DNA of 64,000 nt. Origin: a virus. Lineage: Duplodnaviria > Caudoviricetes. Shown piece by piece: positions 1-64,000 of the stretch; positions within the stretch are counted from its first letter, which is position 1, and every line of letters starts with the position of its first letter. The notes under the pieces were generated by a model. It was not told where the DNA came from, searched no databases, and worked only from the letters and a program-made list of their open reading frames with translations. Made by a program: the position numbers and the translations under genes. The stretch spans positions 54,082-118,081 of the IMG/VR virus record IMGVR_UViG_3300017700_000721, one strand, 5' to 3'.

Positions 1-212
1 GTGTACTTCAGATGGCCAATCTCGTGATCGAGGTAGCCGTTGTAAACGTCCACCTGCCAATTAGACAGGACGGTCCCAGGCGGAAGTGCTGGGAGGTTTA
101 TGTGACGCCCAGACACGAAGGCCGTCGTTCCGCCGAAGGTTACGTAGGTCCCCCGCCCGGATCGGGCCCTGGCATATTGCTGGGCAAAGTGAGTGAACGA
201 CTGGTGTCTCAT
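1..212 (-). CDS. CobT-like/vWA partner of MoxR-type ATPase, N-terminal part (runs off window edge)
   Basis: Not in the ORF track. Manual translation from ATG at 212 (ATGA overlap with the upstream stop) gives MRHQSFTHFAQQYAR...INLPALP...YNGYLDHEIGHLKYT. This has the HExxH motif typical of phage CobT-like N-termini and follows a CobS-like ATPase. Confidence 0.7.
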   Translation of the reverse strand, partial: MRHQSFTHFAQQYARARSGRGTYVTFGGTTAFVSGRHINLPALPPGTVLSNWQVDVYNGYLDHEIGHLKY

Positions 213-1369
213 TTGCCCTTCGCCACCAAACCGTGGTTCTCGAGGATCTTCTTCGCAACGGCGCTGTTGTCGCGACCCATCCAGTTGAGGATGGCGCAAC
301 GGATAGCTTCCTCGCGGCCGAGTACTGGTTCCATGTCAAACACGTCGATCAGCTTGCGCGTCGAGATGGTGACAGGCAAGACACCGTCGCTGAACGACTT
401 GCGGATCTCCATCGCGGCTTCCACAAACTTCTGGACCACCGCAGGATCACTGTCTGGAAACCGGGCTTTAAGCATGGCGATCTCCTTGTCCTTCGCCAGG
501 TAGCCCACCGTCAGCTTGATCGGGAAGCGGTCGAGCAGCGCGGTGTTCATCACCTCGGTGCCGGTGTACATTCCGCTGTCGTCACCTTTGCCACCCGTGT
601 TGCCAGTCCCTACGACGGTGAACCCAGGCGAGGCTACAATCGTTTCGCCCGTCTCGGGGAGGTAAAGGGTACGCTTCTTCTCCAGAACGGGGTTCAAGAC
701 AGCCGCGATGCTGGCCGGGGTGTAGTCCATCTCGTCAATCAGCAGCGTGATCCCAAGCTTCATGGCAGTCGGAAGGGCGCCGTACATGAAGTAGGTTCCC
801 TTCGACGGATCTGCGCGCATCGATCCGATGAAGTTGCCCACGGTCACGTCGCCGTTCATGTTCACCCGCTTGAGCGGTCGGCCCAGCTGAGCATGGATCT
901 GCTCGACACCGTCGGTCTTACCGCAGCCAGTCGGACCTTCGATATAGACGTTCGATCCCTTCACGAGGCCGAAGGCAACGGCCTTCACGACGGCCGGCAC
1001 GAAGACAAACTCGTTGTTGATCGTCGGCACCATCCCCGCAATGGACGGGTCGACAGTGACCGGAAACTGCTTCTTCAGGTCAGTGAAGAGATCAGACGCA
1101 ACTTCGGCTTGGAAGGCCTTCAGGAACGGCTCGAGGTCGTCGGAAGACTTGCTCTTCCGACCCACCATCCGGAGCAGCTCGGCCGTGATCGGCGACACAA
1201 GCGAAGCAGCTTGACCGAACTCGTTCTTGTACTGGCCTGCACTCTTGCCGTGCTTATCTTGAAGATGCTTCACGAGCGAATGAGCCTGAAACCCACAGTA
1301 TTTGCAGGATGGGCACGAGGCTGCCACTCGATCCCTGAATTCAGCTACTGTCAAAGTCCCGGCCATCAA
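209..1369 (-). CDS. CobS/MoxR-like AAA+ ATPase with N-terminal C2H2 zinc finger
   Basis: Walker A GPTGCGKT, Walker B LLIDEMD, GTGNTGG and NTALLDRF; N-terminal CKYC..HLQDKH. Confidence 0.85.
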   Translation of the reverse strand: MMAGTLTVAEFRDRVAASCPSCKYCGFQAHSLVKHLQDKHGKSAGQYKNEFGQAASLVSPITAELLRMVGRKSKSSDDLEPFLKAFQAEVASDLFTDLKKQFPVTVDPSIAGMVPTINNEFVFVPAVVKAVAFGLVKGSNVYIEGPTGCGKTDGVEQIHAQLGRPLKRVNMNGDVTVGNFIGSMRADPSKGTYFMYGALPTAMKLGITLLIDEMDYTPASIAAVLNPVLEKKRTLYLPETGETIVASPGFTVVGTGNTGGKGDDSGMYTGTEVMNTALLDRFPIKLTVGYLAKDKEIAMLKARFPDSDPAVVQKFVEAAMEIRKSFSDGVLPVTISTRKLIDVFDMEPVLGREEAIRCAILNWMGRDNSAVAKKILENHGLVAKGK

Positions 1370-1390
1370 TCACTCCTTGAGAAGTGGTGT

Positions 1391-1419
1391 ATTATACCAC
1401 GTCCCAATGGCGATGTCAA
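1391..1419 (-). promoter_or_regulatory. sigma70-type promoter for CobS-like gene
   Basis: TTGACA-17 nt-TATAAT on the minus strand. Confidence 0.85.
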
Positions 1420-2258
1420 GCACTCGCTTTTTGCTTCTCCAAGGGCTGTCCTAGCACCTTCCTCACGTAGCTGTTGTCCAGCTGCTGCACCTGTAGGGAG
1501 CGCCGCTCGAGGATCATGGGAAACTCAGCCCAATCCTTGATGAAAGGAGGGTGGTTCATCTCGGGACGTGCCTCGAAAGCCGTGTTGTGGCGATCCAGAT
1601 GAGAGCCCAGACCCACTTCCTTGTCCGGGACGTTCAGGTGAATAAGACTGGTTAGGTCCCTATATTCGTCGATGAAGTCCTTACGGATCTTCTCGTCCCA
1701 GAGGTCCACGCCACGAGCATACATGTGGGTCGTATCTACGCACATCCGCACGGTGACTGACTGAACAGCGCGGGCGACTTCGGCAATGAACTCAGGGCTC
1801 CCGATCGCCGATCCGTTCTTGCTCCCGCTGTCAGTCTCCAGAAGAAAGTCTACGTCCCACTTCTCGTCCCAGACATCGTTCAGGAAATCAACGATGTTCT
1901 TGAAGGCTTCCGGCTCGGAGAGCTCCTTCTTGAAGCCAGGGTGTAGGACCACCCGCCTGGCGCCTAGTGCTTCCGCTGTGGCAATCTGCTCCTTGAAGTG
2001 GCGCTTGTAAAAGCCACGGCGCTGCTTCATTCCTTCGCAAGGGTTGATTACATACGGAAGATGGAGCGTCACGGCCATCTCATACGACATCTTCCGGAAA
2101 GTGGCGGCCACTTCGTCGGTGATCTCCCACGGAGCGTAGTCGCGCCCTTTCCCATTCATCAGCTGGATCTCGTTGTAGCAAAGGCCGCGGGCCGTTGCTA
2201 TGGCGTAGGACAGCCCTTCATCGGCTCCCAGGTGACCGCCTAGTTTGAGGTGGCTCAT
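1416..2258 (-). CDS. nfo: Endonuclease IV (AP endonuclease family 2)
   Basis: All metal-ligand motifs in order: HLPYVIN, VLHPG, LLET, DTTH, IHLN, DRH, ILE. Confidence 0.85.
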   Translation of the reverse strand: MSHLKLGGHLGADEGLSYAIATARGLCYNEIQLMNGKGRDYAPWEITDEVAATFRKMSYEMAVTLHLPYVINPCEGMKQRRGFYKRHFKEQIATAEALGARRVVLHPGFKKELSEPEAFKNIVDFLNDVWDEKWDVDFLLETDSGSKNGSAIGSPEFIAEVARAVQSVTVRMCVDTTHMYARGVDLWDEKIRKDFIDEYRDLTSLIHLNVPDKEVGLGSHLDRHNTAFEARPEMNHPPFIKDWAEFPMILERRSLQVQQLDNSYVRKVLGQPLEKQKASA

Positions 2259-2272
2259 GAATACTCCTTGTC

Positions 2273-4516
2273 TCAGGCTGCCAGCAGCATCTTGTCATAC
2301 TCGCCCGCTGCGAGCTTGGCCAGGTCAATCTCCTTTTGGAGGCCCCAGACATCGCCCACCTTCGGGGCGACAGTGAGTTGAACCTGCCAGGTCTTGACCT
2401 CGAACTCCATGGCCTTCTTGATGATCGGAGCTACTTCCTGAACCAGCTCGTTCCGCACGAGGAACGCAAGCTCGTCATGGATCTGCATGGCGAAGGCCAC
2501 GTCACGCCATTTGTAGCCGTGAAGCTTGAGAGCCTTGTCCACCTTCACCATCGCAATGCGCGTCACCTCAGCGGCGGTTCCCTGAATAGCGGTGTTCACC
2601 GCGGACCGATTGGCGAAAGCATGGATCTTCGGGTCGGGGTTATCATAGAACGACTTCAGGCTCCGCTTCCGACCGAAGAATGTGGTTGTGTAGCCGTTCT
2701 TCCTGGCAAAAACATGGACCTTACCCATCCATCCGAATAGAACAGGGTGACCACGGACAAACCCGTCGTAGACCTGCTCGGCCGCGGCTCTGGGAATGTC
2801 AGCCTTAATAGCCAGAGTGTAGGCCGTTGCCCCGTAGAATGTTGCAAAGTTGAGCACCTTGCCCACGTCGCGCTTTCTCTTCTTCTCTTCCTTCGACAAG
2901 GCGTGGAATGTGTCAATCGGAATGCCATAAGCAGCGGCTGCCGTGAGAGAGTGGAGGTCATCTCCCTTGGCCAGAGCTCTGAGCCACCTAGGCTCGCCCG
3001 ACATATTGGCACCAATGACCAATTCCTGGCGGTCGTAGTCGAAGGAGAGTAGTTTGTAGCCCTTCGGAGCACGGAAGGCTTGGCGCACTGATGGGATCAT
3101 CAGCACGCCCTTCTGTACTCGTCGCGTGGTGTCAATGTTGACTGACTCACACTGAGCTGGGCAGCCTACACACGTCTCGCGGATGCAAACAATAGGCTCG
3201 CGGCCTTCTTCGTCCTCATCACCCTCTCTAGGGATGACATAAGGAAGGCTACGAACAACAGTCTGCCAATCAGCAGGAGCTTGAGGCGCTTCGCCAGGCT
3301 CTAGCCCTGCTCTCAGATCGATGAGGATGTCCGAGTCGTCAACCTGCGATATGTAATCGGCAGAGTCAGGCGTACCCTTCAAATCTACGGCCATCACTTC
3401 GCGAGCTTCGCCGTTAGAGACGGCCTGAATGTTCACTCCTGTGGCGCCGTCGACGTCCGGATCACCGCCTGGGGCAGAGAACCTGAAAGTCGGAGCTGCA
3501 AAGGTGTTGAAGTTGAACCTAGGTTTGATCTCTCGATCGGAGAGTGCCTGTAGCTTATTGAAGTAGGAACTACGGGCCTTCACAATCTTCTTGTAAGCGA
3601 TGATCGTCTCTACGATCGGATTGGCTCGGGCGAGCTTCTCCAGCGCCTCTTCCTTGGTAACGTGGATTGGGTTCTTGCCCTTGGTCTTGCCTGGCGAAGG
3701 CAAGCCGCCCCGCTCGAACAGAGCGTCGCCGAGCTGCTTAGGGCTGTTGATCTCGAAGGTGTAGCCGATCACCCGGAATATCTGCTCCCGCATGGTAGCA
3801 GCCCGGGTCTCAAGCATCGCCATCTGATTATCGATGTACTCCCGGTTGAGTTCCATCCCGCCGTTGTGTTCCATCCGGCGGACAATGTCGATGAGCAGGG
3901 TGTCAATCTGCACAGCCATCGGGTTCTCAGTCGCAACGTAGGCGTAGTGATCCCACATCTGCATGCCTACGTCGGCGTCAGCACAGGCGTAGTCGGTGCA
4001 TCGCTCCGGTGATTTGGTGGTAATATCCAGGCGACCTGCTTTGATCTCCTCGGGGGTGAAGAGGTCCTCGAACTTGGTCATGTCGATGCCCAAGTCTTCA
4101 TGGGCCACCGTCTTCAGACCAATCTTCTTCCGATCAGGGTCAGCTAGGTAGACAAGCTCAAGCGCATCGTTGAACTTGAAGTCAGGTTTCCACTTCAACC
4201 CCTTCTTGACCACCTGCACCTGCAGGATGTTCAAGTCATACTTGGCGTTGTAGAAGATGGGGGTGTGAGACTCCATCTTCTCTTCCATGAGCTCCCAGAC
4301 AGGCTCAAACGGTAGGTTCGCCTCGGGGTTCACTCGATGGTTAAATGGGACATAAAGGGCTGAGCCCTTCGCAAGAGACACTGACATTCCGGCAATGCCT
4401 GCGCGGCGAGTGTCAAGACTCTTTGCCTCAGTATCCATCCCCATCTGGTTCTTGGGGTGGACTGTGGACAGATATTGCTTCACGTGGTCGAGTGACCTAG
4501 CTAACTCGTACGCCAT
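2273..4516 (-). CDS. polA: Replicative family A DNA polymerase with 3'-5' exonuclease
   Basis: ExoI DTE, ExoII NAKYD, ExoIII YACAD; motif A DYDRQE, motif B RDVGKVLNFATFYG, RSAVNTAIQGTAA, motif C QIHDE. Confidence 0.95.
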   Translation of the reverse strand: MAYELARSLDHVKQYLSTVHPKNQMGMDTEAKSLDTRRAGIAGMSVSLAKGSALYVPFNHRVNPEANLPFEPVWELMEEKMESHTPIFYNAKYDLNILQVQVVKKGLKWKPDFKFNDALELVYLADPDRKKIGLKTVAHEDLGIDMTKFEDLFTPEEIKAGRLDITTKSPERCTDYACADADVGMQMWDHYAYVATENPMAVQIDTLLIDIVRRMEHNGGMELNREYIDNQMAMLETRAATMREQIFRVIGYTFEINSPKQLGDALFERGGLPSPGKTKGKNPIHVTKEEALEKLARANPIVETIIAYKKIVKARSSYFNKLQALSDREIKPRFNFNTFAAPTFRFSAPGGDPDVDGATGVNIQAVSNGEAREVMAVDLKGTPDSADYISQVDDSDILIDLRAGLEPGEAPQAPADWQTVVRSLPYVIPREGDEDEEGREPIVCIRETCVGCPAQCESVNIDTTRRVQKGVLMIPSVRQAFRAPKGYKLLSFDYDRQELVIGANMSGEPRWLRALAKGDDLHSLTAAAAYGIPIDTFHALSKEEKKRKRDVGKVLNFATFYGATAYTLAIKADIPRAAAEQVYDGFVRGHPVLFGWMGKVHVFARKNGYTTTFFGRKRSLKSFYDNPDPKIHAFANRSAVNTAIQGTAAEVTRIAMVKVDKALKLHGYKWRDVAFAMQIHDELAFLVRNELVQEVAPIIKKAMEFEVKTWQVQLTVAPKVGDVWGLQKEIDLAKLAAGEYDKMLLAA

Positions 4517-4544
4517 CCATCCGCCTTTGCTTTGACGAACGCTC

Positions 4545-5372
4545 CTAAGCTAGGGTCTGCAGAAGGCCCAGGGAGAGGTGTGCGCTCGGGTCGGAGAGGT
4601 GCTTCTTCTTCAAGGTGATGCTCGACGTCTGCCAAACACCGGCCTTCAAGAAGCTGATCCCCACTAGGTTCTCCATACCCTTATCATAGCACATGGCCAC
4701 GATGGTGTCACAGTTGGCAGCCTTGCCACTGATCTTCCAGAAGAGGGGATCATCCTTCCTCGTCTGGGCCCGATAGCGGTACTGACGCGAGGACTTCACG
4801 TTAACCCGACCCAGCACAGAGTCGTCAAAGTCATAGTCAGCCTGGGAACCCTGCGTCAGGTTCTTGTCCTCGGTGACAAGCGAACCACGAAGCCGAGCGA
4901 AGTCGAGCTCAGCGCGGCGGCCCTTGTTCACGCTGTTGGCTCCCACCGTATAGTCAATGAGATCGGCAATCTCGAGCTCGTACTTCTCCACACACTTCCG
5001 AATGAGGGAGTCATTCACGTCGTGAATGTGAGCGACGAGACGGACTGAACGGTACTTCTCAAACTGCTCGAGCAAGAACTCCTCGGTCCAATCCAGCTCA
5101 CGGACAGGCTCACCCATGAAGATGGGTCGAAGAGCAGAGTCGCTACAGCCAATGCTCTCGGCCAGTTTGGCCAGCGAGCCCTTCTTGGCAAGCATCTCCA
5201 GCTGTTCTTCCCGAGTCTTCGACTTAATCCAAGTCAACGGACTCATCAGGCTCTTCGAACGCCAGAGCTCGTCTGTTTGCTTGGGGTCCAGACCCAGGTA
5301 GGTTCCCAGCGCCTTCTTTGATCCCAGCATCAGGACCAGTTTCTGGTATTCGTTGTCCGTCAATGAAAGCAT
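4545..5372 (-). CDS. HTH-repeat protein with C-terminal PD-(D/E)XK-like nuclease domain
   Basis: Repeated HTH-like segments (SLAKLAESIGCSDSAL, SVRLVAHIHDV), then KGRRAELDF...ADYDF...RVNVKSS. Start moved to ATG 5372, behind a promoter and RBS. Confidence 0.55.
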   Translation of the reverse strand: MLSLTDNEYQKLVLMLGSKKALGTYLGLDPKQTDELWRSKSLMSPLTWIKSKTREEQLEMLAKKGSLAKLAESIGCSDSALRPIFMGEPVRELDWTEEFLLEQFEKYRSVRLVAHIHDVNDSLIRKCVEKYELEIADLIDYTVGANSVNKGRRAELDFARLRGSLVTEDKNLTQGSQADYDFDDSVLGRVNVKSSRQYRYRAQTRKDDPLFWKISGKAANCDTIVAMCYDKGMENLVGISFLKAGVWQTSSITLKKKHLSDPSAHLSLGLLQTLA

Positions 5373-5874
5373 TCTTCGCCTCTCTAACTCTATTATAACA
5401 TATTTCGAGTGCTTTGTCAAGCTTTGATTTATCAGCCTGGCCGCGTTCGTAGGCCAGGAGCACCCGGTCAAAAGTCTCAGCTAGAGTGGCGTGCTCTCTC
5501 CTTGGGAGGTGGCGGGCTGTCTTTAGTACAGCCTCCACCTGGTTGCGCAACTTGGCGACTGTGTGGCGATCTGTTCGGTCATGCTCCTCCCCGAGGTCCA
5601 CACCAAAGATCTTCTCCAGATCCTTGAGTGAGTCCCTCCAAGGGACTCCATCGTTTACGTTCTTCACCTTCGCGTAGAACAGGTGAGGCGGTAGGGTGTA
5701 ATCACACGAGAAGCAGTGCGCTAGGCTTGTCGTATGGTAAAAACCCGCAGAGGGGTCTCGGTCATCGTGAATTGGGCAGCAGAATGCAAACCGACCTGAC
5801 TTCTCCAGGTAACTGATGCCCAGCAGCTTCAGTATCTGCTCAGGACTTATGAGCGGTTTCTGTTCGTGGTCCAC
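5224..5874 (-). CDS. CHC2 zinc-finger (primase Zn-binding domain) protein
   Basis: CCPIHDDRDPS...HCFSC; no TOPRIM domain visible. Confidence 0.75.
   Translation of the reverse strand: MDHEQKPLISPEQILKLLGISYLEKSGRFAFCCPIHDDRDPSAGFYHTTSLAHCFSCDYTLPPHLFYAKVKNVNDGVPWRDSLKDLEKIFGVDLGEEHDRTDRHTVAKLRNQVEAVLKTARHLPRREHATLAETFDRVLLAYERGQADKSKLDKALEICYNRVREAKNAFIDGQRIPETGPDAGIKEGAGNLPGSGPQANRRALAFEEPDESVDLD
5392..5420 (-). promoter_or_regulatory. sigma70-type promoter inside the primase Zn-finger gene
   Basis: TTGACA-17-TATAAT, positioned to drive the nuclease, polA and nfo genes. Confidence 0.85.
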
Positions 5875-6131
5875 GATCTCACGTTGCTTGGTCTATTCTC
5901 GTCAAAGACCCGGTAAGGCTCACCTTCGGTGATATTCAAATCCGCCTGGGTCTGATTGCCTATTGACTGACCCGACGTGGTGAAACACACCAAATGGCCG
6001 GGCGTCGTCTTGTAGGTCCAGCCGGAGATCTCCTTTGATCGGCGGTTGGCTACCTTCTGTATCTCTGCCAGCAGCTCCTCCCTCGACCCTCGAAAGTAGT
6101 TCACTGCAAAGGCCTGGGTTATCAAACTCAC
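5847..6131 (-). CDS. hypothetical protein
   Basis: Tightly packed ORF with ATGA overlap in the replication operon. Confidence 0.6.
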   Translation of the reverse strand: MSLITQAFAVNYFRGSREELLAEIQKVANRRSKEISGWTYKTTPGHLVCFTTSGQSIGNQTQADLNITEGEPYRVFDENRPSNVRSWTTNRNRS

Positions 6132-7567
6132 AGCGTCACCTGGTCCGCTCCACCGCTCGTCGGGGCGTATCCAGTCTGAGGGTTCATTCCTCCAGACATA
6201 TCAATGATACGACGACTGTCCGGCTCAATAAAGAGACTCACGGGTTTCGAGGGCACCTGACCCCAACGGGATTTCATGATTCCGGCCTTTGGCTCACTGG
6301 TCGCCATCTCCTCGGTATCATAGAAGATGTAGGTGATGACATCGGCTTCCTTCTCGGCTGCGTTATAATCCGCCAGGGCCGTCTTGTCCATTACCCCTTC
6401 GTTAGCCTGGGCGGCTTTATAGCCTGTCCGGTTGATCTGAAATGGAGAGCAGACAGGCAGCCCGATGCCCTTGTTGAAGCCCATCGCAAACCGCTTCGCG
6501 TCGGCCAAGGTCTCGTTGCGTGCTGCACGCACGTCCATCCGTAGGTATTTAGCGTCGATCGGGAGGCGGGTGATGTAATCACACCAAAGAACGTCGACCT
6601 CTTCCTCTGAATGCTCTCTGACCGTCCGCTGCATCACTGAACCCCACGTGGAGAACTCGGATGAGTCAATCACCCGAATGTTCCCGTGCTGGGTGTTGTT
6701 CAGCAGGTCGTCTTTCACCGTCTGGTAAAAATCTTCCTCCTCAGGACGAAGGGCCCCCAAGAGGAGTCGGAAGGAGTTGATTGGCCGACCCACCGACTGG
6801 AACTTGGGGTCCGCACTGTGCATCGCTATCAGCTTTTGCTGCACGTCCTCGGCCGGCTCCTCAGAGGTGAAGAGCAAGGGGTTCCAACCCGAAACCACTG
6901 CGTTGAGCATATGGTTGTGCATTAGCGTTGACTTGAGATGACCACCAAAGCCAGCAACCAGATAAAACTGTTTCTTTCTGATGCCTGCGGTTGACTGGTC
7001 GAAAATACCGTATCCGGTCATCACGCCGTAGGTGTGGAGCGGGTTGGTCTTCCTCTGCTGGTACAGCTCGTCCAACTTCACAGAGTTCTGACGCATTGAG
7101 GCCTTCAGTCGTCCGCTGTCCTCTTTCGGCGTTCCTTGAAGAGCGGAGAAGGCGTGGGCAACAGCAGCGTCGGTTCCCTTGATCAGGGTCCCGTTCATTG
7201 TCACGCCAACCGTCGCTATCTTGATCCCCTCCTTCAAAACGCTTACGGCGCTCTGGCTCGCCTGCTCTTCCACAATCCCTTCGAACAGGACCTTGAAGCT
7301 GGCGCTCTCGTAGAATTGCTCGGCTTGAGCCTCCGTCAGAAACGAGACTTCCTCGCTCCTTGAGAGGTTGTCGAAATGGTCGAAGACCAGCTTGAAGCTC
7401 GGAGCTTCACCCGAGGCTGTAAAGAAATCCACGATATGCTCAAGGACTTCCTTCTCAGTCTTGGTGAGGTTGAGGAGTCGCTCGATCTTGGAGAAGCCGA
7501 GATTTATCTTCGCCTCAAGCTTCTCTCGCGGGTCCATGTAGGTTAGCGAGCGGATTACTCTACGCAT
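6128..7567 (-). CDS. DnaB-like replicative helicase
   Basis: AGFGGHLKS Walker A, FTSEE, LWCDYI, PFQINR, AAEKEADVI, KSRWG. Confidence 0.85.
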   Translation of the reverse strand: MRRVIRSLTYMDPREKLEAKINLGFSKIERLLNLTKTEKEVLEHIVDFFTASGEAPSFKLVFDHFDNLSRSEEVSFLTEAQAEQFYESASFKVLFEGIVEEQASQSAVSVLKEGIKIATVGVTMNGTLIKGTDAAVAHAFSALQGTPKEDSGRLKASMRQNSVKLDELYQQRKTNPLHTYGVMTGYGIFDQSTAGIRKKQFYLVAGFGGHLKSTLMHNHMLNAVVSGWNPLLFTSEEPAEDVQQKLIAMHSADPKFQSVGRPINSFRLLLGALRPEEEDFYQTVKDDLLNNTQHGNIRVIDSSEFSTWGSVMQRTVREHSEEEVDVLWCDYITRLPIDAKYLRMDVRAARNETLADAKRFAMGFNKGIGLPVCSPFQINRTGYKAAQANEGVMDKTALADYNAAEKEADVITYIFYDTEEMATSEPKAGIMKSRWGQVPSKPVSLFIEPDSRRIIDMSGGMNPQTGYAPTSGGADQVTL

Positions 7568-8124
7568 TACCTGGATCCCGCCTTCTCAAAGCCAGCTAAG
7601 ACAGTCTGCAGCTCGGTGTTATACTTGGTGGAGACCATCGCAAGGTCTACGCCCATCAACACCCAGGTCGGCTTGTCGTCTAGAGCCCTACGCGACAGAG
7701 CCTGGATCAGCAACTCAGGAAGGTAACGGTTCCTAGGATCTCCGAACCCTAAGAGGATAATCAAAAGGTCCGTTTCGATGGCTGGCCGAGACGAGGCGAA
7801 CTCTTCGTCCTTCTCCAAGAAGATCTCAATCAGCCTGTAGGCGTCCATCACCACGAAGCTCTCGTTCCGCTCGATCATTGAGAGGAGTGCGCCAGCTATG
7901 TGAGGGCGTAGTGTGTCTAGTGGACCCTCAAGCCTCAGGTTTGTGCTTGTCTTGCCTCGCAGGGGGCTGTCCTTCTTCGGGTTCTTGCAGAACATCTTCC
8001 CGAGCTTGAGCCGGTGAATATCCAAGATCAGGCAGGGGCATCGGACCCACTTACCGTTTTCTTGGTAGTGACCTGTCGCTCCGCAGCGATCGCGGTGGTC
8101 ACACTGTTCCCGTAGCTTGCTCAT
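7567..8124 (-). CDS. putative helicase loader (degenerate DnaC/IstB-like)
   Basis: N-terminal CxxC...CPC Zn site; DLLII and R..DDKPTW segments; adjacent to DnaB. Confidence 0.5.
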   Translation of the reverse strand: MSKLREQCDHRDRCGATGHYQENGKWVRCPCLILDIHRLKLGKMFCKNPKKDSPLRGKTSTNLRLEGPLDTLRPHIAGALLSMIERNESFVVMDAYRLIEIFLEKDEEFASSRPAIETDLLIILLGFGDPRNRYLPELLIQALSRRALDDKPTWVLMGVDLAMVSTKYNTELQTVLAGFEKAGSR

Positions 8125-9674
8125 GCCGCCATCCTATAAGAGTCTTTGATGGCCTCGTAGATTTCCTTCAACTCACCGTCGCCGGTCTGGATGGTGTTAG
8201 CCTGTGACTCGCCGGTCACAGCCTTGAAGAGCTCATACTTCTTCATCAAGATGTTCAAGGTGTGGTGATCCACGGTCTTGTCCGTGCCTATGTTAGCGGC
8301 AAGGTCAGGGTGAAGTTGGGCTAGGAACCTATATACCCCAATGATCTTGAAGGTGCTGCCGGTCCTCTTGAGGCGACCAATAAGCTGACGATAATCATCG
8401 TAAGCCCACGGAAGGTCAAAGAAGATGAAGTGGCCGCCTTTCTGGAGGTTGATTGCCCGCTTTCCTGCGTTGGTCAGAAGGAGGATAGAGTTCTCGGCGG
8501 CTTCCTCGTCTGACATGAAGAAGTCTTTGGCCGCTTCTTTCTCTTCCCAGGACTCCTTCCCAGTTATACGTAGGACTGGGTAGTTGGTCGACTTACGTAT
8601 TTGCTGCTCCAGCAGGTCAACTACGGACCTAAACTTGGAGAAGATCACAATCCGCTGACCGTTCAGACTTCCGTTCACCATCTCGAGAAGGGCTTGAGTC
8701 TTCTCCCCTGGTATGTCGAAACCCTTTAAGCGAGGGTCGTCAACCATTTGCTGGGCCATCGTCAAGCCTGGCAAGAGGCCCAATGCCTTGACCTCTCCGT
8801 CAGGCATCTTGATAAGGCGATCCATCGCCTCGACCACTTTCCGACTCTGGTCCTTAGACATGGTTATCTCCACGTCCTTGGTTATCACCTCGGGTAGGTC
8901 CTGCTTGACCTCGGGGTCGTCCTGCATTCTCCCGAAGAAAACAGGCTCAATTAGCTTCCGGAACTCGTCAAGGTTCTTGTAGCCCTTGATCACCTTTCGG
9001 TTGTTCACGTAAGCTACGATGCAGAAGTTGTCCTCAAAGAACTTCCAGGACTCGATGGCACCTGGACATACGATGCGGAGGATACCGAAGGCCTCGGTCA
9101 GTCGATTACCCACAATGGTGGCGGTCAGACCGTAGACTCTAGCTGGACCACCCTCGGTGTTCACCATGTCAAAGGCTATCTGATGGGCAGCAGACTCCGT
9201 GTTCTTAAAAAGATCCGGCTCATCGAAGATGCAGATCCACCTCGTACCCATCCCCTCCTTCAGGTACTTGGAGAAGTTGTAAAGCATTGAGTAGGATGTA
9301 AACACCACGTCCGCTTCAGGGTTCCTCATCACCCGGATGCGTTGCTGCGTGTCCGGGTAAAGCTCGGCGGTGATGATGCGGGTTGTGAAGGAAGGGCAGA
9401 GGTTCTGCGACTCCTTCCGCCACTGCTTCAGAGCCGTCTTCTCAGTGAAGACCAGGAACCTAGTCTTCTGGTTCTGAGCCTTCATGTAGGATGTGGCAAG
9501 GAGAGTCTCGAGGGTCTTTCCTAAGCCTACGTCGTCTCCGAGCACCATTCTCGGTGTGACCAGCATCACAAGGCTGCCCTTGCGTTGGTACTGGTAAGGC
9601 ATGTCTGTGTTTGCGAACACCCCGTTGGACTTCAGGGTCAGGTTCTTGGCGGCCTTGATGCTTGCTAGGTCCAT
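8121..9674 (-). CDS. SNF2-family helicase
   Basis: LGDDVGLGKT, IFDEPD, LTAT, VIFSKF, AINLQ, QLIGRLKR. Confidence 0.9.
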   Translation of the reverse strand: MDLASIKAAKNLTLKSNGVFANTDMPYQYQRKGSLVMLVTPRMVLGDDVGLGKTLETLLATSYMKAQNQKTRFLVFTEKTALKQWRKESQNLCPSFTTRIITAELYPDTQQRIRVMRNPEADVVFTSYSMLYNFSKYLKEGMGTRWICIFDEPDLFKNTESAAHQIAFDMVNTEGGPARVYGLTATIVGNRLTEAFGILRIVCPGAIESWKFFEDNFCIVAYVNNRKVIKGYKNLDEFRKLIEPVFFGRMQDDPEVKQDLPEVITKDVEITMSKDQSRKVVEAMDRLIKMPDGEVKALGLLPGLTMAQQMVDDPRLKGFDIPGEKTQALLEMVNGSLNGQRIVIFSKFRSVVDLLEQQIRKSTNYPVLRITGKESWEEKEAAKDFFMSDEEAAENSILLLTNAGKRAINLQKGGHFIFFDLPWAYDDYRQLIGRLKRTGSTFKIIGVYRFLAQLHPDLAANIGTDKTVDHHTLNILMKKYELFKAVTGESQANTIQTGDGELKEIYEAIKDSYRMAA

Positions 9675-9742
9675 TTACTCACTCTAAGGCTATGCGTACA
9701 TACCCTGAATGAGTAGCCGCTTAAACAGACGCGGATGGGAGG

Positions 9743-10006
9743 TTAGTCTTTTTCGATGGCGTCGATTAGACGCTCCATCTTTGCCTTACACATCACAAAG
9801 GCGGTCGCCACGTTGATCCCGGCCTCGGAGTTATAACTTATGCTCCTCGTAGGATCCGGCACCGTCTCAGGGTCTTCGCACCGACGAAGGAGCTCAGCGC
9901 CTGGTTTGACCTTGATTACGTTGGGCGGGGGTTCCGGCCTTGGCTCCAGGATTGAGCACGCTGGCAGCGCCAGCGATGCCAGTAAGATAAGCAGGATCTT
10001 TGTCAC
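9743..10006 (-). CDS. o-spanin (Rz1-like lipoprotein)
   Basis: Signal peptide with lipobox LPAC, Pro-rich, overlaps the i-spanin. Confidence 0.75.
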   Translation of the reverse strand: MTKILLILLASLALPACSILEPRPEPPPNVIKVKPGAELLRRCEDPETVPDPTRSISYNSEAGINVATAFVMCKAKMERLIDAIEKD

Positions 10007-10322
10007 AGGGACCCCCGTTTGACTGAACGAGGCGGACTTCTGTCTTCGCCTGTGAAGCTACAATACCAATCTGCTTCACCTCGTCTAGAAGCTTCTTGGT
10101 CTCTTCGTCAGAACGAGTCTTCGCCTGGATCATTACATCAAGGCTCTTCTGGGCCGCCTCAAGCTTGTAATCACTCAGAGCTTTCTCGGCCTTGGCCTGA
10201 GCGGTCTCAGCCCAGCCCACTCGCAAAGTCTGCAACCCTAGAAGTAGGCCCAGAACCACGCAGAGGGCCCCCAAGCCCGTTGCAAGGGGGTTACGTAGGA
10301 TCCAGGCTCCGACGACTGCCAT
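9894..10322 (-). CDS. i-spanin (Rz-like)
   Basis: N-terminal TM helix plus coiled coil, directly after the endolysin. Confidence 0.75.
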   Translation of the reverse strand: MAVVGAWILRNPLATGLGALCVVLGLLLGLQTLRVGWAETAQAKAEKALSDYKLEAAQKSLDVMIQAKTRSDEETKKLLDEVKQIGIVASQAKTEVRLVQSNGGPCDKDPAYLTGIAGAASVLNPGAKAGTPAQRNQGQTRR

Positions 10323-10778
10323 CTAGAAGAGCACGCCCATGTGCGTTCCGTTGTTGTCGATCGTCAGGATCTCACGCTTGGGGTTCGGAGCCCAAGAAAC
10401 ATGTACCCAGCCACCGTATTCATGGATGAGCTGGTTGAAGGGCAAGTTTGATCCCTGGATCAGCTTCGCGATCTCCAAAGGAGTCCCGTAAGACCAGCAC
10501 TGAATGTCCGCGGCGCGGCCGAGAACGTGCTCGCTGGTTGCAGAGCCTCTCACTGCCGGGTGCGTGTTCACGGCGAAGGAGCGATAGCCGCTGCTCACGA
10601 AGATGGGCTTCCCCAGCATCGTTCGAAGTGGCTCCAGGATGTTCTGGCACAAGGCTTTCAGGTTCCCGAGCTCGTTCGGTCCTGGGGTGTTGTCCAGGCC
10701 GTATCGAGCCGCGGTCTGAGAGGCGGTCATCTCCGCCAAAGAGAAGTGCGGAGACAGCTGGATTTCCTGAGCAGGCAT
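10323..10778 (-). CDS. Endolysin, peptidase M15 family
   Basis: HFSLAEM, SSGYRS, SEHVLGRAADI, WVHVS. Confidence 0.9.
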   Translation of the reverse strand: MPAQEIQLSPHFSLAEMTASQTAARYGLDNTPGPNELGNLKALCQNILEPLRTMLGKPIFVSSGYRSFAVNTHPAVRGSATSEHVLGRAADIQCWSYGTPLEIAKLIQGSNLPFNQLIHEYGGWVHVSWAPNPKREILTIDNNGTHMGVLF

Positions 10779-10790
10779 CTTGGCTTCCTT

Positions 10791-11231
10791 CTAAAGGGTG
10801 GCTACGAACCCTGCGAGAACAGTGCAGAGCATCATCCCCTTCCAGCACATCACTCCGCGGGTGTAGCCGAACACTCGTACGTAGGCCCACCAAAGAGCTC
10901 CCGATGCAAACAGAACTCCCAAGGGGAGAGCAATCATGTCCTGGAGCTCAAGGCCCGTGATGCGCCAGAGCTCGTGCCACCAAGCGAAGGCGGCTCTTAC
11001 CATTCGCCAGAGGAAGATGACGGAAAGCCCTGAGAGGCTCACCATCAACACCAACACCGGACGGCGGTCTAGGCTCACGTAAAGCTGCCCTTGCGCATCG
11101 CGTGCGAACCAGCGTAGGTATTCCCAGCGACACTGCCAGACGCGAGCCCAGCAAAGAGCGGCAAGGATCCAAAGCTGGAAGGCAAATGCTACTGAAAGTC
11201 CTGCGAGGATGTTGTCCGTAAGTCCGCTCAA
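10791..11231 (-). CDS. membrane protein, holin/antiholin candidate
   Basis: About 4 hydrophobic helices, immediately upstream of the endolysin. Confidence 0.55.
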   Translation of the reverse strand: MSGLTDNILAGLSVAFAFQLWILAALCWARVWQCRWEYLRWFARDAQGQLYVSLDRRPVLVLMVSLSGLSVIFLWRMVRAAFAWWHELWRITGLELQDMIALPLGVLFASGALWWAYVRVFGYTRGVMCWKGMMLCTVLAGFVATL

Positions 11232-11234
11232 GGT

Positions 11235-11708
11235 CTACTCTCTTGAAAAGGCCTTGGCCAGCTCGTTCTCGTGCTGCACCCCGGCGGCGATGTTGGCTAC
11301 ACCCTTAGCGCCTAGAATGTGAAAGGCTACCTTCTCGATAAACGTCCGATCAACCGCCGCTTCCTTCACGGCTGCCTTAACCTGGCTCGTGGAGGGCGAG
11401 GTATCGGCTGGTTGGGGTTTCGCTGGGCAACGAGCCAGCTGGTCGATCATCATGAAAAGGCCTACCAGGATCACGTAATAGGCGTAAGGACCAAGCCCGC
11501 TGTTCCAGGGGCTGATAGACATGAGCGCGGTCCCTACCCATAGAACGAGGCGAGTGCATCTCCCGTAGATTGTCGATAGGTTCAGGCCGAAGAGCCTGAG
11601 CCAAATAGCGAATGCGAAGAGGGCTTGCCCCCACCACCACCAGGTCCCGCTCATGTTCACGAGAGACCAAAGGACGGCGGTTGATGTGTGCAGATAATCG
11701 CTAATCAT
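11235..11708 (-). CDS. membrane protein in lysis cassette
   Basis: About 3 TM helices with a soluble C-terminal tail. Confidence 0.55.
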   Translation of the reverse strand: MISDYLHTSTAVLWSLVNMSGTWWWWGQALFAFAIWLRLFGLNLSTIYGRCTRLVLWVGTALMSISPWNSGLGPYAYYVILVGLFMMIDQLARCPAKPQPADTSPSTSQVKAAVKEAAVDRTFIEKVAFHILGAKGVANIAAGVQHENELAKAFSRE

Positions 11709-12076
11709 TATCCCTCTCCCTTCACAGCGGGGGGAGTTTCAACCCCCGCACGTTTCAGGATCTGAGCTGCGATGTCAGGGTTACGCTTGAACACGCCTTC
11801 TGCAACAGCGACGACGGTAAGGATGATTAGCGAAGAGGTCAAACCTACGACGGCACCGGCAACAGCCCAATGCTCCCACCCCCAACCTAGTAGTTTATAC
11901 GTTACAGGTATCAGGATTGCTTCGATGGCCGCCGCTGACACCATGCCGTAGGCTATGGCTCGGGCGCCGGCCTTCTTCACCAAACCACCCAGGGCGGAGA
12001 AGACTGTTGAGGCTGCGAGCCCGAAAGCTACGCCGTCGAGATTAGCCGCGTAGAACGCGAAGGGGCCGTCAGCCAT
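11708..12076 (-). CDS. putative holin
   Basis: 3 TM helices, charged C-terminus, first gene of the lysis cassette. Confidence 0.55.
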   Translation of the reverse strand: MADGPFAFYAANLDGVAFGLAASTVFSALGGLVKKAGARAIAYGMVSAAAIEAILIPVTYKLLGWGWEHWAVAGAVVGLTSSLIILTVVAVAEGVFKRNPDIAAQILKRAGVETPPAVKGEG

Positions 12077-12093
12077 TGCGGCGGTCTCCTTTG

Positions 12094-13713
12094 TTAGGCA
12101 CGTCGGCTGATCTCAAACTTCGCAACTGAAATCCTCACGTTCCCTGACGGGGGGTTCGCGGTGGATTCACCTGCGACTTGACCACTAGCGTCGGTTCGTA
12201 CCTGCTGGGTCATGACTGTCGACCAGTTCACTGAATTGACCACCTGAGCACCTCCTGAAAGCGAGGCGCCGACCATCATGCCCATCGAAACCCAAGCAGG
12301 CCCTGTTGCTGATACGGTCCCGTCAGCCTGGGCCGGATTAGATATATTTATGTTTGTGACAGTACCGACCCCCACTCCCTCCAACCAGACAGCTATCGTC
12401 GCCAAAACAGAGGCAGGGGGTGTCCGCACAAGACTAAACGTCTGACGTGAATTCGTAAAGGCTATGCTTACGTCTTCGAGGGGAGTAGTCCACTCCAACT
12501 CAATGTCGCCGTTGCGCTCGTAGGTCTTGAACGGGACTAGCGTCGCCGAGGCACGATAAACCCATCCCAGAAGTCTCTTGTAGCTATAATTGGCCGGCAT
12601 GGTCGGAGCTGTACCGCTCGTCGACAGTAGGATGTCTCCAGCGTTGGTGCTCTGGTCGGTTCTTCCGATTGCCCAGATAGCCCACCATCCGTTCGCGATG
12701 GCGCCCGTGTCTCTACCACCTTGGTTCGTGCCTGCTGCCCATGCAGCGTCAAGCTGCTTGGTCAAGGCCGGGACCACAATCAGCACCGCGCCAGTGTCGT
12801 CTGCTACGGTAACCGCGGCGACATCGATGTCGTTTACGGCGTCTGTTACGTTGTTGGCGTAGGTTGCTCCCGGTGAGATGTAGCCCTTGATCGGAGCTCG
12901 GGCAGTCCAATCGTAGTTTGTCCTCCAGCGAAGGGCTGCGCCATCCCACATCACCCTGACCAGGACCTTGGGTGGGATGGTTACGTTCGCCCCGGCTGGG
13001 AAGTTGTCAATAACCTCGGACCCAGCAGGATCCAAGATCACTCCGTTGACGTTGCTCCCGTAGCCCAGGACGAAGAAGGAAAATCCATGCTTCAGACCTG
13101 CTGTGTCACCTGCGAGAAGCGCTACGGTACGGGCACCTGCGGTGCAGTCAAACGTAAAGGTTCGGCCAATGTCCGCCGCGGTCTGCGTATGACCGGCCGC
13201 GCCCTTGTCAATCCAATAGCTGCGAGGGCTAGTTACGTAGATGTCAGCCGCAGCTTCATAGCGGCCCTTCTCAATGTCCGCTACACCGTCATACACGTAG
13301 TCGATGACGGATCCAGTCGTCCAGGACGCGGCGTCCACGTACTTCTGCCAGGTTCCGCCTTGCTCAAGCCACGCGGGGCGGGCGACGGCTGCATTTCCTC
13401 CTGCCAGAAACGACAGAACGAAGGCAACCGGCACCGACATCAGATAGTACGGTGTGATTGACCAATTGATCAATGTCGAGGTGGACGAGGCCACCAGGGT
13501 CCGAGAGATCGTGTCCGACGGAATACCCTGTGTGAAGGTCCCGAACCCAATCTCCCAGATCGAGCCGGTCTGGTTTGTCGCCAGATAAGGCACCACCTTG
13601 CCGGACGGGAACACAGTCCGCCAGGTTCGGAACGTACCAAACGCTCCGCCCAAGGTGTAGGCTCCCACACCCAAGGTTGAGCAAGTCTCGCCGATCTTTT
13701 CTCCGAACAGCAT
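12094..13713 (-). CDS. tail fibre protein
   Basis: Gly/Thr/Ala-rich beta-type sequence; N-terminal ETCSTLGVGAYTLGGA anchor; last gene of the tail module. Confidence 0.7.
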   Translation of the reverse strand: MLFGEKIGETCSTLGVGAYTLGGAFGTFRTWRTVFPSGKVVPYLATNQTGSIWEIGFGTFTQGIPSDTISRTLVASSTSTLINWSITPYYLMSVPVAFVLSFLAGGNAAVARPAWLEQGGTWQKYVDAASWTTGSVIDYVYDGVADIEKGRYEAAADIYVTSPRSYWIDKGAAGHTQTAADIGRTFTFDCTAGARTVALLAGDTAGLKHGFSFFVLGYGSNVNGVILDPAGSEVIDNFPAGANVTIPPKVLVRVMWDGAALRWRTNYDWTARAPIKGYISPGATYANNVTDAVNDIDVAAVTVADDTGAVLIVVPALTKQLDAAWAAGTNQGGRDTGAIANGWWAIWAIGRTDQSTNAGDILLSTSGTAPTMPANYSYKRLLGWVYRASATLVPFKTYERNGDIELEWTTPLEDVSIAFTNSRQTFSLVRTPPASVLATIAVWLEGVGVGTVTNINISNPAQADGTVSATGPAWVSMGMMVGASLSGGAQVVNSVNWSTVMTQQVRTDASGQVAGESTANPPSGNVRISVAKFEISRRA

Positions 13714-13721
13714 CGGCTACC

Positions 13722-14621
13722 TCAAAGGAATTCACGCAGTTTAATCGCAGCACCATATCTAAAGCCATCTTTGTCAACCGCAAGAGGTGCCGTGTAAGCA
13801 CCTCCCGCGGTAAAATGACCTTGCATGCTCAAACGATGGAAATCACTAGTCGCTCCAGGGTCTATAACGCAGACAACGTCACCATGCATGCCAATCAGGC
13901 GCTGGATCTCATAAATCCCGTCAAAGGCTTCGCGACGATTTAGGGACAACGCCGTCAGTTCAAAGATCCTAGGGGGAGTTTGGTTACGCTGGCTGGTAAA
14001 GGTTCGTCCGTAGGGAGTGTGGATCTGCAAGTCTGTGGGTGCAAAGCTGAGAGGCGTTCCAGCCACGTCAAAGTTTGTAGTTGGCTGCCAACGCCGTCCT
14101 AACATCACTCGGCCAAATTGCAGGAAAGGCGCACCTGCATCAGCAACTTCCACCCTATAGTGAAATCCCAGGTCGTCATTCTCCCAAGCAAGCCAATTTA
14201 AATATTGACTCCATCTTTGGGTTATTGGCTTTCCGCCGTACCACCAGGCAGACTTCCAGCCCGTGTCAAATGTTCGCACAACCCCAAGGTCAGCCTGAGA
14301 GGCAGCAGAAGAGCAACGAAGTAGGCCGCCCGAAGACAAAGACCCGCCTATCAGGGCGAGTGTGTTCACGGCTACAGGATATGGAAATGTAAAGTCCATG
14401 TAGGCGTAAGTTGCCAACGTACGCCACTTATTCGCTGGCTGCTTCTCCTGGAGAGCAGAAATCGGTAATCCTGCTACTTCGGAGCTTGCAGTTAGCGCAG
14501 CTAAATCAGAGTCTACCCCTGTAAGCAGGGTTAGCTTCTTGCTCCCGGTATAGGTATCCCCATAGGTGTACGGCACCGAGGATATCGGCATCGTTCCATA
14601 GGTTGGAGGAGCTGTCAGCAC
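13722..14621 (-). CDS. tail tip/baseplate protein
   Basis: Position in the tail tip cluster; QFGRVMLGRRWQP motif typical of proteobacterial siphovirus minor tail proteins. Confidence 0.6.
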   Translation of the reverse strand: MLTAPPTYGTMPISSVPYTYGDTYTGSKKLTLLTGVDSDLAALTASSEVAGLPISALQEKQPANKWRTLATYAYMDFTFPYPVAVNTLALIGGSLSSGGLLRCSSAASQADLGVVRTFDTGWKSAWWYGGKPITQRWSQYLNWLAWENDDLGFHYRVEVADAGAPFLQFGRVMLGRRWQPTTNFDVAGTPLSFAPTDLQIHTPYGRTFTSQRNQTPPRIFELTALSLNRREAFDGIYEIQRLIGMHGDVVCVIDPGATSDFHRLSMQGHFTAGGAYTAPLAVDKDGFRYGAAIKLREFL

Positions 14622-14627
14622 CTTAAT

Positions 14628-15071
14628 TTACCCTAGACGATCTTCCGCAGAGAAAATCAGGGTGACGTCGTCCACCGTCGCAAAGGTCGGTGCGGAGCGA
14701 GCCACTATAACCGCCCATACGTCAGCCTGAGGCAAGAAGAGAGGGATCTTCAAGCCCGACACGAAGAACATTCCTGAACCTGTCCCTCGGAGATTGATGG
14801 TCCCCAGGTTGAACACTCCTAGGGAAGCGTCGTCATCCGCAGGGAGTTGGTTAAAAGCGGCCTTGTCATTTACCGTCGCCGTCAGGTCCCGGTTGTAAAG
14901 GAACATGTCGTAGGACTTCGCCTGATTGGCTCTGTCCAGCATGACCACGCTGGACAGATATCCTCCAACTGTGGGAGACCTGAGCAACCCTGAAATCTTC
15001 AGCTTGCCGCCGACTGAATCGCCAATAGTGTAAGCAGCAGCTTGAACTTTTAAGGGGAAACTGACCCGCAT
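14628..15071 (-). CDS. hypothetical virion protein
   Basis: ORF with RBS in the tail tip cluster. Confidence 0.55.
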   Translation of the reverse strand: MRVSFPLKVQAAAYTIGDSVGGKLKISGLLRSPTVGGYLSSVVMLDRANQAKSYDMFLYNRDLTATVNDKAAFNQLPADDDASLGVFNLGTINLRGTGSGMFFVSGLKIPLFLPQADVWAVIVARSAPTFATVDDVTLIFSAEDRLG

Positions 15072-15130
15072 GACTCATCCTCTTCTATCTCTGACTAAGA
15101 GATTTACTCTTCGTCGGTCTAATGAGACTC

Positions 15131-16888
15131 TCAGCCCCAGAAGTGGAGGTCTACGGAGCTGTCATTGGTTGCGTCAATGCCGCAGCAGAACAGACGCTTC
15201 TGAGCGCCAAAGTTCTGCCTGTAGTAATTGTCGATCCTGGCTCTCTGCCCTATTACATTCACAAGGGGATCAATAGCCGCCTGTACGGCGTACCTATTCC
15301 TCGGCTTGCTGAATAGGTCACCTTGACGTTGACACTCCAAAGCGGCATCTTCCTCGTACCAGTAACCTGAGTCTTCTACGAAAACGTCGGGGGACGAAGG
15401 ATAATTATTAATAATCCATTGGTTCTGGATAGATGCGTATCTTCCCGCAGCCCCGTAAATCTGCACGTCAGCCATAGCCACGCTTCCAGCTATGGAACTG
15501 GGCTGCTGTATGGTGTTGTTCGTTCGCCAAGCTATGTAAGTTGCTCGGCGAGGAGGCAGCTGGTCTGTCTGCCGTAGCTCCCCAAGACGGCTTGAGGCAG
15601 TTTCACCTTCAAACGGAAAGCTCAGAACTAGGGTCGGAGATCCAGTCTCAGGATCTTCCGTCAATCCCATAATCAGAACCCCCGTCACAGTCATGACCCA
15701 CCAACCCAGGCAGCCTTTCAAGACTCGGTTAATGGCTTGGTCCTTGGTCACTGGATCTGTCCAGTAAAAACCCACCGGAGCAGGTTGACGTTGATCTAGA
15801 TAGGTTAATGCGTTGAAATCTATCTGAGAAGCTTCGTCGAGACGATAAGTTCCCATCCTTGTGGCGATGCGACGGACAATCTGAGCCCTGGTCAAAGGAG
15901 GAGCTTGATCACTGATCGTGTCGTTATCTCCTATAACATCGCAGGTCACGTCCGACGTCGGAGTGCTCCCGAGCTTGAAAGCTCCCCTAGCAAGGCATGT
16001 GATATAAGAGGCAGGCGGAGGGATCGCAGCTTCTAACTCTTCAAAGGTAGCAACATCTCCGGCGTTGTCCCAAGGGACCGCAGCGTGCCTTAACTCCAAG
16101 ATAGAGTTGATGCTCGTGAAACTACAGAGATAGGTCAGCTGTATCGAGTCCAACAGGACTGGTGTTATGTTGAAGTTATAACCCACCGCGTAGGGCTTTA
16201 CCTTCCCTACTAATGTTGAGTTCCCCTCTAACCCTCCGGTACCCAGGAACAACTGCCCGTGGAGTTGGACTTGCGAGAGCTTCCACGAGTTATCTCTCAG
16301 CCGTATCTCTTTGGTGTAGCCATCACCTAGGATGCCAGCCCCTGACAGCTTCGCTATGCTTGCATAGGACGAAATCAAACCATCGATCGGACCGCGCCGA
16401 ATCTCGATATCAGCGCCATCCCAAGACATTGTCTCAAGATAATCCAGATCTCCGTTCGGGTCGTCCAAGGTTATAACCCCAACACTAGACTCACTCGGCT
16501 GAGTCGGATCCGCTCCTTTAAAGACCGACGATCCAATATTAGGTGTCTTAGAGAAGGCTCCTTGTAGGTACTTGTTGGGTGGAGTGTCCTCGGGAAGGGT
16601 CGTCAGTCCATGAGTATGGGCAATGTACTGAAGATCCCTCGTACCACCTACGGAGAACTGAAAGGGTCCGTTTATGTCAGCTTCGCCGAACGGAAAGGGA
16701 GGAGCCAGAAACTCACGCATCGCGTTAGGATCAAATGGCGATGCCAGAAGTACCATTGCCCGGTCTTCGTGACCAGACAACACTTGAGGGTCCAACCCCG
16801 AGTAAAGAGGGAAAGAGAAAGGATCGTCAAACCCCGTCGCCCCAAAGGGGAAAGGCGGGGCGCCAGTAAGGAAGACAATCTCTGCCAT
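15131..16888 (-). CDS. tail tip/hub protein
   Basis: Follows the tape measure gene; GTGGLEG..LVGKVKPYAVG..FNITPVL motif. Confidence 0.7.
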   Translation of the reverse strand: MAEIVFLTGAPPFPFGATGFDDPFSFPLYSGLDPQVLSGHEDRAMVLLASPFDPNAMREFLAPPFPFGEADINGPFQFSVGGTRDLQYIAHTHGLTTLPEDTPPNKYLQGAFSKTPNIGSSVFKGADPTQPSESSVGVITLDDPNGDLDYLETMSWDGADIEIRRGPIDGLISSYASIAKLSGAGILGDGYTKEIRLRDNSWKLSQVQLHGQLFLGTGGLEGNSTLVGKVKPYAVGYNFNITPVLLDSIQLTYLCSFTSINSILELRHAAVPWDNAGDVATFEELEAAIPPPASYITCLARGAFKLGSTPTSDVTCDVIGDNDTISDQAPPLTRAQIVRRIATRMGTYRLDEASQIDFNALTYLDQRQPAPVGFYWTDPVTKDQAINRVLKGCLGWWVMTVTGVLIMGLTEDPETGSPTLVLSFPFEGETASSRLGELRQTDQLPPRRATYIAWRTNNTIQQPSSIAGSVAMADVQIYGAAGRYASIQNQWIINNYPSSPDVFVEDSGYWYEEDAALECQRQGDLFSKPRNRYAVQAAIDPLVNVIGQRARIDNYYRQNFGAQKRLFCCGIDATNDSSVDLHFWG

Positions 16889-19800
16889 TACATGTACTTG
16901 TTGGCGTTGGAGCGCTTAATCTGGTCTGTCAAAAGAGCCAGCTGCTCCTTCAACTCGTCAATGCTCCTTGCCTGAGCTTCAATTAACTGACGATTTCGCG
17001 TGTCCGTCTCGGCGTTTATAATGCCCATCTGGTCGACTACGTCAACAACGCCTGAATCCTTCAGGATCGAAGCGGCAAGGCCCGCCAGCTGACCTCGAAC
17101 CTGGTCTTTGATCTCCTGGGATTGCTTGTTGCCACCAAAGTAGGTCTTCGCAAAAGCCACGTAATCCAGACCTTCCTGAGCTACCCTGTTCTGGGCGTCG
17201 GTGTCACCAGACTGAGCATCAGCCAAGGTCTGGTTGTAAGTCCCCTCCAAACCCTGCAGCATGGTCAGCGGCGACGTACCCGACAGCGAGCCGTAGGTTA
17301 GTTGGTCGAGCGCATCCTGGATGGATCCTACGCTCTGCTCATAGAACTCCTTGGTCATCTGGAGCTGCATCTTGGTATAGTAAGCAGTGATCTTGTCAAT
17401 GTCTACGTAAACACCTTCGACGTTATCTCGGATATACTCAGCTGAGTTGAGCGCAGCTTCCCTCTGGTCAGCAAGCGCCCTAAGCTGAACCTGGAAAGGC
17501 GAGACCATCGAATCTATGAAGTCTTGCGCGAAGCGGGTCCTGGCTTTAGTCTCTGCTTCGTTGATGGGATCAAGCGATAGATTTAGCTTCTTCGCTTTGT
17601 CCGTCATCTCCCCGAAGGTTGTGGCGATAGTATCCAAGGCCTCCTGGGCCGGACCCATGATCTTACCCAGGTTCTCGTACTGCTTGGTAACAAACTGGAT
17701 GTTGGCTGCAGCCTCTTCCAAAGAGGGGGCATAGCTCTCCATCGCATGAAGGGCCGTCGTCAGAGCGTCTGTAATCGGACCTACAGCACCTGACAACAAA
17801 GACTTGATGACAAGCTGAGCAGAGCCCGTGTCCATCATGTTGTCTTCGTTCATACGCCAAGCCTGACGCTGACCCGTCTCAGGATTGGTCAGATGGGTTG
17901 ACTGAGAGGTGTAGCTCCAGTCTTTCCCTTGAGCTGTCCAGCTATCTAGCGCCAACTGCCATACTTTGGATCCGTCCTTCACCCCGCCCAAGAGCTTAAA
18001 GACTTCCGTGATGCCCTGACCTGCATCTTTCAGATTACCCTCAGAGGCCAGTGAATTGGCGCCTTCACCATAAGCCCCACCTGTGGTGTAGAAACCATCT
18101 GACCCATAAATGAGGTTGGCGTTGGTTGAGCTGTGGGTTCTTTTGTCTCCACCCCCAAGTAGGCTGGGCAGGACCGCTGAGGCAAGGCTGATCACCGCAC
18201 CAGCTGCCATTGTCCAGGGCGTCGGGATCATCATCAAGGCACCGCCAACCGCCTGGCCAATACCCCCAATCATGTCTTCGGTGTTCTTCGCGGTGATTGC
18301 CTTGAAGCCTCCCATCAGGGCACTTACTCCGCCCATGACGTTACCCATACCGAAGTCACCCATGGCAAGGCCTGACTCAGAGTTCAGGAAGCCCGGCTGC
18401 TGGGGGCCATAAGACCCATCAGATGGCACGGATCCCTGGAACGGGTTACGGCTAAATAACCCACTCAGCATTCCAGTGCTGCCCGTGGATGGCAAGCCCA
18501 CTCCGCCAGAAGCTACGCTGGATTTACCTGCAGCAGAGCCTGCCGGTGATCCTCCAACCCCTGATGCGCTTTTGAACACGCTTGTCAGCGAGTCCATTAC
18601 TGCGTTCAAGCCCTCGTCCAAAGCCATAGAGATAAGCTTGTCCATGACCTTGTTCAAGGCTTTGGTGGCAGCCATAGCGAAGGCGTCCCAGGCACTCATT
18701 CCCTGGCGAATGCCTCCAATCATCTCAGTGAAGAAGTCCTGGAAAGTTGTCTTCGCGAAGTCCACGGCATCTTTGAGAGCCGTTGTCTCATTCTCTGCAA
18801 TGGCTGTGGCCCTGGCGTAGGCTCGCAGCTTCTCCTCGGCTTCAGGTAGCAGAACCGTTCCGTCGGCTGTAGCCTTGTTCAAGGCTTCGCGCTCTTTCCG
18901 CAGGATGTTCGCCTGCTTTGCGCTCATGAACATGGCTTCGCGCTCGGACTGCTGATCCCTTATAAAGCGATCCGCGTCACGCCCGGCGTTAAATACGATG
19001 GTCGCTTGCTTGGTCTTCTCGGCTGCCTCAGCCATCGCCGCTGCTTTAGCCTTCAACTCGGCTGTCTGAGCGGGAGACAGCTTCAGGTCAGCTTCGTTGG
19101 CCTTGTTGAGTAGGTCCTGCTCGTTACGTAGGGTTGCGGCCGCGAGGGCCGTCATCCCGAGAGCTTGCTCCTCTAGCTTCTGCTTGGCAATGTACTGGTC
19201 GGCCGCGTCGATAATCTTCTTGTAGGCCTCAGCTGCTTTGCTCTTGTCGTCGGATGGGTCAAACTCCGGAGAGGCAACCGGCTGGTTGGGGCCGTGCTGA
19301 GCCCCTTTCTTGTCGCCGGTGCTGTTCCACCAATTGCTAAGGTCGCCCAAAGGGTCCTGAGCAAGACGATCTTTCTGCCTTGCGGAATGGAGGGCGTTGT
19401 TCTGAGCGAGGCGGTCCGCGTAGGGGTTAGCGATGGGGCCTTTGCCACCTTCAAACCCAATCTTCGGGATCTGAGCCCAAGAAGGGGCAACGCTGTTCGC
19501 CTTCTCAATCAGCCAGTCCAGCTTCTCGGAGACGTAAGAGATCATCTTGTTGACCCCTTCCGTCATGGCATTCACGGCTCCGATTACCGCGGCCCCGATG
19601 ATGTCCGGGAAGTTAGACCACAGGAATTTGATGTCCTCGTAAACCGCAGTGAACGAGTTGATGATGAAGTTGACACCCTTCTTGCCAGCTTCAACAATGT
19701 CAAAGCCTAGGATGTCGCTGATCTCGTCCCTGAATGCGTAGGCTGCCACCAAGACGGCCGAGATCGCCAGAACCAAAGCGCCAAACGGATTGGCCATTGC

Positions 19801-20916
19801 CGCTACAGTGATGGATCGGATCGCCGCTACACCGGCAGCGCCAAGCGCTCCAAATGCATAAGCTATCCCCGACAACATCGCGGGGCCAAAGTACCGGATA
19901 AGGGCCACGCCTGCCGCGATAATATATGGGGTGAGCTTCTCCATGTTGCCGCTGAGATAGATCACCGCGTCAGCTAGAGCGGTGGCTCCTTTCACGGCAG
20001 CCTGCATCACCCCGAACAACACGTCGCCGATGACATGAATAAAGGCGATGAAAGCCGGGTTCTTGAGAGCCGTGATAAGGTCTTCGATCGCTAAGCGCAG
20101 GGGCTCAGACGACTCCTTACCCATCTCGAAGGCGTCACCAAAGTACCCACCCAGAGCCTTCAAGGCGCCGCCGAGGGTCTCACGGGCAGCCTTAGCTGAT
20201 CCAGCGTATCGAGTCTCGAGGATCTCAAGCAACATCGCTTGAGCTTCCATCCCCTTACCAGAGTCCACCAGGCTCTTGATAGTCGTCTTCTGGGAGTCAG
20301 ACAGATTGACGCCAGACCTCCGCAGCATATTCATGCCTTGGATGGGGTTCTCAAGGGCCCGACCCAAGGTCCAGGCCGCGCTTGAGAGGTCAACCTTCAT
20401 CGCCTGGGCGAAGTCGACGGCTACTTTCGTAGCCTTCTCGAAGTTCTCCCCGCGCAGTCGCGTGAATGTGAGTAGGAGCGCCTGGGCTGAGTTAACCGCC
20501 TCGTCTCCGTAAACTGAGACTTGCTTCAGCTCCTCGGCCACGTCGTTCAAGGCGTCCTGTGTCTGCCCCGCAACCTGCTGGGTGGACTGTAGGGTTGCTG
20601 CAAGCTGAGCTTGCACGGAGTCAGCTTCTGAGGTGCTCTCGATGAAGGTGTGCAGGCTGAATGCAGCGAGGACACCCGCGGCGAGTGTCGTGACCGTCCC
20701 AATCAGCTTCCTATAGATTGAGTCAAGAGCACTTACCGAGGCAGTGAGAGCCGTATTCTCGTTGGCAACCTTCTTCGCTGCATCAGTGGCTGCGCTGGCC
20801 CAGCGGATGATCTGCCTTTCGGCAGCACTACCAACGCGGACGTTCTCCTCAAGGGCCTCGTTGACCTTCTCGATCGGCTTTGCGTCAGCCTGGTATGAGA
20901 GGGTTGCTACGTCCAT
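16888..20916 (-). CDS. tape measure protein
   Basis: 1342 aa, Ala-rich and helical, LGRALENPIQG motif, follows the tail chaperones. Confidence 0.92.
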   Translation of the reverse strand: MDVATLSYQADAKPIEKVNEALEENVRVGSAAERQIIRWASAATDAAKKVANENTALTASVSALDSIYRKLIGTVTTLAAGVLAAFSLHTFIESTSEADSVQAQLAATLQSTQQVAGQTQDALNDVAEELKQVSVYGDEAVNSAQALLLTFTRLRGENFEKATKVAVDFAQAMKVDLSSAAWTLGRALENPIQGMNMLRRSGVNLSDSQKTTIKSLVDSGKGMEAQAMLLEILETRYAGSAKAARETLGGALKALGGYFGDAFEMGKESSEPLRLAIEDLITALKNPAFIAFIHVIGDVLFGVMQAAVKGATALADAVIYLSGNMEKLTPYIIAAGVALIRYFGPAMLSGIAYAFGALGAAGVAAIRSITVAAMANPFGALVLAISAVLVAAYAFRDEISDILGFDIVEAGKKGVNFIINSFTAVYEDIKFLWSNFPDIIGAAVIGAVNAMTEGVNKMISYVSEKLDWLIEKANSVAPSWAQIPKIGFEGGKGPIANPYADRLAQNNALHSARQKDRLAQDPLGDLSNWWNSTGDKKGAQHGPNQPVASPEFDPSDDKSKAAEAYKKIIDAADQYIAKQKLEEQALGMTALAAATLRNEQDLLNKANEADLKLSPAQTAELKAKAAAMAEAAEKTKQATIVFNAGRDADRFIRDQQSEREAMFMSAKQANILRKEREALNKATADGTVLLPEAEEKLRAYARATAIAENETTALKDAVDFAKTTFQDFFTEMIGGIRQGMSAWDAFAMAATKALNKVMDKLISMALDEGLNAVMDSLTSVFKSASGVGGSPAGSAAGKSSVASGGVGLPSTGSTGMLSGLFSRNPFQGSVPSDGSYGPQQPGFLNSESGLAMGDFGMGNVMGGVSALMGGFKAITAKNTEDMIGGIGQAVGGALMMIPTPWTMAAGAVISLASAVLPSLLGGGDKRTHSSTNANLIYGSDGFYTTGGAYGEGANSLASEGNLKDAGQGITEVFKLLGGVKDGSKVWQLALDSWTAQGKDWSYTSQSTHLTNPETGQRQAWRMNEDNMMDTGSAQLVIKSLLSGAVGPITDALTTALHAMESYAPSLEEAAANIQFVTKQYENLGKIMGPAQEALDTIATTFGEMTDKAKKLNLSLDPINEAETKARTRFAQDFIDSMVSPFQVQLRALADQREAALNSAEYIRDNVEGVYVDIDKITAYYTKMQLQMTKEFYEQSVGSIQDALDQLTYGSLSGTSPLTMLQGLEGTYNQTLADAQSGDTDAQNRVAQEGLDYVAFAKTYFGGNKQSQEIKDQVRGQLAGLAASILKDSGVVDVVDQMGIINAETDTRNRQLIEAQARSIDELKEQLALLTDQIKRSNANKYM

Positions 20917-21350
20917 TACTCAGGGGTCCCTTTAGAGTATCCGGTGCGGCCTTCTTCGTTCTCTTTGGCCTTCCTCTTCTGTTCAGCCTCGGCTTTATCT
21001 CTAGCCTCTTTCTGTTCTCCGTTGTAGGCTGTAAGGAACGCCTGATCGAGACGGACGATAATCCGGACCTCATCCTGGGTCATGGGGTTAGCCATCAGCT
21101 CCATCCAATCCCGGATCATCCCAGGTTGAAGGGGCTCAGGACCTCCCATCCCACTTAAGCGCCTAGTTGATATATCCCAGAACCACCGGAGGATGTACTC
21201 GCCGTCCTCGCACTCAGGAGTTTCGGGGCTGGGTATCCCGAACCTCTCATTCCTCTGACGGCGGGTTTCACCGTCAGAGTCCGGTGTGTCGTATTTTACT
21301 AGTAGGCCTACTCGTTCGACTAGCTGGTCGAGGAGGCCGGCGTAAAATTC
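20916..21350 (-). CDS. tail assembly chaperone GT, C-terminal part (made by -1 frameshift)
   Basis: Lies in the -1 frame relative to 21320-21718; WFWDISTRR...GPEP...IRDW motif; no good independent start. Confidence 0.7.
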   Translation of the reverse strand, partial: EFYAGLLDQLVERVGLLVKYDTPDSDGETRRQRNERFGIPSPETPECEDGEYILRWFWDISTRRLSGMGGPEPLQPGMIRDWMELMANPMTQDEVRIIVRLDQAFLTAYNGEQKEARDKAEAEQKRKAKENEEGRTGYSKGTPE

Positions 21351-21718
21351 TCGATCTTGTTGGCTGCGGCCGTGACCTGGGTGTAAATCCAGTCGATCCC
21401 GAGCACCTCGATCGCCTTCTTCATCGAGAACTCGGTGCCGATCTTCTCGCCCTTGAACTCGTTGGTGCCCCAATCCCAGCTGGCGATACAGGCCGCGGCC
21501 GACTCGAGGGTTTCCTTCTCGAGCGAGACACTCTGAACCAGCTTGTTCTTAGCGCGGCGCTCGATGTTCTTGTCGAGGTGATGGCGGGCGACCTGCTTGG
21601 CGGCTTCGGAGCCCGAGGAGCGGATCTGGAACTTGATGCCAGTGGGCTGCTCGGTAGCAGGGTGAAGTAGCTCCAGCTCGAAAAGCTGGTCGTAGTTAAC
21701 AATATTCGCGATGTCCAA
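21320..21718 (-). CDS. tail assembly chaperone G
   Basis: Between the major tail and tape measure genes; LLHPAT..PTGI, IASWDWG. Confidence 0.8.
   Translation of the reverse strand: MDIANIVNYDQLFELELLHPATEQPTGIKFQIRSSGSEAAKQVARHHLDKNIERRAKNKLVQSVSLEKETLESAAACIASWDWGTNEFKGEKIGTEFSMKKAIEVLGIDWIYTQVTAAANKIENFTPASSTS
21344..21350 (-). other. -1 ribosomal slippery site G AAT TTT
   Basis: At the 3' end of chaperone G; shifts ...ENF into ...FYAGLLDQ of the GT frame. Confidence 0.65.
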
Positions 21719-21732
21719 TTGACTTCCCCTGA

Positions 21733-21764
21733 ATGAGTGCTAGGGACTCTGCCCTAGCACTCAT
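21733..21764 (-). other. perfect 13-bp stem-loop after the major tail gene
   Basis: ATGAGTGCTAGGG-cagagt-CCCTAGCACTCAT with no U-tract. Confidence 0.6.
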
Positions 21765-21780
21765 ACACAATCGTCCCGGT

Positions 21781-22545
21781 TTACGCGAGAATGGAGCCGA
21801 GTGAGTTCGCCGCGGACGAAGAGCCGGCACCGTTGATCGCGGTCACCTGCACTCGGATGTTGTCGGCGACGTCGCCCACGACCGGCACGTAGGTCTTGCC
21901 GGTGCCGCCGACCGAGACATTGGAGTAGGTTCCGTTGCCCGAGACGTCGTGCTGCCACTGGTACGAGAAACTCGTCGGCTGGTTGGTCCACACGCCTTCG
22001 ATCGCCGTGAGGGTGGTGCCGACCGTCATTGCGGCAGCCGAGATCGACGGCGGGCTGACATTCACGGGCACCGAGCCGGCGACCGGGTTGACCACGATTT
22101 CCTTCTGGACCAGGCCGAGCGTGAATACCTCGAGGATGAAGTCTTCGTTGCGACCGTTCGGACGGGTCGGGCCGGTGACCAGGCCTCGATTGTAGTAGAT
22201 CGAGTTGGTGAAGTCAGCCTGAGGCTTGTCGGCGTCTTCGACCTTGAAGGCGTAGTAGAACTTGGTCTGACCCATCGAGCGGAGCAGGATCTGCCCGGCA
22301 TCGGTCGGGTTACGGGCCACTTCGACAGCCGGATCGCCCGCGTTGCTGATGCCCTTCTGCTTCTGGGCAACTTCGGTCGCAAGCTCGGGGTACGTGAGGA
22401 TGTTCTCGGAGGTGCCGGCTTCGCCGACCGATCCGACGTTCTTCACTTCGACCCAGGTCAGGCCTTCATAGGCCGCCTGGTTGATGTCGATCGGCTGCGG
22501 GGTAGCGCAAACATAAAGCTTGCGGCCCTTGTTAGTGTTCGCCAT
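21781..22545 (-). CDS. major tail tube protein with C-terminal Ig-like domain
   Basis: LTWVEVKNVGSVGEAG, KQKG..NAG, DAGQ; C-terminal VNVSPPSI..VGTTLT..GVW..YQWQ. Confidence 0.88.
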   Translation of the reverse strand: MANTNKGRKLYVCATPQPIDINQAAYEGLTWVEVKNVGSVGEAGTSENILTYPELATEVAQKQKGISNAGDPAVEVARNPTDAGQILLRSMGQTKFYYAFKVEDADKPQADFTNSIYYNRGLVTGPTRPNGRNEDFILEVFTLGLVQKEIVVNPVAGSVPVNVSPPSISAAAMTVGTTLTAIEGVWTNQPTSFSYQWQHDVSGNGTYSNVSVGGTGKTYVPVVGDVADNIRVQVTAINGAGSSSAANSLGSILA

Positions 22546-22586
22546 CAGATCACTCCTCTATCAACGGTGACCCGAGAGCGGGCCGA

Positions 22587-23000
22587 CTACGCAAATGCCT
22601 CATAAGGCACACTCACAGGAACTTCCCATGAGACCTTGGTAGGAACTCCATCGCCGATGGAAGGTCTCTCCGTGATCGTGACCTTGATGCCGTTGATCCA
22701 ATAAGGATCGTCTACCCGGAAGTGACTCACTATCTCCCCTGCTATGTCAATGGCCGGAAGTTCATCCTGGTTCAGAGGCCACTTCAGCAGGACCTGCATT
22801 ATCCCTTTGTGGCGGTCGGGACCTCCACTCAAGAAGAGGCGGTCAATCTTGTTGTTGAAGACGCTCACTTCCAGGTACGCAGTTCCGTCAGGAGGTGGGG
22901 CAGTTGTCTGGTTCGGCCACACAACCGGAAGAGGAGGGGTCAAGTTTAGCGCCACCACCATGTCCAGAAGTGCTTTGTAAATTGATCCTTCTTTAGTCAT
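22587..23000 (-). CDS. tail terminator protein
   Basis: VVWPN..PP..AYLEV, GIMQV, VPVSVPY; directly upstream of the major tail gene. Confidence 0.75.
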   Translation of the reverse strand: MTKEGSIYKALLDMVVALNLTPPLPVVWPNQTTAPPPDGTAYLEVSVFNNKIDRLFLSGGPDRHKGIMQVLLKWPLNQDELPAIDIAGEIVSHFRVDDPYWINGIKVTITERPSIGDGVPTKVSWEVPVSVPYEAFA

Positions 23001-23412
23001 AGTCCGTGGCCGCCTTCCCGGATGCGTTCTTGACAGCCTCCTTCACAATCGAAGGCCACTGCTGGACAGCTAGTCTTGTGAACCCGCATCGTAACTCTTG
23101 AATGGGCGCGTAAGGAGCGCGGAACCCTAGGTAAACTGTGTCCTTGAACTGTAGGTTTGCAATCGTTGCTGCAATGTAGGATGACGGGTCGGCAAACTTT
23201 GCTCTGTCCGTCACAATCGTTACCCGGGCCTTCACGGTCACCATCCTGGAGTTGTAAAGGTTGCCCGTCAGGTACGGAAGATTTCCACCTTGCTGCCTGG
23301 GCAAGGACATCACACGCTCGACGCCTGCGACAGCGGCTCTATGAATAGCCAGGCTCTTCGCTTGCGTCTTGTTGGCTATTCGCCTTAGCTGAACTGCGAA
23401 GCTGGGAGGCAT
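22993..23412 (-). CDS. tail completion protein (HK97 gp10-like)
   Basis: PYLTGNLYNS, APYA..E..GF.RLAVQQW. Confidence 0.7.
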   Translation of the reverse strand: MPPSFAVQLRRIANKTQAKSLAIHRAAVAGVERVMSLPRQQGGNLPYLTGNLYNSRMVTVKARVTIVTDRAKFADPSSYIAATIANLQFKDTVYLGFRAPYAPIQELRCGFTRLAVQQWPSIVKEAVKNASGKAATDYD

Positions 23413-23413
23413 G

Positions 23414-23815
23414 TTAACCCGCTATAAACCATCCGATATTGACCACTTCTCCCAAAGGGGGAGTTCGTTGGGTCTTCTTTATCTGCCTCACCTTCCCGTC
23501 AACCTTGATTAGGTCTTCCATCGAAGGAAGGAGAGCGGTAACTACGCCGTTGACCTTGCCGAAAGGAGGGCTGGTGACAATCTGATCTGTCACCAGGATC
23601 AGTGACCCATCCGCTAGGTCCTCATCGACACCCGAGACCAAGGCGTCAAGTACGTATTCGACAATCGTCTTTGCCCCCTGCAGATAAGGGGTGGCCGGGT
23701 CGGAGGGTCCGTAGGATAGCTTCTGAACGATTACTGAGTGAGCTCCCGAAGAGTGCTTCCACTTCTTGGTTTCCCGTGTCAGATCTCTCTGTATCTTGGT
23801 GTATATGCTGGTCAT
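23414..23815 (-). CDS. head closure/stopper protein
   Basis: Position; DGSLILVTD...DLIKVDG. Confidence 0.6.
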   Translation of the reverse strand: MTSIYTKIQRDLTRETKKWKHSSGAHSVIVQKLSYGPSDPATPYLQGAKTIVEYVLDALVSGVDEDLADGSLILVTDQIVTSPPFGKVNGVVTALLPSMEDLIKVDGKVRQIKKTQRTPPLGEVVNIGWFIAG

Positions 23816-24361
23816 TTATCTGACCACGGTCTGCAGGTTCGGACCAAGCCAGTCAATAGGCTTGAGCTGGGCTATCGACCGCATCATCACCTCGACGTCG
23901 GGCAGTCTGGCGTCGAAGAGGTTCGACATCACCTGTTCGTTCTTCTTGTACGTGACTGATGTGCCGTTCTGAGACCATGAGGAAAGGTCGCCCTGAGAAC
24001 TGGCTAGATACGGATCCAACAGGCTTGGCTCGAGTGTGGCCTGGTACACGAACATGACCACGGATTTCTTCAGCTGGATGGGTATGGTTCCGGCCGGGAT
24101 CACCCGGCCTTGCTCGTCGTAGTTCCGGGTCCTGGGATACTGCAGGTTCTGGGTCGTCGTCTTGGTGTTACCGTAGTATCTCCAACGACGGTCCAGGTAC
24201 TGGGTTGCACTCACGATCAGGATCTTTATTGCTTCGTCCGAAGTTCCGGCCGGAAGAGCATAGCCCATGTTCTCAAGGAGTTGCTTGAACTCCGTAAGTT
24301 CCATGTAGGTCGTTGCGTCCGCTACGCCGGTCCCGTTCTCTACGCTCCAGGTGAGGGCCAT
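23816..24361 (-). CDS. head-tail adaptor (DnaT-like phage family)
   Basis: VENGTGVADATTY, ATQYLD, QNLQYPR, IPIQLK. Confidence 0.75.
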   Translation of the reverse strand: MALTWSVENGTGVADATTYMELTEFKQLLENMGYALPAGTSDEAIKILIVSATQYLDRRWRYYGNTKTTTQNLQYPRTRNYDEQGRVIPAGTIPIQLKKSVVMFVYQATLEPSLLDPYLASSQGDLSSWSQNGTSVTYKKNEQVMSNLFDARLPDVEVMMRSIAQLKPIDWLGPNLQTVVR

Positions 24362-25029
24362 TAGATCATGTCCTTCTTGGTGAAGGGCTTCAGGTCCTGT
24401 CGGTAAGCCTCGCTGAGGTCTTCCTTGGTCACCTTCTCCAGGTTCCCGCGCAAGTATTTGTACTGGCTGGCAACCTGCTGAGCCACCACAAGCTTGAGAC
24501 CCTCGTCCACCTGAACAACCCCGTAGTCATCCAGTGGATCCGGATCTCCTTCCGGCGCAACTGAGACCGGATAACCTCCAGTGTAGGTCACTCGGAAGCC
24601 GCGAGGGGAGTACGTAAACATCCGCCCGTTGATCGGCACGTAGCTTGTGTAAACGTAGTCGGTGGCACCTCTCACCACGATCTTTCCCTTGTCCGGCTCC
24701 ACCGTGTAATCCTGGCTGGTGAAGTTCAAGACAAGGATTGAACCTTGAGGTCGCCACTCGTAAGGAGAATACTCCACCTTCAAGGGCTGGGCCATGTCAA
24801 TAGGATAGGCGTCCATCAGAAGCCATTGAGGCTCCGGGTCCGCAACAGCCTGGTCGTAGGATTGCCTGAACTCGACACGCTCCATCTTCCCAAAGGAACG
24901 GCGGGTCAGTCGGACTGCCTCGTCCGAGGCCGACTGGATAAGCCCGTTCAAGATCCCGTCCGGCATGGTGTCGGCCCGCGGGAGCATAAGCAAATCTTTT
25001 ACCAATGCTCGCTCTACCAGCTTAACCAT
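24361..25029 (-). CDS. head-tail connector-like protein
   Basis: LIQSASD...RSF, FRVTYTGGY, LKLVV. Confidence 0.6.
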   Translation of the reverse strand: MVKLVERALVKDLLMLPRADTMPDGILNGLIQSASDEAVRLTRRSFGKMERVEFRQSYDQAVADPEPQWLLMDAYPIDMAQPLKVEYSPYEWRPQGSILVLNFTSQDYTVEPDKGKIVVRGATDYVYTSYVPINGRMFTYSPRGFRVTYTGGYPVSVAPEGDPDPLDDYGVVQVDEGLKLVVAQQVASQYKYLRGNLEKVTKEDLSEAYRQDLKPFTKKDMI

Positions 25030-25489
25030 TCTCTCGTTCCTTCACCTTTTCCAGGTGGTGTACCCTCAACACCTGTATTTCATATAGAGCCGAGGCCTTG
25101 GCTTCTTTGTCCTCAATCAGGCGGTACCGCACCAAGTTCTGGACTGCGGATACGATGATCATTGGAAAAGCGGTCGCCTCGTATCCGACCGTGTAAGTGA
25201 TCTTGTAGTTGGATTGAGGTAGCGTAGGGTACATCAACCCGAGGTGGGAGATTAAGTCTTGCTTTTGCCCTTCCACCAAGGCATCCCGGGCAGGGAAGAA
25301 CTCCAGTTTGATCATCTCAAAGCCCAGCAGCTTTTGCTCTTCCACTTCTCTCTTGATCACAGGGGACTGAGTCAGCGCCTCAATCACGAGCTGAGCTCGA
25401 CGGATAGCCTCAGCTATCTCCTCCAAAGAGAAAAGGGCTCCCGGTTTATCCAGAAGCCCTTTCATTTCTGATGGTGTCGGAAGTCGCAC
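25022..25489 (-). CDS. head-tail connector-like protein
   Basis: AIRRAQ..IE..T, YKITYTVGY...PMII..AV. Confidence 0.55.
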   Translation of the reverse strand: MRLPTPSEMKGLLDKPGALFSLEEIAEAIRRAQLVIEALTQSPVIKREVEEQKLLGFEMIKLEFFPARDALVEGQKQDLISHLGLMYPTLPQSNYKITYTVGYEATAFPMIIVSAVQNLVRYRLIEDKEAKASALYEIQVLRVHHLEKVKERENG

Positions 25490-25989
25490 TAGCCGCTCGC
25501 GTTGGCGCCGACTTGACCGGTGCTCTTGCGGGCCAGGTCAGTAATCTCGCGCACCTTGCCGCCTGCGATCGGAGGCATATCCTTCTGGCGCAGAAGGGCC
25601 AGTAGCGTCGGGGTGTCAGCGTACCCTGCGCCGTTCTTCTTGATCGCTTCGGCCTCGAGGATCACCTTGTAGTAGGCTTCATCATCGTAGGTCGGGCGAG
25701 AAGGCTCCGAAGGGCGCGACGGTGAACTGAGCACCGTCGACGTACCCAAAACTTCGAGCTTCGGTTCCGTCGGCTGAGCTGCGGCAGCCTGGGCTCGCTT
25801 CACCACGTCCTCGGGTGCGGGAAAGGCCTCGCCGTCGATCAGGTTCGGGATCGACAGAAGCTGCTCCTTGTCGGCCGTGATGTCGTCGAGGTTGGTGGCA
25901 TATCCCAGATCGTCGAACTTGATGTTGCCGTAGGGCGTGATCAGCTCTTCGTTCCGAAGACGGTTGTGGCGGATGATGGGGGTTTTCAA
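25489..25989 (-). CDS. hypothetical protein
   Basis: ORF with RBS (AGGAG) and TTG start, after the capsid terminator. Confidence 0.6.
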   Translation of the reverse strand: MKTPIIRHNRLRNEELITPYGNIKFDDLGYATNLDDITADKEQLLSIPNLIDGEAFPAPEDVVKRAQAAAAQPTEPKLEVLGTSTVLSSPSRPSEPSRPTYDDEAYYKVILEAEAIKKNGAGYADTPTLLALLRQKDMPPIAGGKVREITDLARKSTGQVGANASG

Positions 25990-26007
25990 GCTTCAATCTC
26001 CTTGCCC

Positions 26008-26040
26008 AAAAGAAAAGGGCGGCCTGGTTAAGACCGCCCT
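26008..26040 (-). terminator. intrinsic terminator after the major capsid gene
   Basis: AGGGCGGTC-ttaacca-GGCCGCCCT followed by a T-tract. Confidence 0.85.
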
Positions 26041-26063
26041 CCTCAATTTCAACGTGGGGCTTG

Positions 26064-27434
26064 TTAGCCGCTAGCCTTGCCGATGTTGCGGAAGACCACG
26101 TTCTTCTTCGGAGCGAAGACGATCGGGGTTCCATACAGCAGCTGCATCCAGCGGATAGACGGGCTCACGATGGCGAGCTGCATCTTGATCATGGGCGACA
26201 GCTGCTTGAAAGTCAGCGACTGCTGGGTGAGGTCGAGCATCAGGCCGATGAAGGTGTTCGGACGATACACGTTCTGATCGTTCCAGACCGTGCTGTTCAC
26301 GTACACGCCACCGGACTTCGCGCGCGGGACGACGTAGCCGATGAAGTAGGCCACCGCTCCGTTCTTCTCGGTACGATAGACCTTGTAGGCCGTCGCCGGG
26401 AAGGTACCGCCCTGGTCCGCGATCGTCAGCGGAACCATCTGGGTCGTGGCAACCGTGACGGCCGAGCTGAGGGCCGTGGCCGCCGACTCGCCGTACTGGT
26501 TGACCGCGCTCACCGCGTACTTGTAGTCGCCGGCGTCCGTGGTCTTGAACTTCGGCGAGGCCGTTCCGGTCGCCGCAGCCGGCGTGACGGTCGGGGTGTT
26601 CGGCGCCTTGGTCGAGTTGGCCGACAGGGGCGGGGTCGTGCCGGTCTTCACGAACGTGTCCGGCTCGAAGCCAACCAGGCCCGAAGAGGTCTGGACGCTC
26701 GTGACGGGCGTGCCCACCGGGCCAACCTGACCAGCGGAGAAGCGCTGATACTGGTTGTAGTAGTTCGAGAAGTCCGAGAAGACCTTGTTGTTCGAGAAGA
26801 GCTTCATCGGCACGCCGAAGTTCTCGGCGACGAGGTAGGCTCCGAGCTCAACCTGCTCCTTGGTGAGCGGGGCGCCTTCGCAGTCGATGACGTGGCCTGC
26901 GCCACCTTCGATCTGCTTGGTGAGGCTGTTCCACTCGACCGGGACAGCATCGGCGTCGCCGTAGTAGAGGCCGTTGTTCGCCTTGCCCATCAGCCAGAGG
27001 GCGCCATTCGACGTCTCCTGGGCGATGATGTCGGCCGGCACGGTGCGCACGAGGGTCGCGGGGTGGTTGACGGCTCGGGTCGTGCCGAGGTACTTCACGA
27101 GCTGGTTCGTGCGCTCGTAAGTGCTGTCCTCTTCCTGCGGAAGCTCGCCGGACTGGGTGAAGCCGCCGCCCTGGCCGCCGTACTCGAGCAGGCGGTTGTA
27201 TTCCTCGACGGTGGAATAGGCGTCCGTCTTCGGGATCATGTTCCACAGCTTGATGTTGGTCGCGCTGTAGGTGAGCAGCTTGAGCGTGGCTTCCAGGCTC
27301 TCGACTCGCAGGGCATCGAAGCCGGTGCCGGTCGCAGGCATCTGATAGCCGATGTCGAGCGCCTTACGCAGCTCGCCGAGGTCAGCAAGCGAGGAAACCC
27401 CGAAGCCTTCCTGCAGATTGATCTGACCTTCCAT
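26064..27434 (-). CDS. major capsid protein (HK97 fold, SPO1/Twort-like type)
   Basis: ELRKAL.IGY...ALRVESLEATLKLLT, STVEEY, VKYLG, LYYGDA; very high GC3. Confidence 0.9.
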   Translation of the reverse strand: MEGQINLQEGFGVSSLADLGELRKALDIGYQMPATGTGFDALRVESLEATLKLLTYSATNIKLWNMIPKTDAYSTVEEYNRLLEYGGQGGGFTQSGELPQEEDSTYERTNQLVKYLGTTRAVNHPATLVRTVPADIIAQETSNGALWLMGKANNGLYYGDADAVPVEWNSLTKQIEGGAGHVIDCEGAPLTKEQVELGAYLVAENFGVPMKLFSNNKVFSDFSNYYNQYQRFSAGQVGPVGTPVTSVQTSSGLVGFEPDTFVKTGTTPPLSANSTKAPNTPTVTPAAATGTASPKFKTTDAGDYKYAVSAVNQYGESAATALSSAVTVATTQMVPLTIADQGGTFPATAYKVYRTEKNGAVAYFIGYVVPRAKSGGVYVNSTVWNDQNVYRPNTFIGLMLDLTQQSLTFKQLSPMIKMQLAIVSPSIRWMQLLYGTPIVFAPKKNVVFRNIGKASG

Positions 27435-27482
27435 CTCTAGTCTCCGTAGATTGGCTTCGGGGTTTCTATCTGGTTGACCGGC

Positions 27483-28127
27483 TTACTGACCGGCCACCTT
27501 CTTCTGCGCGGCCGCCAGGTCTGCATCGCTGATCTGGCCGGTGGACTCGAACTTGATGGCTGCGGTGAGCCACTGGTTGCTCTCGGGCGTGTTCGGCCCG
27601 AAGGACTTCGCGAGCTGCTCGAGGCCGAACGAGATCTGGCGGCGGGCGGCGGCCTTCTGCTCCGGCGTCATCTCAGCGGCGGTCAGGGCCTTGGCCGGGG
27701 TAAGCGACTTGTTGAGCACCTCGGCCGGCTGGGCCGTGATGGTCTTCGGGGCGGCGACGGTGCCGTCACCCATCTTCTCGATGGCCGCGGTGTTCGCGTC
27801 GATCGACTTCTTCAGGTCCGTGAGCACCCGGATGTTCGCCAGGTTGAACTCGCGACCGTTGGTGATCGACTTCGCCATCGCTTCGAGCGAGCTGTCGATG
27901 TGGGCGCCGAACAAGGAGACGACCTCGTTCAGGAGGTCCGAAACCTCGAGGCCCTTCAGGAGCGGAGCCGAGGCCTTGCCCTTGAGTGCGTCGATCGACT
28001 TGTTCAGCACCTGGACCTCGACGGTCGGCTCGGCAACGACCGCAACGGCGGCCGGCTTCGCGGTGAGATCATTGATCGACTTGAGGAGATCTTCCTCGGT
28101 CACAACGGCGGGGGTGGCGGTGGACAT
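27483..28127 (-). CDS. scaffold-like head protein
   Basis: Between protease and capsid; helical; repeated LLKS/LNKS/MAKS/LKKS/LAKS. Confidence 0.65.
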   Translation of the reverse strand: MSTATPAVVTEEDLLKSINDLTAKPAAVAVVAEPTVEVQVLNKSIDALKGKASAPLLKGLEVSDLLNEVVSLFGAHIDSSLEAMAKSITNGREFNLANIRVLTDLKKSIDANTAAIEKMGDGTVAAPKTITAQPAEVLNKSLTPAKALTAAEMTPEQKAAARRQISFGLEQLAKSFGPNTPESNQWLTAAIKFESTGQISDADLAAAQKKVAGQ

Positions 28128-28131
28128 TGAG

Positions 28132-28935
28132 TTAGCTCCTCGAGTTCGACTTGTAAAGGGTATATTTCACGACCTTACTCGCAAGGTCATAAGACCAGGC
28201 AGGCTTCTGCTTCAAGACGAAGAGAATGGCTTCGTCGTTGGTAAGCGGCCGGGACGCGGTGTCGCTCTTGGCCAGGATCTCTTGCTGAGCCTTGACCACT
28301 TCCTCTGCCACGTGCTTGGCAAAGTCTGCCGGCAAGCCCTCCGTCCCAGCCAGAGCATTGTAGGCTGCGAGGCTCTTGCACATCTTGACGAGGGTAAGCG
28401 GGTGCACCGGAGCGGCTGTCACGGCGACCCCGTGGACGAAGGCCTTCACGATGTTGCCGTTGCGCGTGTCGCGGGCGATCTTGCCGTCGAGTGACAGGCC
28501 CAGGCTTCCCTGGTCACCGTTGACCGACTTCATGATGTTACGGATCTCTACCGCCTTCGGGACGTGCTTGTAAAATTCCCCTTCCACGAAGACGGAGGCA
28601 GAGTCCGGCGCGTTTGGAAAGTCCGACTTGCGGAGGGCTTCCAGCTTGGCGGGGGTGATGATCGAAATTCCCGTCAGGAAACCCACCTGGTCGGCAGGCT
28701 GACGGGAATGGTCCCAATTGACGAAGCCACGCTGGGCGGCGTACGACAGGTCGAGGGACTTGCGCAGGATTGTGTCACCCTGCTGATCGCGGTTCTCGTC
28801 GGAAGCAATCCCCTGAAACCGCCACGGACCTTCATCGCCTTCAGGCGCGATGGCCTTGAAGAGATCGGCCTTAAAGAGGGCTTCCGAGGGACCTTCACCT
28901 AGGCTCGGGTCGGTCGAGATTTCCGATGTGAACAT
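28132..28935 (-). CDS. prohead protease
   Basis: FQGIAS...DQQGD, VNWDH, GLSLDG, VAVT..PV. Confidence 0.85.
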   Translation of the reverse strand: MFTSEISTDPSLGEGPSEALFKADLFKAIAPEGDEGPWRFQGIASDENRDQQGDTILRKSLDLSYAAQRGFVNWDHSRQPADQVGFLTGISIITPAKLEALRKSDFPNAPDSASVFVEGEFYKHVPKAVEIRNIMKSVNGDQGSLGLSLDGKIARDTRNGNIVKAFVHGVAVTAAPVHPLTLVKMCKSLAAYNALAGTEGLPADFAKHVAEEVVKAQQEILAKSDTASRPLTNDEAILFVLKQKPAWSYDLASKVVKYTLYKSNSRS

Positions 28936-28987
28936 TCAAAAGTCTCGCGAGGAGAGAAAGCTATCTCTTCACCCCGCGAGGCTTGTG

Positions 28988-29971
28988 TTAACATGGCGAG
29001 TCTGGACCGTAGATCTTCCGGATGGCGGATATTATCAGGAGCTCGTGGGCCGGTATTTCCTCGCCGTGACCATGACTTTTCAGCATGTCGGCAGAGGTTG
29101 TCAGCGGCGTGATTGAGGATTGCCTCTTGAGGGACTTCTCCATCCTCTCTTCCATCGCTGAGGCCAGAGCTCTGTCAACCCGCGGTTCGTTCTGGCTCGC
29201 CATGTACAGGATACAATAGCAATGAGGGTGCACGGGCCCAATCGTGAATTGCCATGCGTAGGCCGGGACTCCCCAATTGCTGTTTCCGATCACGTCGGAA
29301 AGGCGGTACATCTTCGGTGAGCCGTCTGAGTTCGTGTGGAGGTCCAGGCAATAGTCACACGCGGCTGGCCTGGGCACCTTGTACACTAGCTCGTCTTCGT
29401 CCTTGTCTACGATTTGTCCTTGCTGGAAGTAGCTGTGAAGCTCGGTCTGCAAAAGACGGTCGATCTGGCTCGTAAAGGACTCTGTTTCGCCTGTAAGGGC
29501 GGACACTAGCTCGGTCAGCGCAGAGTTGCGGGCAACAGATCGGGCAGCAGCGTCTACAAATGTCCCTTTGACTAACACTGAACGCCAATCACGGTCAGCG
29601 TTTGCTATAGCCAGTCTGTATTTGGATTGAACAGCGTCCGTGCGGCTTTCCAGCCAACGCTCGGTGTCGTTGCGCATCTGCGCAAGATGAGCCTTCTCTC
29701 GATCGTTCAGCTGGACGTTGTTATTGTAAACCCACTGGGCGATCTGATCCTTGCTCATGGTCTTCAGGGCGTTAGGGCCCAGAAGAGAGGCTACCTTTCC
29801 CGCCATGTAACTCTGCTCGAGCACTGTCATCCGAGACGTTGAGACTGCTGACGAGATGGCGGTCGGGATTGTCTGACCAAGGCCACGGCCAATTGTGTAG
29901 GCCGAGAAGGCGCTTCCTAGCGCCCTCAAGACCGACATGATGCGACCCTCGGTTTCCCGGCCGAGCAGCAT
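28988..29971 (-). CDS. MuF/SPP1 gp7-like head morphogenesis protein
   Basis: RLLQTE, ACDYC, GPVHPHCYC. Confidence 0.75.
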   Translation of the reverse strand: MLLGRETEGRIMSVLRALGSAFSAYTIGRGLGQTIPTAISSAVSTSRMTVLEQSYMAGKVASLLGPNALKTMSKDQIAQWVYNNNVQLNDREKAHLAQMRNDTERWLESRTDAVQSKYRLAIANADRDWRSVLVKGTFVDAAARSVARNSALTELVSALTGETESFTSQIDRLLQTELHSYFQQGQIVDKDEDELVYKVPRPAACDYCLDLHTNSDGSPKMYRLSDVIGNSNWGVPAYAWQFTIGPVHPHCYCILYMASQNEPRVDRALASAMEERMEKSLKRQSSITPLTTSADMLKSHGHGEEIPAHELLIISAIRKIYGPDSPC

Positions 29972-30307
29972 TTAGGCTGCCATCATCTGGTGGCGTCGAC
30001 GATCGTTCACCAATGACAGGATGGCTTCGGCCTCTCCCACACCGGCGCCCAGGTCTCCGGACTTTGTGGTTGCGATGATTGTCCCACGACAGTTCTCCAG
30101 CTTCAGGTCCGGGAAGTGCACCCGTATTCCCTTCGCGGTCGGGATCCAGAGCACGTGCTCTCGCTGGTGCGGCTTGACCTGGTGTCCGCGCGCGATCCTG
30201 CGGGTGAACGGGTTCAAGAACCTGTCCATCGGACTGTATCGCTCGGGTACGAGACCGCGGTCCTTCATGTAGGACAGCAACTCGATAAACTTCTGTTCAA
30301 CACTCAT
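29972..30307 (-). CDS. hypothetical protein
   Basis: Tightly packed ORF in the head module. Confidence 0.55.
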   Translation of the reverse strand: MSVEQKFIELLSYMKDRGLVPERYSPMDRFLNPFTRRIARGHQVKPHQREHVLWIPTAKGIRVHFPDLKLENCRGTIIATTKSGDLGAGVGEAEAILSLVNDRRRHQMMAA

Positions 30308-30474
30308 GTGTCGGACTCCAGCTCAGGATCTTCAATAACTTCTTCCAGTCTTCCGCCCATAGCAAGATAGAGCTCTTTCGCCTTCCTCCAAAAGGCATCC
30401 GTCCACTTCGGACGTTCTAAACCCGCCTTCTTCAAGGCTAAGTTCCACAGTTGAGGGCTTCTAATCCAGCTCAC
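30304..30474 (-). CDS. small hypothetical protein (56 aa)
   Basis: Not in the ORF track. GTG start, MSWIRSPQLWNLALKKAG...KELYLAMGG..., fills the gap with 4-nt overlaps on both sides. Confidence 0.6.
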   Translation of the reverse strand: MSWIRSPQLWNLALKKAGLERPKWTDAFWRKAKELYLAMGGRLEEVIEDPELESDT

Positions 30475-30950
30475 GTCTTCTTCGTCAGCCTCACACGCTG
30501 CTCGCGAGTCACCGAGCCACGCTTCAGGATCTTGCTGAGGACCTGCTCGTATTTGTTGTCGGTGTTGGCCACGATGCCCAGGTCGATGCAGCTGATCATA
30601 ACCTCCTCGCCATCTCCTGGAGGAGAGTCAGGGGTGTCAACCTTGACCGCCCGGCAATAGACCTGCGGCGCTCGAACAACCGGCATATTGGTCACGTGCC
30701 AGATACCTTCGAACCCAGAGGCTTGGGTCTCGAAGACGGTGCCCACTCGACCCAGCCAATCGAGGTCAAGGTCGTTACCTTCGATCTTCTCGTTGTAAGC
30801 TGAGTTGTACTGCCGGACGTCGCCGAACTGCTGCTCTTCCCCACGTAGGTTCCGGGCGTAGTCATTGGGATTGATGGTGTCGGGGTCGATTGAACGATAA
30901 TCGTGCTTGTTGAACCCCATCGTAGCGGGATCCCAGTTCTTTGACATCAA
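30471..30950 (-). CDS. hypothetical protein downstream of the second PolA
   Basis: Strong RBS GGAGG; 159 aa. Confidence 0.7.
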   Translation of the reverse strand: MMSKNWDPATMGFNKHDYRSIDPDTINPNDYARNLRGEEQQFGDVRQYNSAYNEKIEGNDLDLDWLGRVGTVFETQASGFEGIWHVTNMPVVRAPQVYCRAVKVDTPDSPPGDGEEVMISCIDLGIVANTDNKYEQVLSKILKRGSVTREQRVRLTKKT

Positions 30951-31021
30951 ACGACCTCCATGATCTTCCTATAATACCCTCAGTCTAACCTTGTTAGATG
31001 CTCGAGAGGGCGGAGAGGAGG

Positions 31022-33640
31022 TTACTTGGAAATGGCTTTCCAGTTAAGACCGGCTCTGGTGTCCACCTTGAAGGGCAGAAAACCCGGAAGCGGCTGATGG
31101 AACTTCTCCAAGCTGATCTCTCGGACCTTCTCCACGAGTTCGTTCTTCACCACAAAGATGAGCTCGTCATGCATCTGCAGACCCAGGCGAACGTCATCAA
31201 AGGAATAATCCTTCCTGAGGGTGTTGAAGATCTGTGCCTGCCTAATCTTCAGGATCTCGGCGGCGGTGCCAGCGTTGTGATGGTGCCAGGCAGTCTTCCG
31301 GAAACCGTGAAGAGCAGGACCGCGAGCCGTCTTGATCCCCGGTAGGTACCTGGTCCGGCCGAAGCGGGTTGAGACAGATCCCGTCTTGGCGGCTGCTGAG
31401 AGAATGTTCTCACGATACTGGTCAGCCAGAGAGGCACGGGCCTTGTATCCAGCAATGATCTTCGCGGCCTCTGGCATGGCGATGCCGAGACGTTTAGCCA
31501 GGATAAACTCCTGCATGAGGTACAACAAGGCGAAGTTGATCGTCTTGCCAGCCTGGCGCTTGTCTGGGTTATGAAGGTCAACGCCGGGCGCGGCAGCCAT
31601 TACCTCGTCGTACATCTGGATGTGAAAGTCTACCCCGTTGACGAAAGAGGCTGACAGCACTGGGTCACCTGACAGGCTGGCCCAGGTGACGTACTCGGCC
31701 TGGCCCAGGTCGTTAGACAGAAGGGTGTAACCCGAGGGGGCTTCGATCGTCTCCCGAATAGGGACAACCCGGTTCTGTAGGTTGGGGCTGTCCGCAGTGT
31801 ACCGACCATGAGGTTGACCGTACTGGTTCCAGTTCGTCTGGACGGAGCCGGCGTTGGCGTAAGGCTCCCATTCCTTGAGCTGAGATAGAGTCGACTGGGA
31901 TCCGCGAGCCTCCATGATCGCACCCGCGATCGGATAGCCCATCGCGTCCAGCGCCTGGAGGGTGTCGTCGTCCGTCGAGGCCTTCCCTCCCTTGCTGATG
32001 CGCTGGGTTGGGAGGTTCATCACCTCGAACAGGATGCGAACGCAGTCGCCGGGCGCGTGGGGACGGAACTCCTCTCCGGCAAGCTCGTGACAACGAGCTA
32101 CCAGCCGATCCGTCTCTTTCTGCTGAGCCTCCAGGTTCCGCTGCCAGGTCTCCTTGTTGACGACAAGGGCCGTTCGGTTCATCTCCTCCGTCATCGGCTC
32201 GAGGTTGTGCTCGATCTTCGACGAGTTCGACCCGGCTGGCAAGATGACGTCGAACTTCTCGATGCGGATTTCCTGCATGGTCTCATTATACTCTGTTTTG
32301 GACTCGGTGTCAAGTCCTAATTTACCTTCACCCGCCCTGCGGATCTGGGTCGGATCTTCCACTGTCCTGTAGGATCCGTCCTCGCGGACTACCTTCACGA
32401 TGCCGTTCTCAGTCCGCTTGACTTTCGCCGGATGCCACTGACCCTTCGAGTCACAAATCTCGACTTCAGAGTCGTCCGGGTACGCACCGGTTACAGTTCC
32501 AACTGTCAACAACGTATCCTCTCGAGGCGGGCGGCCCTTGAAAGCCTGAGCGTAGAGTTCCTCGAAGCTAGGCAGCTTGACCTTTGCTCCGTCTTCCTGT
32601 ATATACTGAATAGTAAGCTTGAGGGCCTCGCGAGCTTCGTCGCGCATCCCTTCCCAACGAGCCTCAACCATTGCAGCTAACTCAAAAGATGCCTCCGCAA
32701 TCGCTTCCATTCGTTGCCATTTCGCGTTGTCGCGAATGGCTCTGTTGGCTGCGTCCGGAGACAGGTCTGAGACCTCGACGTACATCTCGCCCCAGAGGGC
32801 TGTGCGCTCCTCGTCTTTCACCTTAGCCCTGTGACGGGCCTCAATCTCTTCAGTGCTCTTGTCTCCGGAGACAAGCGTCTGTAGGGCCTCCGGTGTGTAC
32901 TTCCGGGCCTTCTCGGCGATGGGCTCAAACCTTGAGGGGAGGGCATAAACCTGGGTTTGCAGGACCAGGCTAGCTAACGTCTCAGCTTCTTTCAGATCCT
33001 GAAAGGGCGAGGGGTCACTGTCTAGTGGGAACACCTCGTCAACCCAGAAGACCTTGCAAAGAAGGGCTGGGACTTGCATAGCCATTGCCGCGAAGCAGGT
33101 TGCATTGCCCGAAAGAGCCCAGAATGTCTGGGTCCCCTTCACCGCAATAAGTGACGGTACTCGCATTTTCCCGCTGAGGGCGTCGCTAAGCTCAGCAGCG
33201 TCAAACCCACCGTAGGTGATAGCGTGCGTAGGTACAGTCGCTTCGTCGTAATCCTGACCAATGTCACCTTTTCGCATTAGTGACGGGTCTTGGTTCAGAC
33301 GGCCGTGATCCCACGTGATCTGGGCTATCACGCCCTTCACGTACTGATCAGAGATCTGCTTCAGGTTGTTGGGAGCGTCGTGTTCTTCCCGGCGAGCGTA
33401 ATCCCTCAGAGCCTGCTCGTAAGCCCCTTCGATCCTCTCTTCGTGTAATGACTTCCTCATGAGGGACCCTTCGATGGCTCCCTCGTCCGGATCTGGAGGA
33501 GCTTCGTGGATGTCCCTCTTGATCAACTCCAGAACCATCGCCACCGTAGCTTTAAGGTCAAGCCTGGCTTGCTTTTCGAGCTCGTCTAGCGACTTGTAAG
33601 GAAGCTTACGACGCTTCACCTTTAGCTTGTTGCGGGCCAA
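31022..33640 (-). CDS. second family A DNA polymerase, exonuclease-less, fused to a 454-aa N-terminal region
   Basis: GRYTADSPNLQN, motif A DLGQAE, motif B RQAGKTINFALLY, TRFGRTR, motif C QMHDE; TTG start with AGGAG RBS. Confidence 0.9.
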   Translation of the reverse strand: MARNKLKVKRRKLPYKSLDELEKQARLDLKATVAMVLELIKRDIHEAPPDPDEGAIEGSLMRKSLHEERIEGAYEQALRDYARREEHDAPNNLKQISDQYVKGVIAQITWDHGRLNQDPSLMRKGDIGQDYDEATVPTHAITYGGFDAAELSDALSGKMRVPSLIAVKGTQTFWALSGNATCFAAMAMQVPALLCKVFWVDEVFPLDSDPSPFQDLKEAETLASLVLQTQVYALPSRFEPIAEKARKYTPEALQTLVSGDKSTEEIEARHRAKVKDEERTALWGEMYVEVSDLSPDAANRAIRDNAKWQRMEAIAEASFELAAMVEARWEGMRDEAREALKLTIQYIQEDGAKVKLPSFEELYAQAFKGRPPREDTLLTVGTVTGAYPDDSEVEICDSKGQWHPAKVKRTENGIVKVVREDGSYRTVEDPTQIRRAGEGKLGLDTESKTEYNETMQEIRIEKFDVILPAGSNSSKIEHNLEPMTEEMNRTALVVNKETWQRNLEAQQKETDRLVARCHELAGEEFRPHAPGDCVRILFEVMNLPTQRISKGGKASTDDDTLQALDAMGYPIAGAIMEARGSQSTLSQLKEWEPYANAGSVQTNWNQYGQPHGRYTADSPNLQNRVVPIRETIEAPSGYTLLSNDLGQAEYVTWASLSGDPVLSASFVNGVDFHIQMYDEVMAAAPGVDLHNPDKRQAGKTINFALLYLMQEFILAKRLGIAMPEAAKIIAGYKARASLADQYRENILSAAAKTGSVSTRFGRTRYLPGIKTARGPALHGFRKTAWHHHNAGTAAEILKIRQAQIFNTLRKDYSFDDVRLGLQMHDELIFVVKNELVEKVREISLEKFHQPLPGFLPFKVDTRAGLNWKAISK
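32285..32313 (-). promoter_or_regulatory. internal sigma70-type promoter within the second PolA gene
   Basis: Exact TTGACA-ccgagtccaaaacagag-TATAAT, then 6 nt to an in-frame ATG at 32278 (Met455). Confidence 0.8.
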
Positions 33641-33652
33641 GTGCTTCTCCTG

Positions 33653-35131
33653 TTAGGAGTCCAGCTCCTGGGTGATGTCTACGTCGCGACCGTCTGGATC
33701 GTCGGTGGCCTCGGTCGGCTCTTCAAGGTTCTGGTCCTGCTTCGCCTGGAGCTCTTCCGCTTCCATCTTGTCCAACCTAGCAGTATACAACGGATCAAGG
33801 ATGATGTCTCCCGCCTTCAGCGGCGGCTCGTTGCGGTCTGCGCGAATGTCATTCACTGTCCGGAACGATTTGACCTCGGAGTTGATGATCTCCGAGTCAA
33901 TCTTCCGATCCTCGTCAAGACCCAGGAATTCCAGACGATATCGAGGATCGATCTTCTGGATCAGATTGGTGTTGAGGTTGTTCGCCAGAAATGTCAGCAA
34001 CGGGCGTAGGCCACGCTGCTTTGAGACGGCCTGCTTCTGAGGCCCTGAGCTGTCGAAGGTGACGGCTGCGCCAGACTGGCCAATCTGCCAGTTGATCTCC
34101 GTAGGGTCAATCTGATAAACCCCGCAGGCCTGTTTGACCAGGAAATCAAACATCATGGAGTATTCCATGTCACGGTTTGAGCGGTCAAGCTCCTTCCAAT
34201 CAACCTCACCATCCTTGCCAATCTTCAGCACCGGAGGGTTCCAGGCGTGAGCTGCGTTGCGGATAGCCTGCCGGAAATCACGCTTGAAGACTTGGAACTG
34301 GGTGTCATCAACGTCACCCTTCACGATCATTACACCTTTGGCAGTTCCGCCCTGGGTCAGCTGACCGGCGTTGAACTTGTCGGCGTTCAGCATTGTCGTG
34401 ATGGTTCGAACCAGGATCTCAAGTTCAGAGTACCCGTAGCCCATCATCTGGATGTTGGTCTGCGGGTTACGCACACCAAAGATCATCTCCTTGCGGGAAT
34501 ACTCTGCTACAATACGCTCGTGGAGCACCTGCACGTACCAAGGGTCATCAGACAGAGGATCCGACGCCTTCGAGAGCGATGCCTTCAGCTTACGAATGGT
34601 ACCAGCATCTACGGCCACAACGTAGGAAGGCAGACCGTTGCGGCGACTCACAATCTCGGCGTTGGCCTGGTCAAGCTCCAAACTGTCTCGCATGAACTGT
34701 CGGGTAAAGTCCTCCAGCGAGGCTTCACCGTAGCCCACGGTTCCCATCGTGTAGATCCAATCACGGAGGGCAAGGGTCTTGGCGTTGTCCTTCTTGGCGG
34801 CGTTGTCATCGCTGACGATCTCGTACCCCAGAGTGTAGCGCTGGGTCCGGGGGGTGCAGAAAGCAGCCACCTGGTTCAGCCGGGTCTGGATGATGGACCC
34901 AATGATGGGGTTCTTGGCCATCGCGCGCAGGTCGTAGGTCGACAGTGCAGACTGGGGGCGCTGCATCCACTCCGGACCCATGAACATGGTCAGCGGATCG
35001 TAGAACGTTGTCTGAGGTTCATGTGCCCGATCACGGATCTGCTCGATCGCCTTCTCGATCCGTTCCTCTACGATGGCGGCACCGAAGGAGTCCCCGATGA
35101 TCGTCCTTACGCGCTGACCTAGCGAGGGCAT
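33653..35131 (-). CDS. portal protein
   Basis: Follows TerL; IIQTRLNQVAAF, VDAGTI, RNP...GYGYSELE, QGGTAKG, CGVYQIDPTEIN. Confidence 0.9.
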   Translation of the reverse strand: MPSLGQRVRTIIGDSFGAAIVEERIEKAIEQIRDRAHEPQTTFYDPLTMFMGPEWMQRPQSALSTYDLRAMAKNPIIGSIIQTRLNQVAAFCTPRTQRYTLGYEIVSDDNAAKKDNAKTLALRDWIYTMGTVGYGEASLEDFTRQFMRDSLELDQANAEIVSRRNGLPSYVVAVDAGTIRKLKASLSKASDPLSDDPWYVQVLHERIVAEYSRKEMIFGVRNPQTNIQMMGYGYSELEILVRTITTMLNADKFNAGQLTQGGTAKGVMIVKGDVDDTQFQVFKRDFRQAIRNAAHAWNPPVLKIGKDGEVDWKELDRSNRDMEYSMMFDFLVKQACGVYQIDPTEINWQIGQSGAAVTFDSSGPQKQAVSKQRGLRPLLTFLANNLNTNLIQKIDPRYRLEFLGLDEDRKIDSEIINSEVKSFRTVNDIRADRNEPPLKAGDIILDPLYTARLDKMEAEELQAKQDQNLEEPTEATDDPDGRDVDITQELDS

Positions 35132-35168
35132 TTATCTCTCCATCCTGATGCTCAACGCTCGTACTTGC

Positions 35169-36659
35169 TTAGCCAAAGTCAGCGGAGAAGGTTGTGGCAC
35201 GCGAAGCTACGAGCGCATGCCAGATGGCCATAACCACGTCGTCGTGGGTGGTCTCGTTGCCAATCCTACCGTGTCGCTGCTGAATACCGTTGAACTCCGT
35301 AACGATGTAGTCAGTCATGATACGGTCTTGGTCGGTCTTGTACGGGAACCTGAACTGTAGGTTCTCAAACAGCGGGCGGATCGAGAGAAGACCTGTCTCC
35401 ATCGACCTCTTGTTCTGACCCGTCACGGTGTGGCCTCGAACAGGCATCCGACTCTTGTTCTTGAAGTGCTCCCGGTAAAGGCCTTGGAACATGTTGTCTT
35501 CAAGAAAGCCCAGGGTTACTTGGTACATTTGGCAGTAGTATTCAATCTGGTTGATCTGCTCCTGCATGAACTGAGGGCGGGCTCGCCAATAGTTCAGAAG
35601 TGTGTAAAGGTTCGCGCTCTTGTCGTACTCCAAAGCTACGATAGCGGTCCAGTCGCCGTCGTTAGATCCCGGTACTGAAAAGTCCACCCCCAGGAAGACA
35701 GGGTTTCCACCTGTATAGTTCCTGGAGTAGGATAGCTGGCGGTCAAACAGTGGCTCGAGAAGGCTCGTCGGGAAGATCGTGGTCTCGTCCGAGAGCGGCT
35801 TGTTCATATACTCCTTGGAGAAGGAGAGACTGCCGACCTTCCGTCGGATAGCCATCAGATCTTCTGCAGAGTAACGATCGGCCCACAGTGGAATGGTCAT
35901 CGCCTCGTCGACGAAAGCGGCGAGCTTTGCTCCCGTGTACTCACCTCCCTGGAGCTGCTCGTGATACATATCGTCGGTATCTTGGGCGGTGCCCACCGTA
36001 ACAATCTGCGACTTGAACCCTTGAAGGCGGACCTTGGCGGTGCCCTTGTCCTTCATGGGGAAGACCACTTCGTTGAAGCGAGTCTTCATCATCTTCCGCA
36101 CGTCAGCTGACCAGCTGTTCTTTTCGTTCAGCACGTCGTCCAGTAGGATCAGCTGCGGATGGCGGCCACGCAAAGGCGACATGAAACCCTTCGCCTTGAT
36201 GACCTTCTGGTTCCCCAGCTGCATCTCGGTTCGGGAGTCAGGGCCGTGCGATCGTCCTTTCGGGAGAAGGGGCCAAAGAGACTCCCGATTGTTCATCAGG
36301 ATCTTCATCTTGTCCAGGTTCTCGACGGCGGTCGGCTGGTCAGGACCAAGGATCAAGATGTCTTGTACCCAAGGATCGTACTTCGCCTTCCAGAGGGCAT
36401 AGGCTCTGATCAGCGAGTGACTCTTCCCGTGATCTCGAGGGGCCATCTCTATCACGTCATCGCCCGTCTTCAGGTGATCCCACCAGATCTTATGCTGAGG
36501 ACCAATCTCAAAGCCCAGCTCCACCTTCTGGAAGACTAGGAAGTTGGTCCTACACAGCTGCCGGACAGCGTGTTTAATCCCTGCGGCGTTACCGCCCAGG
36601 AAGGCTCCGGCTGCTTTCGACTGGCTAGTGCCGGGCCGAGGGAGGTGGTAAAAGGTCAT
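35169..36659 (-). CDS. terL: terminase large subunit
   Basis: APRDHGKS, LRGRHPQLILLDD, LGVDFS, GDWTA, HDDVVMA. Confidence 0.95.
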   Translation of the reverse strand: MTFYHLPRPGTSQSKAAGAFLGGNAAGIKHAVRQLCRTNFLVFQKVELGFEIGPQHKIWWDHLKTGDDVIEMAPRDHGKSHSLIRAYALWKAKYDPWVQDILILGPDQPTAVENLDKMKILMNNRESLWPLLPKGRSHGPDSRTEMQLGNQKVIKAKGFMSPLRGRHPQLILLDDVLNEKNSWSADVRKMMKTRFNEVVFPMKDKGTAKVRLQGFKSQIVTVGTAQDTDDMYHEQLQGGEYTGAKLAAFVDEAMTIPLWADRYSAEDLMAIRRKVGSLSFSKEYMNKPLSDETTIFPTSLLEPLFDRQLSYSRNYTGGNPVFLGVDFSVPGSNDGDWTAIVALEYDKSANLYTLLNYWRARPQFMQEQINQIEYYCQMYQVTLGFLEDNMFQGLYREHFKNKSRMPVRGHTVTGQNKRSMETGLLSIRPLFENLQFRFPYKTDQDRIMTDYIVTEFNGIQQRHGRIGNETTHDDVVMAIWHALVASRATTFSADFG

Positions 36660-37263
36660 TGACCCCGATCACAATGTCACCGTTAATGATGAGGTCCGTG
36701 AGGACATCCGAAGCGTCTTGGGTGAGGCCGATCCCGTTCTGTTCCAGCTTCTTGATGTCCTCTTCCATCTTGTCCACTGCGCTGCCTGGGACCTTCGCCA
36801 GCATCGCGTGCAGCTTCGTCAACATGTCGTTCTGCACAACCATCTCTTGACGAACGCGCTTGTCCGAGTAGGCCGGGTTGACCTTCTGCTTCTCTTTCTC
36901 GTTCCTCACGAGGGTGTCAACCCTCTGCTTCTGCGTGTATATGTTCTGTGACATCTCTCGGATGATGTCGATGGTGACCGTACCGCCCATCTTCTCGATC
37001 ATCTCCTCGGCCCAGGAGAGATTGACCTGAACCTTGGTCTCCTTTAGGTTCCGGAAGATGGTTGGGGCTGAGATCCGGTATTCCTGACCCTGCTCAATCA
37101 GCCACTTCTCAATGTCTCGGTAAGGAATTGCCTGCAGACGCATGCTAATGATAACGTCGCAGAATGGGGACTGACGGATGGCACAGGCTTTGTTAAGCCT
37201 CGACCGAACCCTACCAATCAACCCGTGAGGATCCGGGAGAACTTGACGCTTTACGGTTGCCAT
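36625..37263 (-). CDS. putative terminase small subunit
   Basis: HTH-like N-terminus plus coiled coil, upstream of TerL. Start moved to ATG 37263 (TAATG overlap). Confidence 0.55.
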   Translation of the reverse strand: MATVKRQVLPDPHGLIGRVRSRLNKACAIRQSPFCDVIISMRLQAIPYRDIEKWLIEQGQEYRISAPTIFRNLKETKVQVNLSWAEEMIEKMGGTVTIDIIREMSQNIYTQKQRVDTLVRNEKEKQKVNPAYSDKRVRQEMVVQNDMLTKLHAMLAKVPGSAVDKMEEDIKKLEQNGIGLTQDASDVLTDLIINGDIVIGVNDLLPPPSARH

Positions 37264-37886
37264 TAGGCAGCCATCCTTCGCGGCTGAGCAGCGAGGGCTT
37301 CGAGCCTTTCCTGCTTCTTGGTTTGGAGGGTAAGGTGCTTGTTCATATGTGCGAGTGAGACCGAGGAAACACGCACGTAATAAACGAACGGCGACTTTGA
37401 CCAATCAGCCTTCAATTCGTAGGGTCGAGCTGTCGCCTTGAGTCCTAGCTCTGTCATGAGGGCGTAAACCTCGCCTGCCAGTTCTCGGTGGACTGTGGCG
37501 TAGTAAACCAGGGTTGACTTGTTCTCCTTCGGCTTGGAGACAGACCCGTCCGAGTCCATCAATCCTTCGAGGAGCTTCCACTGGAACTCGGGAGCCCAAT
37601 CCAGCCAGCCGACAGGTAGGCGCTTGTTCGTGGCGTTGGTGTGGATGTCCAGGCCTGCCGATATGCAATCAGCCGTCATCTCTCGGGTCGAGGTATAAAC
37701 TAGATGTCCAGACTTCTGAGGATTAAACTTCCGGAAGGTTCCGTACTCTTCCAGAGCGGCAGCCACCTTCGGGTAGTCATCAGCGTTACAAATCCACCTG
37801 AGCTGCTCGAGACCGTGGTTGTTAACGTACCAACCATCTCCAATCCAGTAACCCAACAGGTAAGCGAGAGGCAAGGATCCAATCAT
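37263..37886 (-). CDS. free-standing LAGLIDADG homing endonuclease (intein/DOD-type)
   Basis: AYLLGYWIGDG, KRLP, LLEGLMDSDGS. Confidence 0.85.
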   Translation of the reverse strand: MIGSLPLAYLLGYWIGDGWYVNNHGLEQLRWICNADDYPKVAAALEEYGTFRKFNPQKSGHLVYTSTREMTADCISAGLDIHTNATNKRLPVGWLDWAPEFQWKLLEGLMDSDGSVSKPKENKSTLVYYATVHRELAGEVYALMTELGLKATARPYELKADWSKSPFVYYVRVSSVSLAHMNKHLTLQTKKQERLEALAAQPRRMAA

Positions 37887-37888
37887 AG

Positions 37889-38497
37889 TCAGTGTACGAC
37901 TCTAATGTTGAAATTGTGATCCAGCAACAGTATCAACCCCAATTGCTTGTACCATTTGTCAGGGTCTTTAGGCTCAAGATCGGCCAGCTTGTTCTTGGTC
38001 TTCGTAAATATCCACTTCACTGTTGACTGGCGGACGTCATGCTTCTTTCCCACCATCTCTTGGTTCAGCCAATAGAACAGGTCGAAGAGGATGTCCTTTT
38101 CCTTCTCTTTCAAGAAGTAGAGCTCGCCTAGGACGGCACGGAGAGGGATGTCCGCAATCGTCATCAGGTAGCGTAGCTTGATAATGGTTCGGCGGTAGCG
38201 ATACGAGACGGTTGGCTGAGAGATCCCAAGGAGGACCGCAATGTCCTTCTGGTGCTTCTTCTTCTCGTAGATCAGCCAGAAGATCTCTGCCTCTAGCTCT
38301 GGCAGGAACTTCATCAGCGGCTTGACTTCCATGTCCAGATAGAACCCAGACGGATGGGCGTCCGCGATGTCCTGAGCGTCAAGGTAATCGAGTGTCGCCG
38401 GGTCTACGGGAAAGAATATCTCCCGTTGGTAAACTGTGTCTAGGTTCTCTGATGCGACGATGCCTTGGCCCGCCGCGTGTTGCTTACGCACTACCAT
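37889..38497 (-). CDS. sigma70 region-4-like tandem HTH protein
   Basis: LPELEAEIF...QKDIAVLLGISQPTVSYRYRRTIIKLR, plus a second copy LKEKEKDIL...QEMVG..VRQSTVKW. Confidence 0.7.
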   Translation of the reverse strand: MVVRKQHAAGQGIVASENLDTVYQREIFFPVDPATLDYLDAQDIADAHPSGFYLDMEVKPLMKFLPELEAEIFWLIYEKKKHQKDIAVLLGISQPTVSYRYRRTIIKLRYLMTIADIPLRAVLGELYFLKEKEKDILFDLFYWLNQEMVGKKHDVRQSTVKWIFTKTKNKLADLEPKDPDKWYKQLGLILLLDHNFNIRVVH

Positions 38498-38521
38498 TAG
38501 TTACCCCCGGCAGGGGCGTAA

Positions 38522-38875
38522 TCACCTAGCGTTTAGGTAGGTCTCCTCGAACTCCGCCACCGTTTGCGGCGGACCCCAGGACCCATCCCTGGCGCCCTGT
38601 ACTCTCACGGATCCACTCTGCTCGCTTTGCTCCATCCACTGACTCTCCTCGGGATCGAAGAACCGGACCGTGAGGCCCACCTTCGAGAGGAGGTCGATAA
38701 GAGGAGCCTTTTCCGTAACCTTCCAAGGCGTCACGTGAGCTTGAATGTCGAGGAAAGGCTCTCCTTCTTTCCCATTCTCGACTTCCGTCTTTCTGCACAT
38801 GAAGTAAGCGCCCAGCTGATTACCGGATGTCAGAACGACAGCGTAAACCCGTGATTTCCGTACTTGCTTTGTCAT
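38522..38875 (-). CDS. hypothetical protein
   Basis: ORF with RBS. Confidence 0.6.
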   Translation of the reverse strand: MTKQVRKSRVYAVVLTSGNQLGAYFMCRKTEVENGKEGEPFLDIQAHVTPWKVTEKAPLIDLLSKVGLTVRFFDPEESQWMEQSEQSGSVRVQGARDGSWGPPQTVAEFEETYLNAR

Positions 38876-38889
38876 TGCCTCTGCCTTTC

Positions 38890-38969
38890 AAGCATACTCA
38901 GCGGACCTAGGCGTTCGCTCAGACAAGCGGGTTGCCCTCCTAGGTTCGGAGGGCTGCTGTCGCCTGCTT
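38890..38969 (-). ncRNA. candidate structured RNA (multi-stem, possible loop-loop pairing)
   Basis: Stems CAGGCGA/UUGUCUG (G-U pairs on the minus strand), GCCCUCC/GGAGGGC and AGCG/CGCU; ACCUAGG is complementary to CCUAGGU. Confidence 0.4.
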
Positions 38970-38975
38970 CTAAGT

Positions 38976-39536
38976 CTATACTTGGACGATAAGGAGAGGC
39001 TGGTCTCCGGACTGACCGTAGTTGTCCACTACCTTCTCGGTAGGGTCCGGTGTGGGCTCTGGAGGAGGTGCAAAGAGCTTCTTCTCTTTCTCGTTCTTAA
39101 CCCACGAGAGCGAGGCCAGGTCCGATATGTCTCGGACGGTCGTCTCCATGAAGGCTCCGGTTCGATAAGAGCCGTACTGGAGGTTGAAGAAGTCGGCGGC
39201 AGTCTTCAGATCCTTGAACCCGAGTAGGATCTTATGCTCGTCGAAGGTGCCGTCGTCCTTGAGGAGTTCTACCTGGAAGACGCACTCGCTTTCGCGATCA
39301 TCTCCAACGTAGCAATCCATCTCGTCGCCCTCTTCCGGGGAGACTGTGTCCTTGATGAACCCGTAGTCGGCATAAAGCATCCAGCCGTCGTAAGGGTCGC
39401 CATCAGGCTTGGTCTTGATCTCGCCTTTCTTGTACTCGATGACGAGCCCAAGGCCCTGAAAGTCCAAGTCAAAAGGCTTCGACTTGGCTTTGCGGTCCTC
39501 AATGGAGGAGGCCGTGGTAGGCACTATTGAGCCCAT
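38976..39536 (-). CDS. phage inorganic pyrophosphatase-like (InPase) protein
   Basis: IEYKKGE, W..YADYGFIKDT, EGDEMDCYVG, FDEHKILLGF. Start moved to ATG 39536 behind an RBS. Confidence 0.8.
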   Translation of the reverse strand: MGSIVPTTASSIEDRKAKSKPFDLDFQGLGLVIEYKKGEIKTKPDGDPYDGWMLYADYGFIKDTVSPEEGDEMDCYVGDDRESECVFQVELLKDDGTFDEHKILLGFKDLKTAADFFNLQYGSYRTGAFMETTVRDISDLASLSWVKNEKEKKLFAPPPEPTPDPTEKVVDNYGQSGDQPLLIVQV

Positions 39537-39558
39537 CAGGGCCTCCTCTTGAGAGGTT

Positions 39559-39990
39559 TTAGCCGATCGGCTCGATCTCGATCCAAACGATGCCGGCACC
39601 TGCCGTAGCGAAGGCGGCGCCCGGGATGATCTCGATCTTGTCGCCGATCTCAACGCGGGCCGTCAGCGTGCCGACGGTCGGCGTGTCCGTGAGCGGGACG
39701 TTGACCGGGGCAGCATCCGGCACCACGATGGCAAGACCGGCGACTGCAACGTCGTTCACCTCGAACGTGATGCTGGCGCCGGTGGTGACAGCGGTGTACG
39801 GTGTGAAGCCGGCGCGAACGATCTTGCCCTTGGTGGGCGAGATCACGTAGTGAACCGTCGGTGCCAGGAGATCGGTCTGATTGTAGTCGTTCTGGATGAT
39901 GCGGTTCTGGATGATCTCCAGAGCGCGGCGTGTGCCACCGGCATCAGCATACGGCTTCGAGATATCCTTCTGGATCATAGAAAGGTCCAT
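39559..39990 (-). CDS. putative virion/decoration protein
   Basis: High GC3 like the capsid gene; beta-rich C-terminal domain. Confidence 0.5.
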   Translation of the reverse strand: MDLSMIQKDISKPYADAGGTRRALEIIQNRIIQNDYNQTDLLAPTVHYVISPTKGKIVRAGFTPYTAVTTGASITFEVNDVAVAGLAIVVPDAAPVNVPLTDTPTVGTLTARVEIGDKIEIIPGAAFATAGAGIVWIEIEPIG

Positions 39991-40062
39991 GACGAGCTCC
40001 TTGACAGGCTGGGTTGCTTTACGGGTGACCGAGCCCAGAAAAGGGCTACTTGAACTGACTAC

Positions 40063-40614
40063 TTAAGAGGTCACTGGCTGAGCAACTCGTGACAGGTTGC
40101 CCAGGACAAGCAACAGCTCCTGGGAGGTGAGATCTTCAAGGCCTGTCTTCTCTGCTACGGCTAGTCGTAGGTCCTCGGCCTCTTTCGGCAGGGGTGAGAT
40201 CTGCCTGAGCGCTTGGTCGATCTTCGATGTGCGTTCCTGGCGGTACTCCTGGACTTGCTTCCCGAACTCGGTCAGCCCTCCCTCAGCCAGGAGCTCGATC
40301 ACACCGTCACTGTCCTCCTTCTCGTTCTGTTCCACTAAGGCGCCGCGCTTGGTGTACTCAGCCACGCTCATGGCTGCGGGCTTGGTTGCCAACCAATAGA
40401 ACAGCTTCTGATAAGCCTCGGCTGTGTCCACGCCGGCGAACTTTACGCCACCAAGGCGCAAGGTCACCTTTCCGCCCTGAATGCCAGCACCCAGCTTTGT
40501 GGTTCCTGCGGCAATGATCACCTGTTCAAGCAAGCCGGCCGTAAAGTTCGACAACGACAAAGCCTCGTCGGTCTCAGCCTTGATCGCCTCGTTCAGCCCT
40601 TTAAATCCTGGCAT
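40063..40614 (-). CDS. hypothetical protein
   Basis: ORF with GAGG RBS. Confidence 0.6.
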   Translation of the reverse strand: MPGFKGLNEAIKAETDEALSLSNFTAGLLEQVIIAAGTTKLGAGIQGGKVTLRLGGVKFAGVDTAEAYQKLFYWLATKPAAMSVAEYTKRGALVEQNEKEDSDGVIELLAEGGLTEFGKQVQEYRQERTSKIDQALRQISPLPKEAEDLRLAVAEKTGLEDLTSQELLLVLGNLSRVAQPVTS

Positions 40615-40817
40615 TGCCTCAATTCCTCGATGCGATCCACGATCGCGAAGGCCAGGTCTATATCTCCGGCCTCCAGTTCTCGCGTGATCAGGGTGTAGGT
40701 TCGGATAACTTCGATCGGAGGTCGGTGTCCAGCCAGCACTTCACGGTAAAGGGTCTCCGCCTCGTCAAGCAAAGCTTGGGTAGAGAGTACCTCGGTCTTG
40801 GGAAACTCCTTGGCCAT
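40593..40817 (-). CDS. hypothetical protein
   Basis: Packed ORF. Confidence 0.5.
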   Translation of the reverse strand: MAKEFPKTEVLSTQALLDEAETLYREVLAGHRPPIEVIRTYTLITRELEAGDIDLAFAIVDRIEELRQCQDLKG

Positions 40818-40829
40818 GGCTGAACCGCT

Positions 40830-41087
40830 TCAGTGGTACCAAGAAGATTGCTCCGCTTGGCTGTCCTCGACAAATAAACCTGTTGTACGATACAGCTGCA
40901 AAGCTCTGGCCACATATCCCTCGGTCAAGACGTAACCTGTCCGGTATTGCAAGATCTTCACGATCTCGATCGCCAGGTAGCCGCGCTGCCCCGTAGGGCT
41001 CGCTGAGGCTTCCATCGAAAGCCTCATCAAAGCCTGGGTCACCTTTCCCTGGCGTTCGAAGTCGGCCATCATCCTCTCTTTGCTCAT
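40830..41087 (-). CDS. hypothetical protein
   Basis: Packed ORF; start uncertain. Confidence 0.5.
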   Translation of the reverse strand: MSKERMMADFERQGKVTQALMRLSMEASASPTGQRGYLAIEIVKILQYRTGYVLTEGYVARALQLYRTTGLFVEDSQAEQSSWYH

Positions 41088-41102
41088 GTGTAACGCCACT
41101 AG

Positions 41103-41132
41103 CAAAAGAAGCCCGGATGAGCCGGGCTTCTT
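41103..41132 (-). terminator. intrinsic terminator
   Basis: AAGAAGCCCGG-ctcat-CCGGGCTTCTTTT. Confidence 0.85.
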
Positions 41133-41151
41133 GGTTCAGGTTGATGTGACC

Positions 41152-41559
41152 TCAGGCGGCGATCGCCTCGGGGGCGACAGCCAGGACAGCGTCGACCGGG
41201 ACGTCGGTCGCCATCTGGAGCTCTGCGGTGCCGGCCAGGATCGCGGCGGCCTGCTTGACGTAGATCTGGGCGTTCTCGAGCTCGTTCGCGGCGATCACGA
41301 TGTGATGGATCTTCATCACGACCGAGGCCGCATCGGCGAACCGGGCGTAGCGCTTGCCGCGCACTTCGAAGCAGTACTGCTCGACCGGCTTGTGGCTGGC
41401 GCCGTGGCGGAACTGGGTGCCCCAGGAAATCTTGGTGATGACCGTCGAGAGAACCTTCTCCGAGCGGTTCTTGCCTTCGCCCCAAACGGCGATCAGCTGA
41501 CGGTTGGCGGAGGTGGCGGAGCCGGTACGGCGGAGAGCGTCGATCTGCATGTTGGCCAT
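41152..41559 (-). CDS. early hypothetical protein with its own promoter and terminator
   Basis: High GC3; start at MANMQ behind the AAGGA RBS. Confidence 0.7.
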   Translation of the reverse strand: MANMQIDALRRTGSATSANRQLIAVWGEGKNRSEKVLSTVITKISWGTQFRHGASHKPVEQYCFEVRGKRYARFADAASVVMKIHHIVIAANELENAQIYVKQAAAILAGTAELQMATDVPVDAVLAVAPEAIAA

Positions 41560-41610
41560 TTGACTGTTCCTTTTGTCCGTGAGCCGCGTTGTGCGCCTCA
41601 TCATGTATGT

Positions 41611-41639
41611 ATTATAGCACGTCTCAAGGGAACAGTCAA
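41611..41639 (-). promoter_or_regulatory. sigma70-type promoter
   Basis: TTGACT-17-TATAAT with extended TG. Confidence 0.8.
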
Positions 41640-41679
41640 CTATCTAATTCGTCCTGGCTATGCGTTGGAGGAATATCCT

Positions 41680-41991
41680 CTATGCACCGGGTGCAGTCAA
41701 CGAAGGCTCACGTTGCTTGACAAGGAGCAGGTCGAGCTCATAATCAAGGGCGAGGGCCATTGCCTCGACCTCGTTGATCTTCGGTATCGAGAAGCCCAGG
41801 TTCCAGTACTTCAGTGTCCCTGTAGGAATCTTCAGGCCGGCCTTCTCCTCGATCAGCTTGGAGAAAGGTTCCCAGCCAGGGCTGTGCAGGCCCCGCTCCG
41901 TGGCGTCGCCGAACAGATCTCGAACCATCCAATGCAAAGGGACCCGAGGCCGGGGTGACCTGGGTCCCTTCTTCAGTGTTTTGCGCTTCAT
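41680..41991 (-). CDS. XRE/Cro-like HTH protein
   Basis: IPTGTLKYWNLGFSIPKINEVEAMALAL. Confidence 0.65.
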   Translation of the reverse strand: MKRKTLKKGPRSPRPRVPLHWMVRDLFGDATERGLHSPGWEPFSKLIEEKAGLKIPTGTLKYWNLGFSIPKINEVEAMALALDYELDLLLVKQREPSLTAPGA

Positions 41992-42006
41992 GCGGTGATC
42001 ATACCC

Positions 42007-42504
42007 CTAGCCTCGAGGGTTGGCAGCGTCGCGACGGTTCAGATAAGCCACCCGCTCCTCGTAGGCCACCACGTCGTAGGCCCCGAAATCCGGGTTCTGC
42101 TCGAGCCACCAGGCTGCCAGCCAGCGGCGATAAGTCGACTCCGCATGAGCGGCATCCAGTTCGAAACAGCGGCGCGTCAGGAATTCTGCCAACCCCGTTG
42201 AGTCGTGGAAGAAAGCCGGGAAAATCCGACGGGCTTCGCGCATCAGGACGTACTTGCCCGAATGGCTGATCCCGCAGCGGTTGACCCAATCCTGGATTGT
42301 CCAACGGCGAGCAGCGGCAGGAGGCGCTTCCTTTTCGGCGTCCGGCAATGTGGCCCAGATCGCCTCCTTCAGCGCCTTCATGGTGTTCTGGAAGAACTCG
42401 CCGGCGATGAACCCGCCTTTCACCTTCATGGCCTGGTAGGTTGTGCCTGACGGCGTGGACAGGACGTAGTCGATCTTGTTCTGGGTGGAATGGGTGAGTT
42501 GCAT
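42007..42504 (-). CDS. early hypothetical protein
   Basis: GGAGG RBS and own promoter. Confidence 0.7.
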   Translation of the reverse strand: MQLTHSTQNKIDYVLSTPSGTTYQAMKVKGGFIAGEFFQNTMKALKEAIWATLPDAEKEAPPAAARRWTIQDWVNRCGISHSGKYVLMREARRIFPAFFHDSTGLAEFLTRRCFELDAAHAESTYRRWLAAWWLEQNPDFGAYDVVAYEERVAYLNRRDAANPRG

Positions 42505-42527
42505 GCTGGCCTCCAGTTGATGGAGCT

Positions 42528-42556
42528 ATTATAGCATACTAGGCGGAAGGTGTCAA
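42528..42556 (-). promoter_or_regulatory. sigma70-type promoter
   Basis: TTGACA-17-TATAAT. Confidence 0.85.
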
Positions 42557-42580
42557 CAAAAGAAGCTATGCACCCATAGC

Positions 42581-42613
42581 AAAGGGGCCACCCGCTTTTG
42601 ACGGATGACCCCT
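42581..42613 (-). terminator. intrinsic terminator
   Basis: AGGGGTCATCCG...CGGGTGGCCCCT-TT. Confidence 0.7.
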
Positions 42614-42640
42614 GTTTGAGCTACTGTTTGGCCTGGGCGG

Positions 42641-43003
42641 TTAGCTCAGGTCGATGTCGCCCTCGCCCGGGGTGGCCGGCTGCGTCGGCGTGTTGGGCTG
42701 GCTGCCCGCGGCCGGCTCGACCTTGGTCGCGGTGGCCGCGGCCTTCGGCTCCTTGGCGGGCTTCGGCGCCGGCTGGTTGGCCTTCACGAAGTCGGCCAGG
42801 CCGGGCAGCTTGTCGATCGCCAGCTTCAGGTCGCGCATCGTGCCGTGCTCGCCCTCGATCTTGAAGCTGCCGGCGCCGGCGAACACGAACTTGCCCTTCT
42901 CGGTCTTGGTGGCGTTGCCGACGGTGGCGCCGTCAACCTTCATCTCGTAGCCCGTGACCTGCTTCTCGGCGTTCTTGATGGTGGTGTGCGTGATGGTGGT
43001 CAT
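42641..43003 (-). CDS. early hypothetical protein with Pro/Ala/Lys-rich tail
   Basis: Very high GC3; own promoter and terminator. Confidence 0.75.
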   Translation of the reverse strand: MTTITHTTIKNAEKQVTGYEMKVDGATVGNATKTEKGKFVFAGAGSFKIEGEHGTMRDLKLAIDKLPGLADFVKANQPAPKPAKEPKAAATATKVEPAAGSQPNTPTQPATPGEGDIDLS

Positions 43004-43044
43004 CTCAGTCTCCAGTTGGTTCAGAGCGGATTGCTCATGGACTT

Positions 43045-43073
43045 ATTATAGCTTGTTTTCTCGGCGGTGTCAA
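43045..43073 (-). promoter_or_regulatory. sigma70-type promoter
   Basis: TTGACA-17-TATAAT. Confidence 0.85.
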
Positions 43074-43157
43074 CGACTTAATTCATGCAGGTTGGGAATA
43101 GCTCTTATGCCCCCGGTGCAGATGTCGCCTAGCGACCTTCGCTTCTGAATATACTGG

Positions 43158-43349
43158 TCAATCCGCTTCCGTCTTTCTGCCTAGGCTCTTCAGATCCGCT
43201 CTAGTGATTAGTTGGTAGGCTCCTTTGGCGTAAGGTATGGCCGTAGGGAATTCCCTCTTCGCGGCGCCATGTTCTAGACACGTCCTGTACCCCAAGGCTG
43301 CTCTACCCTGGGGTACTTCGTCCTCACAGTCTTCGTGGGAGCAGATCAT
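43158..43349 (-). CDS. small Zn-finger protein (DksA/TraR-like C4 pattern)
   Basis: CSHEDC...VPQGRAALGYRTCLEH. Confidence 0.5.
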   Translation of the reverse strand: MICSHEDCEDEVPQGRAALGYRTCLEHGAAKREFPTAIPYAKGAYQLITRADLKSLGRKTEAD

Positions 43350-43750
43350 CCAACCAGTTCGGTCTTGTAGTTCGCATAGCGAGCATTCTCGTCCATGCGG
43401 CTGCCGAAGAACTGGTGCATCGGCCTAGTGACTGGAACCGCCCTGAGGTTGAAGGCCTCGCGCATCACGATGTTCCAGGTGTCGTTCTCGCCGTTCCAGA
43501 CGAAGCCTGTGACCACGTAGGTCTTCTTGTTACCCTCGTGGCGAACCTGGGCTCCGATCTGGTTCTCCCACTGAGCTGCCGTCTGGCCGTTGGCATCCAC
43601 GGTGTCGTACGTGAGCGGCAAGCGAGAAGCTGAGATTGGAAGAAGTTCAGATCCCTTCTCCATCGTACTGGGTTTCGCGACGGGTTGATCGTCCACCACG
43701 GGCTTCTTGATCCCACGGGTGTTAAGTCGAGTTCGCGAACGTGCTCTCAT
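43346..43750 (-). CDS. hypothetical protein (DUF1653-like SH3 fold?)
   Basis: RHEGNKKTYVVTGF...VTRPMHQF. Confidence 0.5.
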   Translation of the reverse strand: MRARSRTRLNTRGIKKPVVDDQPVAKPSTMEKGSELLPISASRLPLTYDTVDANGQTAAQWENQIGAQVRHEGNKKTYVVTGFVWNGENDTWNIVMREAFNLRAVPVTRPMHQFFGSRMDENARYANYKTELVG

Positions 43751-43759
43751 TTGAGACTC

Positions 43760-44731
43760 CTAGACGAGGAATTCTTCCGGGATTGGAGCCCTGTCCTCGC
43801 CTTTCAGGGTCTTTCGGAACTGGATCCACCCCTGCAGGTTGCCATGCAGTTCTGGGTTCGCCCAGATGAACTTGGTTGAGTTGTCAACCAAACGAGAGGA
43901 GGCCAAAACGGTGTCCGGGGTAGCCTGGTGCTCGGCCGGTGACGCATGGAGCGGGATGCCAGACATGAGCTTGTCGTAAAGCTCGATATCCTTCTCAACG
44001 GTGCTGATCTTCCCGTCAGGCTCTTCCGGCGTTGGGAAGGACTTGTACGAGATCCTCGCTGAGCGAGCGACGCTCACCTTCTGGGCGTATCGAAGACCGT
44101 GGCCTTCTTTGAAGGAAACAGTGGAGAGGCCGTGGTGAACAAAGCAGTACATAGAGATTTCCTGCTTGGCGGCAGCGTCGACGTACGGTAGGTGCCACTC
44201 ACCCGGCTGGAGAAGGGTGGGGGTCGAAGCCTTGCGCGCCTCCCAGATGGCGATCGCAAGTGCCCTCATCGTCGGATCGGCGGCCTTGTGCAACCGCAGG
44301 CCGTCGAAGTTTGCCCATTCGGTCGAAGTAACCAAGACCCTCGCGTGAGTGTAAGGCATAAGAGCCCGGTTGATGTCTTGCTTGGCCCGGCCCTTCTTCG
44401 CCTGCTTCTCAGCCCAATCGGCTGTGTAAAGAGCCAGGTCTCGCCAGTCTGCGCGGGCTTCTTCTCGCTCCGCTTCGGTCATCGGCGGACCACCCTGCAT
44501 CCCAGGACCACCGTGAACTGCGAATGACGGGTAGGCTCTGTGCTCGTCGGAGCGAACCTCTGCGATCATCTTCTCGATCGGGACGGCTCGATTGCTGGAT
44601 GCGTTCCGGCTAAAACGACGATGAGTCATCAACTCACCGTGGATCTGCCACGGATAGACGCAAGCAACTGAAATGATACGCTCACGTTGAATGCTGATGC
44701 TGTCCAGTTGGACAATGGCGGAAACGGGCAT
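43760..44731 (-). CDS. thyX: FAD-dependent thymidylate synthase (phage Thy1 type)
   Basis: ELMTHRRFSRNASSNRAVP, KQDINR, EWANF..LR, HASPAEHQA. Confidence 0.88.
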   Translation of the reverse strand: MPVSAIVQLDSISIQRERIISVACVYPWQIHGELMTHRRFSRNASSNRAVPIEKMIAEVRSDEHRAYPSFAVHGGPGMQGGPPMTEAEREEARADWRDLALYTADWAEKQAKKGRAKQDINRALMPYTHARVLVTSTEWANFDGLRLHKAADPTMRALAIAIWEARKASTPTLLQPGEWHLPYVDAAAKQEISMYCFVHHGLSTVSFKEGHGLRYAQKVSVARSARISYKSFPTPEEPDGKISTVEKDIELYDKLMSGIPLHASPAEHQATPDTVLASSRLVDNSTKFIWANPELHGNLQGWIQFRKTLKGEDRAPIPEEFLV

Positions 44732-44734
44732 AGG

Positions 44735-44902
44735 CTAAGCTTTCCTCAGGTTTGCTTCTTTGACATAGTCGTCAGATTCCTGCTCGGTTCCGAAGTCGGT
44801 CACTACGTCATCGTGAGCATCGCCTACGCGATACTCGTGGCCTGGACCGCGATCAGGGATATATTCCCACTTAAAGGGACGAGGACGGATCCGTAGGCCC
44901 AT
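44735..44902 (-). CDS. small hypothetical protein (55 aa)
   Basis: Not in the ORF track. MGLRIRPRPFKWEY..., with GGAGG RBS, fills the gap. Confidence 0.55.
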   Translation of the reverse strand: MGLRIRPRPFKWEYIPDRGPGHEYRVGDAHDDVVTDFGTEQESDDYVKEANLRKA

Positions 44903-44904
44903 CG

Positions 44905-45138
44905 TTACCTCCTGGGCGGTGTAAGTACCTTGCGCAGGAAGCGATCGCCTTGGACAGGCTTCAGTACCTCCTTGAACCAGGCAATGGTTAAAGGCTTAAG
45001 GTTTGCCTTCTTCCCGTACCAGTGAGGTCGGATCCTGTCTTTCGTCGCGATCTGGTCAACTGCCAGTCCGACTTCTCTCGATGGGATGTCTAGCGGGAAC
45101 ATCTGGCTTCTCCTCGCCAGATGATACAACGCAGGCAA
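44905..45138 (-). CDS. hypothetical protein
   Basis: Packed ORF; start uncertain. Confidence 0.45.
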   Translation of the reverse strand: MPALYHLARRSQMFPLDIPSREVGLAVDQIATKDRIRPHWYGKKANLKPLTIAWFKEVLKPVQGDRFLRKVLTPPRR

Positions 45139-45373
45139 TCTGCAGTGACCTGGGGTCGTCGTGCCTACCGGCTGTAGTCACGGTGGCGCGATGCTTACAC
45201 TCGTCACAGACGACTTCGTAGACTCCCCAGCCGGGCGCCGGAAAGGGTAGCGTCACCTTGCAGGACTTGAGTCCTCCCGCTGCGTCAACATCAATCCCGA
45301 TCGGGAACAGCGGGTTCGCCGGAGCTCTTGGTCCAGGGCCGGTCTTCGTCCAGTGCACCTTGAGGTTCGCCAT
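45056..45373 (-). CDS. hypothetical Cys-containing protein
   Basis: ANPLFPIGIDVD...C...CDEC...TAGRHDDPRS. Confidence 0.6.
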   Translation of the reverse strand: MANLKVHWTKTGPGPRAPANPLFPIGIDVDAAGGLKSCKVTLPFPAPGWGVYEVVCDECKHRATVTTAGRHDDPRSLQIACVVSSGEEKPDVPARHPIERSRTGS

Positions 45374-45379
45374 TGTAGG

Positions 45380-45622
45380 CTACGCTTTCCTCTTGATGGG
45401 GACACAAGACACCACCGTCGAAGTCGGCACCATGTACCGCTGACCCACAGCGTCCATGATACAGGCTGAATGGCTGATCCCTTTACCCTTTCGCACACAT
45501 GGCTCGTCCTTGGGACACAGCTGAATGATGTGGGTAGGTTCCGGCTCGGGGCCCTGTGCGGATGCTGCGGCGAACAAGGCGCCTGAGCTGACCAGAACGG
45601 TTGCGAACAGGGTGGCTTTCAT
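45380..45622 (-). CDS. small secreted protein with four Cys
   Basis: Signal peptide followed by a Cys-containing mature part. Confidence 0.55.
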   Translation of the reverse strand: MKATLFATVLVSSGALFAAASAQGPEPEPTHIIQLCPKDEPCVRKGKGISHSACIMDAVGQRYMVPTSTVVSCVPIKRKA

Positions 45623-45628
45623 CAGACC

Positions 45629-46099
45629 TCACACTAAGGTTTGCTTGGCGTCGACCATCATCTGGGCGACTTTGGTGGGGAGGAGCTTGGCGCGGCGAGC
45701 TTCCCATTCGGCGGCGCGGTCCGGCTGCTTCATGTTCGTATACCGCATGATGGCGACGTCGCAGTCCTCAATCTTGGCGTTGGCCACTTCAGCCAGTTGA
45801 CGGGCATATTTGCCAATCCGGCTCGGGTAACGGGTGGACTTGCCAGACCGCAGGAAATTGATCCGCCCGGCGGAGATCCGGCGACCCATGATCACCTCTT
45901 TGGCGATCTGCGTCATGAAGGCGGCGTCAGCCTGTGTGAAGCCGCGGTTGTTGTGAACCTTGGTTTCCTCGGAGCGCTGCTCGTCCTCGGTCTGCCTCTC
46001 CAGGAGAGCTACCAGGGCGCGCTCGACGGCACGGTCAGAGTTCTGCAATAGAAACTTGATCTGGTCCGGGGTCCACATGACGGTTTCTCCGTTGTTCAT
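45629..46099 (-). CDS. hypothetical early protein
   Basis: ERALVALLERQTEDEQ...HNNRGF; promoter immediately upstream. Confidence 0.7.
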   Translation of the reverse strand: MNNGETVMWTPDQIKFLLQNSDRAVERALVALLERQTEDEQRSEETKVHNNRGFTQADAAFMTQIAKEVIMGRRISAGRINFLRSGKSTRYPSRIGKYARQLAEVANAKIEDCDVAIMRYTNMKQPDRAAEWEARRAKLLPTKVAQMMVDAKQTLV

Positions 46100-46104
46100 G
46101 CCCC

Positions 46105-46133
46105 ATTATAACATACCCAAGACAGAGTGTCAA
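46105..46133 (-). promoter_or_regulatory. sigma70-type promoter (probably leaderless transcript)
   Basis: TTGACA-17-TATAAT, 5 nt from the ATG. Confidence 0.85.
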
Positions 46134-46138
46134 CTACC

Positions 46139-46321
46139 CTAGTTATGCTCCTTCGGAATAGCTGCCTTGCGCTTGGCGAGTTCAGCCTGGATCCTTGTGT
46201 GGGTTGTGACCTGAGCCTTCCCTAGTCCTTTGGTCTGAGCCTTGACAGCCAGTTCCTGGTCCTTGATCCGTAGCTCGTCGTAGGATCGCTCGTGGAGGTG
46301 TTTGGTGCACCACCTACTCAT
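46139..46321 (-). CDS. hypothetical protein
   Basis: Packed ORF. Confidence 0.5.
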   Translation of the reverse strand: MSRWCTKHLHERSYDELRIKDQELAVKAQTKGLGKAQVTTHTRIQAELAKRKAAIPKEHN

Positions 46322-46628
46322 CTGTGTCGTCCTTGATCGGCATGGTCAACCCCTCCCTTGAGTCCAGGATGCTCATATAGAGGTCCCTAGAGATCCTCCG
46401 AGTCAACTCCTGCTTCATCTCGGTCATGCGCCGGACGGTGAAGGAGGCTGGCATGTCTTCGCGCTGAGACTTCCAGGTGTAGGTTACTCCCTTATCCTGC
46501 CCGAGGCTCACCACGCCGACCTTGTGCAGGCCAATGAACACGTCGTAGGCATCGGCACCTTGCTTCCTAACGTGGAGGTGCTTCGGCTTGCGAAATTCCT
46601 CGCTCATCTGGACGTCGATCACACTCAT
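46314..46628 (-). CDS. hypothetical protein
   Basis: Packed ORF. Confidence 0.6.
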   Translation of the reverse strand: MSVIDVQMSEEFRKPKHLHVRKQGADAYDVFIGLHKVGVVSLGQDKGVTYTWKSQREDMPASFTVRRMTEMKQELTRRISRDLYMSILDSREGLTMPIKDDTDE

Positions 46629-46855
46629 CGACCAGGCTTCCTGCGCTTGTTCATCTCCGATTGTAATACCTTGCTGAACCTAGAGACGTGGAGTTTCACA
46701 GCGTACGTGCTTGAGGTAATAATCACAATGGGCCTGGCACCCAGGTCAAGGCGCTCCAGAAGCTCTGCGAGCGCGGAGCTGGCTTCCTTCTCTGTCAGAG
46801 AGTTGCTTGTGGTGAAGTCAACCACGAGGCGATGCTTCCTTCGGGTCTTTGCCAT
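46625..46855 (-). CDS. hypothetical protein
   Basis: Packed ORF. Confidence 0.55.
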   Translation of the reverse strand: MAKTRRKHRLVVDFTTSNSLTEKEASSALAELLERLDLGARPIVIITSSTYAVKLHVSRFSKVLQSEMNKRRKPGR

Positions 46856-46856
46856 G

Positions 46857-47444
46857 TCAGGCTCCCACCTTCACCAATTCGTTGCGGAAGAGCTCGAGCG
46901 CGCCACCGCACCCCTGATCTGTTCTACCGTGAACCATCGCGTTCTTCCAAAGTCGGCCGGCTTGGAAAATTGTCCCGCAGCGAGCACATTTATACTCGAT
47001 CACGCGGGTATTCTTGGCCTTCCTCTCGACGATGCCAAGTTCAGCTCGCTCCTCCTGCTCAGGGGGCAACAACTCTAGACCAACGTTGAATGAGCGGCGG
47101 AACTGTCCGTCTTTCTCCCTGTGGATAAGCTCCTTCACTGAACCTCCCGGTAGGGTACATTCCTTCACAGGGTGGCGGCTTCCAAACCTCTCGCTATCGG
47201 CTCGGCCTGCCTCAAGGTCACCTCTGTAGATCAGATGCCAGGCGAAGTCCATGTCTCCTTCGTAGGTTCGCTCGGAACCCCAAACCTGGGACTCGCTGGC
47301 GCCGGTCGAGACAATGTGCCAGTGTTCCCAGGCTCCGTGTAGTTGCCAGCCCCAAGCCCATAGCTTCTCAAGCAGCTGGTCCCGGAGCTTATCGTGCACC
47401 GCCGTGGAGGTGACGCCTTGCGGAGGACCTCCACGGACGGGCAT
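46857..47444 (-). CDS. hypothetical protein with C-terminal Zn ribbon
   Basis: YKCARCG...H...CGG. Confidence 0.55.
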   Translation of the reverse strand: MPVRGGPPQGVTSTAVHDKLRDQLLEKLWAWGWQLHGAWEHWHIVSTGASESQVWGSERTYEGDMDFAWHLIYRGDLEAGRADSERFGSRHPVKECTLPGGSVKELIHREKDGQFRRSFNVGLELLPPEQEERAELGIVERKAKNTRVIEYKCARCGTIFQAGRLWKNAMVHGRTDQGCGGALELFRNELVKVGA

Positions 47445-47630
47445 TTACTTCTCCGAGACTTTAACGTTGAAGATACCGGCCTTCTTGTAAAGACCGAAAG
47501 TATCCTTCACTGTCCCGTGGATGAGGCTTGACAGGACGGTGATCATCTCCACCGTGGTCTTGGAGGAGTCTGTCTCCACCCAAGCCTCGGCAACCTTCTC
47601 GTCGACGGTAAAGGTTACGGTCCTCATCAC
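47445..47630 (-). CDS. hypothetical protein
   Basis: Packed ORF. Confidence 0.5.
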   Translation of the reverse strand: MMRTVTFTVDEKVAEAWVETDSSKTTVEMITVLSSLIHGTVKDTFGLYKKAGIFNVKVSEK

Positions 47631-49309
47631 ACGCCCCGGAAGCCGGCGCAGACCTTGAGCAGGTCCGTCGTGATTTCCTTGCCTGCCGCCTCGTATCGAG
47701 CCGCCAGCTTGAGGATGTTCTTGACGTCACGGCCGGACATCTCCTTCTTCTCGACCTCCCAGAAGGTCATCAGCTCGGCGATCTGGGCGTCCGTCAACGA
47801 CTTCAGGAACTGATCCCGTAGGACGAGCCAGATCTTGCGGAGCTCCTCCTTCTTCGGATAGTCGAACTTGATGATCGCCATCATTCGGCTGAGAATGGCG
47901 TCGTCCATCGTGTCGGCGCGGTTGGTCGTCAGGAACATGGTGTTGTCCTGGTACTCGAGGGTGCGCAGGAAGACGGCCACTACCGCATTCTGCTTGAGGT
48001 CGGTGCCGCGGGCCCGGCCGAATACATCAAACTCGTCGAGCAGGACCGGGCAGTCCCAGGCCTGAGCCAGCTTGTAGAACTTGAGCAGGTTCTGCTCGAT
48101 CTTCTCGGCCTCGGTGCCCAGCTGACCCGAATGGATCTTCAGGAGCGGCTTCTTCCGAAACTCGGCGTAGACCTCGGCCGTGAGTGTCTTCGCCAAACCC
48201 GGAGGTCCGGCGAGCAGGATGTAGTTGCCGCCCGACTTACCCTGCACGATGTCTTCCTGGGGAACGTCCATGTCGTGGGTGAGCACGTCGAGCACGTCGG
48301 CGTACATCTCCGGCAGGACGAGCTTGGAGCGCATCTTCTCGTCGTAGACGTAGAGATCGACGTCCTGCACGTGGACCTTGATCTCGACGTGCTGACCCAG
48401 ATGATAGACAGTCATGTTCAGCTGCCAGGGAGCCCGGCTGAACGCACTGTCGGGGAGGTCCTTCTTGGACTCGATCACCGCCTTGAGACCCGGGTCAATG
48501 TAGGGGTTGTCAGGGTCCGACACCTTGTATTGGCTGACGGTGACCTTCGTCGCGTTCATCGGGTCGTTGTGAACCAGGCGGCCGGCGTTGTCGTTCATCA
48601 GATCAACGGTCTTCTTGGGACGGCGGTTCCAGCGGCTGTAGTAGCTGTCTTCCTCGTCGGTGACTTCCACCGAGTGGTTGTTCAGAAGCACAAGCTGCTC
48701 ACCGAAACGGGGACGGAGGTCCTTGTATCGAGTCAGCTGCTCTTGATAGAGCTCGTGAAGCTCCGGGGTTTCCTTCTGCCAGCCCATCCGACGGAGGGCT
48801 TGGTCAGCCGTCATGCCCGATGACTTGCCCGCGGTCAGATGCTCACGGTTCTTGCTGACCGTCCCCTTCACGTTCTGGATGTATTCCAGCTCGATGTAGG
48901 CTTCCTGCTCATGGTCCCGCTTCTTCACGGGCGGGTAGTAGCGCAGGCCCACCACGAGCGCCGGGACCGGGTTGTTGCCGATCTTGAACACCCACCCTTC
49001 GATGGCGCCTTCGACGATGTAGTCAATCATGCCGGCGCAGAGGGCCGCCGCGGAGGCAATCTTTCCGCCTGTCGGGTTCTCCTGGGCGGTCTTCCAGGAG
49101 TTCATCTGCGAGCGGATCGCACGGAAAACGTCCGGCTTCCCGGGCTCCGGCTTCAACAGCTCGTAGAACGCCCGGAACTGGTTCGAATGGAGCGTCCGGA
49201 TGTCGACGCCGAAGGTGCCTTGGTCAAGGCCTTCTTCCGGAACGGCGCCGGTGTTGATACCGATGGCGGTGAACTTGGCCCGGTGTTCGTTGGGCAGATT
49301 GACGATCAT
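47627..49309 (-). CDS. AAA+ ATPase
   Basis: GPPGLAKTLTAE, LLDEFD, FLRTLEY, FLTTNR, AILSR, SGRDVKN. Confidence 0.9.
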   Translation of the reverse strand: MIVNLPNEHRAKFTAIGINTGAVPEEGLDQGTFGVDIRTLHSNQFRAFYELLKPEPGKPDVFRAIRSQMNSWKTAQENPTGGKIASAAALCAGMIDYIVEGAIEGWVFKIGNNPVPALVVGLRYYPPVKKRDHEQEAYIELEYIQNVKGTVSKNREHLTAGKSSGMTADQALRRMGWQKETPELHELYQEQLTRYKDLRPRFGEQLVLLNNHSVEVTDEEDSYYSRWNRRPKKTVDLMNDNAGRLVHNDPMNATKVTVSQYKVSDPDNPYIDPGLKAVIESKKDLPDSAFSRAPWQLNMTVYHLGQHVEIKVHVQDVDLYVYDEKMRSKLVLPEMYADVLDVLTHDMDVPQEDIVQGKSGGNYILLAGPPGLAKTLTAEVYAEFRKKPLLKIHSGQLGTEAEKIEQNLLKFYKLAQAWDCPVLLDEFDVFGRARGTDLKQNAVVAVFLRTLEYQDNTMFLTTNRADTMDDAILSRMMAIIKFDYPKKEELRKIWLVLRDQFLKSLTDAQIAELMTFWEVEKKEMSGRDVKNILKLAARYEAAGKEITTDLLKVCAGFRGV

Positions 49310-49334
49310 GACTTGTCCCTTCTTCGGTCAGACA

Positions 49335-49362
49335 GAAAGATACCCGCCCGAAGGCGGGTTCT
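49335..49362 (-). terminator. terminator-like hairpin after the BRCT gene
   Basis: ACCCGCC-TTCG-GGCGGGT followed by ATCTTTCT. Confidence 0.6.
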
Positions 49363-49367
49363 CAACC

Positions 49368-49622
49368 CTAGTGCTTGCGGCCGTACAGCATCGCGTCGCT
49401 GCGGTCGAGGAACTCCTCGTAGGACATCGTCCGGACGCCCAGCTCGCGGGCCTTGCGGGCCTTGGACGACTTGCCGAAGGCCAGCATATCTTTGTCGCCA
49501 ACCACCAGGAGAGTTTTGGAGCAGAACGAGCTGCGAACCTTCATGCCGATTGCATTGGCGCGGTCCATCAGCTGCGAGCGTGAGAAGCCGGGGCAGGGGC
49601 CGGTGAAAACGAGGTCGGTCAT
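49368..49622 (-). CDS. stand-alone BRCT domain protein
   Basis: VFTG...SRSQL...G......SKT.LVVG....SSKARKARELGV....EEF (NAD-ligase/RFC-type BRCT). Confidence 0.85.
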   Translation of the reverse strand: MTDLVFTGPCPGFSRSQLMDRANAIGMKVRSSFCSKTLLVVGDKDMLAFGKSSKARKARELGVRTMSYEEFLDRSDAMLYGRKH

Positions 49623-49670
49623 TTGAGTCTCTCCTTGATTTGATGAGAACCACTCTCACCTTACCCACCT

Positions 49671-49699
49671 ATTATATCATACCAAGGAGCAGGTGTCAA
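49671..49699 (-). promoter_or_regulatory. sigma70-type promoter
   Basis: TTGACA-17-TATAAT. Confidence 0.85.
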
Positions 49700-49737
49700 C
49701 TGTTTAGTTATACAGCCTAGGAATACCACCTATGCAC

Positions 49738-49774
49738 AAAAAGAAGGCCCGCCGAGTGGGGTTCAGGCGGGCCT
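49738..49774 (-). terminator. intrinsic terminator
   Basis: AGGCCCGCC...GGCGGGCCT-TCTTTTT. Confidence 0.85.
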
Positions 49775-49801
49775 AAGGTTAAGAGTGGCGGCGCGGGGTA
49801 G

Positions 49802-50134
49802 CTACCCGGCACTCTCGACAGAACTAATCATACCCTTGACAGGGTCGGCGCCAAACAGGCTGCAGAATTTGTCGCGGTCGACCTCTGACTCGAAAGCCCA
49901 ATAAGAGCGCCCTTCTTCCTTGAAGGGAAGATAAACCATCTTCAGCCCGGTGTTAGCCTCCACTTCAGGGGGTCTCACCACACCGACTGATCTCAAGATC
50001 GCCTGCCATGGATACTTGGCAGAGCTTAGCTCCCACCACTCGATCTTCGCCTGTCGCTTGTAGCCCCAGAGAGGTCCGTGCTTCGCGATCATGGCCGTGG
50101 TGGCCTCGGAGTATTTGCGGACTGGTTCGTTCAT
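49802..50134 (-). CDS. hypothetical protein
   Basis: ORF ending before the terminator. Confidence 0.6.
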   Translation of the reverse strand: MNEPVRKYSEATTAMIAKHGPLWGYKRQAKIEWWELSSAKYPWQAILRSVGVVRPPEVEANTGLKMVYLPFKEEGRSYWAFESEVDRDKFCSLFGADPVKGMISSVESAG

Positions 50135-50151
50135 GCCAGCTTATACACTGG

Positions 50152-50439
50152 TCAACGTGGTGTCAACCTCTCCAATCCCGCTTTCTCCAGCCACTTCTCG
50201 GTCAGACTGTTTGCGTAGGATCTGGCGGAGGCTAGTGTTGCCTTCGTCGCTCTCTTTGGCTTGTGGTCCAACTCACCTTTGCCCAGGTCTGGCAGGTTCA
50301 TGGTGACAGCGAAGATCGGCTTAGATATTCCTAGCCGGATCTCCTCGATGGTACCCACCGTGTTCTGCCCTAGCTTCGCTCCCCAGATCCGAGGCTGTGG
50401 GTTCTTGGGGCGCTTGCGTGTCCACTTCAGAACGGCCAT
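50152..50439 (-). CDS. hypothetical protein
   Basis: GGAG RBS. Confidence 0.6.
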   Translation of the reverse strand: MAVLKWTRKRPKNPQPRIWGAKLGQNTVGTIEEIRLGISKPIFAVTMNLPDLGKGELDHKPKRATKATLASARSYANSLTEKWLEKAGLERLTPR

Positions 50440-50538
50440 AAGGAACTCCCTTAACAGGCATGCCTGACGTGGGAATTAGTGCAAACGATCTTGCGCATGG
50501 ATGGCGGGGCGTCTCTGTTGGTTTGTCAGCCATCGTAC

Positions 50539-52065
50539 CTACTTCGCTTCAGGGTTGGCTTCGAGCACGTAGTCCTTACGAACCCAACCCAAGGTTTCGT
50601 CACCGCGGATATGTTCGGGAATGAGGCGGCCGTATGACTCGCAGATTTCGCAGAGACGGTACCCAGCACTATGGTCATACTCCCACTTGTGGTCGGCAGG
50701 CTTGCAGCTGAGCTCTGTCTGGTAGGTTCTCCAGTGGCTCCGCACCTCGTGAGCTCGCTTCTTCGCTGCGATCGCGTGACGCAGCTTCCTCTCGATAAAC
50801 TGGATTGGCCGGGTCTTTGGTAGCTTGAGGCTCAGCCGGTGATGATCCAGGAGGTTCTTGTGATGGAGTCCAATCCGCTGAGAGCCCGGCTTCACCACGT
50901 GGTTGGAGGTAGTCGGGACCTCGTTCAGCATCGCTAGGACTGTCACCACCCAACGAAGGATCCCAGAATTCTCCTTCAAACCAACAGAGAAGTCCATGAA
51001 CCAGCTTTGGATCATGTTGTTCAATTCGGTGGTAGATGCCCTCTCCGGCAAACAATCAAGGACCGCCTGATAGAAGGCGTTGACCGAGAGCGAGCTGTGC
51101 GGCTCCAGCATTGGCGGCGTCTTCTTCCCCAACTTCCGGAAGGTTTCGCCAACCTTCTCCTCTAGGGCGCTATCTGTCACCTCAGCAAACGAATAGCCCC
51201 ACGACATGGCCCGCATACCGTTGAATATGTCAACGGGGGTTACATTCTCAATCCCTATTGCATTTCTGCTTATGAAGGGAGCCTGGCCGGCAGCGCCAAC
51301 CTTGTGCAAAGGTCCAGTTTCGTCTGCATCGAATAGGTAGACGCCGGGGAGCGTCGTTACATGCTCTTCAATATCTCCTTCACGAAAGGCAAGGGGCCCA
51401 ATCAAGAACATCGCCCACGAGGTGGGACGTGTCATGTCGCGCTTCAGCAGAAGACCCAGGCGCTTTGGTACGGTACTATGGATCTCGTACTCGTCACCAT
51501 AACCAGCCAGGGTGGCCGAGGTCCTCACCTTGACATGAAGGTTAAGCTCCAGGTAGGTGACCTCATACGGCAAGGTGGCCATCTGGGTCATTTGCTTCAT
51601 CTTCTCAGGCGAGGCTGTACCTGCCACCCGGGTGGCCATCTCCACAAACTCGTCGTCGAGGGTGAAGCGGGCAGATCGCTTGATCAGCGATCTCTGCATG
51701 ATGCAGTCTTGCTCAACCTTCTCCAGCCGCTTCCGACTATGCCGCATGTATTTCTTGACAGCCTTCGGCAGTCCGTAGGTGCCCGCCATCCACTCGTCTA
51801 TAAGAGACAGGTCTGGGTTGGCCGCTTCCTTCTCGGAACGGTAGCGGAAAAGAACCTCGTTGTGATCTGCTATGGTTTCGCCTGGTATGGCCCTGCGAGG
51901 GATCCGGACTCCCATCAAAGGATCTTCGTGACCCACAACGTTGGCGAAGGCTTTGCTGGTATCGTCATCCAGGAAGGCCTTGGAGGGCTCGTTGGAGCGA
52001 AATGACCGGACTTGGGTCGAAGGAGGGAGTTTATCCCGACCGTATGAGTATTTGTTCGGACTCAT
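50539..52065 (-). CDS. hypothetical early protein with C-terminal HxVRxHWR / Zn motif
   Basis: RAHEVRSHWR..C...H..W....C..C...IPEH.RGD; own promoter. Confidence 0.7.
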   Translation of the reverse strand: MSPNKYSYGRDKLPPSTQVRSFRSNEPSKAFLDDDTSKAFANVVGHEDPLMGVRIPRRAIPGETIADHNEVLFRYRSEKEAANPDLSLIDEWMAGTYGLPKAVKKYMRHSRKRLEKVEQDCIMQRSLIKRSARFTLDDEFVEMATRVAGTASPEKMKQMTQMATLPYEVTYLELNLHVKVRTSATLAGYGDEYEIHSTVPKRLGLLLKRDMTRPTSWAMFLIGPLAFREGDIEEHVTTLPGVYLFDADETGPLHKVGAAGQAPFISRNAIGIENVTPVDIFNGMRAMSWGYSFAEVTDSALEEKVGETFRKLGKKTPPMLEPHSSLSVNAFYQAVLDCLPERASTTELNNMIQSWFMDFSVGLKENSGILRWVVTVLAMLNEVPTTSNHVVKPGSQRIGLHHKNLLDHHRLSLKLPKTRPIQFIERKLRHAIAAKKRAHEVRSHWRTYQTELSCKPADHKWEYDHSAGYRLCEICESYGRLIPEHIRGDETLGWVRKDYVLEANPEAK

Positions 52066-52093
52066 GACAACACCTCACTCAGCCTACACTACA

Positions 52094-52122
52094 ATTATAG
52101 CATAATCCGAGCAAGTTGTCAA
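52094..52122 (-). promoter_or_regulatory. sigma70-type promoter
   Basis: TTGACA-17-TATAAT. Confidence 0.85.
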
Positions 52123-52132
52123 CTGGTCGTTT

Positions 52133-52399
52133 CTAAGTCTGATGGACAGTTCCGTCGGACGTCTTGATCGGGTTCTGGTCGATCCAACCCATTGCGTCTC
52201 GGATCCCCTCGGCCGTAGGCTCCGCTCGCTGGACACTGTTCAGCACGTTCTCGGAGTACTTCACACAAACGGTCCCGGTGGAGTGAGTACCGCGAACGTC
52301 AATCACGATTAGGTACCCTTTGTAAGGGATGCGCAACTGGGTCTCCAGTTCGACCATCTTCCCTGTCACAGAGAACTGGACGGTCTGTACTTCATTCAT
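52133..52399 (-). CDS. hypothetical protein
   Basis: Packed ORF. Confidence 0.55.
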   Translation of the reverse strand: MNEVQTVQFSVTGKMVELETQLRIPYKGYLIVIDVRGTHSTGTVCVKYSENVLNSVQRAEPTAEGIRDAMGWIDQNPIKTSDGTVHQT

Positions 52400-52611
52400 G
52401 ATAGTCTCTCCAGGTGCCTGACTCGCTCAACGGTCGTTCCGATCTTCTTACCGTACTCGTCTTGGAGCTCCACAAGGGCCATCTTCGTCCAACCTGTGGT
52501 TCTCCCTGTCCGTTTGGTGAAGGTTGAACGGACTATTCCCTGAGCTCCAGGCTTCTGACCTTCCTCGGTAACAGCCACAGAGTCTTTCTCAAAGATCCCA
52601 ATCTCACCCAT
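52396..52611 (-). CDS. hypothetical protein
   Basis: Packed ORF. Confidence 0.55.
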   Translation of the reverse strand: MGEIGIFEKDSVAVTEEGQKPGAQGIVRSTFTKRTGRTTGWTKMALVELQDEYGKKIGTTVERVRHLERLS

Positions 52612-52613
52612 TG

Positions 52614-53402
52614 CTATTCTTCGGTATTATCCTGGGTGATCAGGGTGGTTGATTTGAAGCCTGCTTCGTTCTTCTCAGCGTTCCGCTTCGCGAACTGCTC
52701 GGCCGGTTTTGCCAGGATACGCTCCATCTCCCGCCACTCTTCCTTGTCGGCGTTGTAGTTTGCGGCCTGAGCCAGCAGTAGGATGCAGATACCTACGCCT
52801 CCAAGCTCTTGGCTTACTTCACCGACGGGACGGCTATAAATATGGTCGATGAGTGCGTGCATGATATCCTTTGGAACGCCTACGGACTGAGCCAGCTCAA
52901 TGGACTCTTCCGAGAAGCGGATACCTCGCTGTTGGAGGTTCGTGGCTTCCTCCTCGCCGAAGCAAGCCTTGGCCCACTGCAGCAATATCTCCTGCCGGTA
53001 CATACGCATCGGATGCGTCCAGCCGGCCTCTTTTGGCAACTCAGACAGAAGCTTCCGCGCTTGATCTCGCCCACCTTGCAAGATGATGTCACCGGTCGCT
53101 AGGGCGTGCACGAAAGGTCTGGCCCGATGGGCCACCTCCTGCATCTGGTTCGCGCGGTCAAGGTGTGTCTGCAAGCTGTAGGACAGCTCCTCGCTGTTCT
53201 GCTTCCAAGTCATCGGCCACATCGGCGTGTCGCAGTTCGGGCAATTCGTCGGCGCTCTGTTCGCGCCTACCGTCCCGTCACCCATGTTCAGGGTCCGTTG
53301 CAAGAGCACGAAGTTGCACTTCGCACATTTGAAGCAGCCCGGGACAATTGCCTCCTTGCGGAGCGTCTCCAGGGCTTCCTTGATCTCTTCGTCGGGGGTC
53401 AT
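52614..53402 (-). CDS. Zn-ribbon plus MazG-like NTP pyrophosphohydrolase domain protein
   Basis: CAKC...CPNC; RFSEESIELAQ...GEVSQELGGV. Start moved to ATG 53402 (TGATG overlap). Confidence 0.6.
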   Translation of the reverse strand: MTPDEEIKEALETLRKEAIVPGCFKCAKCNFVLLQRTLNMGDGTVGANRAPTNCPNCDTPMWPMTWKQNSEELSYSLQTHLDRANQMQEVAHRARPFVHALATGDIILQGGRDQARKLLSELPKEAGWTHPMRMYRQEILLQWAKACFGEEEATNLQQRGIRFSEESIELAQSVGVPKDIMHALIDHIYSRPVGEVSQELGGVGICILLLAQAANYNADKEEWREMERILAKPAEQFAKRNAEKNEAGFKSTTLITQDNTEE

Positions 53403-53749
53403 CAACCGGGCTCCACTGTTCCACACCTCGTCGCAATCACCATGCGATCGGCATAGTTGATCAGCAAGTTGCGAGTACGCTCGTTTTCCGGAGCGTAGGC
53501 CGGGTCTCCATAGGCTCCGTGTGTGCTCCAAATATTGAGCGTAAAGTGCCAGTAGTCGTAGTTGTTCGGCGTAGGAGTGGGGTTCTGTGGGTCCGTCTTG
53601 TTGTCGAAGCCTGCGTTGCCCATGAAGGTCATCCGCTGGCTCTTCATCAAAGAGTTCCAGCGATCAGCAGATAGCTTCAGCGCCTGGAACTCCTCGATGT
53701 CGACTGTGACCTTGCCGTTGACAACAGGGTATGGCAGCTCGTCGGTCAT
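53402..53749 (-). CDS. hypothetical protein
   Basis: Packed ORF. Confidence 0.6.
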   Translation of the reverse strand: MTDELPYPVVNGKVTVDIEEFQALKLSADRWNSLMKSQRMTFMGNAGFDNKTDPQNPTPTPNNYDYWHFTLNIWSTHGAYGDPAYAPENERTRNLLINYADRMVIATRCGTVEPG

Positions 53750-54177
53750 GGCTGATCCTTCAAGATCTTACGGAGCTGGTCAGGCATCGTTGGAATGCCC
53801 GAATGAGATCCAGGAGCAAAGAACGCCCCATCCTCGGTCTTATGGTACCAAGACCATCCTTGGGAGTGCTCTTTGTTTCCGCCCATGAAGACAGACCAAC
53901 CATGCTTTATGGCCCGCCCGTAAAGCAACAGATCCTCGCTCCGATCCAGAAGCTTCTGCGCCTCGTTCCTCAGGATCACCATAAGGTCGGCCACGTTCTT
54001 GGCGTTAGGCTGGTCCTCCCCGTAGATCGTAAAGAGCCATCCGTACGGATTCTTCAGCCAGATCTCGTAGTTCAAGGTGCCGTTGTCTTCCTCGATCCTC
54101 TGGATCTCGAAGTCTCCCGGCAGCGCCGCAAGCAAGGTTGGCAGCTGTGTGGGATCAGGTGTGTAAATCTCGCTCAT
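53746..54177 (-). CDS. hypothetical protein
   Basis: Start moved to ATG 54177 (ATGA overlap). Confidence 0.6.
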   Translation of the reverse strand: MSEIYTPDPTQLPTLLAALPGDFEIQRIEEDNGTLNYEIWLKNPYGWLFTIYGEDQPNAKNVADLMVILRNEAQKLLDRSEDLLLYGRAIKHGWSVFMGGNKEHSQGWSWYHKTEDGAFFAPGSHSGIPTMPDQLRKILKDQP

Positions 54178-54461
54178 GGCTGGTAATACAGAGCGTTCAC
54201 CTCCCGCATGAATTGCGGGTTGTAATTGATCGTGTCTCCCCTGCTGTAAGGACTCTTCATCTCCCGAAAGACGTGTTCCAGGATTGCGCAAAGGGCAACC
54301 GCTGCGAAAGTCTCCTCCAGTTCACGCTCGGCAGCTTCTATCCGCTTGCCTATGAAGACCACCTGCTTTGCCCGCAGGAACTGGTAGCCGGTTCTTCCGT
54401 AGGCTCGGCGAGCGCAGTTTGCGGCCGCTGCCCAAGAATTGTAAGAGAGCTGCGGGTTCAT
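54174..54461 (-). CDS. hypothetical protein
   Basis: Packed ORF. Confidence 0.55.
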   Translation of the reverse strand: MNPQLSYNSWAAAANCARRAYGRTGYQFLRAKQVVFIGKRIEAAERELEETFAAVALCAILEHVFREMKSPYSRGDTINYNPQFMREVNALYYQP

Positions 54462-54742
54462 GTCGCGCTCGTGTTACGTTCGGGGCTGTTCACAAAAGAC
54501 GTGATCAGGTAACGCTCACCGTTGCTGCAGGTAACGTAACCCATGTATTCCGACCGAGCTTCGATCGACTTCCAGGCTTCGTGAGCGTAGGTGGCGCAGA
54601 ATGTGTCAGCGGCACCACAGTTCCTGATCTGGACGTTGCGCGACCGCACGGCGTGCTGATGAGCAACCACAACGTCTCGATCGCTCATCTGCGAGAGGGA
54701 GCGCTGCATTTTGAGAAGCGTCCAGAGGTTGACTTTGGTCAT
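54458..54742 (-). CDS. hypothetical protein
   Basis: AGGAG RBS; first gene after a promoter. Confidence 0.6.
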   Translation of the reverse strand: MTKVNLWTLLKMQRSLSQMSDRDVVVAHQHAVRSRNVQIRNCGAADTFCATYAHEAWKSIEARSEYMGYVTCSNGERYLITSFVNSPERNTSAT

Positions 54743-54765
54743 GAGGATCTCCTTGTTGATCCTCT

Positions 54766-54794
54766 ATTTTAGCATACTAGGGAGTAGTTGTCAA
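54766..54794 (-). promoter_or_regulatory. sigma70-type promoter
   Basis: TTGACA-17-TAAAAT with extended TG. Confidence 0.8.
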
Positions 54795-55585
54795 CTCTGA
54801 AAGAATGCGTGGGGCACAAGGTTGGTATTCTGCCAGTGCAGGCGATGGGCACGTTCCAGGAACACCCGGATGGAATAAGTGTCCGGGCTCAGCTTGCACT
54901 CGTTCGTGAGCTTCCGAAGCTGGTCTACGTATTCCTCCAGGAATACGAGTACTCCCTTCAGGTCAATCTCACCAACCCGCACCTTGTGCAGAAATTTCAC
55001 GCTGTCCTGTGGCATTGGCAGGGTGAGCCGCCCGGTCAGGAGCAACTCTATCCCTTGTAACGTGTGCCTGAGGGCGTGCATCGCGAACTTGGCATCGTAG
55101 CCGAATAGCTTCACCTTGTCCGCTCGCTGGTTCTTACCCTGCATTGGGTGGTAAAGCTCGTTGAGCATGCTTTCGGCTGATCGTAGGTAGGACAGAGCCA
55201 CCCGCTCGCTCATAAAGGCACTGTGCAGCTTCTGGAACTCGGTTCCCAGACGGTCGTTTAGGTCAAATCTGTCAGGGGCGTAAAGCACCGGCGTGATGCG
55301 AGGGTTTCCCCGGAGAAGTAGCTCCGTGATCCTTCGCAAGGAGAAGTAGGTTTCCTCGGTCTGTCCAGGACCTGATCTGACCTTCTTCGCCACGGAGCGC
55401 CAAGCGGTGTTTTCGAGAGGCTCTTCCGGCCCGAACACGTGACCAGGAGGCTCGATGAAGATCACGGTAAAGTCAAGGTCAGACTCCGGATGCTCCAGGC
55501 CGTGAGCATGAGATCCGGTCAATACCCTCAGAATGGTATTCCTCTTCGCGATCTCAAGGTCGCGTTCTTGCTGGGTCTCGTCCAC
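54791..55585 (-). CDS. Pol-beta superfamily nucleotidyltransferase (RlaP/YcgL-like)
   Basis: GSHAHGL...SDLD, GNP, GYDAKFAMHALR, LLLTG. Confidence 0.85.
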   Translation of the reverse strand: MDETQQERDLEIAKRNTILRVLTGSHAHGLEHPESDLDFTVIFIEPPGHVFGPEEPLENTAWRSVAKKVRSGPGQTEETYFSLRRITELLLRGNPRITPVLYAPDRFDLNDRLGTEFQKLHSAFMSERVALSYLRSAESMLNELYHPMQGKNQRADKVKLFGYDAKFAMHALRHTLQGIELLLTGRLTLPMPQDSVKFLHKVRVGEIDLKGVLVFLEEYVDQLRKLTNECKLSPDTYSIRVFLERAHRLHWQNTNLVPHAFFQS

Positions 55586-55599
55586 TTAACCATCCCTCA

Positions 55600-55740
55600 T
55601 AAGCGCCTGGCCGGCTTACGCCCATCCGTTCCATCCAGGACTTCTCTCCCTTACAGTCAGCGGTTCGGACGAACACTGCTGCAAGGGCATGGTCTTCAGT
55701 GACAAGGACGCGTCACAGCGGTCGACTCCATGACCGCTGA
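55600..55740 (-). ncRNA. candidate structured RNA upstream of the nucleotidyltransferase
   Basis: Consecutive stems CAGCGGUC/GACCGCUG, UGAC/GUCA, CCCUUGCAG/CUGUAAGGG (G-U only on the minus strand) and CCUGG/CCAGG. Confidence 0.45.
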
Positions 55741-55747
55741 TACAGCT

Positions 55748-58700
55748 TTAGGCCAGGTTAGCCAAAGCGGAGGCGATCAGCAAGCCACCCTGAGAGCGAG
55801 GCGTACCCAAGGGGTGACGGGAGTCAGAAATCCACGGGTAGCGAGAGCCCGTCAAAGGATCTACTGATCCAGCATCAAGAGCCCAGTCGGAATATGGAGA
55901 CATATGAGCCCACGCGCTCAAACAGGAGATATCTCTTGAAGGGTTCGCCACCTTGTAAGCGTTGATCTGCTTGAGATACTCGGGCATCATTGCTGCCCAG
56001 CGCTGCTGGTCGTCAGCAATGAAGACGTCTTCGGCCCAGCCTGGCATCCCAAAGACCAGCTTCATCGTTGGCTTAGCCTCGAAGATGCTGTCAGCCATTC
56101 TCGGTATAGCTATGGGTAGGTTTGTCAGAATGCGAGTCGTCGTATCGTAGGTCCAGTCGTTTGTTCCCAGCATGATAAACATAATGTCTGGCATGGACAC
56201 GGACGTCATGCCCGCGTTTGACAGACGGTACACGTAGTAGCCGAAGTCGAACACCTGGCCATTGTTGACAGTCCCGGCCGGATCCGTTGCGGCAATAGAC
56301 GTTGAGGCCACAGTCTGACTGGTGTCAATAGAATAAGTGCCTGCCCCACCCATCACAGATCCGGTCAGCTGAACCAAGATCTTGGTGTTTAAGGTAACAC
56401 CGCTTCCGCTTATTACCTGACCCGGTCGATAGACGCCTGTCAAGGTCCCACCCACGGTCAGTACGGCTCCTGCAATTGAGCTTGCCGTACTGGTTCCGTG
56501 AGGAGGGCGCAGCATCGGGTTGTAACCCACTCGAACAGACTTGCTGCCCGCCGCATACGTCCCTTCATCGCCCAGAGGGAGAGGTGTCGAGGTCGTTGTG
56601 TTGGTGGTAAGATTCATCGTGCCGCCAATGCTTCGGCTCTCTCGACACTCACCCCAAGGCCCGGTGGCGTCGAGAGTGGATCCATCCACGTTAGAGGTTC
56701 GGATGGATCCTATGAAGTTCGGGATCACACCCCAAAGCAAACAGAAAGCCTCCACAAACTTTAACATGCGGCGGTTGCCGATGGAGTCCCAGAGGAAAAG
56801 AACATTCGGCGCCTTTGCCAAGCCAATGTTCGGGACCTTGTTAAAGGTCAACGGGAACTCGTACTTTCGGCCGGCCGGCTCGCCTGACTTCCAGGTACGT
56901 AGGACCGCGGCGCTGGTTCCAAACGGGATCTTGGTGGTGTCGATGTCAAAACGCTGGTCGCCAGACAGTTCGTACGGGTACTGATTGTCCGCCGTGCGCG
57001 TAAAGCTGAGAGAAGCTCGGAAGTTACGCTTGTCTCGAAGGCGAACGATACTCTCTAGATAGAGAGGGACCGTTGTCCCATCCACCACTCGCATATTCTT
57101 GCTGAGAATCGGCAGCGGGGTGTCTGAACGCAGGCCGATGCCTAGGTTGTTTTTGTCGTAGTCGTTCTGGTAAATCCAGCCGACAGGGCCTTCCTTCTTC
57201 GAAGCAAACTGAATACCGCCCACGATGTATGTAGCTGGATCAGCGTTTGTGGTTCGAATACCAAATAACCACCTCACGAGATCGTAAGTCACTTTGGCGT
57301 TTACGCGGTAGTACCTCACTCGGGTGGTTACAATTTCTTCCAGCTCCGCTGGATACGTTGTCACGCCGCTGTCAAAGGCTCCGTACCTGTAACCCCAAGC
57401 GCCCGCTGCTGAAAAGTTCCAGGCAGCATCATCACGATCAGCCAGAACTTTCAGTCGAACCGAGATCCAAGAGTTACCGTCGGTGCGCTCAACGTTCATT
57501 CCGTAGGTTGCGTATGAATTAACCGACGTCACGCCACGGTTGATGCCCGCAGCGTTCAACTCCGTGTTGACGATATCAACAATCGTCGCAGTGGAGCTGA
57601 AATAAAGGGCATTATCAGGGTCGTTACCCTGAGTAAAGATGTTGCGTGAGCAATCTTCTCCTGAGGCCCCTCCTACAAACTTATGTAAGCTTGAGTAAAC
57701 CCCGTTGTAGACTCGGACAATTTCCGGTGTTCTCCTCGTAGCGTATAAAGGCTGGCCCGTCGAGGAAGACAGAATAATCGGATTGGATCCAGCTTGGGCT
57801 AGATCCATGCTAAAGAAAATACGATAGCCTGTGGTCGGTGAAGGAGTTGCAATCTTCCAGTACAAAGATCCATCCGAGGGAGCAACACTCACCGCCGATC
57901 CCAGTTCCCCCTCACGCCAAGTAAGGGCAGGGATGTAGACAAATCCTTCCTCGATGACACCTGGGTATTTAAATGCAAGAATGGTGTTCCGCGTCGGCTC
58001 CAGAATATAAGCCAGGTCCCAACTTATCTGACACCTGAACGCAGTGGACAGGGTGCTGTCCGAGTAAGATGCTAGGCGTCCTCCAGCGTTCCAACAGCCA
58101 AGCCCATCTCCTACCAAGGAAGTACTATAGGCTATGAGCCCCGTATTTCCGTTGTTTACGCAGGCGTAAAATCCCACGGTCTGTCCCGCCAAGATCGGCA
58201 CGTCTAGGTCAACCTCGTTGTACCCAAGCTTCACTTCGATTGGATAGAACCTGGAGGTGGTCTTCGTGTTACCAGAAATGGTAAACACGCCCCAATACAT
58301 AGTTCCAACGTTCAACCCGAAGTAGCGAACTTTCCTCACCCAACCATCGTATCGGGCTACGTCACCATATACGACGGTATTGCTCGATATCGGGTCGTCC
58401 GTAACAAGGGTTGTACCGAAAGGACGACCGATAGTCTGGACAAGCTCAATTCCCTTACGCAAAGGGTCAAGCCAGGACTTAACCTCGGCATAATTAACAC
58501 CCTGGTAAGATATGTCAAAGCCTAGTTGGATCCTAAGATTATCAACCTGAGTTCCCGTTCCCGTTGTCGTGACGTCTCCTGTTATACGCCAGAACCCCAA
58601 CTCGTCGGAGTACAACCCCGTTGAGTAGGGAATTAAGTTCGGAGCGTAGATGCCTACATATTGACCCTCGGGCACATAAAGCTCAAAGGCCTGAACTTGA

Positions 58701-59416
58701 GCTCCGGTACTGATTGAGATCGGGATATTCTTGACTATCGTCAGATCATCGCCCACAGCCGTTGCAAGGCGTATGTAGGCGGTTCCTGCGGCCTTACCAA
58801 AATACCGAATGCTTCGGATGTAACCCGATCGGGTGGCTGGTTGGCGGAAGAAGAACGTATTAGCTGCAAGAACCGTACCATCAACGCAAGCTACTGCGCG
58901 ACCGATCGTCTGAATTCCCTCAAGCTTGTTCAGAATAGCGTCGGTGTAGGCTTTACTCGGAAGAGCAAGTCCTTGATCCGTCGCCACTCCTGAGACATTC
59001 TTGTAAAGGTTCGCAAAGACGTCGTTGGCGCCCTGAACAAGGAACAGCTGACCGTTGGTCGTTGCGGCGATACCAAGGGCGGTTGAAGCGTAGACCCCAC
59101 CAGGAAGACCTTGAGGTCCTGTCGCCCCTGGCGCTGAACAAGACTGCAGATCCCAATCAGCGTAAGTTCCTGAGCCTTTGATAGACTGGACGTCAAGCGT
59201 AAGCGTCGTGCCCGCGTAGGACATAACCATACCCAGCATCTGGTTGACCGTCGGGTTGGCTCTCGAGGTCGCCAGAACATAAGTCCCAGGGCGGTAGTTG
59301 CGCCCTGACTGGGTTGTAAAAACCTTCGTCGTTACCGCAATCAGCAAGCTGGTTGCGCTGGTAGCTAGGTCGAGGTTCGGCCGGCCGTAGTCTCGGAGCT
59401 TTACTGGTACAGCCAT
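55748..59416 (-). CDS. tail spike/fibre with C-terminal SGNH hydrolase domain
   Basis: 1222 aa, beta-rich, short collagen-like GxY stretch; WDSIG, LGTND, DSRHP. Confidence 0.75.
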   Translation of the reverse strand: MAVPVKLRDYGRPNLDLATSATSLLIAVTTKVFTTQSGRNYRPGTYVLATSRANPTVNQMLGMVMSYAGTTLTLDVQSIKGSGTYADWDLQSCSAPGATGPQGLPGGVYASTALGIAATTNGQLFLVQGANDVFANLYKNVSGVATDQGLALPSKAYTDAILNKLEGIQTIGRAVACVDGTVLAANTFFFRQPATRSGYIRSIRYFGKAAGTAYIRLATAVGDDLTIVKNIPISISTGAQVQAFELYVPEGQYVGIYAPNLIPYSTGLYSDELGFWRITGDVTTTGTGTQVDNLRIQLGFDISYQGVNYAEVKSWLDPLRKGIELVQTIGRPFGTTLVTDDPISSNTVVYGDVARYDGWVRKVRYFGLNVGTMYWGVFTISGNTKTTSRFYPIEVKLGYNEVDLDVPILAGQTVGFYACVNNGNTGLIAYSTSLVGDGLGCWNAGGRLASYSDSTLSTAFRCQISWDLAYILEPTRNTILAFKYPGVIEEGFVYIPALTWREGELGSAVSVAPSDGSLYWKIATPSPTTGYRIFFSMDLAQAGSNPIILSSSTGQPLYATRRTPEIVRVYNGVYSSLHKFVGGASGEDCSRNIFTQGNDPDNALYFSSTATIVDIVNTELNAAGINRGVTSVNSYATYGMNVERTDGNSWISVRLKVLADRDDAAWNFSAAGAWGYRYGAFDSGVTTYPAELEEIVTTRVRYYRVNAKVTYDLVRWLFGIRTTNADPATYIVGGIQFASKKEGPVGWIYQNDYDKNNLGIGLRSDTPLPILSKNMRVVDGTTVPLYLESIVRLRDKRNFRASLSFTRTADNQYPYELSGDQRFDIDTTKIPFGTSAAVLRTWKSGEPAGRKYEFPLTFNKVPNIGLAKAPNVLFLWDSIGNRRMLKFVEAFCLLWGVIPNFIGSIRTSNVDGSTLDATGPWGECRESRSIGGTMNLTTNTTTSTPLPLGDEGTYAAGSKSVRVGYNPMLRPPHGTSTASSIAGAVLTVGGTLTGVYRPGQVISGSGVTLNTKILVQLTGSVMGGAGTYSIDTSQTVASTSIAATDPAGTVNNGQVFDFGYYVYRLSNAGMTSVSMPDIMFIMLGTNDWTYDTTTRILTNLPIAIPRMADSIFEAKPTMKLVFGMPGWAEDVFIADDQQRWAAMMPEYLKQINAYKVANPSRDISCLSAWAHMSPYSDWALDAGSVDPLTGSRYPWISDSRHPLGTPRSQGGLLIASALANLA

Positions 59417-59417
59417 T

Positions 59418-60044
59418 TTACCCTACCTGGAACCTGGGGCGCAGCTTCCCCGCTGACAATAGCAAGAAGAAGGTTACACCGTTCTCGTCACACTCCATCG
59501 GAAGTGTCGGGTCGACTGACACTCCGGGATCCTCAAACTCAAAGATCCCTGGGTTCACCGTAAACTTGTTGGTCGCAAAAGTGCTCGCGTAATCGTTAAA
59601 ATAAAACTTGTTCCCATCAACGGAACCCGGCGGGATAAGACATTCAACTGGCCCGTCCGTGGTGTCAATATCATATCCCATCTGGGGTATGGCCGTAAAC
59701 CCACTCGTCTTGAGCACAAAAGGCTCCATTCCAGTGGAAGCAGGGCGAACACAGGAGACAATCTTGTTACCCTGGGAAAAGTCCACTTTTGATCCGGTGG
59801 AAGATGCAATTGGAGTATCGTCCCGATCAATAAAGACCTGCCCGCCAGAGTCTCTGTAAGTGCAGAGGGTTAGCTCGTATTCGCTCAACTCAAGGTGCTC
59901 GATCAGCCCCCAAAAGGTGTCTCCGTCGACGAAACCAGCGTTAGCTGGAGTCCTCATCTTGGAGATGGCATTCCCCAAGAATAAAGATCCAGCCCCGTTC
60001 GTTTGGGTCGTTACCTGTACCCTGTCAGCTGACTTATAAGACAT
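59418..60044 (-). CDS. tail fibre adaptor-like protein
   Basis: N-terminal ~100 aa paralogous to 60057-63323 (DRVQ...DGDTFWGLIEHLE..E.ELTLCTY). Confidence 0.6.
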   Translation of the reverse strand: MSYKSADRVQVTTQTNGAGSLFLGNAISKMRTPANAGFVDGDTFWGLIEHLELSEYELTLCTYRDSGGQVFIDRDDTPIASSTGSKVDFSQGNKIVSCVRPASTGMEPFVLKTSGFTAIPQMGYDIDTTDGPVECLIPPGSVDGNKFYFNDYASTFATNKFTVNPGIFEFEDPGVSVDPTLPMECDENGVTFFLLLSAGKLRPRFQVG

Positions 60045-60056
60045 AAGAGCTAATCC

Positions 60057-63000
60057 TCAGGCCACGTTCGCGATGTAGGCCGCTATCGCCTCGCCGTGCT
60101 GCTCGACGTTGAGCGGCCCACCGTGGATTTCGTCGGTGATCAGGGCGTACTGGATGCCGGTCGCCGCATCGGCTGCGGGGCTTGCCGCCATCGTCCAATC
60201 CAGCTCGCCCGAGACGTGGGCGTGCGTATTGATCATATGCACGTTGCTGTCGCCGAGCTGGCGCACATAGGAGTTGAGTTCGGCAATCATCGCCATGCTC
60301 TCGTCGTAGCGCTCCCGGGCCGCCGTAGTGTTGGCAATTGTCGGCATCCACAGGCCGATACGGGCGGATGGGCATGCCGCGCGGATCGACGGGACAACGA
60401 TCGGCAAAGCCGTTTGAACGTTGAGTAGCGCTTGAGCGGCATTTGATTCCAGCTCGTCGTTCCGCATCAGACCGATGATGACGACGTCCGGATCGGCGAA
60501 CCCGAAGCGCGTCAGGTAAAAGTCGAAGTCGAAGACATAGCCGTTCTTGATAACTGACGGGCTGTCACCTCCTGTCGAGGCGCGGATATACGGATTGTAA
60601 GCAAGCTTCGCGGTCTTGGATAGGGCAAGGTAGGTAGCCTCCGAACCCGGCGCCAACGGCGCCGCTTCGCCGTCCAGGATCGAATAGATCAGGTCAGACC
60701 AAGCGCGGCTTTCGCGTGCTTCGCCCAATGGGCCACCCGTGCCGGTCGTCGAGGAGTTGGCGCTGGTGTTGATTGTGCCCAGCCATGTGGGCGATGTAAT
60801 CCCCCACGCTGCCAGCTTGGTCGCGACCGACGTGAGAAGGCCACGGTTCGTGATTGAATCGCCAATTACATGGATCTTTGGGGTGGCTGTCAGCCCACTG
60901 TCATTGGCGATATAGTTAGTGAAGGTCATTTTGCTGCGGCGCTGCAGATCTCGGTTGAGAGGATGCAGGACAAGCGTCGAGGTTGCCCCCATCTTTTCGC
61001 CTTCAAGCATGATCCTTCGCCCGCTTCGCGTAAACGGATAGTTAGCAAGGCCACTAACTATTGAGCCCAACTCCGCTACAAATGTCTCGTCATCCATTCG
61101 AGAGCGCAGGGCCGAAGGCATGTACAGAGGTAGCGGTCTGTTCCGCACCATGAAAAACCGCGACCCAAGCACAGGTGCTGGTAGGTCGTTTGTCGGGTAA
61201 TCCTGCCGGGAAATCCAAGGAACAGGTTGCTGCGATATACAGAACTGGACGCCACCTACTGTAACCGCCTTACCAGAACTGCCGGTGCTGCCGATTGCGA
61301 TCTTGTCGGCCCCGGCTACCGAACTCATCTGGCCTGACAAAGAATAGATCGCGGCAGTGGTGCTCAGCTTCTCTTCCAGCGTCAACGTCAGAGGGCCAAT
61401 ATCACCTCCGTTCCGGTAGGCAAATAGACCTACGGCACCGAACTCGTTTGCTGTATCAGCTTGGATGTAGCATCGAGCAAAGACGAATTCATTCCCCACA
61501 AGTTTCCGGGGAAGCTCGATACCATAAAAAGAGTTGAAGCCACCCGTTGTCGCCTTAGAGCCACGCGTTATACCCAACGCCGTCAGCGCAACATTGGTGA
61601 TGTCAGCCGGAGCATTACTATCAGCCGGGTATATCCAGGCATGGTCCGGGTCTTTACCCTCAAAGAATTGGTTTCTGCCAACACCGCCACGACGGTCACC
61701 CACTACCGGGTGTTCGCTGTTGACGACTTTATTAAGCGAGGTTGCAATTAGCGGCTTGCGCCATCCGCCTGCAAGGGGTGCCGCATCTCCGGAGGTCGTC
61801 ACTACAGGTGTAGCACCTGCGTCGGCAGCTTTGTCGTCGTAGAAATAGCGCACCGCACCGTTATTGGTCGTACTCAGCGGGAGTTTCCAATAACGTGACC
61901 CATCAGCGGGTGTGATGAGTTGATAACTCTGATCTTGACGGTAATAATAGAATGCCGGTATGAACAAGAAACTTCCGTCTGCCACGAGAGGATCTCGCGG
62001 ATAAATGATCTGCGACCTTAGGTCCTCGTTCTCTTCCACAAGGTGCGGTGACCAGTACCCTCTCTCCCACGCGACAAACAGAAGCTGTATACGATTGATT
62101 CGGTCGGTCGGAAGACCGGCAGGATAGAAGGCGACCTTGAATGGATTGGTGCTGTCGTCAAAGTCAATGTAGGCGAAGCACACGATGTTTGTGCCAGCCC
62201 CAATCAAAAGCTTTACGTATCCGGGGATCTCCGTACTGTCAGTGCCGTAGTTGCCGGAGGGGAACAACACCACTCCACCCCGTTCAGCATAGAATTTGCG
62301 GGGTACGTACAGAGCACGACCGCCGCCCAAGCCATCGCCTGCAGCATTCCGCCAATCATAGATCAGCGGCTGAGCAAAAGAGACGATTGCCTGATGAGAC
62401 AGACCTATGGCGCCGATCCGTTCAAATCCTATTGGCGTGCTCTCTATTGTGCCGCCTCGAGGGGAGTAACCAAGAAAAGTCTGTCCCGCATACGACGCGC
62501 CTTCCAACACATTGACCAAGATTCCACAGTTAGCGTCGTAGGTTGTGAACCCGGTGTAGCGACTTGCGCTCCCTGATGCAGGGGTGAGGTAAATTCCGTT
62601 GAGGTTAATATTCTTATGGACCAGAACCAAATCACCTGTGTTCAAGGTGATTCCATCGTGGGTCGCGCCGTTGACGATCTGGTTCAGGTTGGAAATACTG
62701 GCCGTCGTTGCAACTCGAACGTCTATCGCACGGCTGGCGCCTGACGGCCCGGAGCCACCCCCAGCACCCCTTGGGCCCGATGCTCTTATCGTCCAGTCTG
62801 CGTAGGTTCCGGATCCCTCCGTGTATTCCACGTCGACGGTCAAGGAGAAACCGTTATAAGCGGTAACCTTCCCGTTCATCTGGTTTACCAACGGAGCAGC
62901 GTTGGATGTAAACAGCAGATAAGACCCTGGGGCGAAGTCTTTCCCGGCCTGGGTCTGGAAGACCCTCGTCCCCAACCCTATTGAAACGCTGGTCGTACTA

Positions 63001-63323
63001 GAAGCTAGCGAGCCTCCAGCGTTGGCTGTGGAGACATTGGAGACTTGCTTCTGTCCTGCTGAAAAGGACATTTTAGATCCAGTTGTGGATCTAACGGGCA
63101 CTGCTGCCCTACTTATGGAGGTGCTCGCGGCGTTGTACGTGCATAGAGTAAGTTCGAACTCGTTCGCCTCGAGGTGCTCGATCAGTCCCCAGAATGTGTC
63201 ACCATCGTTTGCACCCACACCGGCCAGGGTCAGCATCCGGGCCACCGCTGAACCTAAGACCAGGTCGCCTGAGCCGGAAGACTCAGTCAGCATCTGGACT
63301 CTGTCAAAATTACGATGAGCCAT
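60057..63323 (-). CDS. tail spike/fibre with C-terminal SGNH hydrolase domain
   Basis: 1088 aa; VRVATTA..NGIY fibre module; IGDSIT, RND, DEIHG. Confidence 0.78.
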   Translation of the reverse strand: MAHRNFDRVQMLTESSGSGDLVLGSAVARMLTLAGVGANDGDTFWGLIEHLEANEFELTLCTYNAASTSISRAAVPVRSTTGSKMSFSAGQKQVSNVSTANAGGSLASSTTSVSIGLGTRVFQTQAGKDFAPGSYLLFTSNAAPLVNQMNGKVTAYNGFSLTVDVEYTEGSGTYADWTIRASGPRGAGGGSGPSGASRAIDVRVATTASISNLNQIVNGATHDGITLNTGDLVLVHKNINLNGIYLTPASGSASRYTGFTTYDANCGILVNVLEGASYAGQTFLGYSPRGGTIESTPIGFERIGAIGLSHQAIVSFAQPLIYDWRNAAGDGLGGGRALYVPRKFYAERGGVVLFPSGNYGTDSTEIPGYVKLLIGAGTNIVCFAYIDFDDSTNPFKVAFYPAGLPTDRINRIQLLFVAWERGYWSPHLVEENEDLRSQIIYPRDPLVADGSFLFIPAFYYYRQDQSYQLITPADGSRYWKLPLSTTNNGAVRYFYDDKAADAGATPVVTTSGDAAPLAGGWRKPLIATSLNKVVNSEHPVVGDRRGGVGRNQFFEGKDPDHAWIYPADSNAPADITNVALTALGITRGSKATTGGFNSFYGIELPRKLVGNEFVFARCYIQADTANEFGAVGLFAYRNGGDIGPLTLTLEEKLSTTAAIYSLSGQMSSVAGADKIAIGSTGSSGKAVTVGGVQFCISQQPVPWISRQDYPTNDLPAPVLGSRFFMVRNRPLPLYMPSALRSRMDDETFVAELGSIVSGLANYPFTRSGRRIMLEGEKMGATSTLVLHPLNRDLQRRSKMTFTNYIANDSGLTATPKIHVIGDSITNRGLLTSVATKLAAWGITSPTWLGTINTSANSSTTGTGGPLGEARESRAWSDLIYSILDGEAAPLAPGSEATYLALSKTAKLAYNPYIRASTGGDSPSVIKNGYVFDFDFYLTRFGFADPDVVIIGLMRNDELESNAAQALLNVQTALPIVVPSIRAACPSARIGLWMPTIANTTAARERYDESMAMIAELNSYVRQLGDSNVHMINTHAHVSGELDWTMAASPAADAATGIQYALITDEIHGGPLNVEQHGEAIAAYIANVA

Positions 63324-63385
63324 CTTCGTTAGCCAACCTCTGCGGATTAGCTAACGTTCTAATCGTCTAAACGACAGATCAGCCG

Positions 63386-64000
63386 TCACCGACCGCCCAC
63401 GCAGACTCGTGAGGCTACGATGGCATTAGACTGCCCCATCTCGTCATAGCCATAGTATTTGTAGTGGTACTGGTCGGCACCTGAGGTGCCCATCATCATG
63501 TTCCGGGCGACCATCGCTTTGGCTCCACCCCAACCCTTAAAGGCAAAGGCGTCCTCTTGGACGATCTCGTCCTGAGCCTCACGAACCTGCTGGTAGCCGG
63601 TTGTGTCCCCGGTTCCCTTCATTCCCGTCTGGTTCAGTAGGAACGGAGTCTCACTGTTCATTCCTCGAAGGGATCGGGCCCAGGTGATTGCGTTCTTGTA
63701 TGCCGTCTTGTATGTCGCCTTGTCAAAGCCCGGCGTTCCGGCGTCGATCGAGTTGGCATCCCACTCGCCGATGACTCCGATCAGACCTCCAATTTCCCAG
63801 GTGTAACCCGAGGAGAGCATCCCGTCGAGGGCTGTGAGGGCCGACTCCCATTCAGTCTGGGTCGGAGCACGGAGGGGGTTCGCCCAATCAGAGCCAATAA
63901 GGTGGGTTGCGCCTACGGCAAGGTTCACGATGGCCACTCGGTAGCCGGTCAGCTCCTGGAACACCTCGGCAAACCTAGGCCAGGCTGATCCCTCAGACGA
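63386..64000 (-). CDS. sialate O-acetylesterase/CE6-like domain, C-terminal part of a probable tail appendage protein (truncated by window edge)
   Basis: GSAWPRFA, AVGAT, IGEWDA, VREAQ, DQYHY...GY; frame open to the window end. Confidence 0.7.
   Translation of the reverse strand, partial: SSEGSAWPRFAEVFQELTGYRVAIVNLAVGATHLIGSDWANPLRAPTQTEWESALTALDGMLSSGYTWEIGGLIGVIGEWDANSIDAGTPGFDKATYKTAYKNAITWARSLRGMNSETPFLLNQTGMKGTGDTTGYQQVREAQDEIVQEDAFAFKGWGGAKAMVARNMMMGTSGADQYHYKYYGYDEMGQSNAIVASRVCVGGR

Follow-up and report, generated by a model that had tools for sequence, protein, structure and literature searches.

A family A DNA polymerase fused to a ParB-like and Tudor module in the head-gene cluster of an uncultured tailed phage: a candidate for packaging with a predicted second, free product

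Among the proteins that tailed phages inject into their hosts are RNA polymerases, ADP-ribosyltransferases, anti-restriction enzymes, and toxins. In N4 (gp50), as in crAss-like and giant phages with virion RNA polymerases, a polymerase is carried in the capsid and injected, and it acts before phage genes are expressed. Internal proteins of T4 and its Alt protein carry a capsid-targeting sequence that is removed by the gp21 protease, and ejection proteins of SPN3US and phiKZ have propeptides. Shorter products that share the C-terminal domain of a longer one arise from in-frame internal starts in T7 gene 4A/4B, lambda C/Nu3, and phiX174 A/A*. To our knowledge, no injected DNA polymerase has been described for tailed phages, and we know of no tailed phage that needs one; our search of the literature for virion or packaged phage DNA polymerases found only papers on animal viruses. 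DdrB-like ParB domains are described as characteristic of phage proteins that are encoded by late genes and delivered from the head (PMC5512222), and a processed form of the polyvalent proteins is presumed to be carried there (PMC5512222). A family A DNA polymerase domain is absent from the main text of that paper, where "DNA polymerase" occurs only in the reference list (PMC5512222, Iyer et al. 2017).

The locus compared here with these systems belongs to an uncultured 118-kb phage (Caudoviricetes; IMGVR_UViG_3300017700_000721). We analysed positions 54,082–118,081 of this record, a stretch of 64,000 nt referred to as the window (Table 1). A preliminary description, made from the letters of the window, had reported a complete family A polymerase (PolA) with a 3'-5' exonuclease, and a second PolA gene starting 12 nt past the portal stop. 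The former was confirmed by its two Pfam domains. The latter was found where described, with a TTG start codon behind a good Shine–Dalgarno sequence, and encodes an N-terminal module, which we call X, in frame with a polymerase (together X-Pol). The identical 872-aa protein is present in a large protein collection.

Table 1. Positions in the window of X-Pol, its parts and the genes discussed
Feature	Positions	Strand	Remarks
Large terminase (TerL)	35169–36659	-	phrog_38
Portal protein	33653–35131	-	PF04860 and phrog_12
Spacer from portal stop to X-Pol start	33641–33652	-	12 nt; AGGAG 6 nt before TTG start
Full-length X-Pol gene	31022–33640	-	Open 872-codon frame; module X (residues 1–454) in frame with family A polymerase
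Basic N-terminus, conserved Arg-Arg-x-Leu-Pro, helix 16–46, acidic disordered loop	33452–33640	-	Residues 1–63; candidate capsid-targeting propeptide
Candidate prohead-protease site L-M-R-K/S (K63/S64)	33449–33463	-	Residues 60–64; first SLMRK at 59–64
Second SLMRK/G (K124/G125)	33266–33283	-	Residues 120–125; not conserved, in well-folded region
Degenerate ParB/sulfiredoxin-like fold	33041–33349	-	Residues 98–200; Foldseek vs PDB and BFVD
Helical region, long hairpin 263–349	32543–32995	-	Residues 216–366; AF2
Tudor/SH3-like barrel	32318–32488	-	Residues 385–441; PHF1 match
Internal promoter TTGACA-N17-TATAAT	32285–32313	-	Within coding frame; 12/12 match
In-frame ATG, Met455	32276–32278	-	6 nt past -10; candidate leaderless start, 418-aa product
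Family A polymerase domain (thumb, palm, fingers)	31025–32278	-	Residues 455–872; PF00476
Motif A	31688–31717	-	Residues 642–651; D644 invariant, E649 nearly so
Motif B / O-helix	31514–31558	-	Residues 695–709; R695, K699, N702, Y707 invariant, F703 nearly so
Family-specific K-T-A-W-H-H-H-N-A-G-T-A-A-E block	31256–31297	-	K782, H786, A790 replace Klenow R841, N845, Q849
Motif C	31163–31174	-	Residues 823–826; D825, E826 invariant
orf159, conserved gene	30471–30950	-	After Pol in every locus reaching far enough
MuF-like minor head protein, orf327	28988–29971	-	Cys/His signature (by eye), conserved; [LM]-x-K-[SAG] after core
Prohead protease	28132–28935	-	phrog_1028; 267 aa, 6 L-x-K-[SAG]
Scaffolding-type protein	27483–28127	-	214 aa, 6 L-x-K-[SAG]; position as SPO1 gp3.3
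Major head protein, Herelleviridae-like	26064–27434	-	phrog_752; L-R-K/A at residues 22–25
First family A polymerase, exo+	2273–4516	-	PF01612 and PF00476; in replisome operon

Relatives were sought with module X, and the gene order around them was compared. Module X was represented by 36 sequences at E ≤ 1e-3 among 1.8 billion proteins, about 17 of them fused to Pol, and PF00476 was present in all 10 of the long (>700 aa) X matches that were scanned. Stand-alone X proteins also occur; related loci sought with them or with their alignments yielded no usable match. The synteny search proposed in the preliminary description found the homologues in head modules: the order TerL–portal–X-Pol–orf159–(orf111)–MuF–protease–scaffold–MCP was kept in 10 of 10 loci with enough flanking sequence. 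Neither Pfam nor phrog profiles assigned orf159 to a family, and its structural look-alikes were weak (PRC-barrel/RimM-like, TM < 0.5). The major head protein was 36–40% identical to SPO1-type capsid proteins. Searches of GenBank gave no match and turned up no cultured relative, either for the head module against phages by megablast or for module X against 50,697 phage records by tblastn.

The polymerase half is most similar, among solved structures, to the Klenow fragment of E. coli Pol I, aligning to Klenow residues 205–602 of 605 (E = 1.7e-39). PF00476 was the sole Pfam match of X-Pol (residues 502–868, E = 4.7e-59, 200.7 bits compared to a curated cut-off of 34.3). The polymerase half likewise has motifs A to C, with Glu at the steric gate and the Phe and Tyr of the O-helix. 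Across 17 aligned fused sequences, D644, D825, E826, R695, K699, and Y707 were invariant, matching Klenow D705, D882, E883, R754, K758, and Y766 in the same order; judged by these residues, the active site is intact. X-Pol differs from Klenow in the replacement of three residues inside an invariant Trp-His-His-His-Asn block (Table 1). It differs from E. coli Pol I in having neither a 5' nuclease nor a 3'-5' exonuclease, in the ParB-like/Tudor module in front, and in the placement of its gene in a phage head module. The preliminary description had already remarked on the missing 3'-5' exonuclease, and the searches agreed: X-Pol matched neither PF01612 nor any other exonuclease family in Pfam, the 25 Pfam families listed across 37 X-Pol relatives included none, and the AF2 model of the N-terminal half contained other folds, none of them an exonuclease. 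Identity to the phage's own exo+ PolA was 31%, over 226 aa only. In a quick tree of PolA sequences, the X-Pol family formed a clade of its own on a long stem (SH-aLRT 100). These features are best explained by a DNA polymerase that is active, selects dNTPs, does not proofread, and contacts the minor groove in an altered way. Gap filling or extension of primers and 3' ends would suit such an enzyme, with bulk replication assigned to the exo+ PolA.

Module X was modelled with good local confidence (AF2, N-terminal 455 aa, pLDDT 87.5): a helical hairpin is followed by the degenerate ParB/sulfiredoxin-like fold, then by a long hairpin of helices and the Tudor domain. In the full-length model (pTM 0.50) the arrangement of the domains is uncertain. 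With Foldseek, the ParB-like part matched ParB/Noc with E between 5e-4 and 3e-3 and sulfiredoxin with TM (target) 0.5–0.6 at probability 1.0; in BFVD it reached TM (target) 0.69 with viral ParB/Srx proteins. The Pfam ParB family had no match at E ≤ 1 in any of 38 X-Pol members, and the likeness of the modelled X to ParB is one of fold only (Foldseek E of about 1e-3). When the sequence alignment was read by eye, the Gly-x-x-Arg positions of the ParB box were occupied by Ala, Thr, or Glu, and the fold appears to have lost the arginines of the nucleotide-binding box. The Tudor region superposed on the PHF1 Tudor domain with Z 8.7 and an rmsd of 1.3 Å over 53 of 55 residues, and had weak matches to the Agenet and Myosin_N profiles. 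Both a degenerate ParB-like and a Tudor/SH3-like segment had been suspected from the letters, and the models bear out both. The most conserved residues of X (Y232, E239, P240, and R246) all fall within the helical region. VIA-align of the whole N-terminal model gave mostly matches to the Tudor domain and to long helices (F-BAR and similar, Z ~8); the long-helix matches were judged generic and set aside.

X-Pol resembles the polyvalent and DdrB-like ParB head proteins, such as P1 DdrB (PMC5512222), in being multidomain, in lying by portal and MuF genes and in having a ParB/Srx fold: several unrelated domains (ParB-like, Tudor, and PolA) are joined in a gene that at 10 loci lies after the portal gene and ahead of MuF. 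It differs from them in that Pfam ParB does not match and the conserved arginine is seemingly lost, that it lacks an MPTase or any other hub domain, and that the cargo is predicted to be made separately as well, from an internal promoter.

A second link to the head is a short motif. The preliminary description had named [LIMV]xK/[SAG] as a pattern of the head proteins, and a census bore this out. L-x-K-[SAG] occurred genome-wide at 1.43 per 1000 aa, and its two highest densities in the genome were those of the scaffold (P = 1.7e-7) and the protease (P = 6e-7), an enrichment of 15–20-fold. The same pattern was seen in SPO1. It was also seen in three relatives, whose capsid proteins all had L-R-K-A at residue 22–24. 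MuF homologues had an aligned site in common, at which this phage has Met at P3, as it does (in place of Leu) at K63 of X. Going by these sequences, [LM]-x-K-[SAG] is a head-protein signature of the phage group, found in the scaffold, the protease, the capsid N-terminus, and a C-terminal site of MuF. We infer that L-x-K/[SAG] is the actual cleavage site of the Herelleviridae-type prohead protease; the literature on Herelleviridae capsid cleavage contained, where we searched it, no direct statement of the site.

Two SLMRK sites had been reported in X, and both are present, but only the first is conserved in relatives. At the aligned K63 place, [LMFV]-x-K-[SAGTN] was found in 26 of 38 relatives, and five more had Arg for Lys (31 of 38). 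The site sits within a loop of variable length and low confidence (pLDDT ~54 at residues 51–60 of the N-terminal model and <50 at residues 53–61 of the full-length model). The second copy was absent even from a relative with 63% identity; because it is not conserved and lies in a structured region, it is probably fortuitous. The arrangement at K63 is like that in T4 and in SPN3US and phiKZ: a short N-terminal segment, followed by a conserved protease motif, would direct a protein with no structural role to the core of the prohead and then be cut off. The motif differs (L/I-x-E for T4, S/A/G-x-E for phiKZ, and the predicted L-x-K/[SAG] for this phage), as does the protease family.

The linker between X and the polymerase contains a perfect promoter. 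The window and all 12 related loci with DNA over the site had a 12/12 match (N16 or N17), and in each of these 12 loci it was the sole 12/12 site. The genome holds 17 such sites, all on the coding strand. Among relatives, the -10 hexamer occupies two different reading frames, which argues for selection on the DNA itself; the frames of TATAAT that were seen are only the two that avoid a stop codon. Fused relatives have ATG or GTG 5–7 nt past the -10 hexamer, split relatives have a Shine–Dalgarno sequence and a start there, and in one locus (L003) the position equivalent to Met455 is the start codon of a separate Pol ORF. No sigma-factor region 2 was matched by profile in the genome. A T7-type RNA polymerase profile gave no match in the genome, and gave none in the control genomes either. 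The internal promoter might chiefly boost the downstream capsid genes. Of intrinsic terminators after orf159, which would delimit a Pol–orf159 unit, one candidate was found in the window, and none was conserved in relatives. The sequences predict that the polymerase is made both as a free product and as a fusion to X, with the free form expected in all relatives. In having a shorter product within a longer one, X-Pol recalls the nested genes of T7, lambda, and phiX174, from which it differs in two respects: a consensus promoter and a predicted leaderless start for the short form are embedded in the gene, and this promoter is conserved as DNA among relatives with protein identities of about 40%.

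We propose, with a rough probability of 0.45, that one gene gives two products: an X-Pol that is packaged in the head and ejected, and a free polymerase. Read-through transcripts from the terminase and portal genes would yield the 872-aa X-Pol, of which residues 1–63 would most likely be a capsid-targeting propeptide. X-Pol would enter the prohead, where the prohead protease would cleave after K63, and the remainder of ~91 kDa, composed of the degenerate ParB-like fold, the helical hairpin, the Tudor domain, and the exonuclease-less Pol I-type polymerase, would be kept in the head and then leave with the DNA. In the infected cell, the linker-embedded sigma-70-type promoter would produce a leaderless mRNA beginning at the Met455 ATG, and from it the 418-aa polymerase. 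The parts of this proposal do not stand equally firm. The sequences establish the architecture, the intact active site, the gene order across the family, the conservation of the internal promoter and start, and the enrichment and conservation of the protease motif. Against packaging speak the Met in place of Leu at P3 of the X site, the lack of conservation of the second SLMRK copy, the ParB likeness at the level of fold, the uncertain arrangement of the domains, and the polymerase's own promoter and start. Incorporation of X-Pol into the head has somewhat better than even odds, and cleavage at K63 is presumed from the motif. Ejection followed by early action on the DNA that enters the cell is doubtful; there the enzyme might fill gaps or ends, or extend host-made transcripts as primers. 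N4 gp50 is a 3,500-aa DNA-dependent RNA polymerase with proven packaging, whereas X-Pol is a DNA polymerase and a candidate for packaging. We also consider it rather unlikely, if conceivable, that X-Pol would prove to be the first DNA-dependent DNA polymerase packed and injected by a tailed phage, addressed by a propeptide, acting before phage gene expression and resupplied from an embedded promoter.

The alternative that survives best, though it is markedly less probable than the two-product proposal, is that X is a DNA-binding factor associated with the portal or with packaging and not retained in the virion. It would be transient like the scaffold and degraded at L-x-K-S, or would act on the concatemer, tethering the polymerase to DNA under packaging for example for filling of nicks and gaps, resolution of branches or copying of terminal repeats; the free isoform would do likewise, untethered. 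The gene follows the terminase and portal genes directly, at a spacing of 12 nt, which fits this explanation, and the ParB-like and Tudor folds suit tethering of DNA or protein. Because split and fused forms both occur, X and Pol also resemble partners in one function more than a cargo with its address tag. The phage has capsid genes of Herelleviridae type, and cultured Herelleviridae have long terminal repeats. The terminal repeat ("DTR") of this genome, however, is just an exact 123-bp overlap that most likely stems from assembly, and the genome ends thus give no support to copying of terminal repeats at packaging. In SPO1 the portal gene is followed directly by the protease gene with no X-Pol-like gene between them, so that the function is not generally required by this capsid type. 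Finally, a single conserved site near the N-terminus resembles removal of a propeptide and not degradation; the scaffold has 5–7 sites.

A little less probable still is an accessory polymerase for repair or replication in the cytoplasm, with an inherited place in the head module and a fusion that has no targeting role. Every relative has the perfect promoter and a start of its own, and the same promoter type precedes the operon with the exo+ PolA. Pol is a separate ORF in three loci (L003, L009, and L010) and apparently in two more (L008 and L012); in L003, X and Pol are in overlapping, different frames, where a read error is possible. On the quick tree, such split forms are scattered over more than one place. 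Since the polymerase has its own conserved promoter and start, and a separate ORF in several relatives, packaging would not be its sole mode, and in the split-form phages covalent delivery into the head would not be needed for its function. Against a purely cytoplasmic role, the frame has stayed open through the promoter in about 17 fused clusters diverged to ~40% identity, the position after the portal gene is kept at every locus, and X bears the protease motif of head proteins. A fusion created by sequencing or assembly, as the preliminary description had allowed for, or a decaying pseudogene is refuted as far as sequence data allow, as fused proteins of 800–920 aa come from many independent metagenomes, the catalytic residues are all invariant, the family is one well-supported clade in the quick tree, and nothing speaks in favour save the frame overlap in L003.

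Predicted to be made both alone and fused to a putative DNA-binding module with a candidate mark of capsid-protease cleavage, the polymerase could be the first one for DNA to be carried inside a tailed-phage head. The L-x-K/[SAG] census offers a simple signature with which to predict head-internal proteins of Herelleviridae-like phages, and a 418-aa Pol I relative that is naturally exonuclease-free and has unusual template-contact residues is of possible interest to enzymology. Whatever the outcome on packaging, the locus is a case of compact regulation, in which a consensus promoter is kept letter-perfect in a coding linker while the protein drifts to ~40% identity, and one gene is predicted to give the polymerase in tethered and in free form. 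Were X-Pol to be present in virions, the phage would supply its own DNA synthesis in the first seconds of infection, which would bear on how the incoming genome survives nucleases and defence and on how its replication starts.

The preliminary description had placed a second PolA-type gene 12 nt after the portal stop codon, and this was confirmed: the ORF starts with TTG, has an AGGAG 6 nt upstream, and stays open for 872 codons. The Pfam search of the fused product (X-Pol) matched PF00476 only (residues 502-868, E 4.7e-59), and the PHROGs search returned DNA polymerase families only. Its polymerase domain (Pol, residues 455-872) aligned end to end with that of the Klenow fragment (E 1.7e-39), which ranked above Taq and Bst polymerases and far above Pol nu and Pol theta. 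Across 17 aligned full-length relatives, the residues of motifs A (D644, E649), B (R695, K699, N702, F703, Y707), and C (D825, E826) were invariant or nearly so; on this conservation, Pol should be active and deoxynucleotide-selective. An invariant block specific to the Pol family, Lys-Thr-Ala-Trp-His-His-His-Asn-Ala-Gly, replaces R841, N845, and Q849 of Klenow. In Klenow, these residues contact template and minor groove at the primer terminus, and their replacement would be expected to alter fidelity or substrate handling.

The phage already has a first polymerase, as had been noted, for which exonuclease and polymerase profiles both matched; it shares a replisome operon with two helicases. 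Pol shared only 31% identity with it, over 226 residues. In a quick maximum-likelihood tree, the head-module polymerases formed one clade on a long stem (SH-aLRT 100), to which neither the first polymerase nor Salmonella Pol I nor the T7, T5-like, and P23-45 polymerases belonged; with such long branches, its deeper placement is not reliable.

The window covers the second half (54082-118081) of an IMG/VR virus record of 118,081 bp. Its long ORFs all run on the minus strand (Table), and no tRNA genes were found in it. What the record lists as a 'direct terminal repeat' amounts to an exact overlap of 123 bp (record positions 1-123 and 117959-118081), more likely left when a circular assembly was closed than a physical repeat, and thus does not give the true ends.

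Features of the window and of the X-Pol protein, with head-module genes in minus-strand order
Feature	Position	Strand	Remark
Large terminase	35169-36659	-	first in gene order
Portal	33653-35131	-	after terminase
X-Pol ORF	31022-33640	-	after portal
orf159	30471-30950	-	after X-Pol
orf111		-	after orf159
MuF-like protein	28988-29971	-	after orf111
Prohead protease	28132-28935	-	after MuF-like protein
Scaffold-type protein	27483-28127	-	after prohead protease
Major head protein	26064-27434	-	last in listed order
First polymerase	2273-4516		
Perfect promoters	1419, 5420, 32313, 42556, 43073, 46133, 49699, 52122	-	
Lon-like ATP-dependent protease	47627-49309	-	phrog_29662, E 1.5e-84
CobS/MoxR-type AAA ATPase	209-1369	-	phrog_249, E 3.6e-62; annotated 'porphyrin biosynthesis'
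X part 1	residues 16-46 and 51-86		helices, low-confidence acidic loop between (AlphaFold)
X part 2	residues about 98-200		alpha/beta domain (AlphaFold)
X part 3	residues 216-366		helical region with long hairpin (AlphaFold)
X part 4	residues 385-441		small barrel (AlphaFold)
X part 5	residues 442-455		disordered linker (AlphaFold)

We gathered about 30 related loci from IMG/VR and JGI metagenomes by pattern scans with a family-specific Pol block. The order TerL, portal, X-Pol (or X and Pol), orf159, usually orf111, MuF, protease, scaffold, and capsid protein was found in all 10 loci with enough flank. The preliminary description had named an artefactual fusion and a lack of head-module homologues as objections to its own proposal. 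Because the position is conserved, both are answered: the fusion is real, recurring in loci from IMG/VR and JGI metagenomes, and all homologues found lie in head modules. In SPO1, whose capsid protein is 36% identical to that of the window, the portal gene adjoins the protease gene directly, and the X-Pol/orf159/orf111/MuF block is for this reason read as an insertion typical of this uncultured clade.

In every related locus reaching far enough, orf159 followed Pol, sometimes behind 0.7-0.9 kb of extra sequence. It had no family match, only weak PRC-barrel/RimM-like structural look-alikes, and may be a partner of Pol. One 7.5-kb locus (IMGVR_UViG_3300023443_001259) had Pol and orf159 followed directly by a small terminase-like gene, TerL, portal, and X, and appears to be a fragment that was joined wrongly or circularised artificially.

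The N-terminal module (X, residues 1-454) had 36 relatives at E<=1e-3 among 1.8 billion representative proteins scanned without a profile (query residues 1-470). PF00476 was present in all 10 long relatives (over 700 aa) scanned, and no Pfam family was found in 10 scanned relatives of 360-520 aa. The AlphaFold model of X, built with the relatives' alignment, was confident (pLDDT 87.5, pTM 0.72) and comprised five parts. No exonuclease-like fold appears in it and Pfam gave PF00476 only, in agreement with the earlier suggestion that the second polymerase lacks a 3'-5' exonuclease. The ParB-like and Tudor-like segments proposed from sequence were both recovered. For the alpha/beta domain, Foldseek placed ParB, Noc, and sulfiredoxin on top (E 5e-4 and up), and many viral ParB/Srx proteins matched in BFVD; the barrel superposed on Tudor domains (PHF1: Z 8.7, rmsd 1.3 A, 53/55 residues). 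The ParB assignment holds at the fold level: no X-family member matched a ParB profile and, in the alignment read by eye, small or acidic residues come after the Gly at the place of the ParB Gly-Glu-Arg-Arg box. On both grounds, this domain is probably a binding module rather than an NTPase or nuclease. The full-length X-Pol model was good per domain (pLDDT 83.9) and poor in domain arrangement (pTM 0.50).

A TTGACA-N17-TATAAT promoter (12/12 match) lies inside X-Pol, from 32313 to 32285 on the minus strand, and the in-frame ATG of Met455 follows 6 nt after its end. Such perfect sites number 17 in the genome; each has 17-nt spacing and each lies on the coding strand, the opposite strand having none. 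One precedes the first-polymerase operon. At about five, an ATG comes 5-6 nt later, so leaderless mRNAs seem to be frequent in this phage, which may hint at a host with frequent leaderless translation. All 12 related loci covering the place had a 12/12 promoter directly upstream of Pol, the sole such site in each. Its -10 hexamer reads Tyr-Asn in some relatives and Ile-Ile in others, the only two stop-free frames; conservation here is thus at the level of DNA rather than protein. Fused forms have ATG or GTG 5-7 nt downstream; loci L008-L010 have a Shine-Dalgarno sequence and a start after 15-19 nt instead.

Pol is a separate ORF in L003, L009, and L010, where X is shortened to 170-200 residues and lacks the ParB-like and Tudor parts, keeping the N-terminal motif, the L-x-K-S site, and part of the helical region. 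These split forms were not one clade in a quick tree. From the conserved promoter and start and the separate Pol ORFs, we infer that the predicted polymerase-only product is universal and the fusion an extra in part of the family. In L003, the short X ORF (1935-2450) and the Pol ORF (2404-3672) share 47 nt read in different frames; the gene there is either truly split or a fused one with a single-base read error. In L035, the most diverged relative, the portal gene (697-2182) was broken into two overlapping frames; no perfect promoter preceded Pol, and two lay further downstream (5156, 5842). Strong consensus promoters in SPO1 are early, host-RNAP promoters. By analogy, the internal promoter may be an early host-RNAP promoter, or a booster for the downstream capsid genes; neither a phage sigma-factor profile nor an RNAP profile that would decide its class was found, the RNAP search having had no positive control.

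The motif L-x-K-[SAG] occurred at a genome background of 1.43 per 1000 residues (114 ORFs). The scaffold (214 aa, Poisson P 1.7e-7) and the protease (267 aa, P 6e-7), with six copies each, were denser in it than any other ORF of the genome. Three relatives repeated the pattern, all with L-R-K-A at capsid protein residue 22-24. SPO1 has L-N-K-A at capsid protein residue 21, five sites in the scaffold, and three in the protease; in SPO1 and in the window clade alike (window 26064-28935, minus strand), motif density picks out the scaffold and protease, and a site falls at capsid protein residue 21-24. The MuF homologues share one aligned site just past the MuF core, which in the window phage is Met-Glu-Lys-Ser, with Met at P3 as in X. 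In X, the motif lies at the end of a disordered, length-variable acidic loop, and 26 of 38 relatives have retained it (31 when Arg at P1 is counted too). Both SLMRK copies of the preliminary description are present (K63/S64 and K124/G125), but the second lies inside a well-folded part, is not kept in a 63%-identical relative, and was rejected as a site. We infer that L-x-K-[SAG], cut after Lys, is a putative cleavage site of this prohead protease family and X a candidate substrate; if so, X would lie within the maturing prohead. Of the indirect arguments for the polymerase that the preliminary description proposed, matured by the protease and ejected, this is the strongest, one putative step built upon another.

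Synteny, the conserved motif, and architectural kinship with head-delivered ParB-bearing phage proteins (PMC5512222) all lend support to the model of a protease-matured polymerase that leaves the head with the DNA. The model must be amended, in that the enzyme would also, and in some relatives only, be made as a free protein. On the favoured reading, one gene would give two products, the long one head-targeted. We put head incorporation of the long product at about 0.55-0.6; the whole chain, including ejection, is tentative. X-Pol might instead be a packaging-site accessory not retained in the virion. That Pol is a plain cytoplasmic accessory polymerase, its position and fusion having no targeting role, would suit the free product and sits poorly with both synteny and motif.

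Family A DNA polymerase domains do not feature in the main text of the polyvalent-protein survey (PMC5512222). Full-text literature searches for a virion or packaged DNA polymerase returned only hepadnavirus and herpesvirus papers, and no X relatives were found in 50,697 GenBank phage records. Since these searches gave no precedent, we place X-Pol among the head-module multidomain (polyvalent-like) proteins, from which it differs by its new cargo and unusual embedded-promoter design. L-x-K-[SAG] is a simple signature of the Herelleviridae-type prohead protease and could be used to predict head-internal proteins. Were packaging to be shown, X-Pol would represent a new type of injected enzyme.

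Follow-up and report, generated by a model that had tools for sequence, protein, structure and literature searches.

A single gene of this phage, at 31022..33640 on the minus strand of the window (the whole 64,000-nucleotide stretch of DNA that was analysed), probably gives two proteins: a long fusion of 872 amino acids and a short, polymerase-only protein translated from a leaderless mRNA. The second product would depend on a consensus promoter that is written into the codons of the linker joining the two halves of the fusion. That one gene has two products is well supported by comparison, because the promoter is conserved and stand-alone homologues of the short form exist; from the sequence we infer the exact +1, the leaderless translation, and when each form is made and for which role.

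Results

The fusion gene joins an N-terminal module to a family A DNA polymerase core

The full-length ORF starts with TTG (33640-33638), 6 nt behind the Shine-Dalgarno (SD) sequence AGGAG at 33647..33651, and comprises an N-domain (residues 1-454) followed by a family A DNA polymerase core (residues 455-872); the other features of this gene and of its neighbors given below also lie on the minus strand. Pfam DNA_pol_A matched residues 502-868 with 200.7 bits against a gathering cut-off of 34.3, and the core aligned to Klenow chain residues 205-602 (E 1.7e-39), in which residue 21 of the short form is the first to be aligned. The catalytic motifs A (D..E), B (R..K..F..Y), and C (HDE) are intact, as in Klenow and the Taq large fragment, and the catalytic residues D644, E649, R695, K699, Y707, D825, and E826, which align with Klenow D705, E710, R754, K758, Y766, D882, and E883, are invariant in 17 sequences. 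Unlike bacterial DNA polymerase I, the protein has no 3'-5' exonuclease and no 5' nuclease domain, and the minor-groove residues R841, N845, and Q849 of Klenow are replaced by K782, H786, and A790 (family motif KTAWHHHNAG). Profile and structure searches of the N-domain matched no 3'-5' exonuclease family or fold.

In the predicted model, the N-domain is made up of a helical part, a ParB/sulfiredoxin (Srx)-like alpha/beta domain (residues about 98-230, 32951..33349), a helical hairpin, and a Tudor/SH3-like beta-barrel (residues about 390-435, 32336..32473). Foldseek searches with residues ~98-230 returned Noc/ParB (E 8e-4) and sulfiredoxin (TM by target about 0.5), as well as phage ParB/Srx proteins, and the nearest Atlas clusters were ParB_N, all with modest scores. 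The usual GxxR arginine is absent from this domain, where the family consensus reads G.....AA, and Pfam ParB models gave no match at E up to 0.1 in 31 family members. A VIA-align wide search with the N-domain returned only generic helical-hairpin and Tudor matches. The initial annotation had regarded the N-terminal half as a head protein, but it is not recognizable as such: neither Pfam nor PHROG assigned it to a family, and the MuF-like fold belongs to a separate downstream gene of 327 aa (28988..29971, structure-level similarity only).

A perfect promoter lies within the interdomain linker

The linker, residues 436-454 (32279..32335), is predicted to be disordered and houses the promoter. 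Direct reading confirmed the element reported initially at 32313-32285, which consists of the -35 hexamer TTGACA (32308..32313; codons cTT GAC Acc, Leu-Asp-Thr), a 17-nt spacer (32307-32291), and the -10 hexamer TATAAT (32285..32290; codons TAT AAT, Tyr-Asn), with 12 of 12 matches to the sigma-70 consensus. It is followed by the discriminator GAGACC (32284-32279) and the ATG of Met455 (32276..32278), codon 455 of the ORF. The same reading bore out the claim of an in-frame ATG 6 nt past the -10 without an SD: only GAGACC stands between the two, no GGAG-like sequence is present, and a polymerase-only frame of 418 aa (thumb-palm-fingers, 31022..32278) remains. The A of this ATG (32278) is the seventh base past the -10 and the predicted +1. 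The placement at the domain boundary held as well, given the extents of the Pfam and Klenow matches described above: the promoter lies eight residues ahead of the conserved core, and pLDDT in the AlphaFold model falls below 50 at residues 442-448, coinciding with it.

The codon AAT, used within the -10, accounts for just 7% of the Asn codons in the 872-aa gene. A dinucleotide-preserving shuffle gave 0.00 expected perfect promoter sites in the window, where eight were found, all on the minus strand; the promoter at 32313-32285 is not a chance match. Genome-wide there are 17 perfect sites, all on the minus (coding) strand and all with a 17-nt spacer, and the one in the linker is the only one deep within a long ORF, which stays open for 446 codons upstream of the site and 430 downstream. 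It lacks the TGn extended -10 found in 15 of the 16 other perfect promoters and the upstream motif GCATA..TATTCC..GCATA common to four others. Judging from the non-structural genes behind them, the other perfect promoters may be early. An ATG lies 5-6 nt past the -10 in 5 of the 20 consensus-type promoters of the genome and ATC occupies that place in others, so that an ATG at +1 may in part be a start-site preference, CAT(C/G)A.

No convincing leaderless gene was found elsewhere in the phage genome. A candidate at the 11/12 promoter 41639 (ATG 6 nt past the -10, 150 codons) was rejected, as its frame is broken by a 2-nt indel in the related locus L005; an SD-led ATG lies 15 codons downstream. 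We also set aside a 202-aa Sigma70_r4 helix-turn-helix protein as a late sigma factor, since it matches region 4 only and could equally be a small terminase subunit.

Both hexamers are conserved in fused relatives in different codon registers

In the closest relative (73% protein identity), both hexamers and the ATG are unchanged, while 7 of the 17 bases in the spacer and 4 of the 6 in the discriminator differ, as do most of the neighboring residues. Conservation of the promoter in relatives had been set beforehand as a check on its function, and we compared 19 fused homologues at 36-43% protein identity and path lengths of about 1 change per site. A promoter matching at least 11 of 12 positions was present at or just upstream of the junction in 17 of them (12/12 in 13 and 11/12 in 4), and across 220 kb of family loci the junction promoter accounts for 18 of 23 perfect sites. 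The hexamers are not read in the same way throughout. The -10 is TAT AAT (Tyr-Asn) in most homologues and ggT ATA ATa (Gly-Ile-Ile) in L006 and L038, while the -35 is cTT GAC A (Leu-Asp) in most and TTG ACA (Leu-Thr) in L012 and L038; the residues at the promoter vary with the register, being Tyr-Asn, Gly-Ile-Ile, or Trp-Tyr-Asn. Given the residues, the codon choices in the hexamers have a probability of 0.005-0.12 per lineage. The retention of the hexamers in three codon registers, together with the use of rare codons, argues for selection on the DNA.

Of the 19 fused genes, 13 have an in-frame start codon (ATG in nine, GTG in four) 6-7 nt past the -10, and the partial gene L011 also has GTG at the predicted start position. 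Translation of leaderless mRNAs that begin with GTG is poor in E. coli. Met455 is retained in L041 and L042, where the promoter is displaced, and in L040, where it is absent; the methionine by itself is thus no proof.

Split relatives carry a stand-alone polymerase behind the promoter

A further check proposed at the outset, whether homologues of about 420 aa exist as stand-alone ORFs, came out in favor of a short form. In split relatives with matching synteny, a short N-protein gene is followed by a promoter and a polymerase gene of 418-422 aa, which starts at the position homologous to Met455 and stands directly behind a perfect promoter. From these predicted genes, the short unit occurs naturally as a protein of its own. 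In L013, the ATG lies 5 nt past the -10 without an SD, a TAA within TATAAT closes the upstream frame, and no alternative start is possible for the polymerase ORF, which lends indirect support to translation from a 5'-terminal start codon. The polymerase genes of L018, L019, and L020 have SD leaders of 15-19 nt. L022 was downgraded as a leaderless stand-alone gene because it has another in-frame ATG, preceded by an AAGGGA SD, and it is this ATG that aligns with the start used in the family. Among the split forms, one is unambiguously leaderless and three or four are SD-led.

The initial annotation had offered as an alternative that a promoter-polymerase "moron" was inserted in frame into another gene, and the layout of the split forms is compatible with this. 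The deep branches of the polymerase-core tree are poorly resolved, and the change may have been either a fusion or a fission.

The fusion gene lies among the packaging and head genes

The fusion gene directly follows the genes for the terminase large subunit (35169..36659) and the portal protein (33653..35131), and the terminase-portal-fusion order is kept in 17 of 17 loci with enough flank. Downstream, the first gene encodes a protein of 159 aa conserved in relatives (30471..30950). No terminator was found after the polymerase gene (folding z-score -0.5), and the gaps at this place in relatives measure 2-40 nt. In the absence of a terminator, the 159-aa gene is probably on the polymerase transcript, and the internal promoter probably feeds the downstream head genes too.

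A search of 185,579 species genomes for prophage copies that would assign a host found none. Microcystis phage Me-ZS1 was rejected as a cultured relative because its PolA gene lies in a replication module by a clamp gene, not after a portal gene.

Discussion

We propose that the 29-bp element (32313-32285) functions as a sigma-70-type promoter within linker codons and is kept there by selection. Host RNA polymerase would start at, or within one base of, the A of the Met455 ATG; a transcript starting there has no leader, and its 5'-terminal AUG would direct synthesis of the 418-aa core, comprising thumb, palm, and fingers but no exonuclease domain. Transcripts started upstream would yield the 872-aa fusion from the SD-led TTG at 33640, and the outcome would be a tethered and a free polymerase out of one gene. 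The internal transcript most likely continues into the downstream head genes. As the initial annotation suggested, the short form might be made early and the long form late for packaging, perhaps into the virion; in relatives, promoters with this consensus also occur at other places in the head module. A more specific picture, which we offer tentatively and think rather doubtful, is that the ParB/Srx-Tudor module keeps the long form, as a DNA polymerase, at the packaging machine or in the capsid, and that the promoter supplies the free core at another time.

The same promoter might instead serve mainly to raise expression of the downstream head genes (g159, g111, the MuF-like gene, and a probable capsid gene), the polymerase frame being translated little or not at all. 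The missing terminator and the short gaps in relatives fit such a role, as does L040, which lacks the internal promoter and has a perfect one 5 nt past the stop codon of its fusion gene, and L005, L045, and L047 have additional consensus promoters within the head module. From the missing terminator and the position of the promoter in L040, downstream head-gene expression could be the main selected function. We nevertheless regard this as unlikely. The promoter stands before, and not after, the polymerase core in 17 of 19 fused genes and in all five split forms; in the latter, an SD belonging to the polymerase gene or a 5'-terminal ATG comes immediately after the promoter, which makes the polymerase the first translated cistron there. 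Moreover, the family retains either ATG or GTG at +1; the ATC found at other promoters never occurs there. The two roles can also coexist.

Explanations in which the promoter plays no part in making the short form, or plays none as a promoter of these genes, fare worse against the comparative data. The short form could arise by internal translation initiation on the long mRNA or by proteolysis in the linker, and both the conservation of Met455 where the promoter is displaced or absent and the presence of AAGG or GAGGAG just ahead of the start codon in several relatives would agree with internal initiation. These SD-like bases, however, are not found family-wide and, at 0-4 nt from the start codon, are too near it, and either route leaves the DNA-level conservation of both hexamers in three registers unexplained, so that we consider it highly improbable. 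Promoter-primed origins are known in T7 and T4, and the element is the sole consensus promoter in a 36-kb structural region of the genome, which would suit a function on the DNA itself, as a transcription-activated replication origin or a packaging-related binding site for RNA polymerase. Its position, though, follows the 5' end of the polymerase core in fused and split genes alike, with a start codon or SD leader attached, and neither origin-like repeats nor an AT-rich stretch suited to unwinding was noted adjoining it; the odds of such a function seem slim in the extreme. That the element is a functionless match has practically no probability left: with 0.00 sites expected and conservation in 17 of 19 distant homologues, it is already refuted by the comparative data.

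The proposed arrangement, a leaderless core from an internal promoter, has partial counterparts. T7 gene 4A/4B, phiX174 A/A*, and lambda C/Nu3 are isoform pairs made from internal SD-led starts on one mRNA. The phage gene resembles them in that a long and a short protein share a C terminus in one frame, and differs in that an internal promoter and a leaderless transcript are proposed. The closest parallel in mechanism is Shigella virF, where primer extension, toeprinting, and translation assays established the VirF30/VirF21 pair (Di Martino et al. 2016, PMC5101355). As proposed here, a promoter inside the virF gene yields an mRNA without a leader, which begins 0-2 nt from an ATG in the reading frame and encodes a second protein truncated at its N terminus. 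The phage case differs from virF in being deduced from sequence, in fusing a ParB/Srx-Tudor module with a DNA polymerase, and in having a perfect consensus promoter that is conserved across the gene family in several codon registers. Start codons at the 5' end without an SD, with ATG or GTG accepted in some hosts, are also found in lambda cI transcribed from PRM and in mycobacteria, where leaderless and internal starts have been described (PMC4633059). In those cases it is mostly whole genes that are leaderless, whereas the start proposed for the phage gene falls within another protein's coding sequence and the -35 and -10 are themselves codons.

The long form recalls the polyvalent proteins with ParB-like domains encoded in late/virion gene contexts (Iyer et al. 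2017, PMC5512222). It is a multidomain protein in such a context and, like these proteins and P1 DdrB, joins what appears to be a ParB/Srx-like domain to an enzymatic domain beside portal, MuF, and InPase genes; unlike them, it is matched by no Pfam ParB or DdrB-ParB model. The main text of PMC5512222 describes no family A DNA polymerase fusion, and our search of the literature on phage virion-associated DNA polymerases and ParB-PolA fusions found nothing relevant beyond that paper. If the tethered role holds, the long form would be a polymerase of the polyvalent type that is possibly injected, or else one that acts in packaging to fill in or duplicate the ends of the genome. The phage family would then have a DNA polymerase associated with the virion or with packaging and under the control of a codon-embedded promoter. 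Tethered and free forms would also bear on whether tailed phages can carry or use DNA polymerase at packaging or entry.

As a natural example of overlapping codes, the linker promoter is unusually clean: a complete consensus promoter inside a protein linker has persisted over long evolutionary time, and protein sequence there yields to a DNA signal. The short product would escape every gene caller. The family itself is undescribed: in uncultured phages of ~118 kb, a second family A polymerase, which lacks the exonuclease domain and is changed at DNA-contact residues, is encoded between portal and head genes. The other family A polymerase of this phage is complete, has 747 aa (2273..4516, minus strand), and belongs to an operon behind the perfect promoter at 5420-5392.

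A perfect promoter lies inside the polymerase fusion gene

The gene that fuses the N-domain to the family A DNA polymerase core lies on the minus strand, which holds almost all genes of this phage; the virus record is 118,081 bp long with 123-bp direct terminal repeats, and the window is its final 64 kb. The fusion ORF (31022..33640, minus strand; 872 codons) opens with a TTG codon 6 nt 3' of the SD sequence AGGAG and directly follows the portal gene (33653-35131, minus strand), which is itself preceded by the gene for the terminase large subunit (35169-36659, minus strand). Direct reading of the sequence confirmed the initial annotation, which had placed TTGACA-17-TATAAT and an in-frame ATG without SD inside this ORF. 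On the minus strand, the -35 hexamer TTGACA (32313-32308) is followed by a 17-nt spacer, the -10 hexamer TATAAT (32290-32285), the bases GAGACC, and an ATG at 32278 that is codon 455 of the fusion, leaving 418 codons; no SD-like sequence occurs between the -10 and this ATG. The seventh base past the -10, the usual +1 position, is the A of this ATG.

Perfect promoter sites number eight in the window against 0.00 expected from shuffles. Genome-wide there are 17, every one on the minus strand with a 17-nt spacer; the other 16 are intergenic or touch just the final codons of a gene, so that the internal promoter is the sole one deep within a long ORF. A TGn extension is present in 15 of these 16 and absent from the internal promoter. 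The motif GCATA-N5-TATTCC-N6-GCATA, which lies 9 to 19 nt 5' of the -35 in four consensus promoters (41659-41685, 43084-43110, 46144-46170, and 49709-49735, minus strand; none expected by chance) and may serve one promoter subclass as an operator or activator site, was not found upstream of the internal promoter. We are highly confident that the internal promoter is real.

The promoter hexamers are conserved among relatives

With the N-domain as query, a full HMMER scan returned 36 proteins, many of them 800 to 917 aa long with the same N-domain plus PolA architecture. We compared the DNA of 19 fused genes (the window's included), one partial gene, and five split forms from related phage loci, throughout which the gene order terminase, portal, fusion, small genes, and ~330-aa gene is held. 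No cultured phage had the terminase-portal-fusion synteny, and no copy was found in 185,579 prokaryote species genomes.

The expectation that relatives would keep the promoter was borne out. All 12 hexamer bases are present at or near the domain junction in 13 fused genes (the window, L005-L010, L012, L038, L044, L046, and L047, with the partial L011 too), and 11 of 12 in L039 (TATATT), L045 (TTGACG), L041, and L042, the last two with promoters displaced 20 to 45 codons upstream; L040, L043, and L048 have no consensus site there. Family loci totalling 220 kb contain 23 perfect sites, 18 of which are junction promoters. The window and L005 (73% identical in protein) share 12/12 hexamer bases, compared with 10/17 in the spacer and 2/6 in the discriminator, and these last two elements are unconserved among relatives.

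The hexamers are also read in different codon registers. Most genes encode the -35 as cTT GAC A.. (Leu-Asp), but L012 and L038 encode it as TTG ACA (Leu-Thr); the -10 reads TAT AAT (Tyr-Asn) in most genes, and L006 and L038 have ggT ATA ATa (Gly-Ile-Ile) instead. At positions occupied by Asp, Tyr, and Asn, the joint probability of choosing GAC, TAT, and AAT, computed from each gene's own codon usage, is 0.005 to 0.12 per lineage; AAT makes up 7% of Asn codons in the window's gene. Clades are separated by path lengths of about one change per site, and synonymous sites are therefore saturated. This pattern indicates that selection is acting on the DNA signal of the hexamers. In L045 (4382-4416), the imperfect -35 is accompanied by a TGG (Trp) before TAT AAT that creates a TGn extended -10, which resembles a compensating change made through the protein sequence.

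A polymerase-only product is predicted from Met455

An in-frame start codon lies 6 to 7 nt past the -10 in 13 of the 19 fused genes (ATG in nine, GTG in four), and the partial L011 has a GTG at this position; L012 carries an in-frame GTG-ATG pair 10 to 13 nt past the -10. Stand-alone homologues of about 420 aa, which the initial annotation had suggested looking for, do occur: in L013, L018, L019, L020, and L022, the polymerase is a separate gene of 418 to 422 aa, each with a perfect promoter directly 5' of it, so the promoter-polymerase pairing is independent of the fusion. These loci retain the whole module (TerL, portal, polymerase, g159, g111, MuF-like, g267, g214, and g456), and L013, L019, and L020 have a short N-domain homologue (170-200 aa) 5' of the polymerase gene. 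The split genes start 8 to 10 residues before the F.V.IP.G block, as does Met455, and thus the short product is a natural unit. In the polymerase-core tree, the split forms fall inside the family, which is compatible with either fusion or fission first.

How the split genes are started varies. In L013, an ATG without SD lies 5 nt past the -10, and the TAA inside TATAAT closes the upstream frame, which leaves leaderless initiation as the only evident route. L018, L019, and L020 have leaders of 15 to 19 nt with GGAG-type SDs, and L022 has a 5'-terminal ATG plus an SD-led ATG nine codons later that aligns with the family start.

Part of the ATG signal at the junction could stem from a start-site preference, CAT(C/G)A. 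Across the whole genome, 5 of 20 consensus-type promoters have an ATG 5 to 6 nt past the -10, compared with about 0.6 expected, and ATC occupies this position in several others, which suggests either such a consensus or frequent 5'-terminal AUGs. The junction codon, however, is always an in-frame ATG or GTG. We consider a leaderless polymerase-only isoform the best explanation and a probable one. The phage's other genes have SD-led starts; the sole further leaderless candidate was rejected when its frame proved not to be conserved.

The internal promoter very probably serves the downstream head genes as well, as judged from the layout of the loci: no terminator was found after the polymerase gene; the low-GC relative L040 (42% GC), which has no internal promoter, carries a perfect TTGACA-17-TATAAT (L040:5642-5670) 5 nt past the stop of its fusion gene and before the next head gene; and L005, L045, and L047 have additional consensus promoters within the head module. 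A clean intrinsic terminator, GAAGCCCGG-CTCAT-CCGGGCTTC-TTTTG (41103-41130, minus strand), closes the short unit transcribed from the 41639 promoter, and between it and 5420 the internal promoter is the sole consensus promoter. Consensus promoters of the phage group also occur outside early genes. That the short form is made early and the long form late for packaging is conjecture.

The polymerase motifs are intact and part of the N-domain may be ParB-like

Pfam DNA_pol_A covers residues 502-868 of the fusion (200.7 bits), and the short form aligns with Klenow chain residues 205-602, the polymerase domain, and retains motifs A, B, and C intact. In place of the Klenow minor-groove residues R841, N845, and Q849, it has K, H, and A; KTAWHHHNAGTAAE, family-invariant at residues 782-795 (window 31270-31300), stands where the PolA motif holds these Klenow residues. 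The fusion polymerase is predicted to be catalytically intact with unusual DNA-contact residues. A second, complete PolA of 747 aa (2273-4516, minus strand) is encoded behind the consensus promoter at 5420.

The N-domain (residues 1-454) matched no Pfam or PHROG family. An AlphaFold model built from 31 homologues (mean pLDDT 86) comprises helices (16-86), an alpha/beta domain (about 98-230) that resembles ParB/Noc and sulfiredoxin in Foldseek, a long helical hairpin (236-366), a small beta-barrel (390-435) that resembles Tudor domains (TM by target about 0.8), and a disordered tail (436-454); a VIA-align search gave no match types beyond Foldseek's. By this model, the promoter sits in an interdomain linker, 8 residues ahead of F.V.IPAGSNS.KIE, the conserved block with which the polymerase core opens. 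The proposal that the N-part is a head protein was not upheld, given the lack of Pfam and PHROG matches and a separate gene for a MuF-like minor head protein (327 aa; 28988-29971, minus strand). The latter likewise had no Pfam or PHROG match, and its Atlas model is closest to Phage_Mu_F minor capsid proteins (TM 0.5-0.6).

Relation to known systems and neighboring features

In Shigella virF, a gene-internal promoter yields a leaderless mRNA for VirF21 (PMC5101355), an arrangement like that of the window's gene but proven there and predicted here, and internal leaderless starts are common in mycobacteria as well (PMC4633059). The type of mechanism is already known, and the phage gene family itself is undescribed. 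Enzymes that carry a fused ParB-like domain and are encoded beside virion genes form a theme among the polyvalent proteins, which are proposed to be packaged and to enter the host together with phage DNA; the main text of that study describes no PolA fusion (PMC5512222).

Just upstream of the terminase genes lies a gene for a 225-aa InPase-domain protein (PF18823; 38976-39653, minus strand), a domain reported elsewhere from phage polyvalent or virion-delivered proteins. A 202-aa protein (37889-38497, minus strand) that matches Sigma70 region 4 only (Sigma70_r4, E 3.9e-9) could be a small terminase subunit or a late sigma-like phage factor that would serve the promoter-less structural region. 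At the promoter at 46133, a 5' ATG is in frame with an SD-led start seven codons further downstream. Behind the consensus promoter at 43073, a five-codon ORF, ATG AGC AAT CCG CTC stop (MSNPL; 43021-43038, minus strand), begins 6 nt past the -10. This ORF is also present in the 73%-identical L005 (about 1412-1429) and may be either a leaderless mini-ORF or a conserved 5' leader.

Follow-up and report, generated by a model that had tools for sequence, protein, structure and literature searches.

A second family A DNA polymerase is encoded in the head-gene cluster of an uncultured 118-kb phage, and, as read from its sequence, it is a specialised, working enzyme of a new phage clade. The window analysed here is a stretch of 64,000 nucleotides of that genome. 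Its open reading frame 31022..33640(-) specifies an 872-aa fusion protein, P0001, and opens with a TTG codon, served by a GGAG Shine-Dalgarno sequence, 12 nt past the stop codon of the portal gene. The polymerase portion corresponds to the frame M455-K872 (418 aa; 31022..32278(-)), which contains the thumb, palm and fingers of family A, lacks an exonuclease domain, and matches the stand-alone proteins of 400-430 aa that form the majority of the clade. Residues 502-868 matched Pfam DNA_pol_A (PF00476) with 200.7 bits against a cut-off of 34.3, and residues 475-868 were aligned to the E. coli Klenow fragment by HMMER with an E value of 7e-39. Equivalog models of bacterial Pol I were matched at positions 488-887 only and below their thresholds (NCBIfam NF004397, 218.9 bits, cut-off 720; TIGR00593, 191.7 bits, cut-off 600), and the model for DpoZ, the aminoadenine-incorporating phage PolA (NF038380), gave 33.4 bits against a cut-off of 500. 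Searches of the N-terminal 470 aa with Pfam, NCBIfam and PHROG found no exonuclease family. Taking the enzyme-level evidence jointly, the second polymerase is very probably a catalytically competent family A DNA polymerase that has no proofreading activity. Bacterial Pol I models resemble the polymerase of P0001 more closely than the same phage's own PolA does.

Residues were mapped onto Klenow numbering by adding 323 to the Klenow chain index, and the coordinates of the motifs were confirmed by translation. An earlier sequence-only reading of this DNA had claimed that the catalytic and dNTP-binding residues are retained, and in the HMMER alignment every one of them paired with its Klenow counterpart: R668 (R613 in P0001), D705 (D644), E710 (E649), R754 (R695), K758 (K699), F762 (F703), Y766 (Y707), and H881, D882 and E883 (H824, D825 and E826). 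Motif A, DLGQAE (31694..31711(-)), carries the catalytic D644 and the steric-gate E649. Motif B, the O-helix RQAGKTINFALLYL (31517..31558(-)), keeps R754, K758, F762 and Y766, with G767 replaced by L, and motif C is HDE (31163..31171(-)). R613, the equivalent of the primer-side minor-groove reader R668, is kept and invariant within the sequence HGR (31802..31810(-)), in which the preceding T has become H. N675, N678, R631 and a full-length thumb are also kept, and the alignment runs unbroken through the thumb, over Klenow 528-640.

The substitutions that had been listed from the letters alone were found again in the Klenow alignment, namely R841 to K782, N845 to H786, Q849 to A790, G767 to L708 (YG to YL), TGR to HGR, FNLSSTKQL to FRPHAPGDC and KLKSTY to STLSQL. 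The clade signature KTAWHHHNAGTAAE (31256..31297(-)) replaces Klenow R841-x3-N845-x3-Q849-G in the template-side reader helix. At the base of the thumb, FRPHAPGDC (32042..32068(-); clade consensus FRPN..DC) stands in place of FNLSSTKQL, whose N579 (replaced here) and S582 contact the duplex backbone, and STLSQL (31877..31894(-)) stands in place of KLKSTY, with K635 changed to S583 and S638 kept as S586. This last change of K635 is one of several beyond the original list; the others are R835 to A776, R836 to L777, D827 to G768 and S769 to Q710, together with the deletion of the loop that holds R682. The replicative PolA of the same phage (747 aa; 2273..4516(-)) includes an exonuclease region, and its translation contains the canonical RSAVNTAIQG, INSPKQL and FYG, as had been stated.

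In Pol I, R835, R836 and R841 grip the single-stranded template, and R841, S769 and F771 contribute to strand displacement and also touch the template where it is single-stranded. N845 monitors the geometry of the terminal pair, whose template base is bonded by Q849, and R668 is a primer-side residue (PMC10520511, PMC3347538). Alanine or leucine mutants of N845, R841, R835 and R836 lose selectivity (PMC10520511, PMC3347538), and the minor-groove bonds to the primer strand are those that most polymerases need (PMC3347538). The residues replaced in P0001 are mainly those reported to grip the template strand, and the primer-side, dNTP and metal residues are intact. The DNA-contact residues had been described as lost. 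They have indeed been replaced, but "lost" overstates the case and "retooled" is the better word, since the changes R841 to K and N845 to H exchange one hydrogen-bond donor for another and the whole helix is rebuilt, not eroded, into an invariant K-T-A/L-W-H-H-H-N-A-G. The histidine triad together with the invariant Cys533 was weighed as a zinc site, an idea that was dropped because a third or fourth conserved ligand and a structural model of the domain were both lacking.

The clade comprises over 100 clusters, mostly of 400-430 aa and consisting of the polymerase domain alone. In a tree rooted on ordinary PolAs its 113 rows were monophyletic with a support of 99, and a gap in scores separates family members (E <= 1e-58) from other PolAs (E >= 1e-39). 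Ordinary PolAs recovered in the same scans (L023, L025, L027-29; P0143, P0144) keep the canonical residues. The motif KT[AL]WHH[HK]NAGTAAE is invariant within the subclade of the window protein, and the changed positions are invariant in 17 fusion proteins at 34-43% identity and in related loci, so that the alterations cannot be put down to chance. The catalytic residues are invariant or nearly so in the clade, as judged from 17 diverged members. The histidine triad is not universal, because the largest subclade (P0121-like, labelled as Candidatus Sulfotelmatobacter MAGs) has KTLWSHVNAG at this site. In six unsaturated pairs, drawn from the closer relatives L006-L009, dN/dS lay at 0.05-0.12 in the polymerase part and at 0.13-0.21 in the N-domain; between the window gene and its relatives synonymous sites are saturated. 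Given a monophyletic clade, an invariant motif and low dN/dS, the template-side changes are a signature of the clade and not decay. Viral scans for the neighbourhood of the P0121 (Candidatus Sulfotelmatobacter) subclade gave only already-known loci, a scan of genomes with the pattern KT[AL]WHHHN had an ordinary Bacteroidia PolA as its sole match, and no cultured phage carrying the gene was found.

The sequence-only reading did not take in the context that counts for most: a place in the head operon, the fusion at the N terminus, a promoter inside the gene and membership of a large clade. The portal gene (33653..35131(-)) lies immediately upstream of the fusion gene and is itself preceded by the gene for the large terminase subunit (35169..36659(-)). 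Directly downstream is g159 (30471..30950(-)), encoding a small conserved protein with no family match and followed by a terminator-like hairpin (30400-30414). Beyond it are g327 (28988..29971(-)), for a conserved protein whose Atlas model resembles Mu F and minor capsid proteins with a TM of 0.5-0.59, which we treat as a lead only, then the prohead protease (28132..28935(-)) and a SPO1/Herelleviridae-like major capsid protein (26064..27434(-)). The order TerL-portal-[N-protein]-Pol-g159-(g111)-g327-protease-g214-MCP is found, whole or in part, in every relative contig with flanking sequence (L005-L009, L011 and L012), and the portal-Pol order recurs in L018 and L019. In the relatives L006, L007, L011 and L018, the stop codon of the portal gene and the start of the gene after it overlap. 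Herelleviridae with similar head modules lack the polymerase gene, which counts against a packaging role. Literature searches for tailed phages in which a polymerase gene follows the portal, or in which the virion contains a DNA polymerase, yielded no such account; a match to the phiCbK literature proved irrelevant.

A perfect TTGACA-17-TATAAT promoter (32285..32313(-)) lies within the linker codons just before the polymerase domain, and the ATG of M455 starts 7 nt past its -10 hexamer, giving a putative leaderless mRNA. Of 10 viral loci, 8 have a promoter matching at 12 of 12 positions at the same site, as do 4 loci from metagenomes. Eighteen such promoters occur in the genome, and this one is the only one in the virion-gene block of about 35 kb. 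The gene probably yields two forms, of 872 aa and 418 aa, as predicted from these signals. Nested-promoter genes likewise give an N-terminally shortened product from a promoter inside the coding sequence, with the difference that in this phage it is the short form, a stand-alone enzyme, that is ancestral, and the long form arose later by fusion.

The fused N-domain had no family match in Pfam (at E up to 10), NCBIfam or PHROGs and was modelled with AlphaFold2 (pLDDT 87; full-length P0001, with a two-sequence alignment, reached a mean pLDDT of 37). The predicted model consists of a candidate ParB/sulfiredoxin-like fold (about residues 95-215; 32996..33358(-)), helices, and a small beta-barrel of the Tudor/PWWP/SH3 kind (about residues 385-441; 32318..32488(-)), the last recognised by structure matches to the model. 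Foldseek matched the N-domain model to Noc, ParB and sulfiredoxin with E values of 8e-4 to 3e-2 (8e-4 to 1e-2 for Noc and ParB) and probabilities of 0.8-1.0, at low whole-model TM; normalised to the length of the target, the TM for sulfiredoxin was about 0.5. Matches in BFVD included phage ParB/Srx proteins. The barrel was aligned with Tudor/PWWP domains over its entire extent, with Z of 7.5-8.2 and rmsd of 1.2-2.7 A, and in a wide search with VIA-align the matches other than this barrel were generic long helices. The resemblance to ParB, Noc and sulfiredoxin is a moderate one of fold, with no family match at sequence level. The nucleotide-binding GxxR is also missing, being degenerate in the window protein (G178-N-A-T) and followed across the clade by variable residues after the Gly, and the domain order, with its long helical hairpins, differs from that of ParB. 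There is no sequence similarity between the N-domain and the 869-aa PARP-domain protein that adjoins the portal in Bacillus phage YungSlug, and searches of viral and metagenome contigs did not locate the neighbourhood of the N-domain proteins that occur alone (P0023 and others).

In the tree, the in-frame fusion of the upstream, portal-coupled gene to the polymerase is a derived state that is absent from much of the clade, whose basal and many other members are polymerase alone. In the split forms L012, L018 and L019 the polymerase stands by itself, beginning at the position of the window's internal start, and the portal-coupled protein is a separate product of 171-192 aa. Because the fusion is derived and missing from so many members, tethering cannot be the core function of the enzyme.

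The reading that best explains these observations overall is an active, error-tolerant accessory polymerase, an interpretation from the sequence that we put forward tentatively and that may prove right. The enzyme would make DNA and not RNA, as predicted by the retention of the E710 and F762 equivalents; its checking of the template strand would be relaxed and error correction absent, and it would act beside the replicase, not as one. A free 418-aa polymerase would be expressed from its own promoter, and an 872-aa form would be made with the portal, its DNA- or protein-binding module tethering the polymerase. The most likely job would be error-tolerant gap filling or strand displacement on the phage's own DNA, tied to maturation or packaging, at ends, nicks or terminal repeats. 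A biological role in genome maturation or packaging is a best guess, and one that could easily be wrong; gene position, translational coupling and fold resemblance are what suggest the packaging link. The record carries a terminal direct repeat of 123 bp, which may be an assembly overlap.

The same enzyme might instead serve damage tolerance or the copying of modified DNA, unrelated to packaging, as an early or middle cassette that lodged behind the portal by chance, was inherited there, and helps to replicate damaged or chemically modified phage DNA. Tolerance of lesions or modified bases is plausible as an activity, given the missing exonuclease domain and the replacement of N845, R841, R835 and R836. 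A passenger cassette of this kind would fit the gene's own consensus promoter, of the same class as those of replication-region genes, the replacement of template-checking residues, the absence of a proofreading domain, and the presence in the genome of a thymidylate-synthase-like enzyme. Additional PolAs that lack an exonuclease and have no assigned role, divPolA1 and divPolA2, occur in other phages too (PMC11348598). Even so, we consider this account somewhat unlikely: the position behind the portal persists among contigs with protein identities of only 40-60%, and fusion with the gene upstream has been repeated or durable, which is more than would be expected of a passenger gene. Known base modifications, moreover, mostly face the major groove, but the changed residues read the minor groove. 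A bolder proposal is that the long form enters the procapsid through its portal-coupled N-domain, is ejected with the genome and acts at once on the incoming DNA, for example by filling gaps, with the promoter-driven short form following later. The gene's place, with the portal on one side and the genes for the Mu F-like candidate, protease and capsid on the other, the coupling of its start to the portal stop, the extra binding modules of the long form and the two temporal routes of expression all agree with such delivery, and there are precedents in kind in the virion RNA polymerases of N4-like phages and in the PARP-domain protein beside the YungSlug portal. It is unlikely all the same, for the fusion is derived, basal and many other members are polymerase only, the portal-coupled protein is separate in three loci as noted, and P0001 has neither a match to the Phage_Mu_F domain (PF04233) nor a capsid-targeting signal of a known type. 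The specific claim that the 872-aa form is built in beside the portal in the procapsid and injected with the genome is decidedly doubtful. If it were true, this would be the first tailed phage known to deliver a DNA polymerase of its own to the host cell, and the enzyme's grip on the template would suit an unusual form of DNA in the virion (gapped, nicked or partly single-stranded).

The sequence-only reading had suggested an altered substrate. That template or substrate is handled differently may fairly be inferred, since the difference is fixed under strong purifying selection, but the extension of that idea to protein priming is unsupported: no terminal-protein signature was seen, and the ends of the record are direct, not inverted, repeats. 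Protein priming is not known for any family A enzyme. Non-standard templating in the wider sense, whether template-independent tailing, RNA-templated DNA synthesis or protein priming, draws on the fact that the residues replaced are the very ones that hold and check the template. It is nonetheless very unlikely, because the retained R668, N675, N678, R631 and full-length thumb suit an ordinary primer-template duplex. Replaced canonical contacts and a location outside the replication module might also mark a decaying or non-catalytic duplicate of the replicative PolA. This is almost certainly wrong, and the conservation across homologues refutes a decaying gene: the polymerase part evolves at the low dN/dS given above, its catalytic residues are invariant, the many clusters form one clade, and the supposed parent copy in the phage is less similar to the protein than bacterial Pol I models are.

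The error-tolerant accessory polymerase that we favour can be set beside several known systems. Like Pol I (Klenow, Taq and Bst), it has motifs A, B and C, and its alignment to Klenow 528-925, which takes in all of the thumb, palm and fingers, is free of large insertions and shows about 30% identity; unlike them, P0001 has no 5' nuclease and no 3'-5' exonuclease, not even as a vestige, and the R841/N845/Q849 helix is rebuilt. The divPolA1 and divPolA2 enzymes are extra, diverged, exonuclease-less PolAs with an intact palm that occur beside a canonical polymerase and are proposed to be non-replicative; divPolA1 has a truncated thumb and lies among replication genes, and divPolA2 has no recognisable thumb and a variable neighbourhood (PMC11348598). 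P0001 shares with them the condition of a second, exonuclease-less family A enzyme in a phage with a regular replicase. Its clade differs in having a complete thumb, in being easily recognised by Pfam, and in its place behind the portal with its own promoter. With the virion RNA polymerases of N4-like phages the comparison is one of idea, a polymerase synthesised alongside structural proteins and transported in the capsid; the long form here would be produced right after the portal. Those, however, are RNA polymerases for which packaging and ejection are proven, whereas for this predicted DNA polymerase packaging is a proposal.

Family A polymerases rank among the best-studied of enzymes, and their conserved core is taken to include R841, N845 and Q849. 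A natural clade that keeps the chemistry and replaces the core template-side helix is a natural experiment on fidelity, strand displacement and template tolerance, and a compact enzyme of about 47 kDa is a candidate for biotechnology. For the phages themselves, a polymerase gene set between portal and capsid, with its own promoter and a fusion in one lineage, suggests that DNA synthesis is connected, in a way not yet described, with the assembly of the head or the delivery of the genome.

The second PolA of this phage is encoded by a fusion gene (31022..33640, minus strand) whose 872-aa product, P0001, matches Pfam DNA_pol_A over residues 502-868 (200.7 bits; cut-off 34.3); the E. coli Klenow fragment aligns with residues 475-868 (HMMER, E 7e-39). 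Nearly all long ORFs of the window (bases 54082-118081 of the 118,081-bp virus record) are on the minus strand, as is the gene for the other, longer-matching replicative PolA (2273..4516), in which the exonuclease region is present. The record ends in an exact 123-bp direct repeat (G000:C1:1-123 and 117959-118081). A length of 123 bp is not known as a common assembler k-mer size, so this may be a real short terminal repeat rather than a circular-assembly overlap.

The sequence-only reading had proposed that P0001 keeps the catalytic residues of Pol I and has lost conserved DNA contacts. Klenow numbering (chain index + 323) was mapped from the HMMER alignment and all motif coordinates were verified by translation; the residue observation proved correct in every detail. 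The catalytic and dNTP residues D705, E710, R754, K758, F762 and Y766 are retained as D644, E649, R695, K699, F703 and Y707, motif C (H881-D882-E883) as H824-D825-E826, and R668 as R613. The reader-helix changes R841K, N845H and Q849A are found at K782, H786 and A790; YG has become YL, TGR has become HGR, the thumb FNLSSTKQL reads FRPHAPGDC and KLKSTY reads STLSQL. The replicative PolA keeps the canonical RSAVNTAIQG, INSPKQL and FYG. Further changes in P0001, beyond those listed earlier, are R835A, R836L, D827G, S769Q and K635S, and the six-residue loop bearing R682 is absent from its polymerase domain.

Two reviews describe what these residues do. At the terminal pair, R668 bonds the primer base and Q849 the template base, and the primer-strand bonds are those reported as needed by most polymerases (PMC3347538). 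N845 checks the shape of this pair; R835, R836 and R841 grip the template where it is single-stranded; S769, F771 and R841 take part in strand displacement; and N579, S582, K635, R631, N675, N678, T609, E611, D827 and R835 make backbone contacts; selectivity is lowered by N845A, R841A, R835L and R836A (PMC10520511; PMC3347538). The clade to which P0001 belongs keeps the residues for dNTP, metal, steric gate and primer side, as well as roughly half of the backbone contacts (R631, N675, N678, T609), and the residues replaced are those assigned to the template strand. The earlier claim thus holds for the template side but not for the word "lost": since two of the three reader-helix replacements (K and H) are again hydrogen-bond donors, a retooled template grip fits better. 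In family A enzymes, the equivalents of E710 and F762 predict a DNA rather than an RNA product; as both are retained, the clade enzyme is predicted to make DNA, and as the exonuclease domain is absent it should be error-tolerant.

One close relative came from a word-indexed search, P0002, which is 73% identical and agrees with P0001 at all variant positions. When the N-terminal 470 aa served as query in an exhaustive HMMER search, 36 proteins were retrieved, of which about 16 are fusions 800-917 aa long. Among 17 aligned fusions (34-43% identity), K782, T783, W785, H786, H787, H788, N789, G791 and T792 are invariant, as are D644, G646, Q647, R613, R695, K699, Y707, D825 and E826. Searching with the polymerase part only gave more than 100 clusters (built at 90% identity) at 35-59% identity, mostly of 400-430 aa, with a clear gap in score between clade members (E <= 1e-58) and ordinary PolAs (E >= 1e-39). 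The signature across viral and metagenome loci is KT[AL]WHH[HK]NAGTAAE, D[LWM]GxAEYV, SQLxxW, FRPN..DC and INFAL[LC]Y[LK]M; ordinary PolAs picked up by the same scans have the canonical residues intact. In one subclade, of proteins labelled by NCBI as from Candidatus Sulfotelmatobacter MAGs, KTLWSHVNAG replaces the histidine-triad motif. On these alignments, therefore, the core of the wider clade is K, T, W, the middle H, N and AG, and the triad belongs to this phage's subclade. This KTLWSHVNAG subclade, the largest of those that are polymerase-only (P0121, P0151, P0155; 402 aa), is found on contigs of 57-360 kb, and two members of the cluster are named by NCBI as MAGs of Candidatus Sulfotelmatobacter (Acidobacteriota); there are hints that these are prophages or mis-binned phages, with Acidobacteriota as a possible host phylum.

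Among characterised enzymes, P0001 comes closest to the polymerase domains of bacterial Pol I, but it falls below the Pol I equivalog cut-offs and is without either nuclease domain. DpoZ was rejected as its identity on model score. The extra exonuclease-less PolAs of other phages, divPolA1 and divPolA2 (PMC11348598), were also rejected, because the P0001 thumb is complete and the genomic context is different. No clade member was found among 50,697 records of cultured phages (best identity about 31%), and no published description in a literature search.

The fusion gene lies among head genes assigned by PHROGs and Pfam: large terminase (35169-36659), portal (33653-35131), prohead protease (28132-28935) and major capsid protein (26064-27434). 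Portal and capsid share 34-40% identity with their SPO1-like Herelleviridae counterparts. Bacillus phage YungSlug has the protease, one gene and the capsid protein directly after its portal; by comparison, this phage has four extra genes there, the polymerase gene, g159, g111 and g327. YungSlug (MT416612.2) itself has another large enzyme-bearing gene adjoining a portal, directly upstream of it (L004:1878-4487), for a protein of 869 aa in which Pfam recognises a PARP catalytic domain (1.2e-14); no sequence similarity was found between this protein and the N-domain of P0001. Clade-signature scans gave 11 viral and 21 metagenome loci, and the order TerL-portal-polymerase-g159-(g111)-g327-protease-g214-capsid is seen, whole or in part, in all related contigs that extend past the gene, the shared proteins being just 40-60% identical. 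The portal stop overlaps the start of the next gene in contigs L006, L007, L011 and L018; in the window, P0001 has GGAG and a TTG start, 12 nt past the portal stop. The gene g327 (28988-29971, minus strand) is conserved in all relatives without a sequence family, and its Atlas model resembles Mu F and minor capsid proteins (TM 0.5-0.59). As a lead, this resemblance would make g327 a candidate for the minor head protein that associates with the portal in this group.

A LAGLIDADG homing-endonuclease gene (37263-37886, minus strand; Pfam LAGLIDADG_3, 2.9e-13) separates g202 from g259 close upstream of the large terminase, and looks like a recent mobile insertion, since these two genes are adjacent without it in L007, L011 and L018. 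In L018, the polymerase is followed, instead of by g159, by a 509-aa ORF open at the contig end (7285-8811), in which an NAD-dependent epimerase/dehydratase-like region and then a methyltransferase-like region were seen by eye. The L013 portal (724-2185) is broken by a frameshift or sequencing error into two frames that overlap (724-1647 and 1538-2185), and L010 (7.5 kb), with the polymerase C-terminus at its start and a divergent N-domain at its end, looks like an assembly chimera or circular mis-join.

A perfect TTGACA-17-TATAAT promoter is embedded in the linker codons (32313-32285, minus strand), and the ATG of M455 starts 7 nt past the -10 hexamer, without a Shine-Dalgarno sequence. A 12/12 promoter is present at the same position in 8 of 10 viral loci, and also upstream of the polymerase in L017, L018, L019 and L021. 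The whole record has 18 perfect promoters, all on the coding strand, and the linker promoter is the only one inside the virion-gene block of about 35 kb; others in the window are at 1419, 5420, 42556, 43073, 46133, 49699 and 52122. At several (window 43073 and 46133; genome 20040) an ATG lies 5-7 nt past the -10 hexamer, suggesting that this phage makes regular use of leaderless mRNAs. We infer that one gene has two products, the 872-aa form and a shorter polymerase started at M455.

Where other PolAs have an exonuclease domain, P0001 has its N-terminal 470 residues, the N-domain, which gave no match in Pfam, NCBIfam or PHROGs. Its AlphaFold2 model, from a 36-sequence alignment, is confident (pLDDT 87, pTM 0.72), and Foldseek matched it to ParB/Noc and sulfiredoxin (E 8e-4 to 3e-2) and to phage ParB/Srx proteins; a small barrel (residues 385-441) matches Tudor, PWWP and chromo domains (Z 7.5-8.2, rmsd 1.2-2.7 A). 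Because the ParB GxxR nucleotide-binding motif is absent from the 17-fusion alignment, the modelled domain is expected to be a binding module, not an enzyme.

L012, L018 and L019 encode the polymerase in a gene of its own (419-422 aa) that starts at the equivalent of M455, and their portal-coupled upstream gene (171-192 aa) retains only the N-terminal motif and helices. A FastTree tree of 122 polymerase domains, with ordinary PolAs as the root, recovers a monophyletic clade (support 99). The lineages at its base have the polymerase alone, and a single subclade of 22 rows (support 86) holds 15 of the 16 fusions; it should be noted that the method is quick, the rooting is outgroup-dependent and some short rows are possibly gene-call or contig-end artefacts. 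From the split loci, the polymerase-only basal lineages and the nesting of the fusions, the ancestral unit appears to be a stand-alone 'mini' polymerase with its own promoter, and the fusion derived. The 872-aa protein would have arisen by read-through of the upstream gene into the polymerase, the promoter surviving within codons.

As judged from alignments and gene order, the clade polymerase has kept its catalytic residues, has a remodelled template side, lacks a proofreading domain and is under strong constraint; its gene keeps a fixed position behind the portal, has a promoter of its own and, in this lineage, is durably fused. Decay of the gene, the alternative set beside the original proposal, has a negligible probability: dN/dS is 0.05-0.12 for the polymerase part in six unsaturated pairs (0.13-0.21 for the N-domain), so on these ratios and the clade alignments the residue changes are a clade signature, not erosion, and a decaying gene is excluded. 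Non-standard templating by the clade polymerase is improbable. Delivery of the long, 872-aa form with the capsid is unlikely; a general damage- or modification-tolerant polymerase, whose position behind the portal would be historical, is doubtful but deserves some weight.

Our tentative preference, itself well short of an even chance, is for gap-filling or displacement synthesis on phage DNA as it matures or is packaged, at ends or terminal repeats for instance, because such a role brings together where the gene lies, its coupling, the DNA-binding-like folds and the kind of residues replaced. The gene would supply an accessory DNA polymerase that checks its template less strictly and may also differ in strand displacement. 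The free enzyme would be made along with the consensus-promoter gene class and, late in infection, there would be an additional portal-coupled form that would tether the polymerase to a ParB/Tudor-like module.
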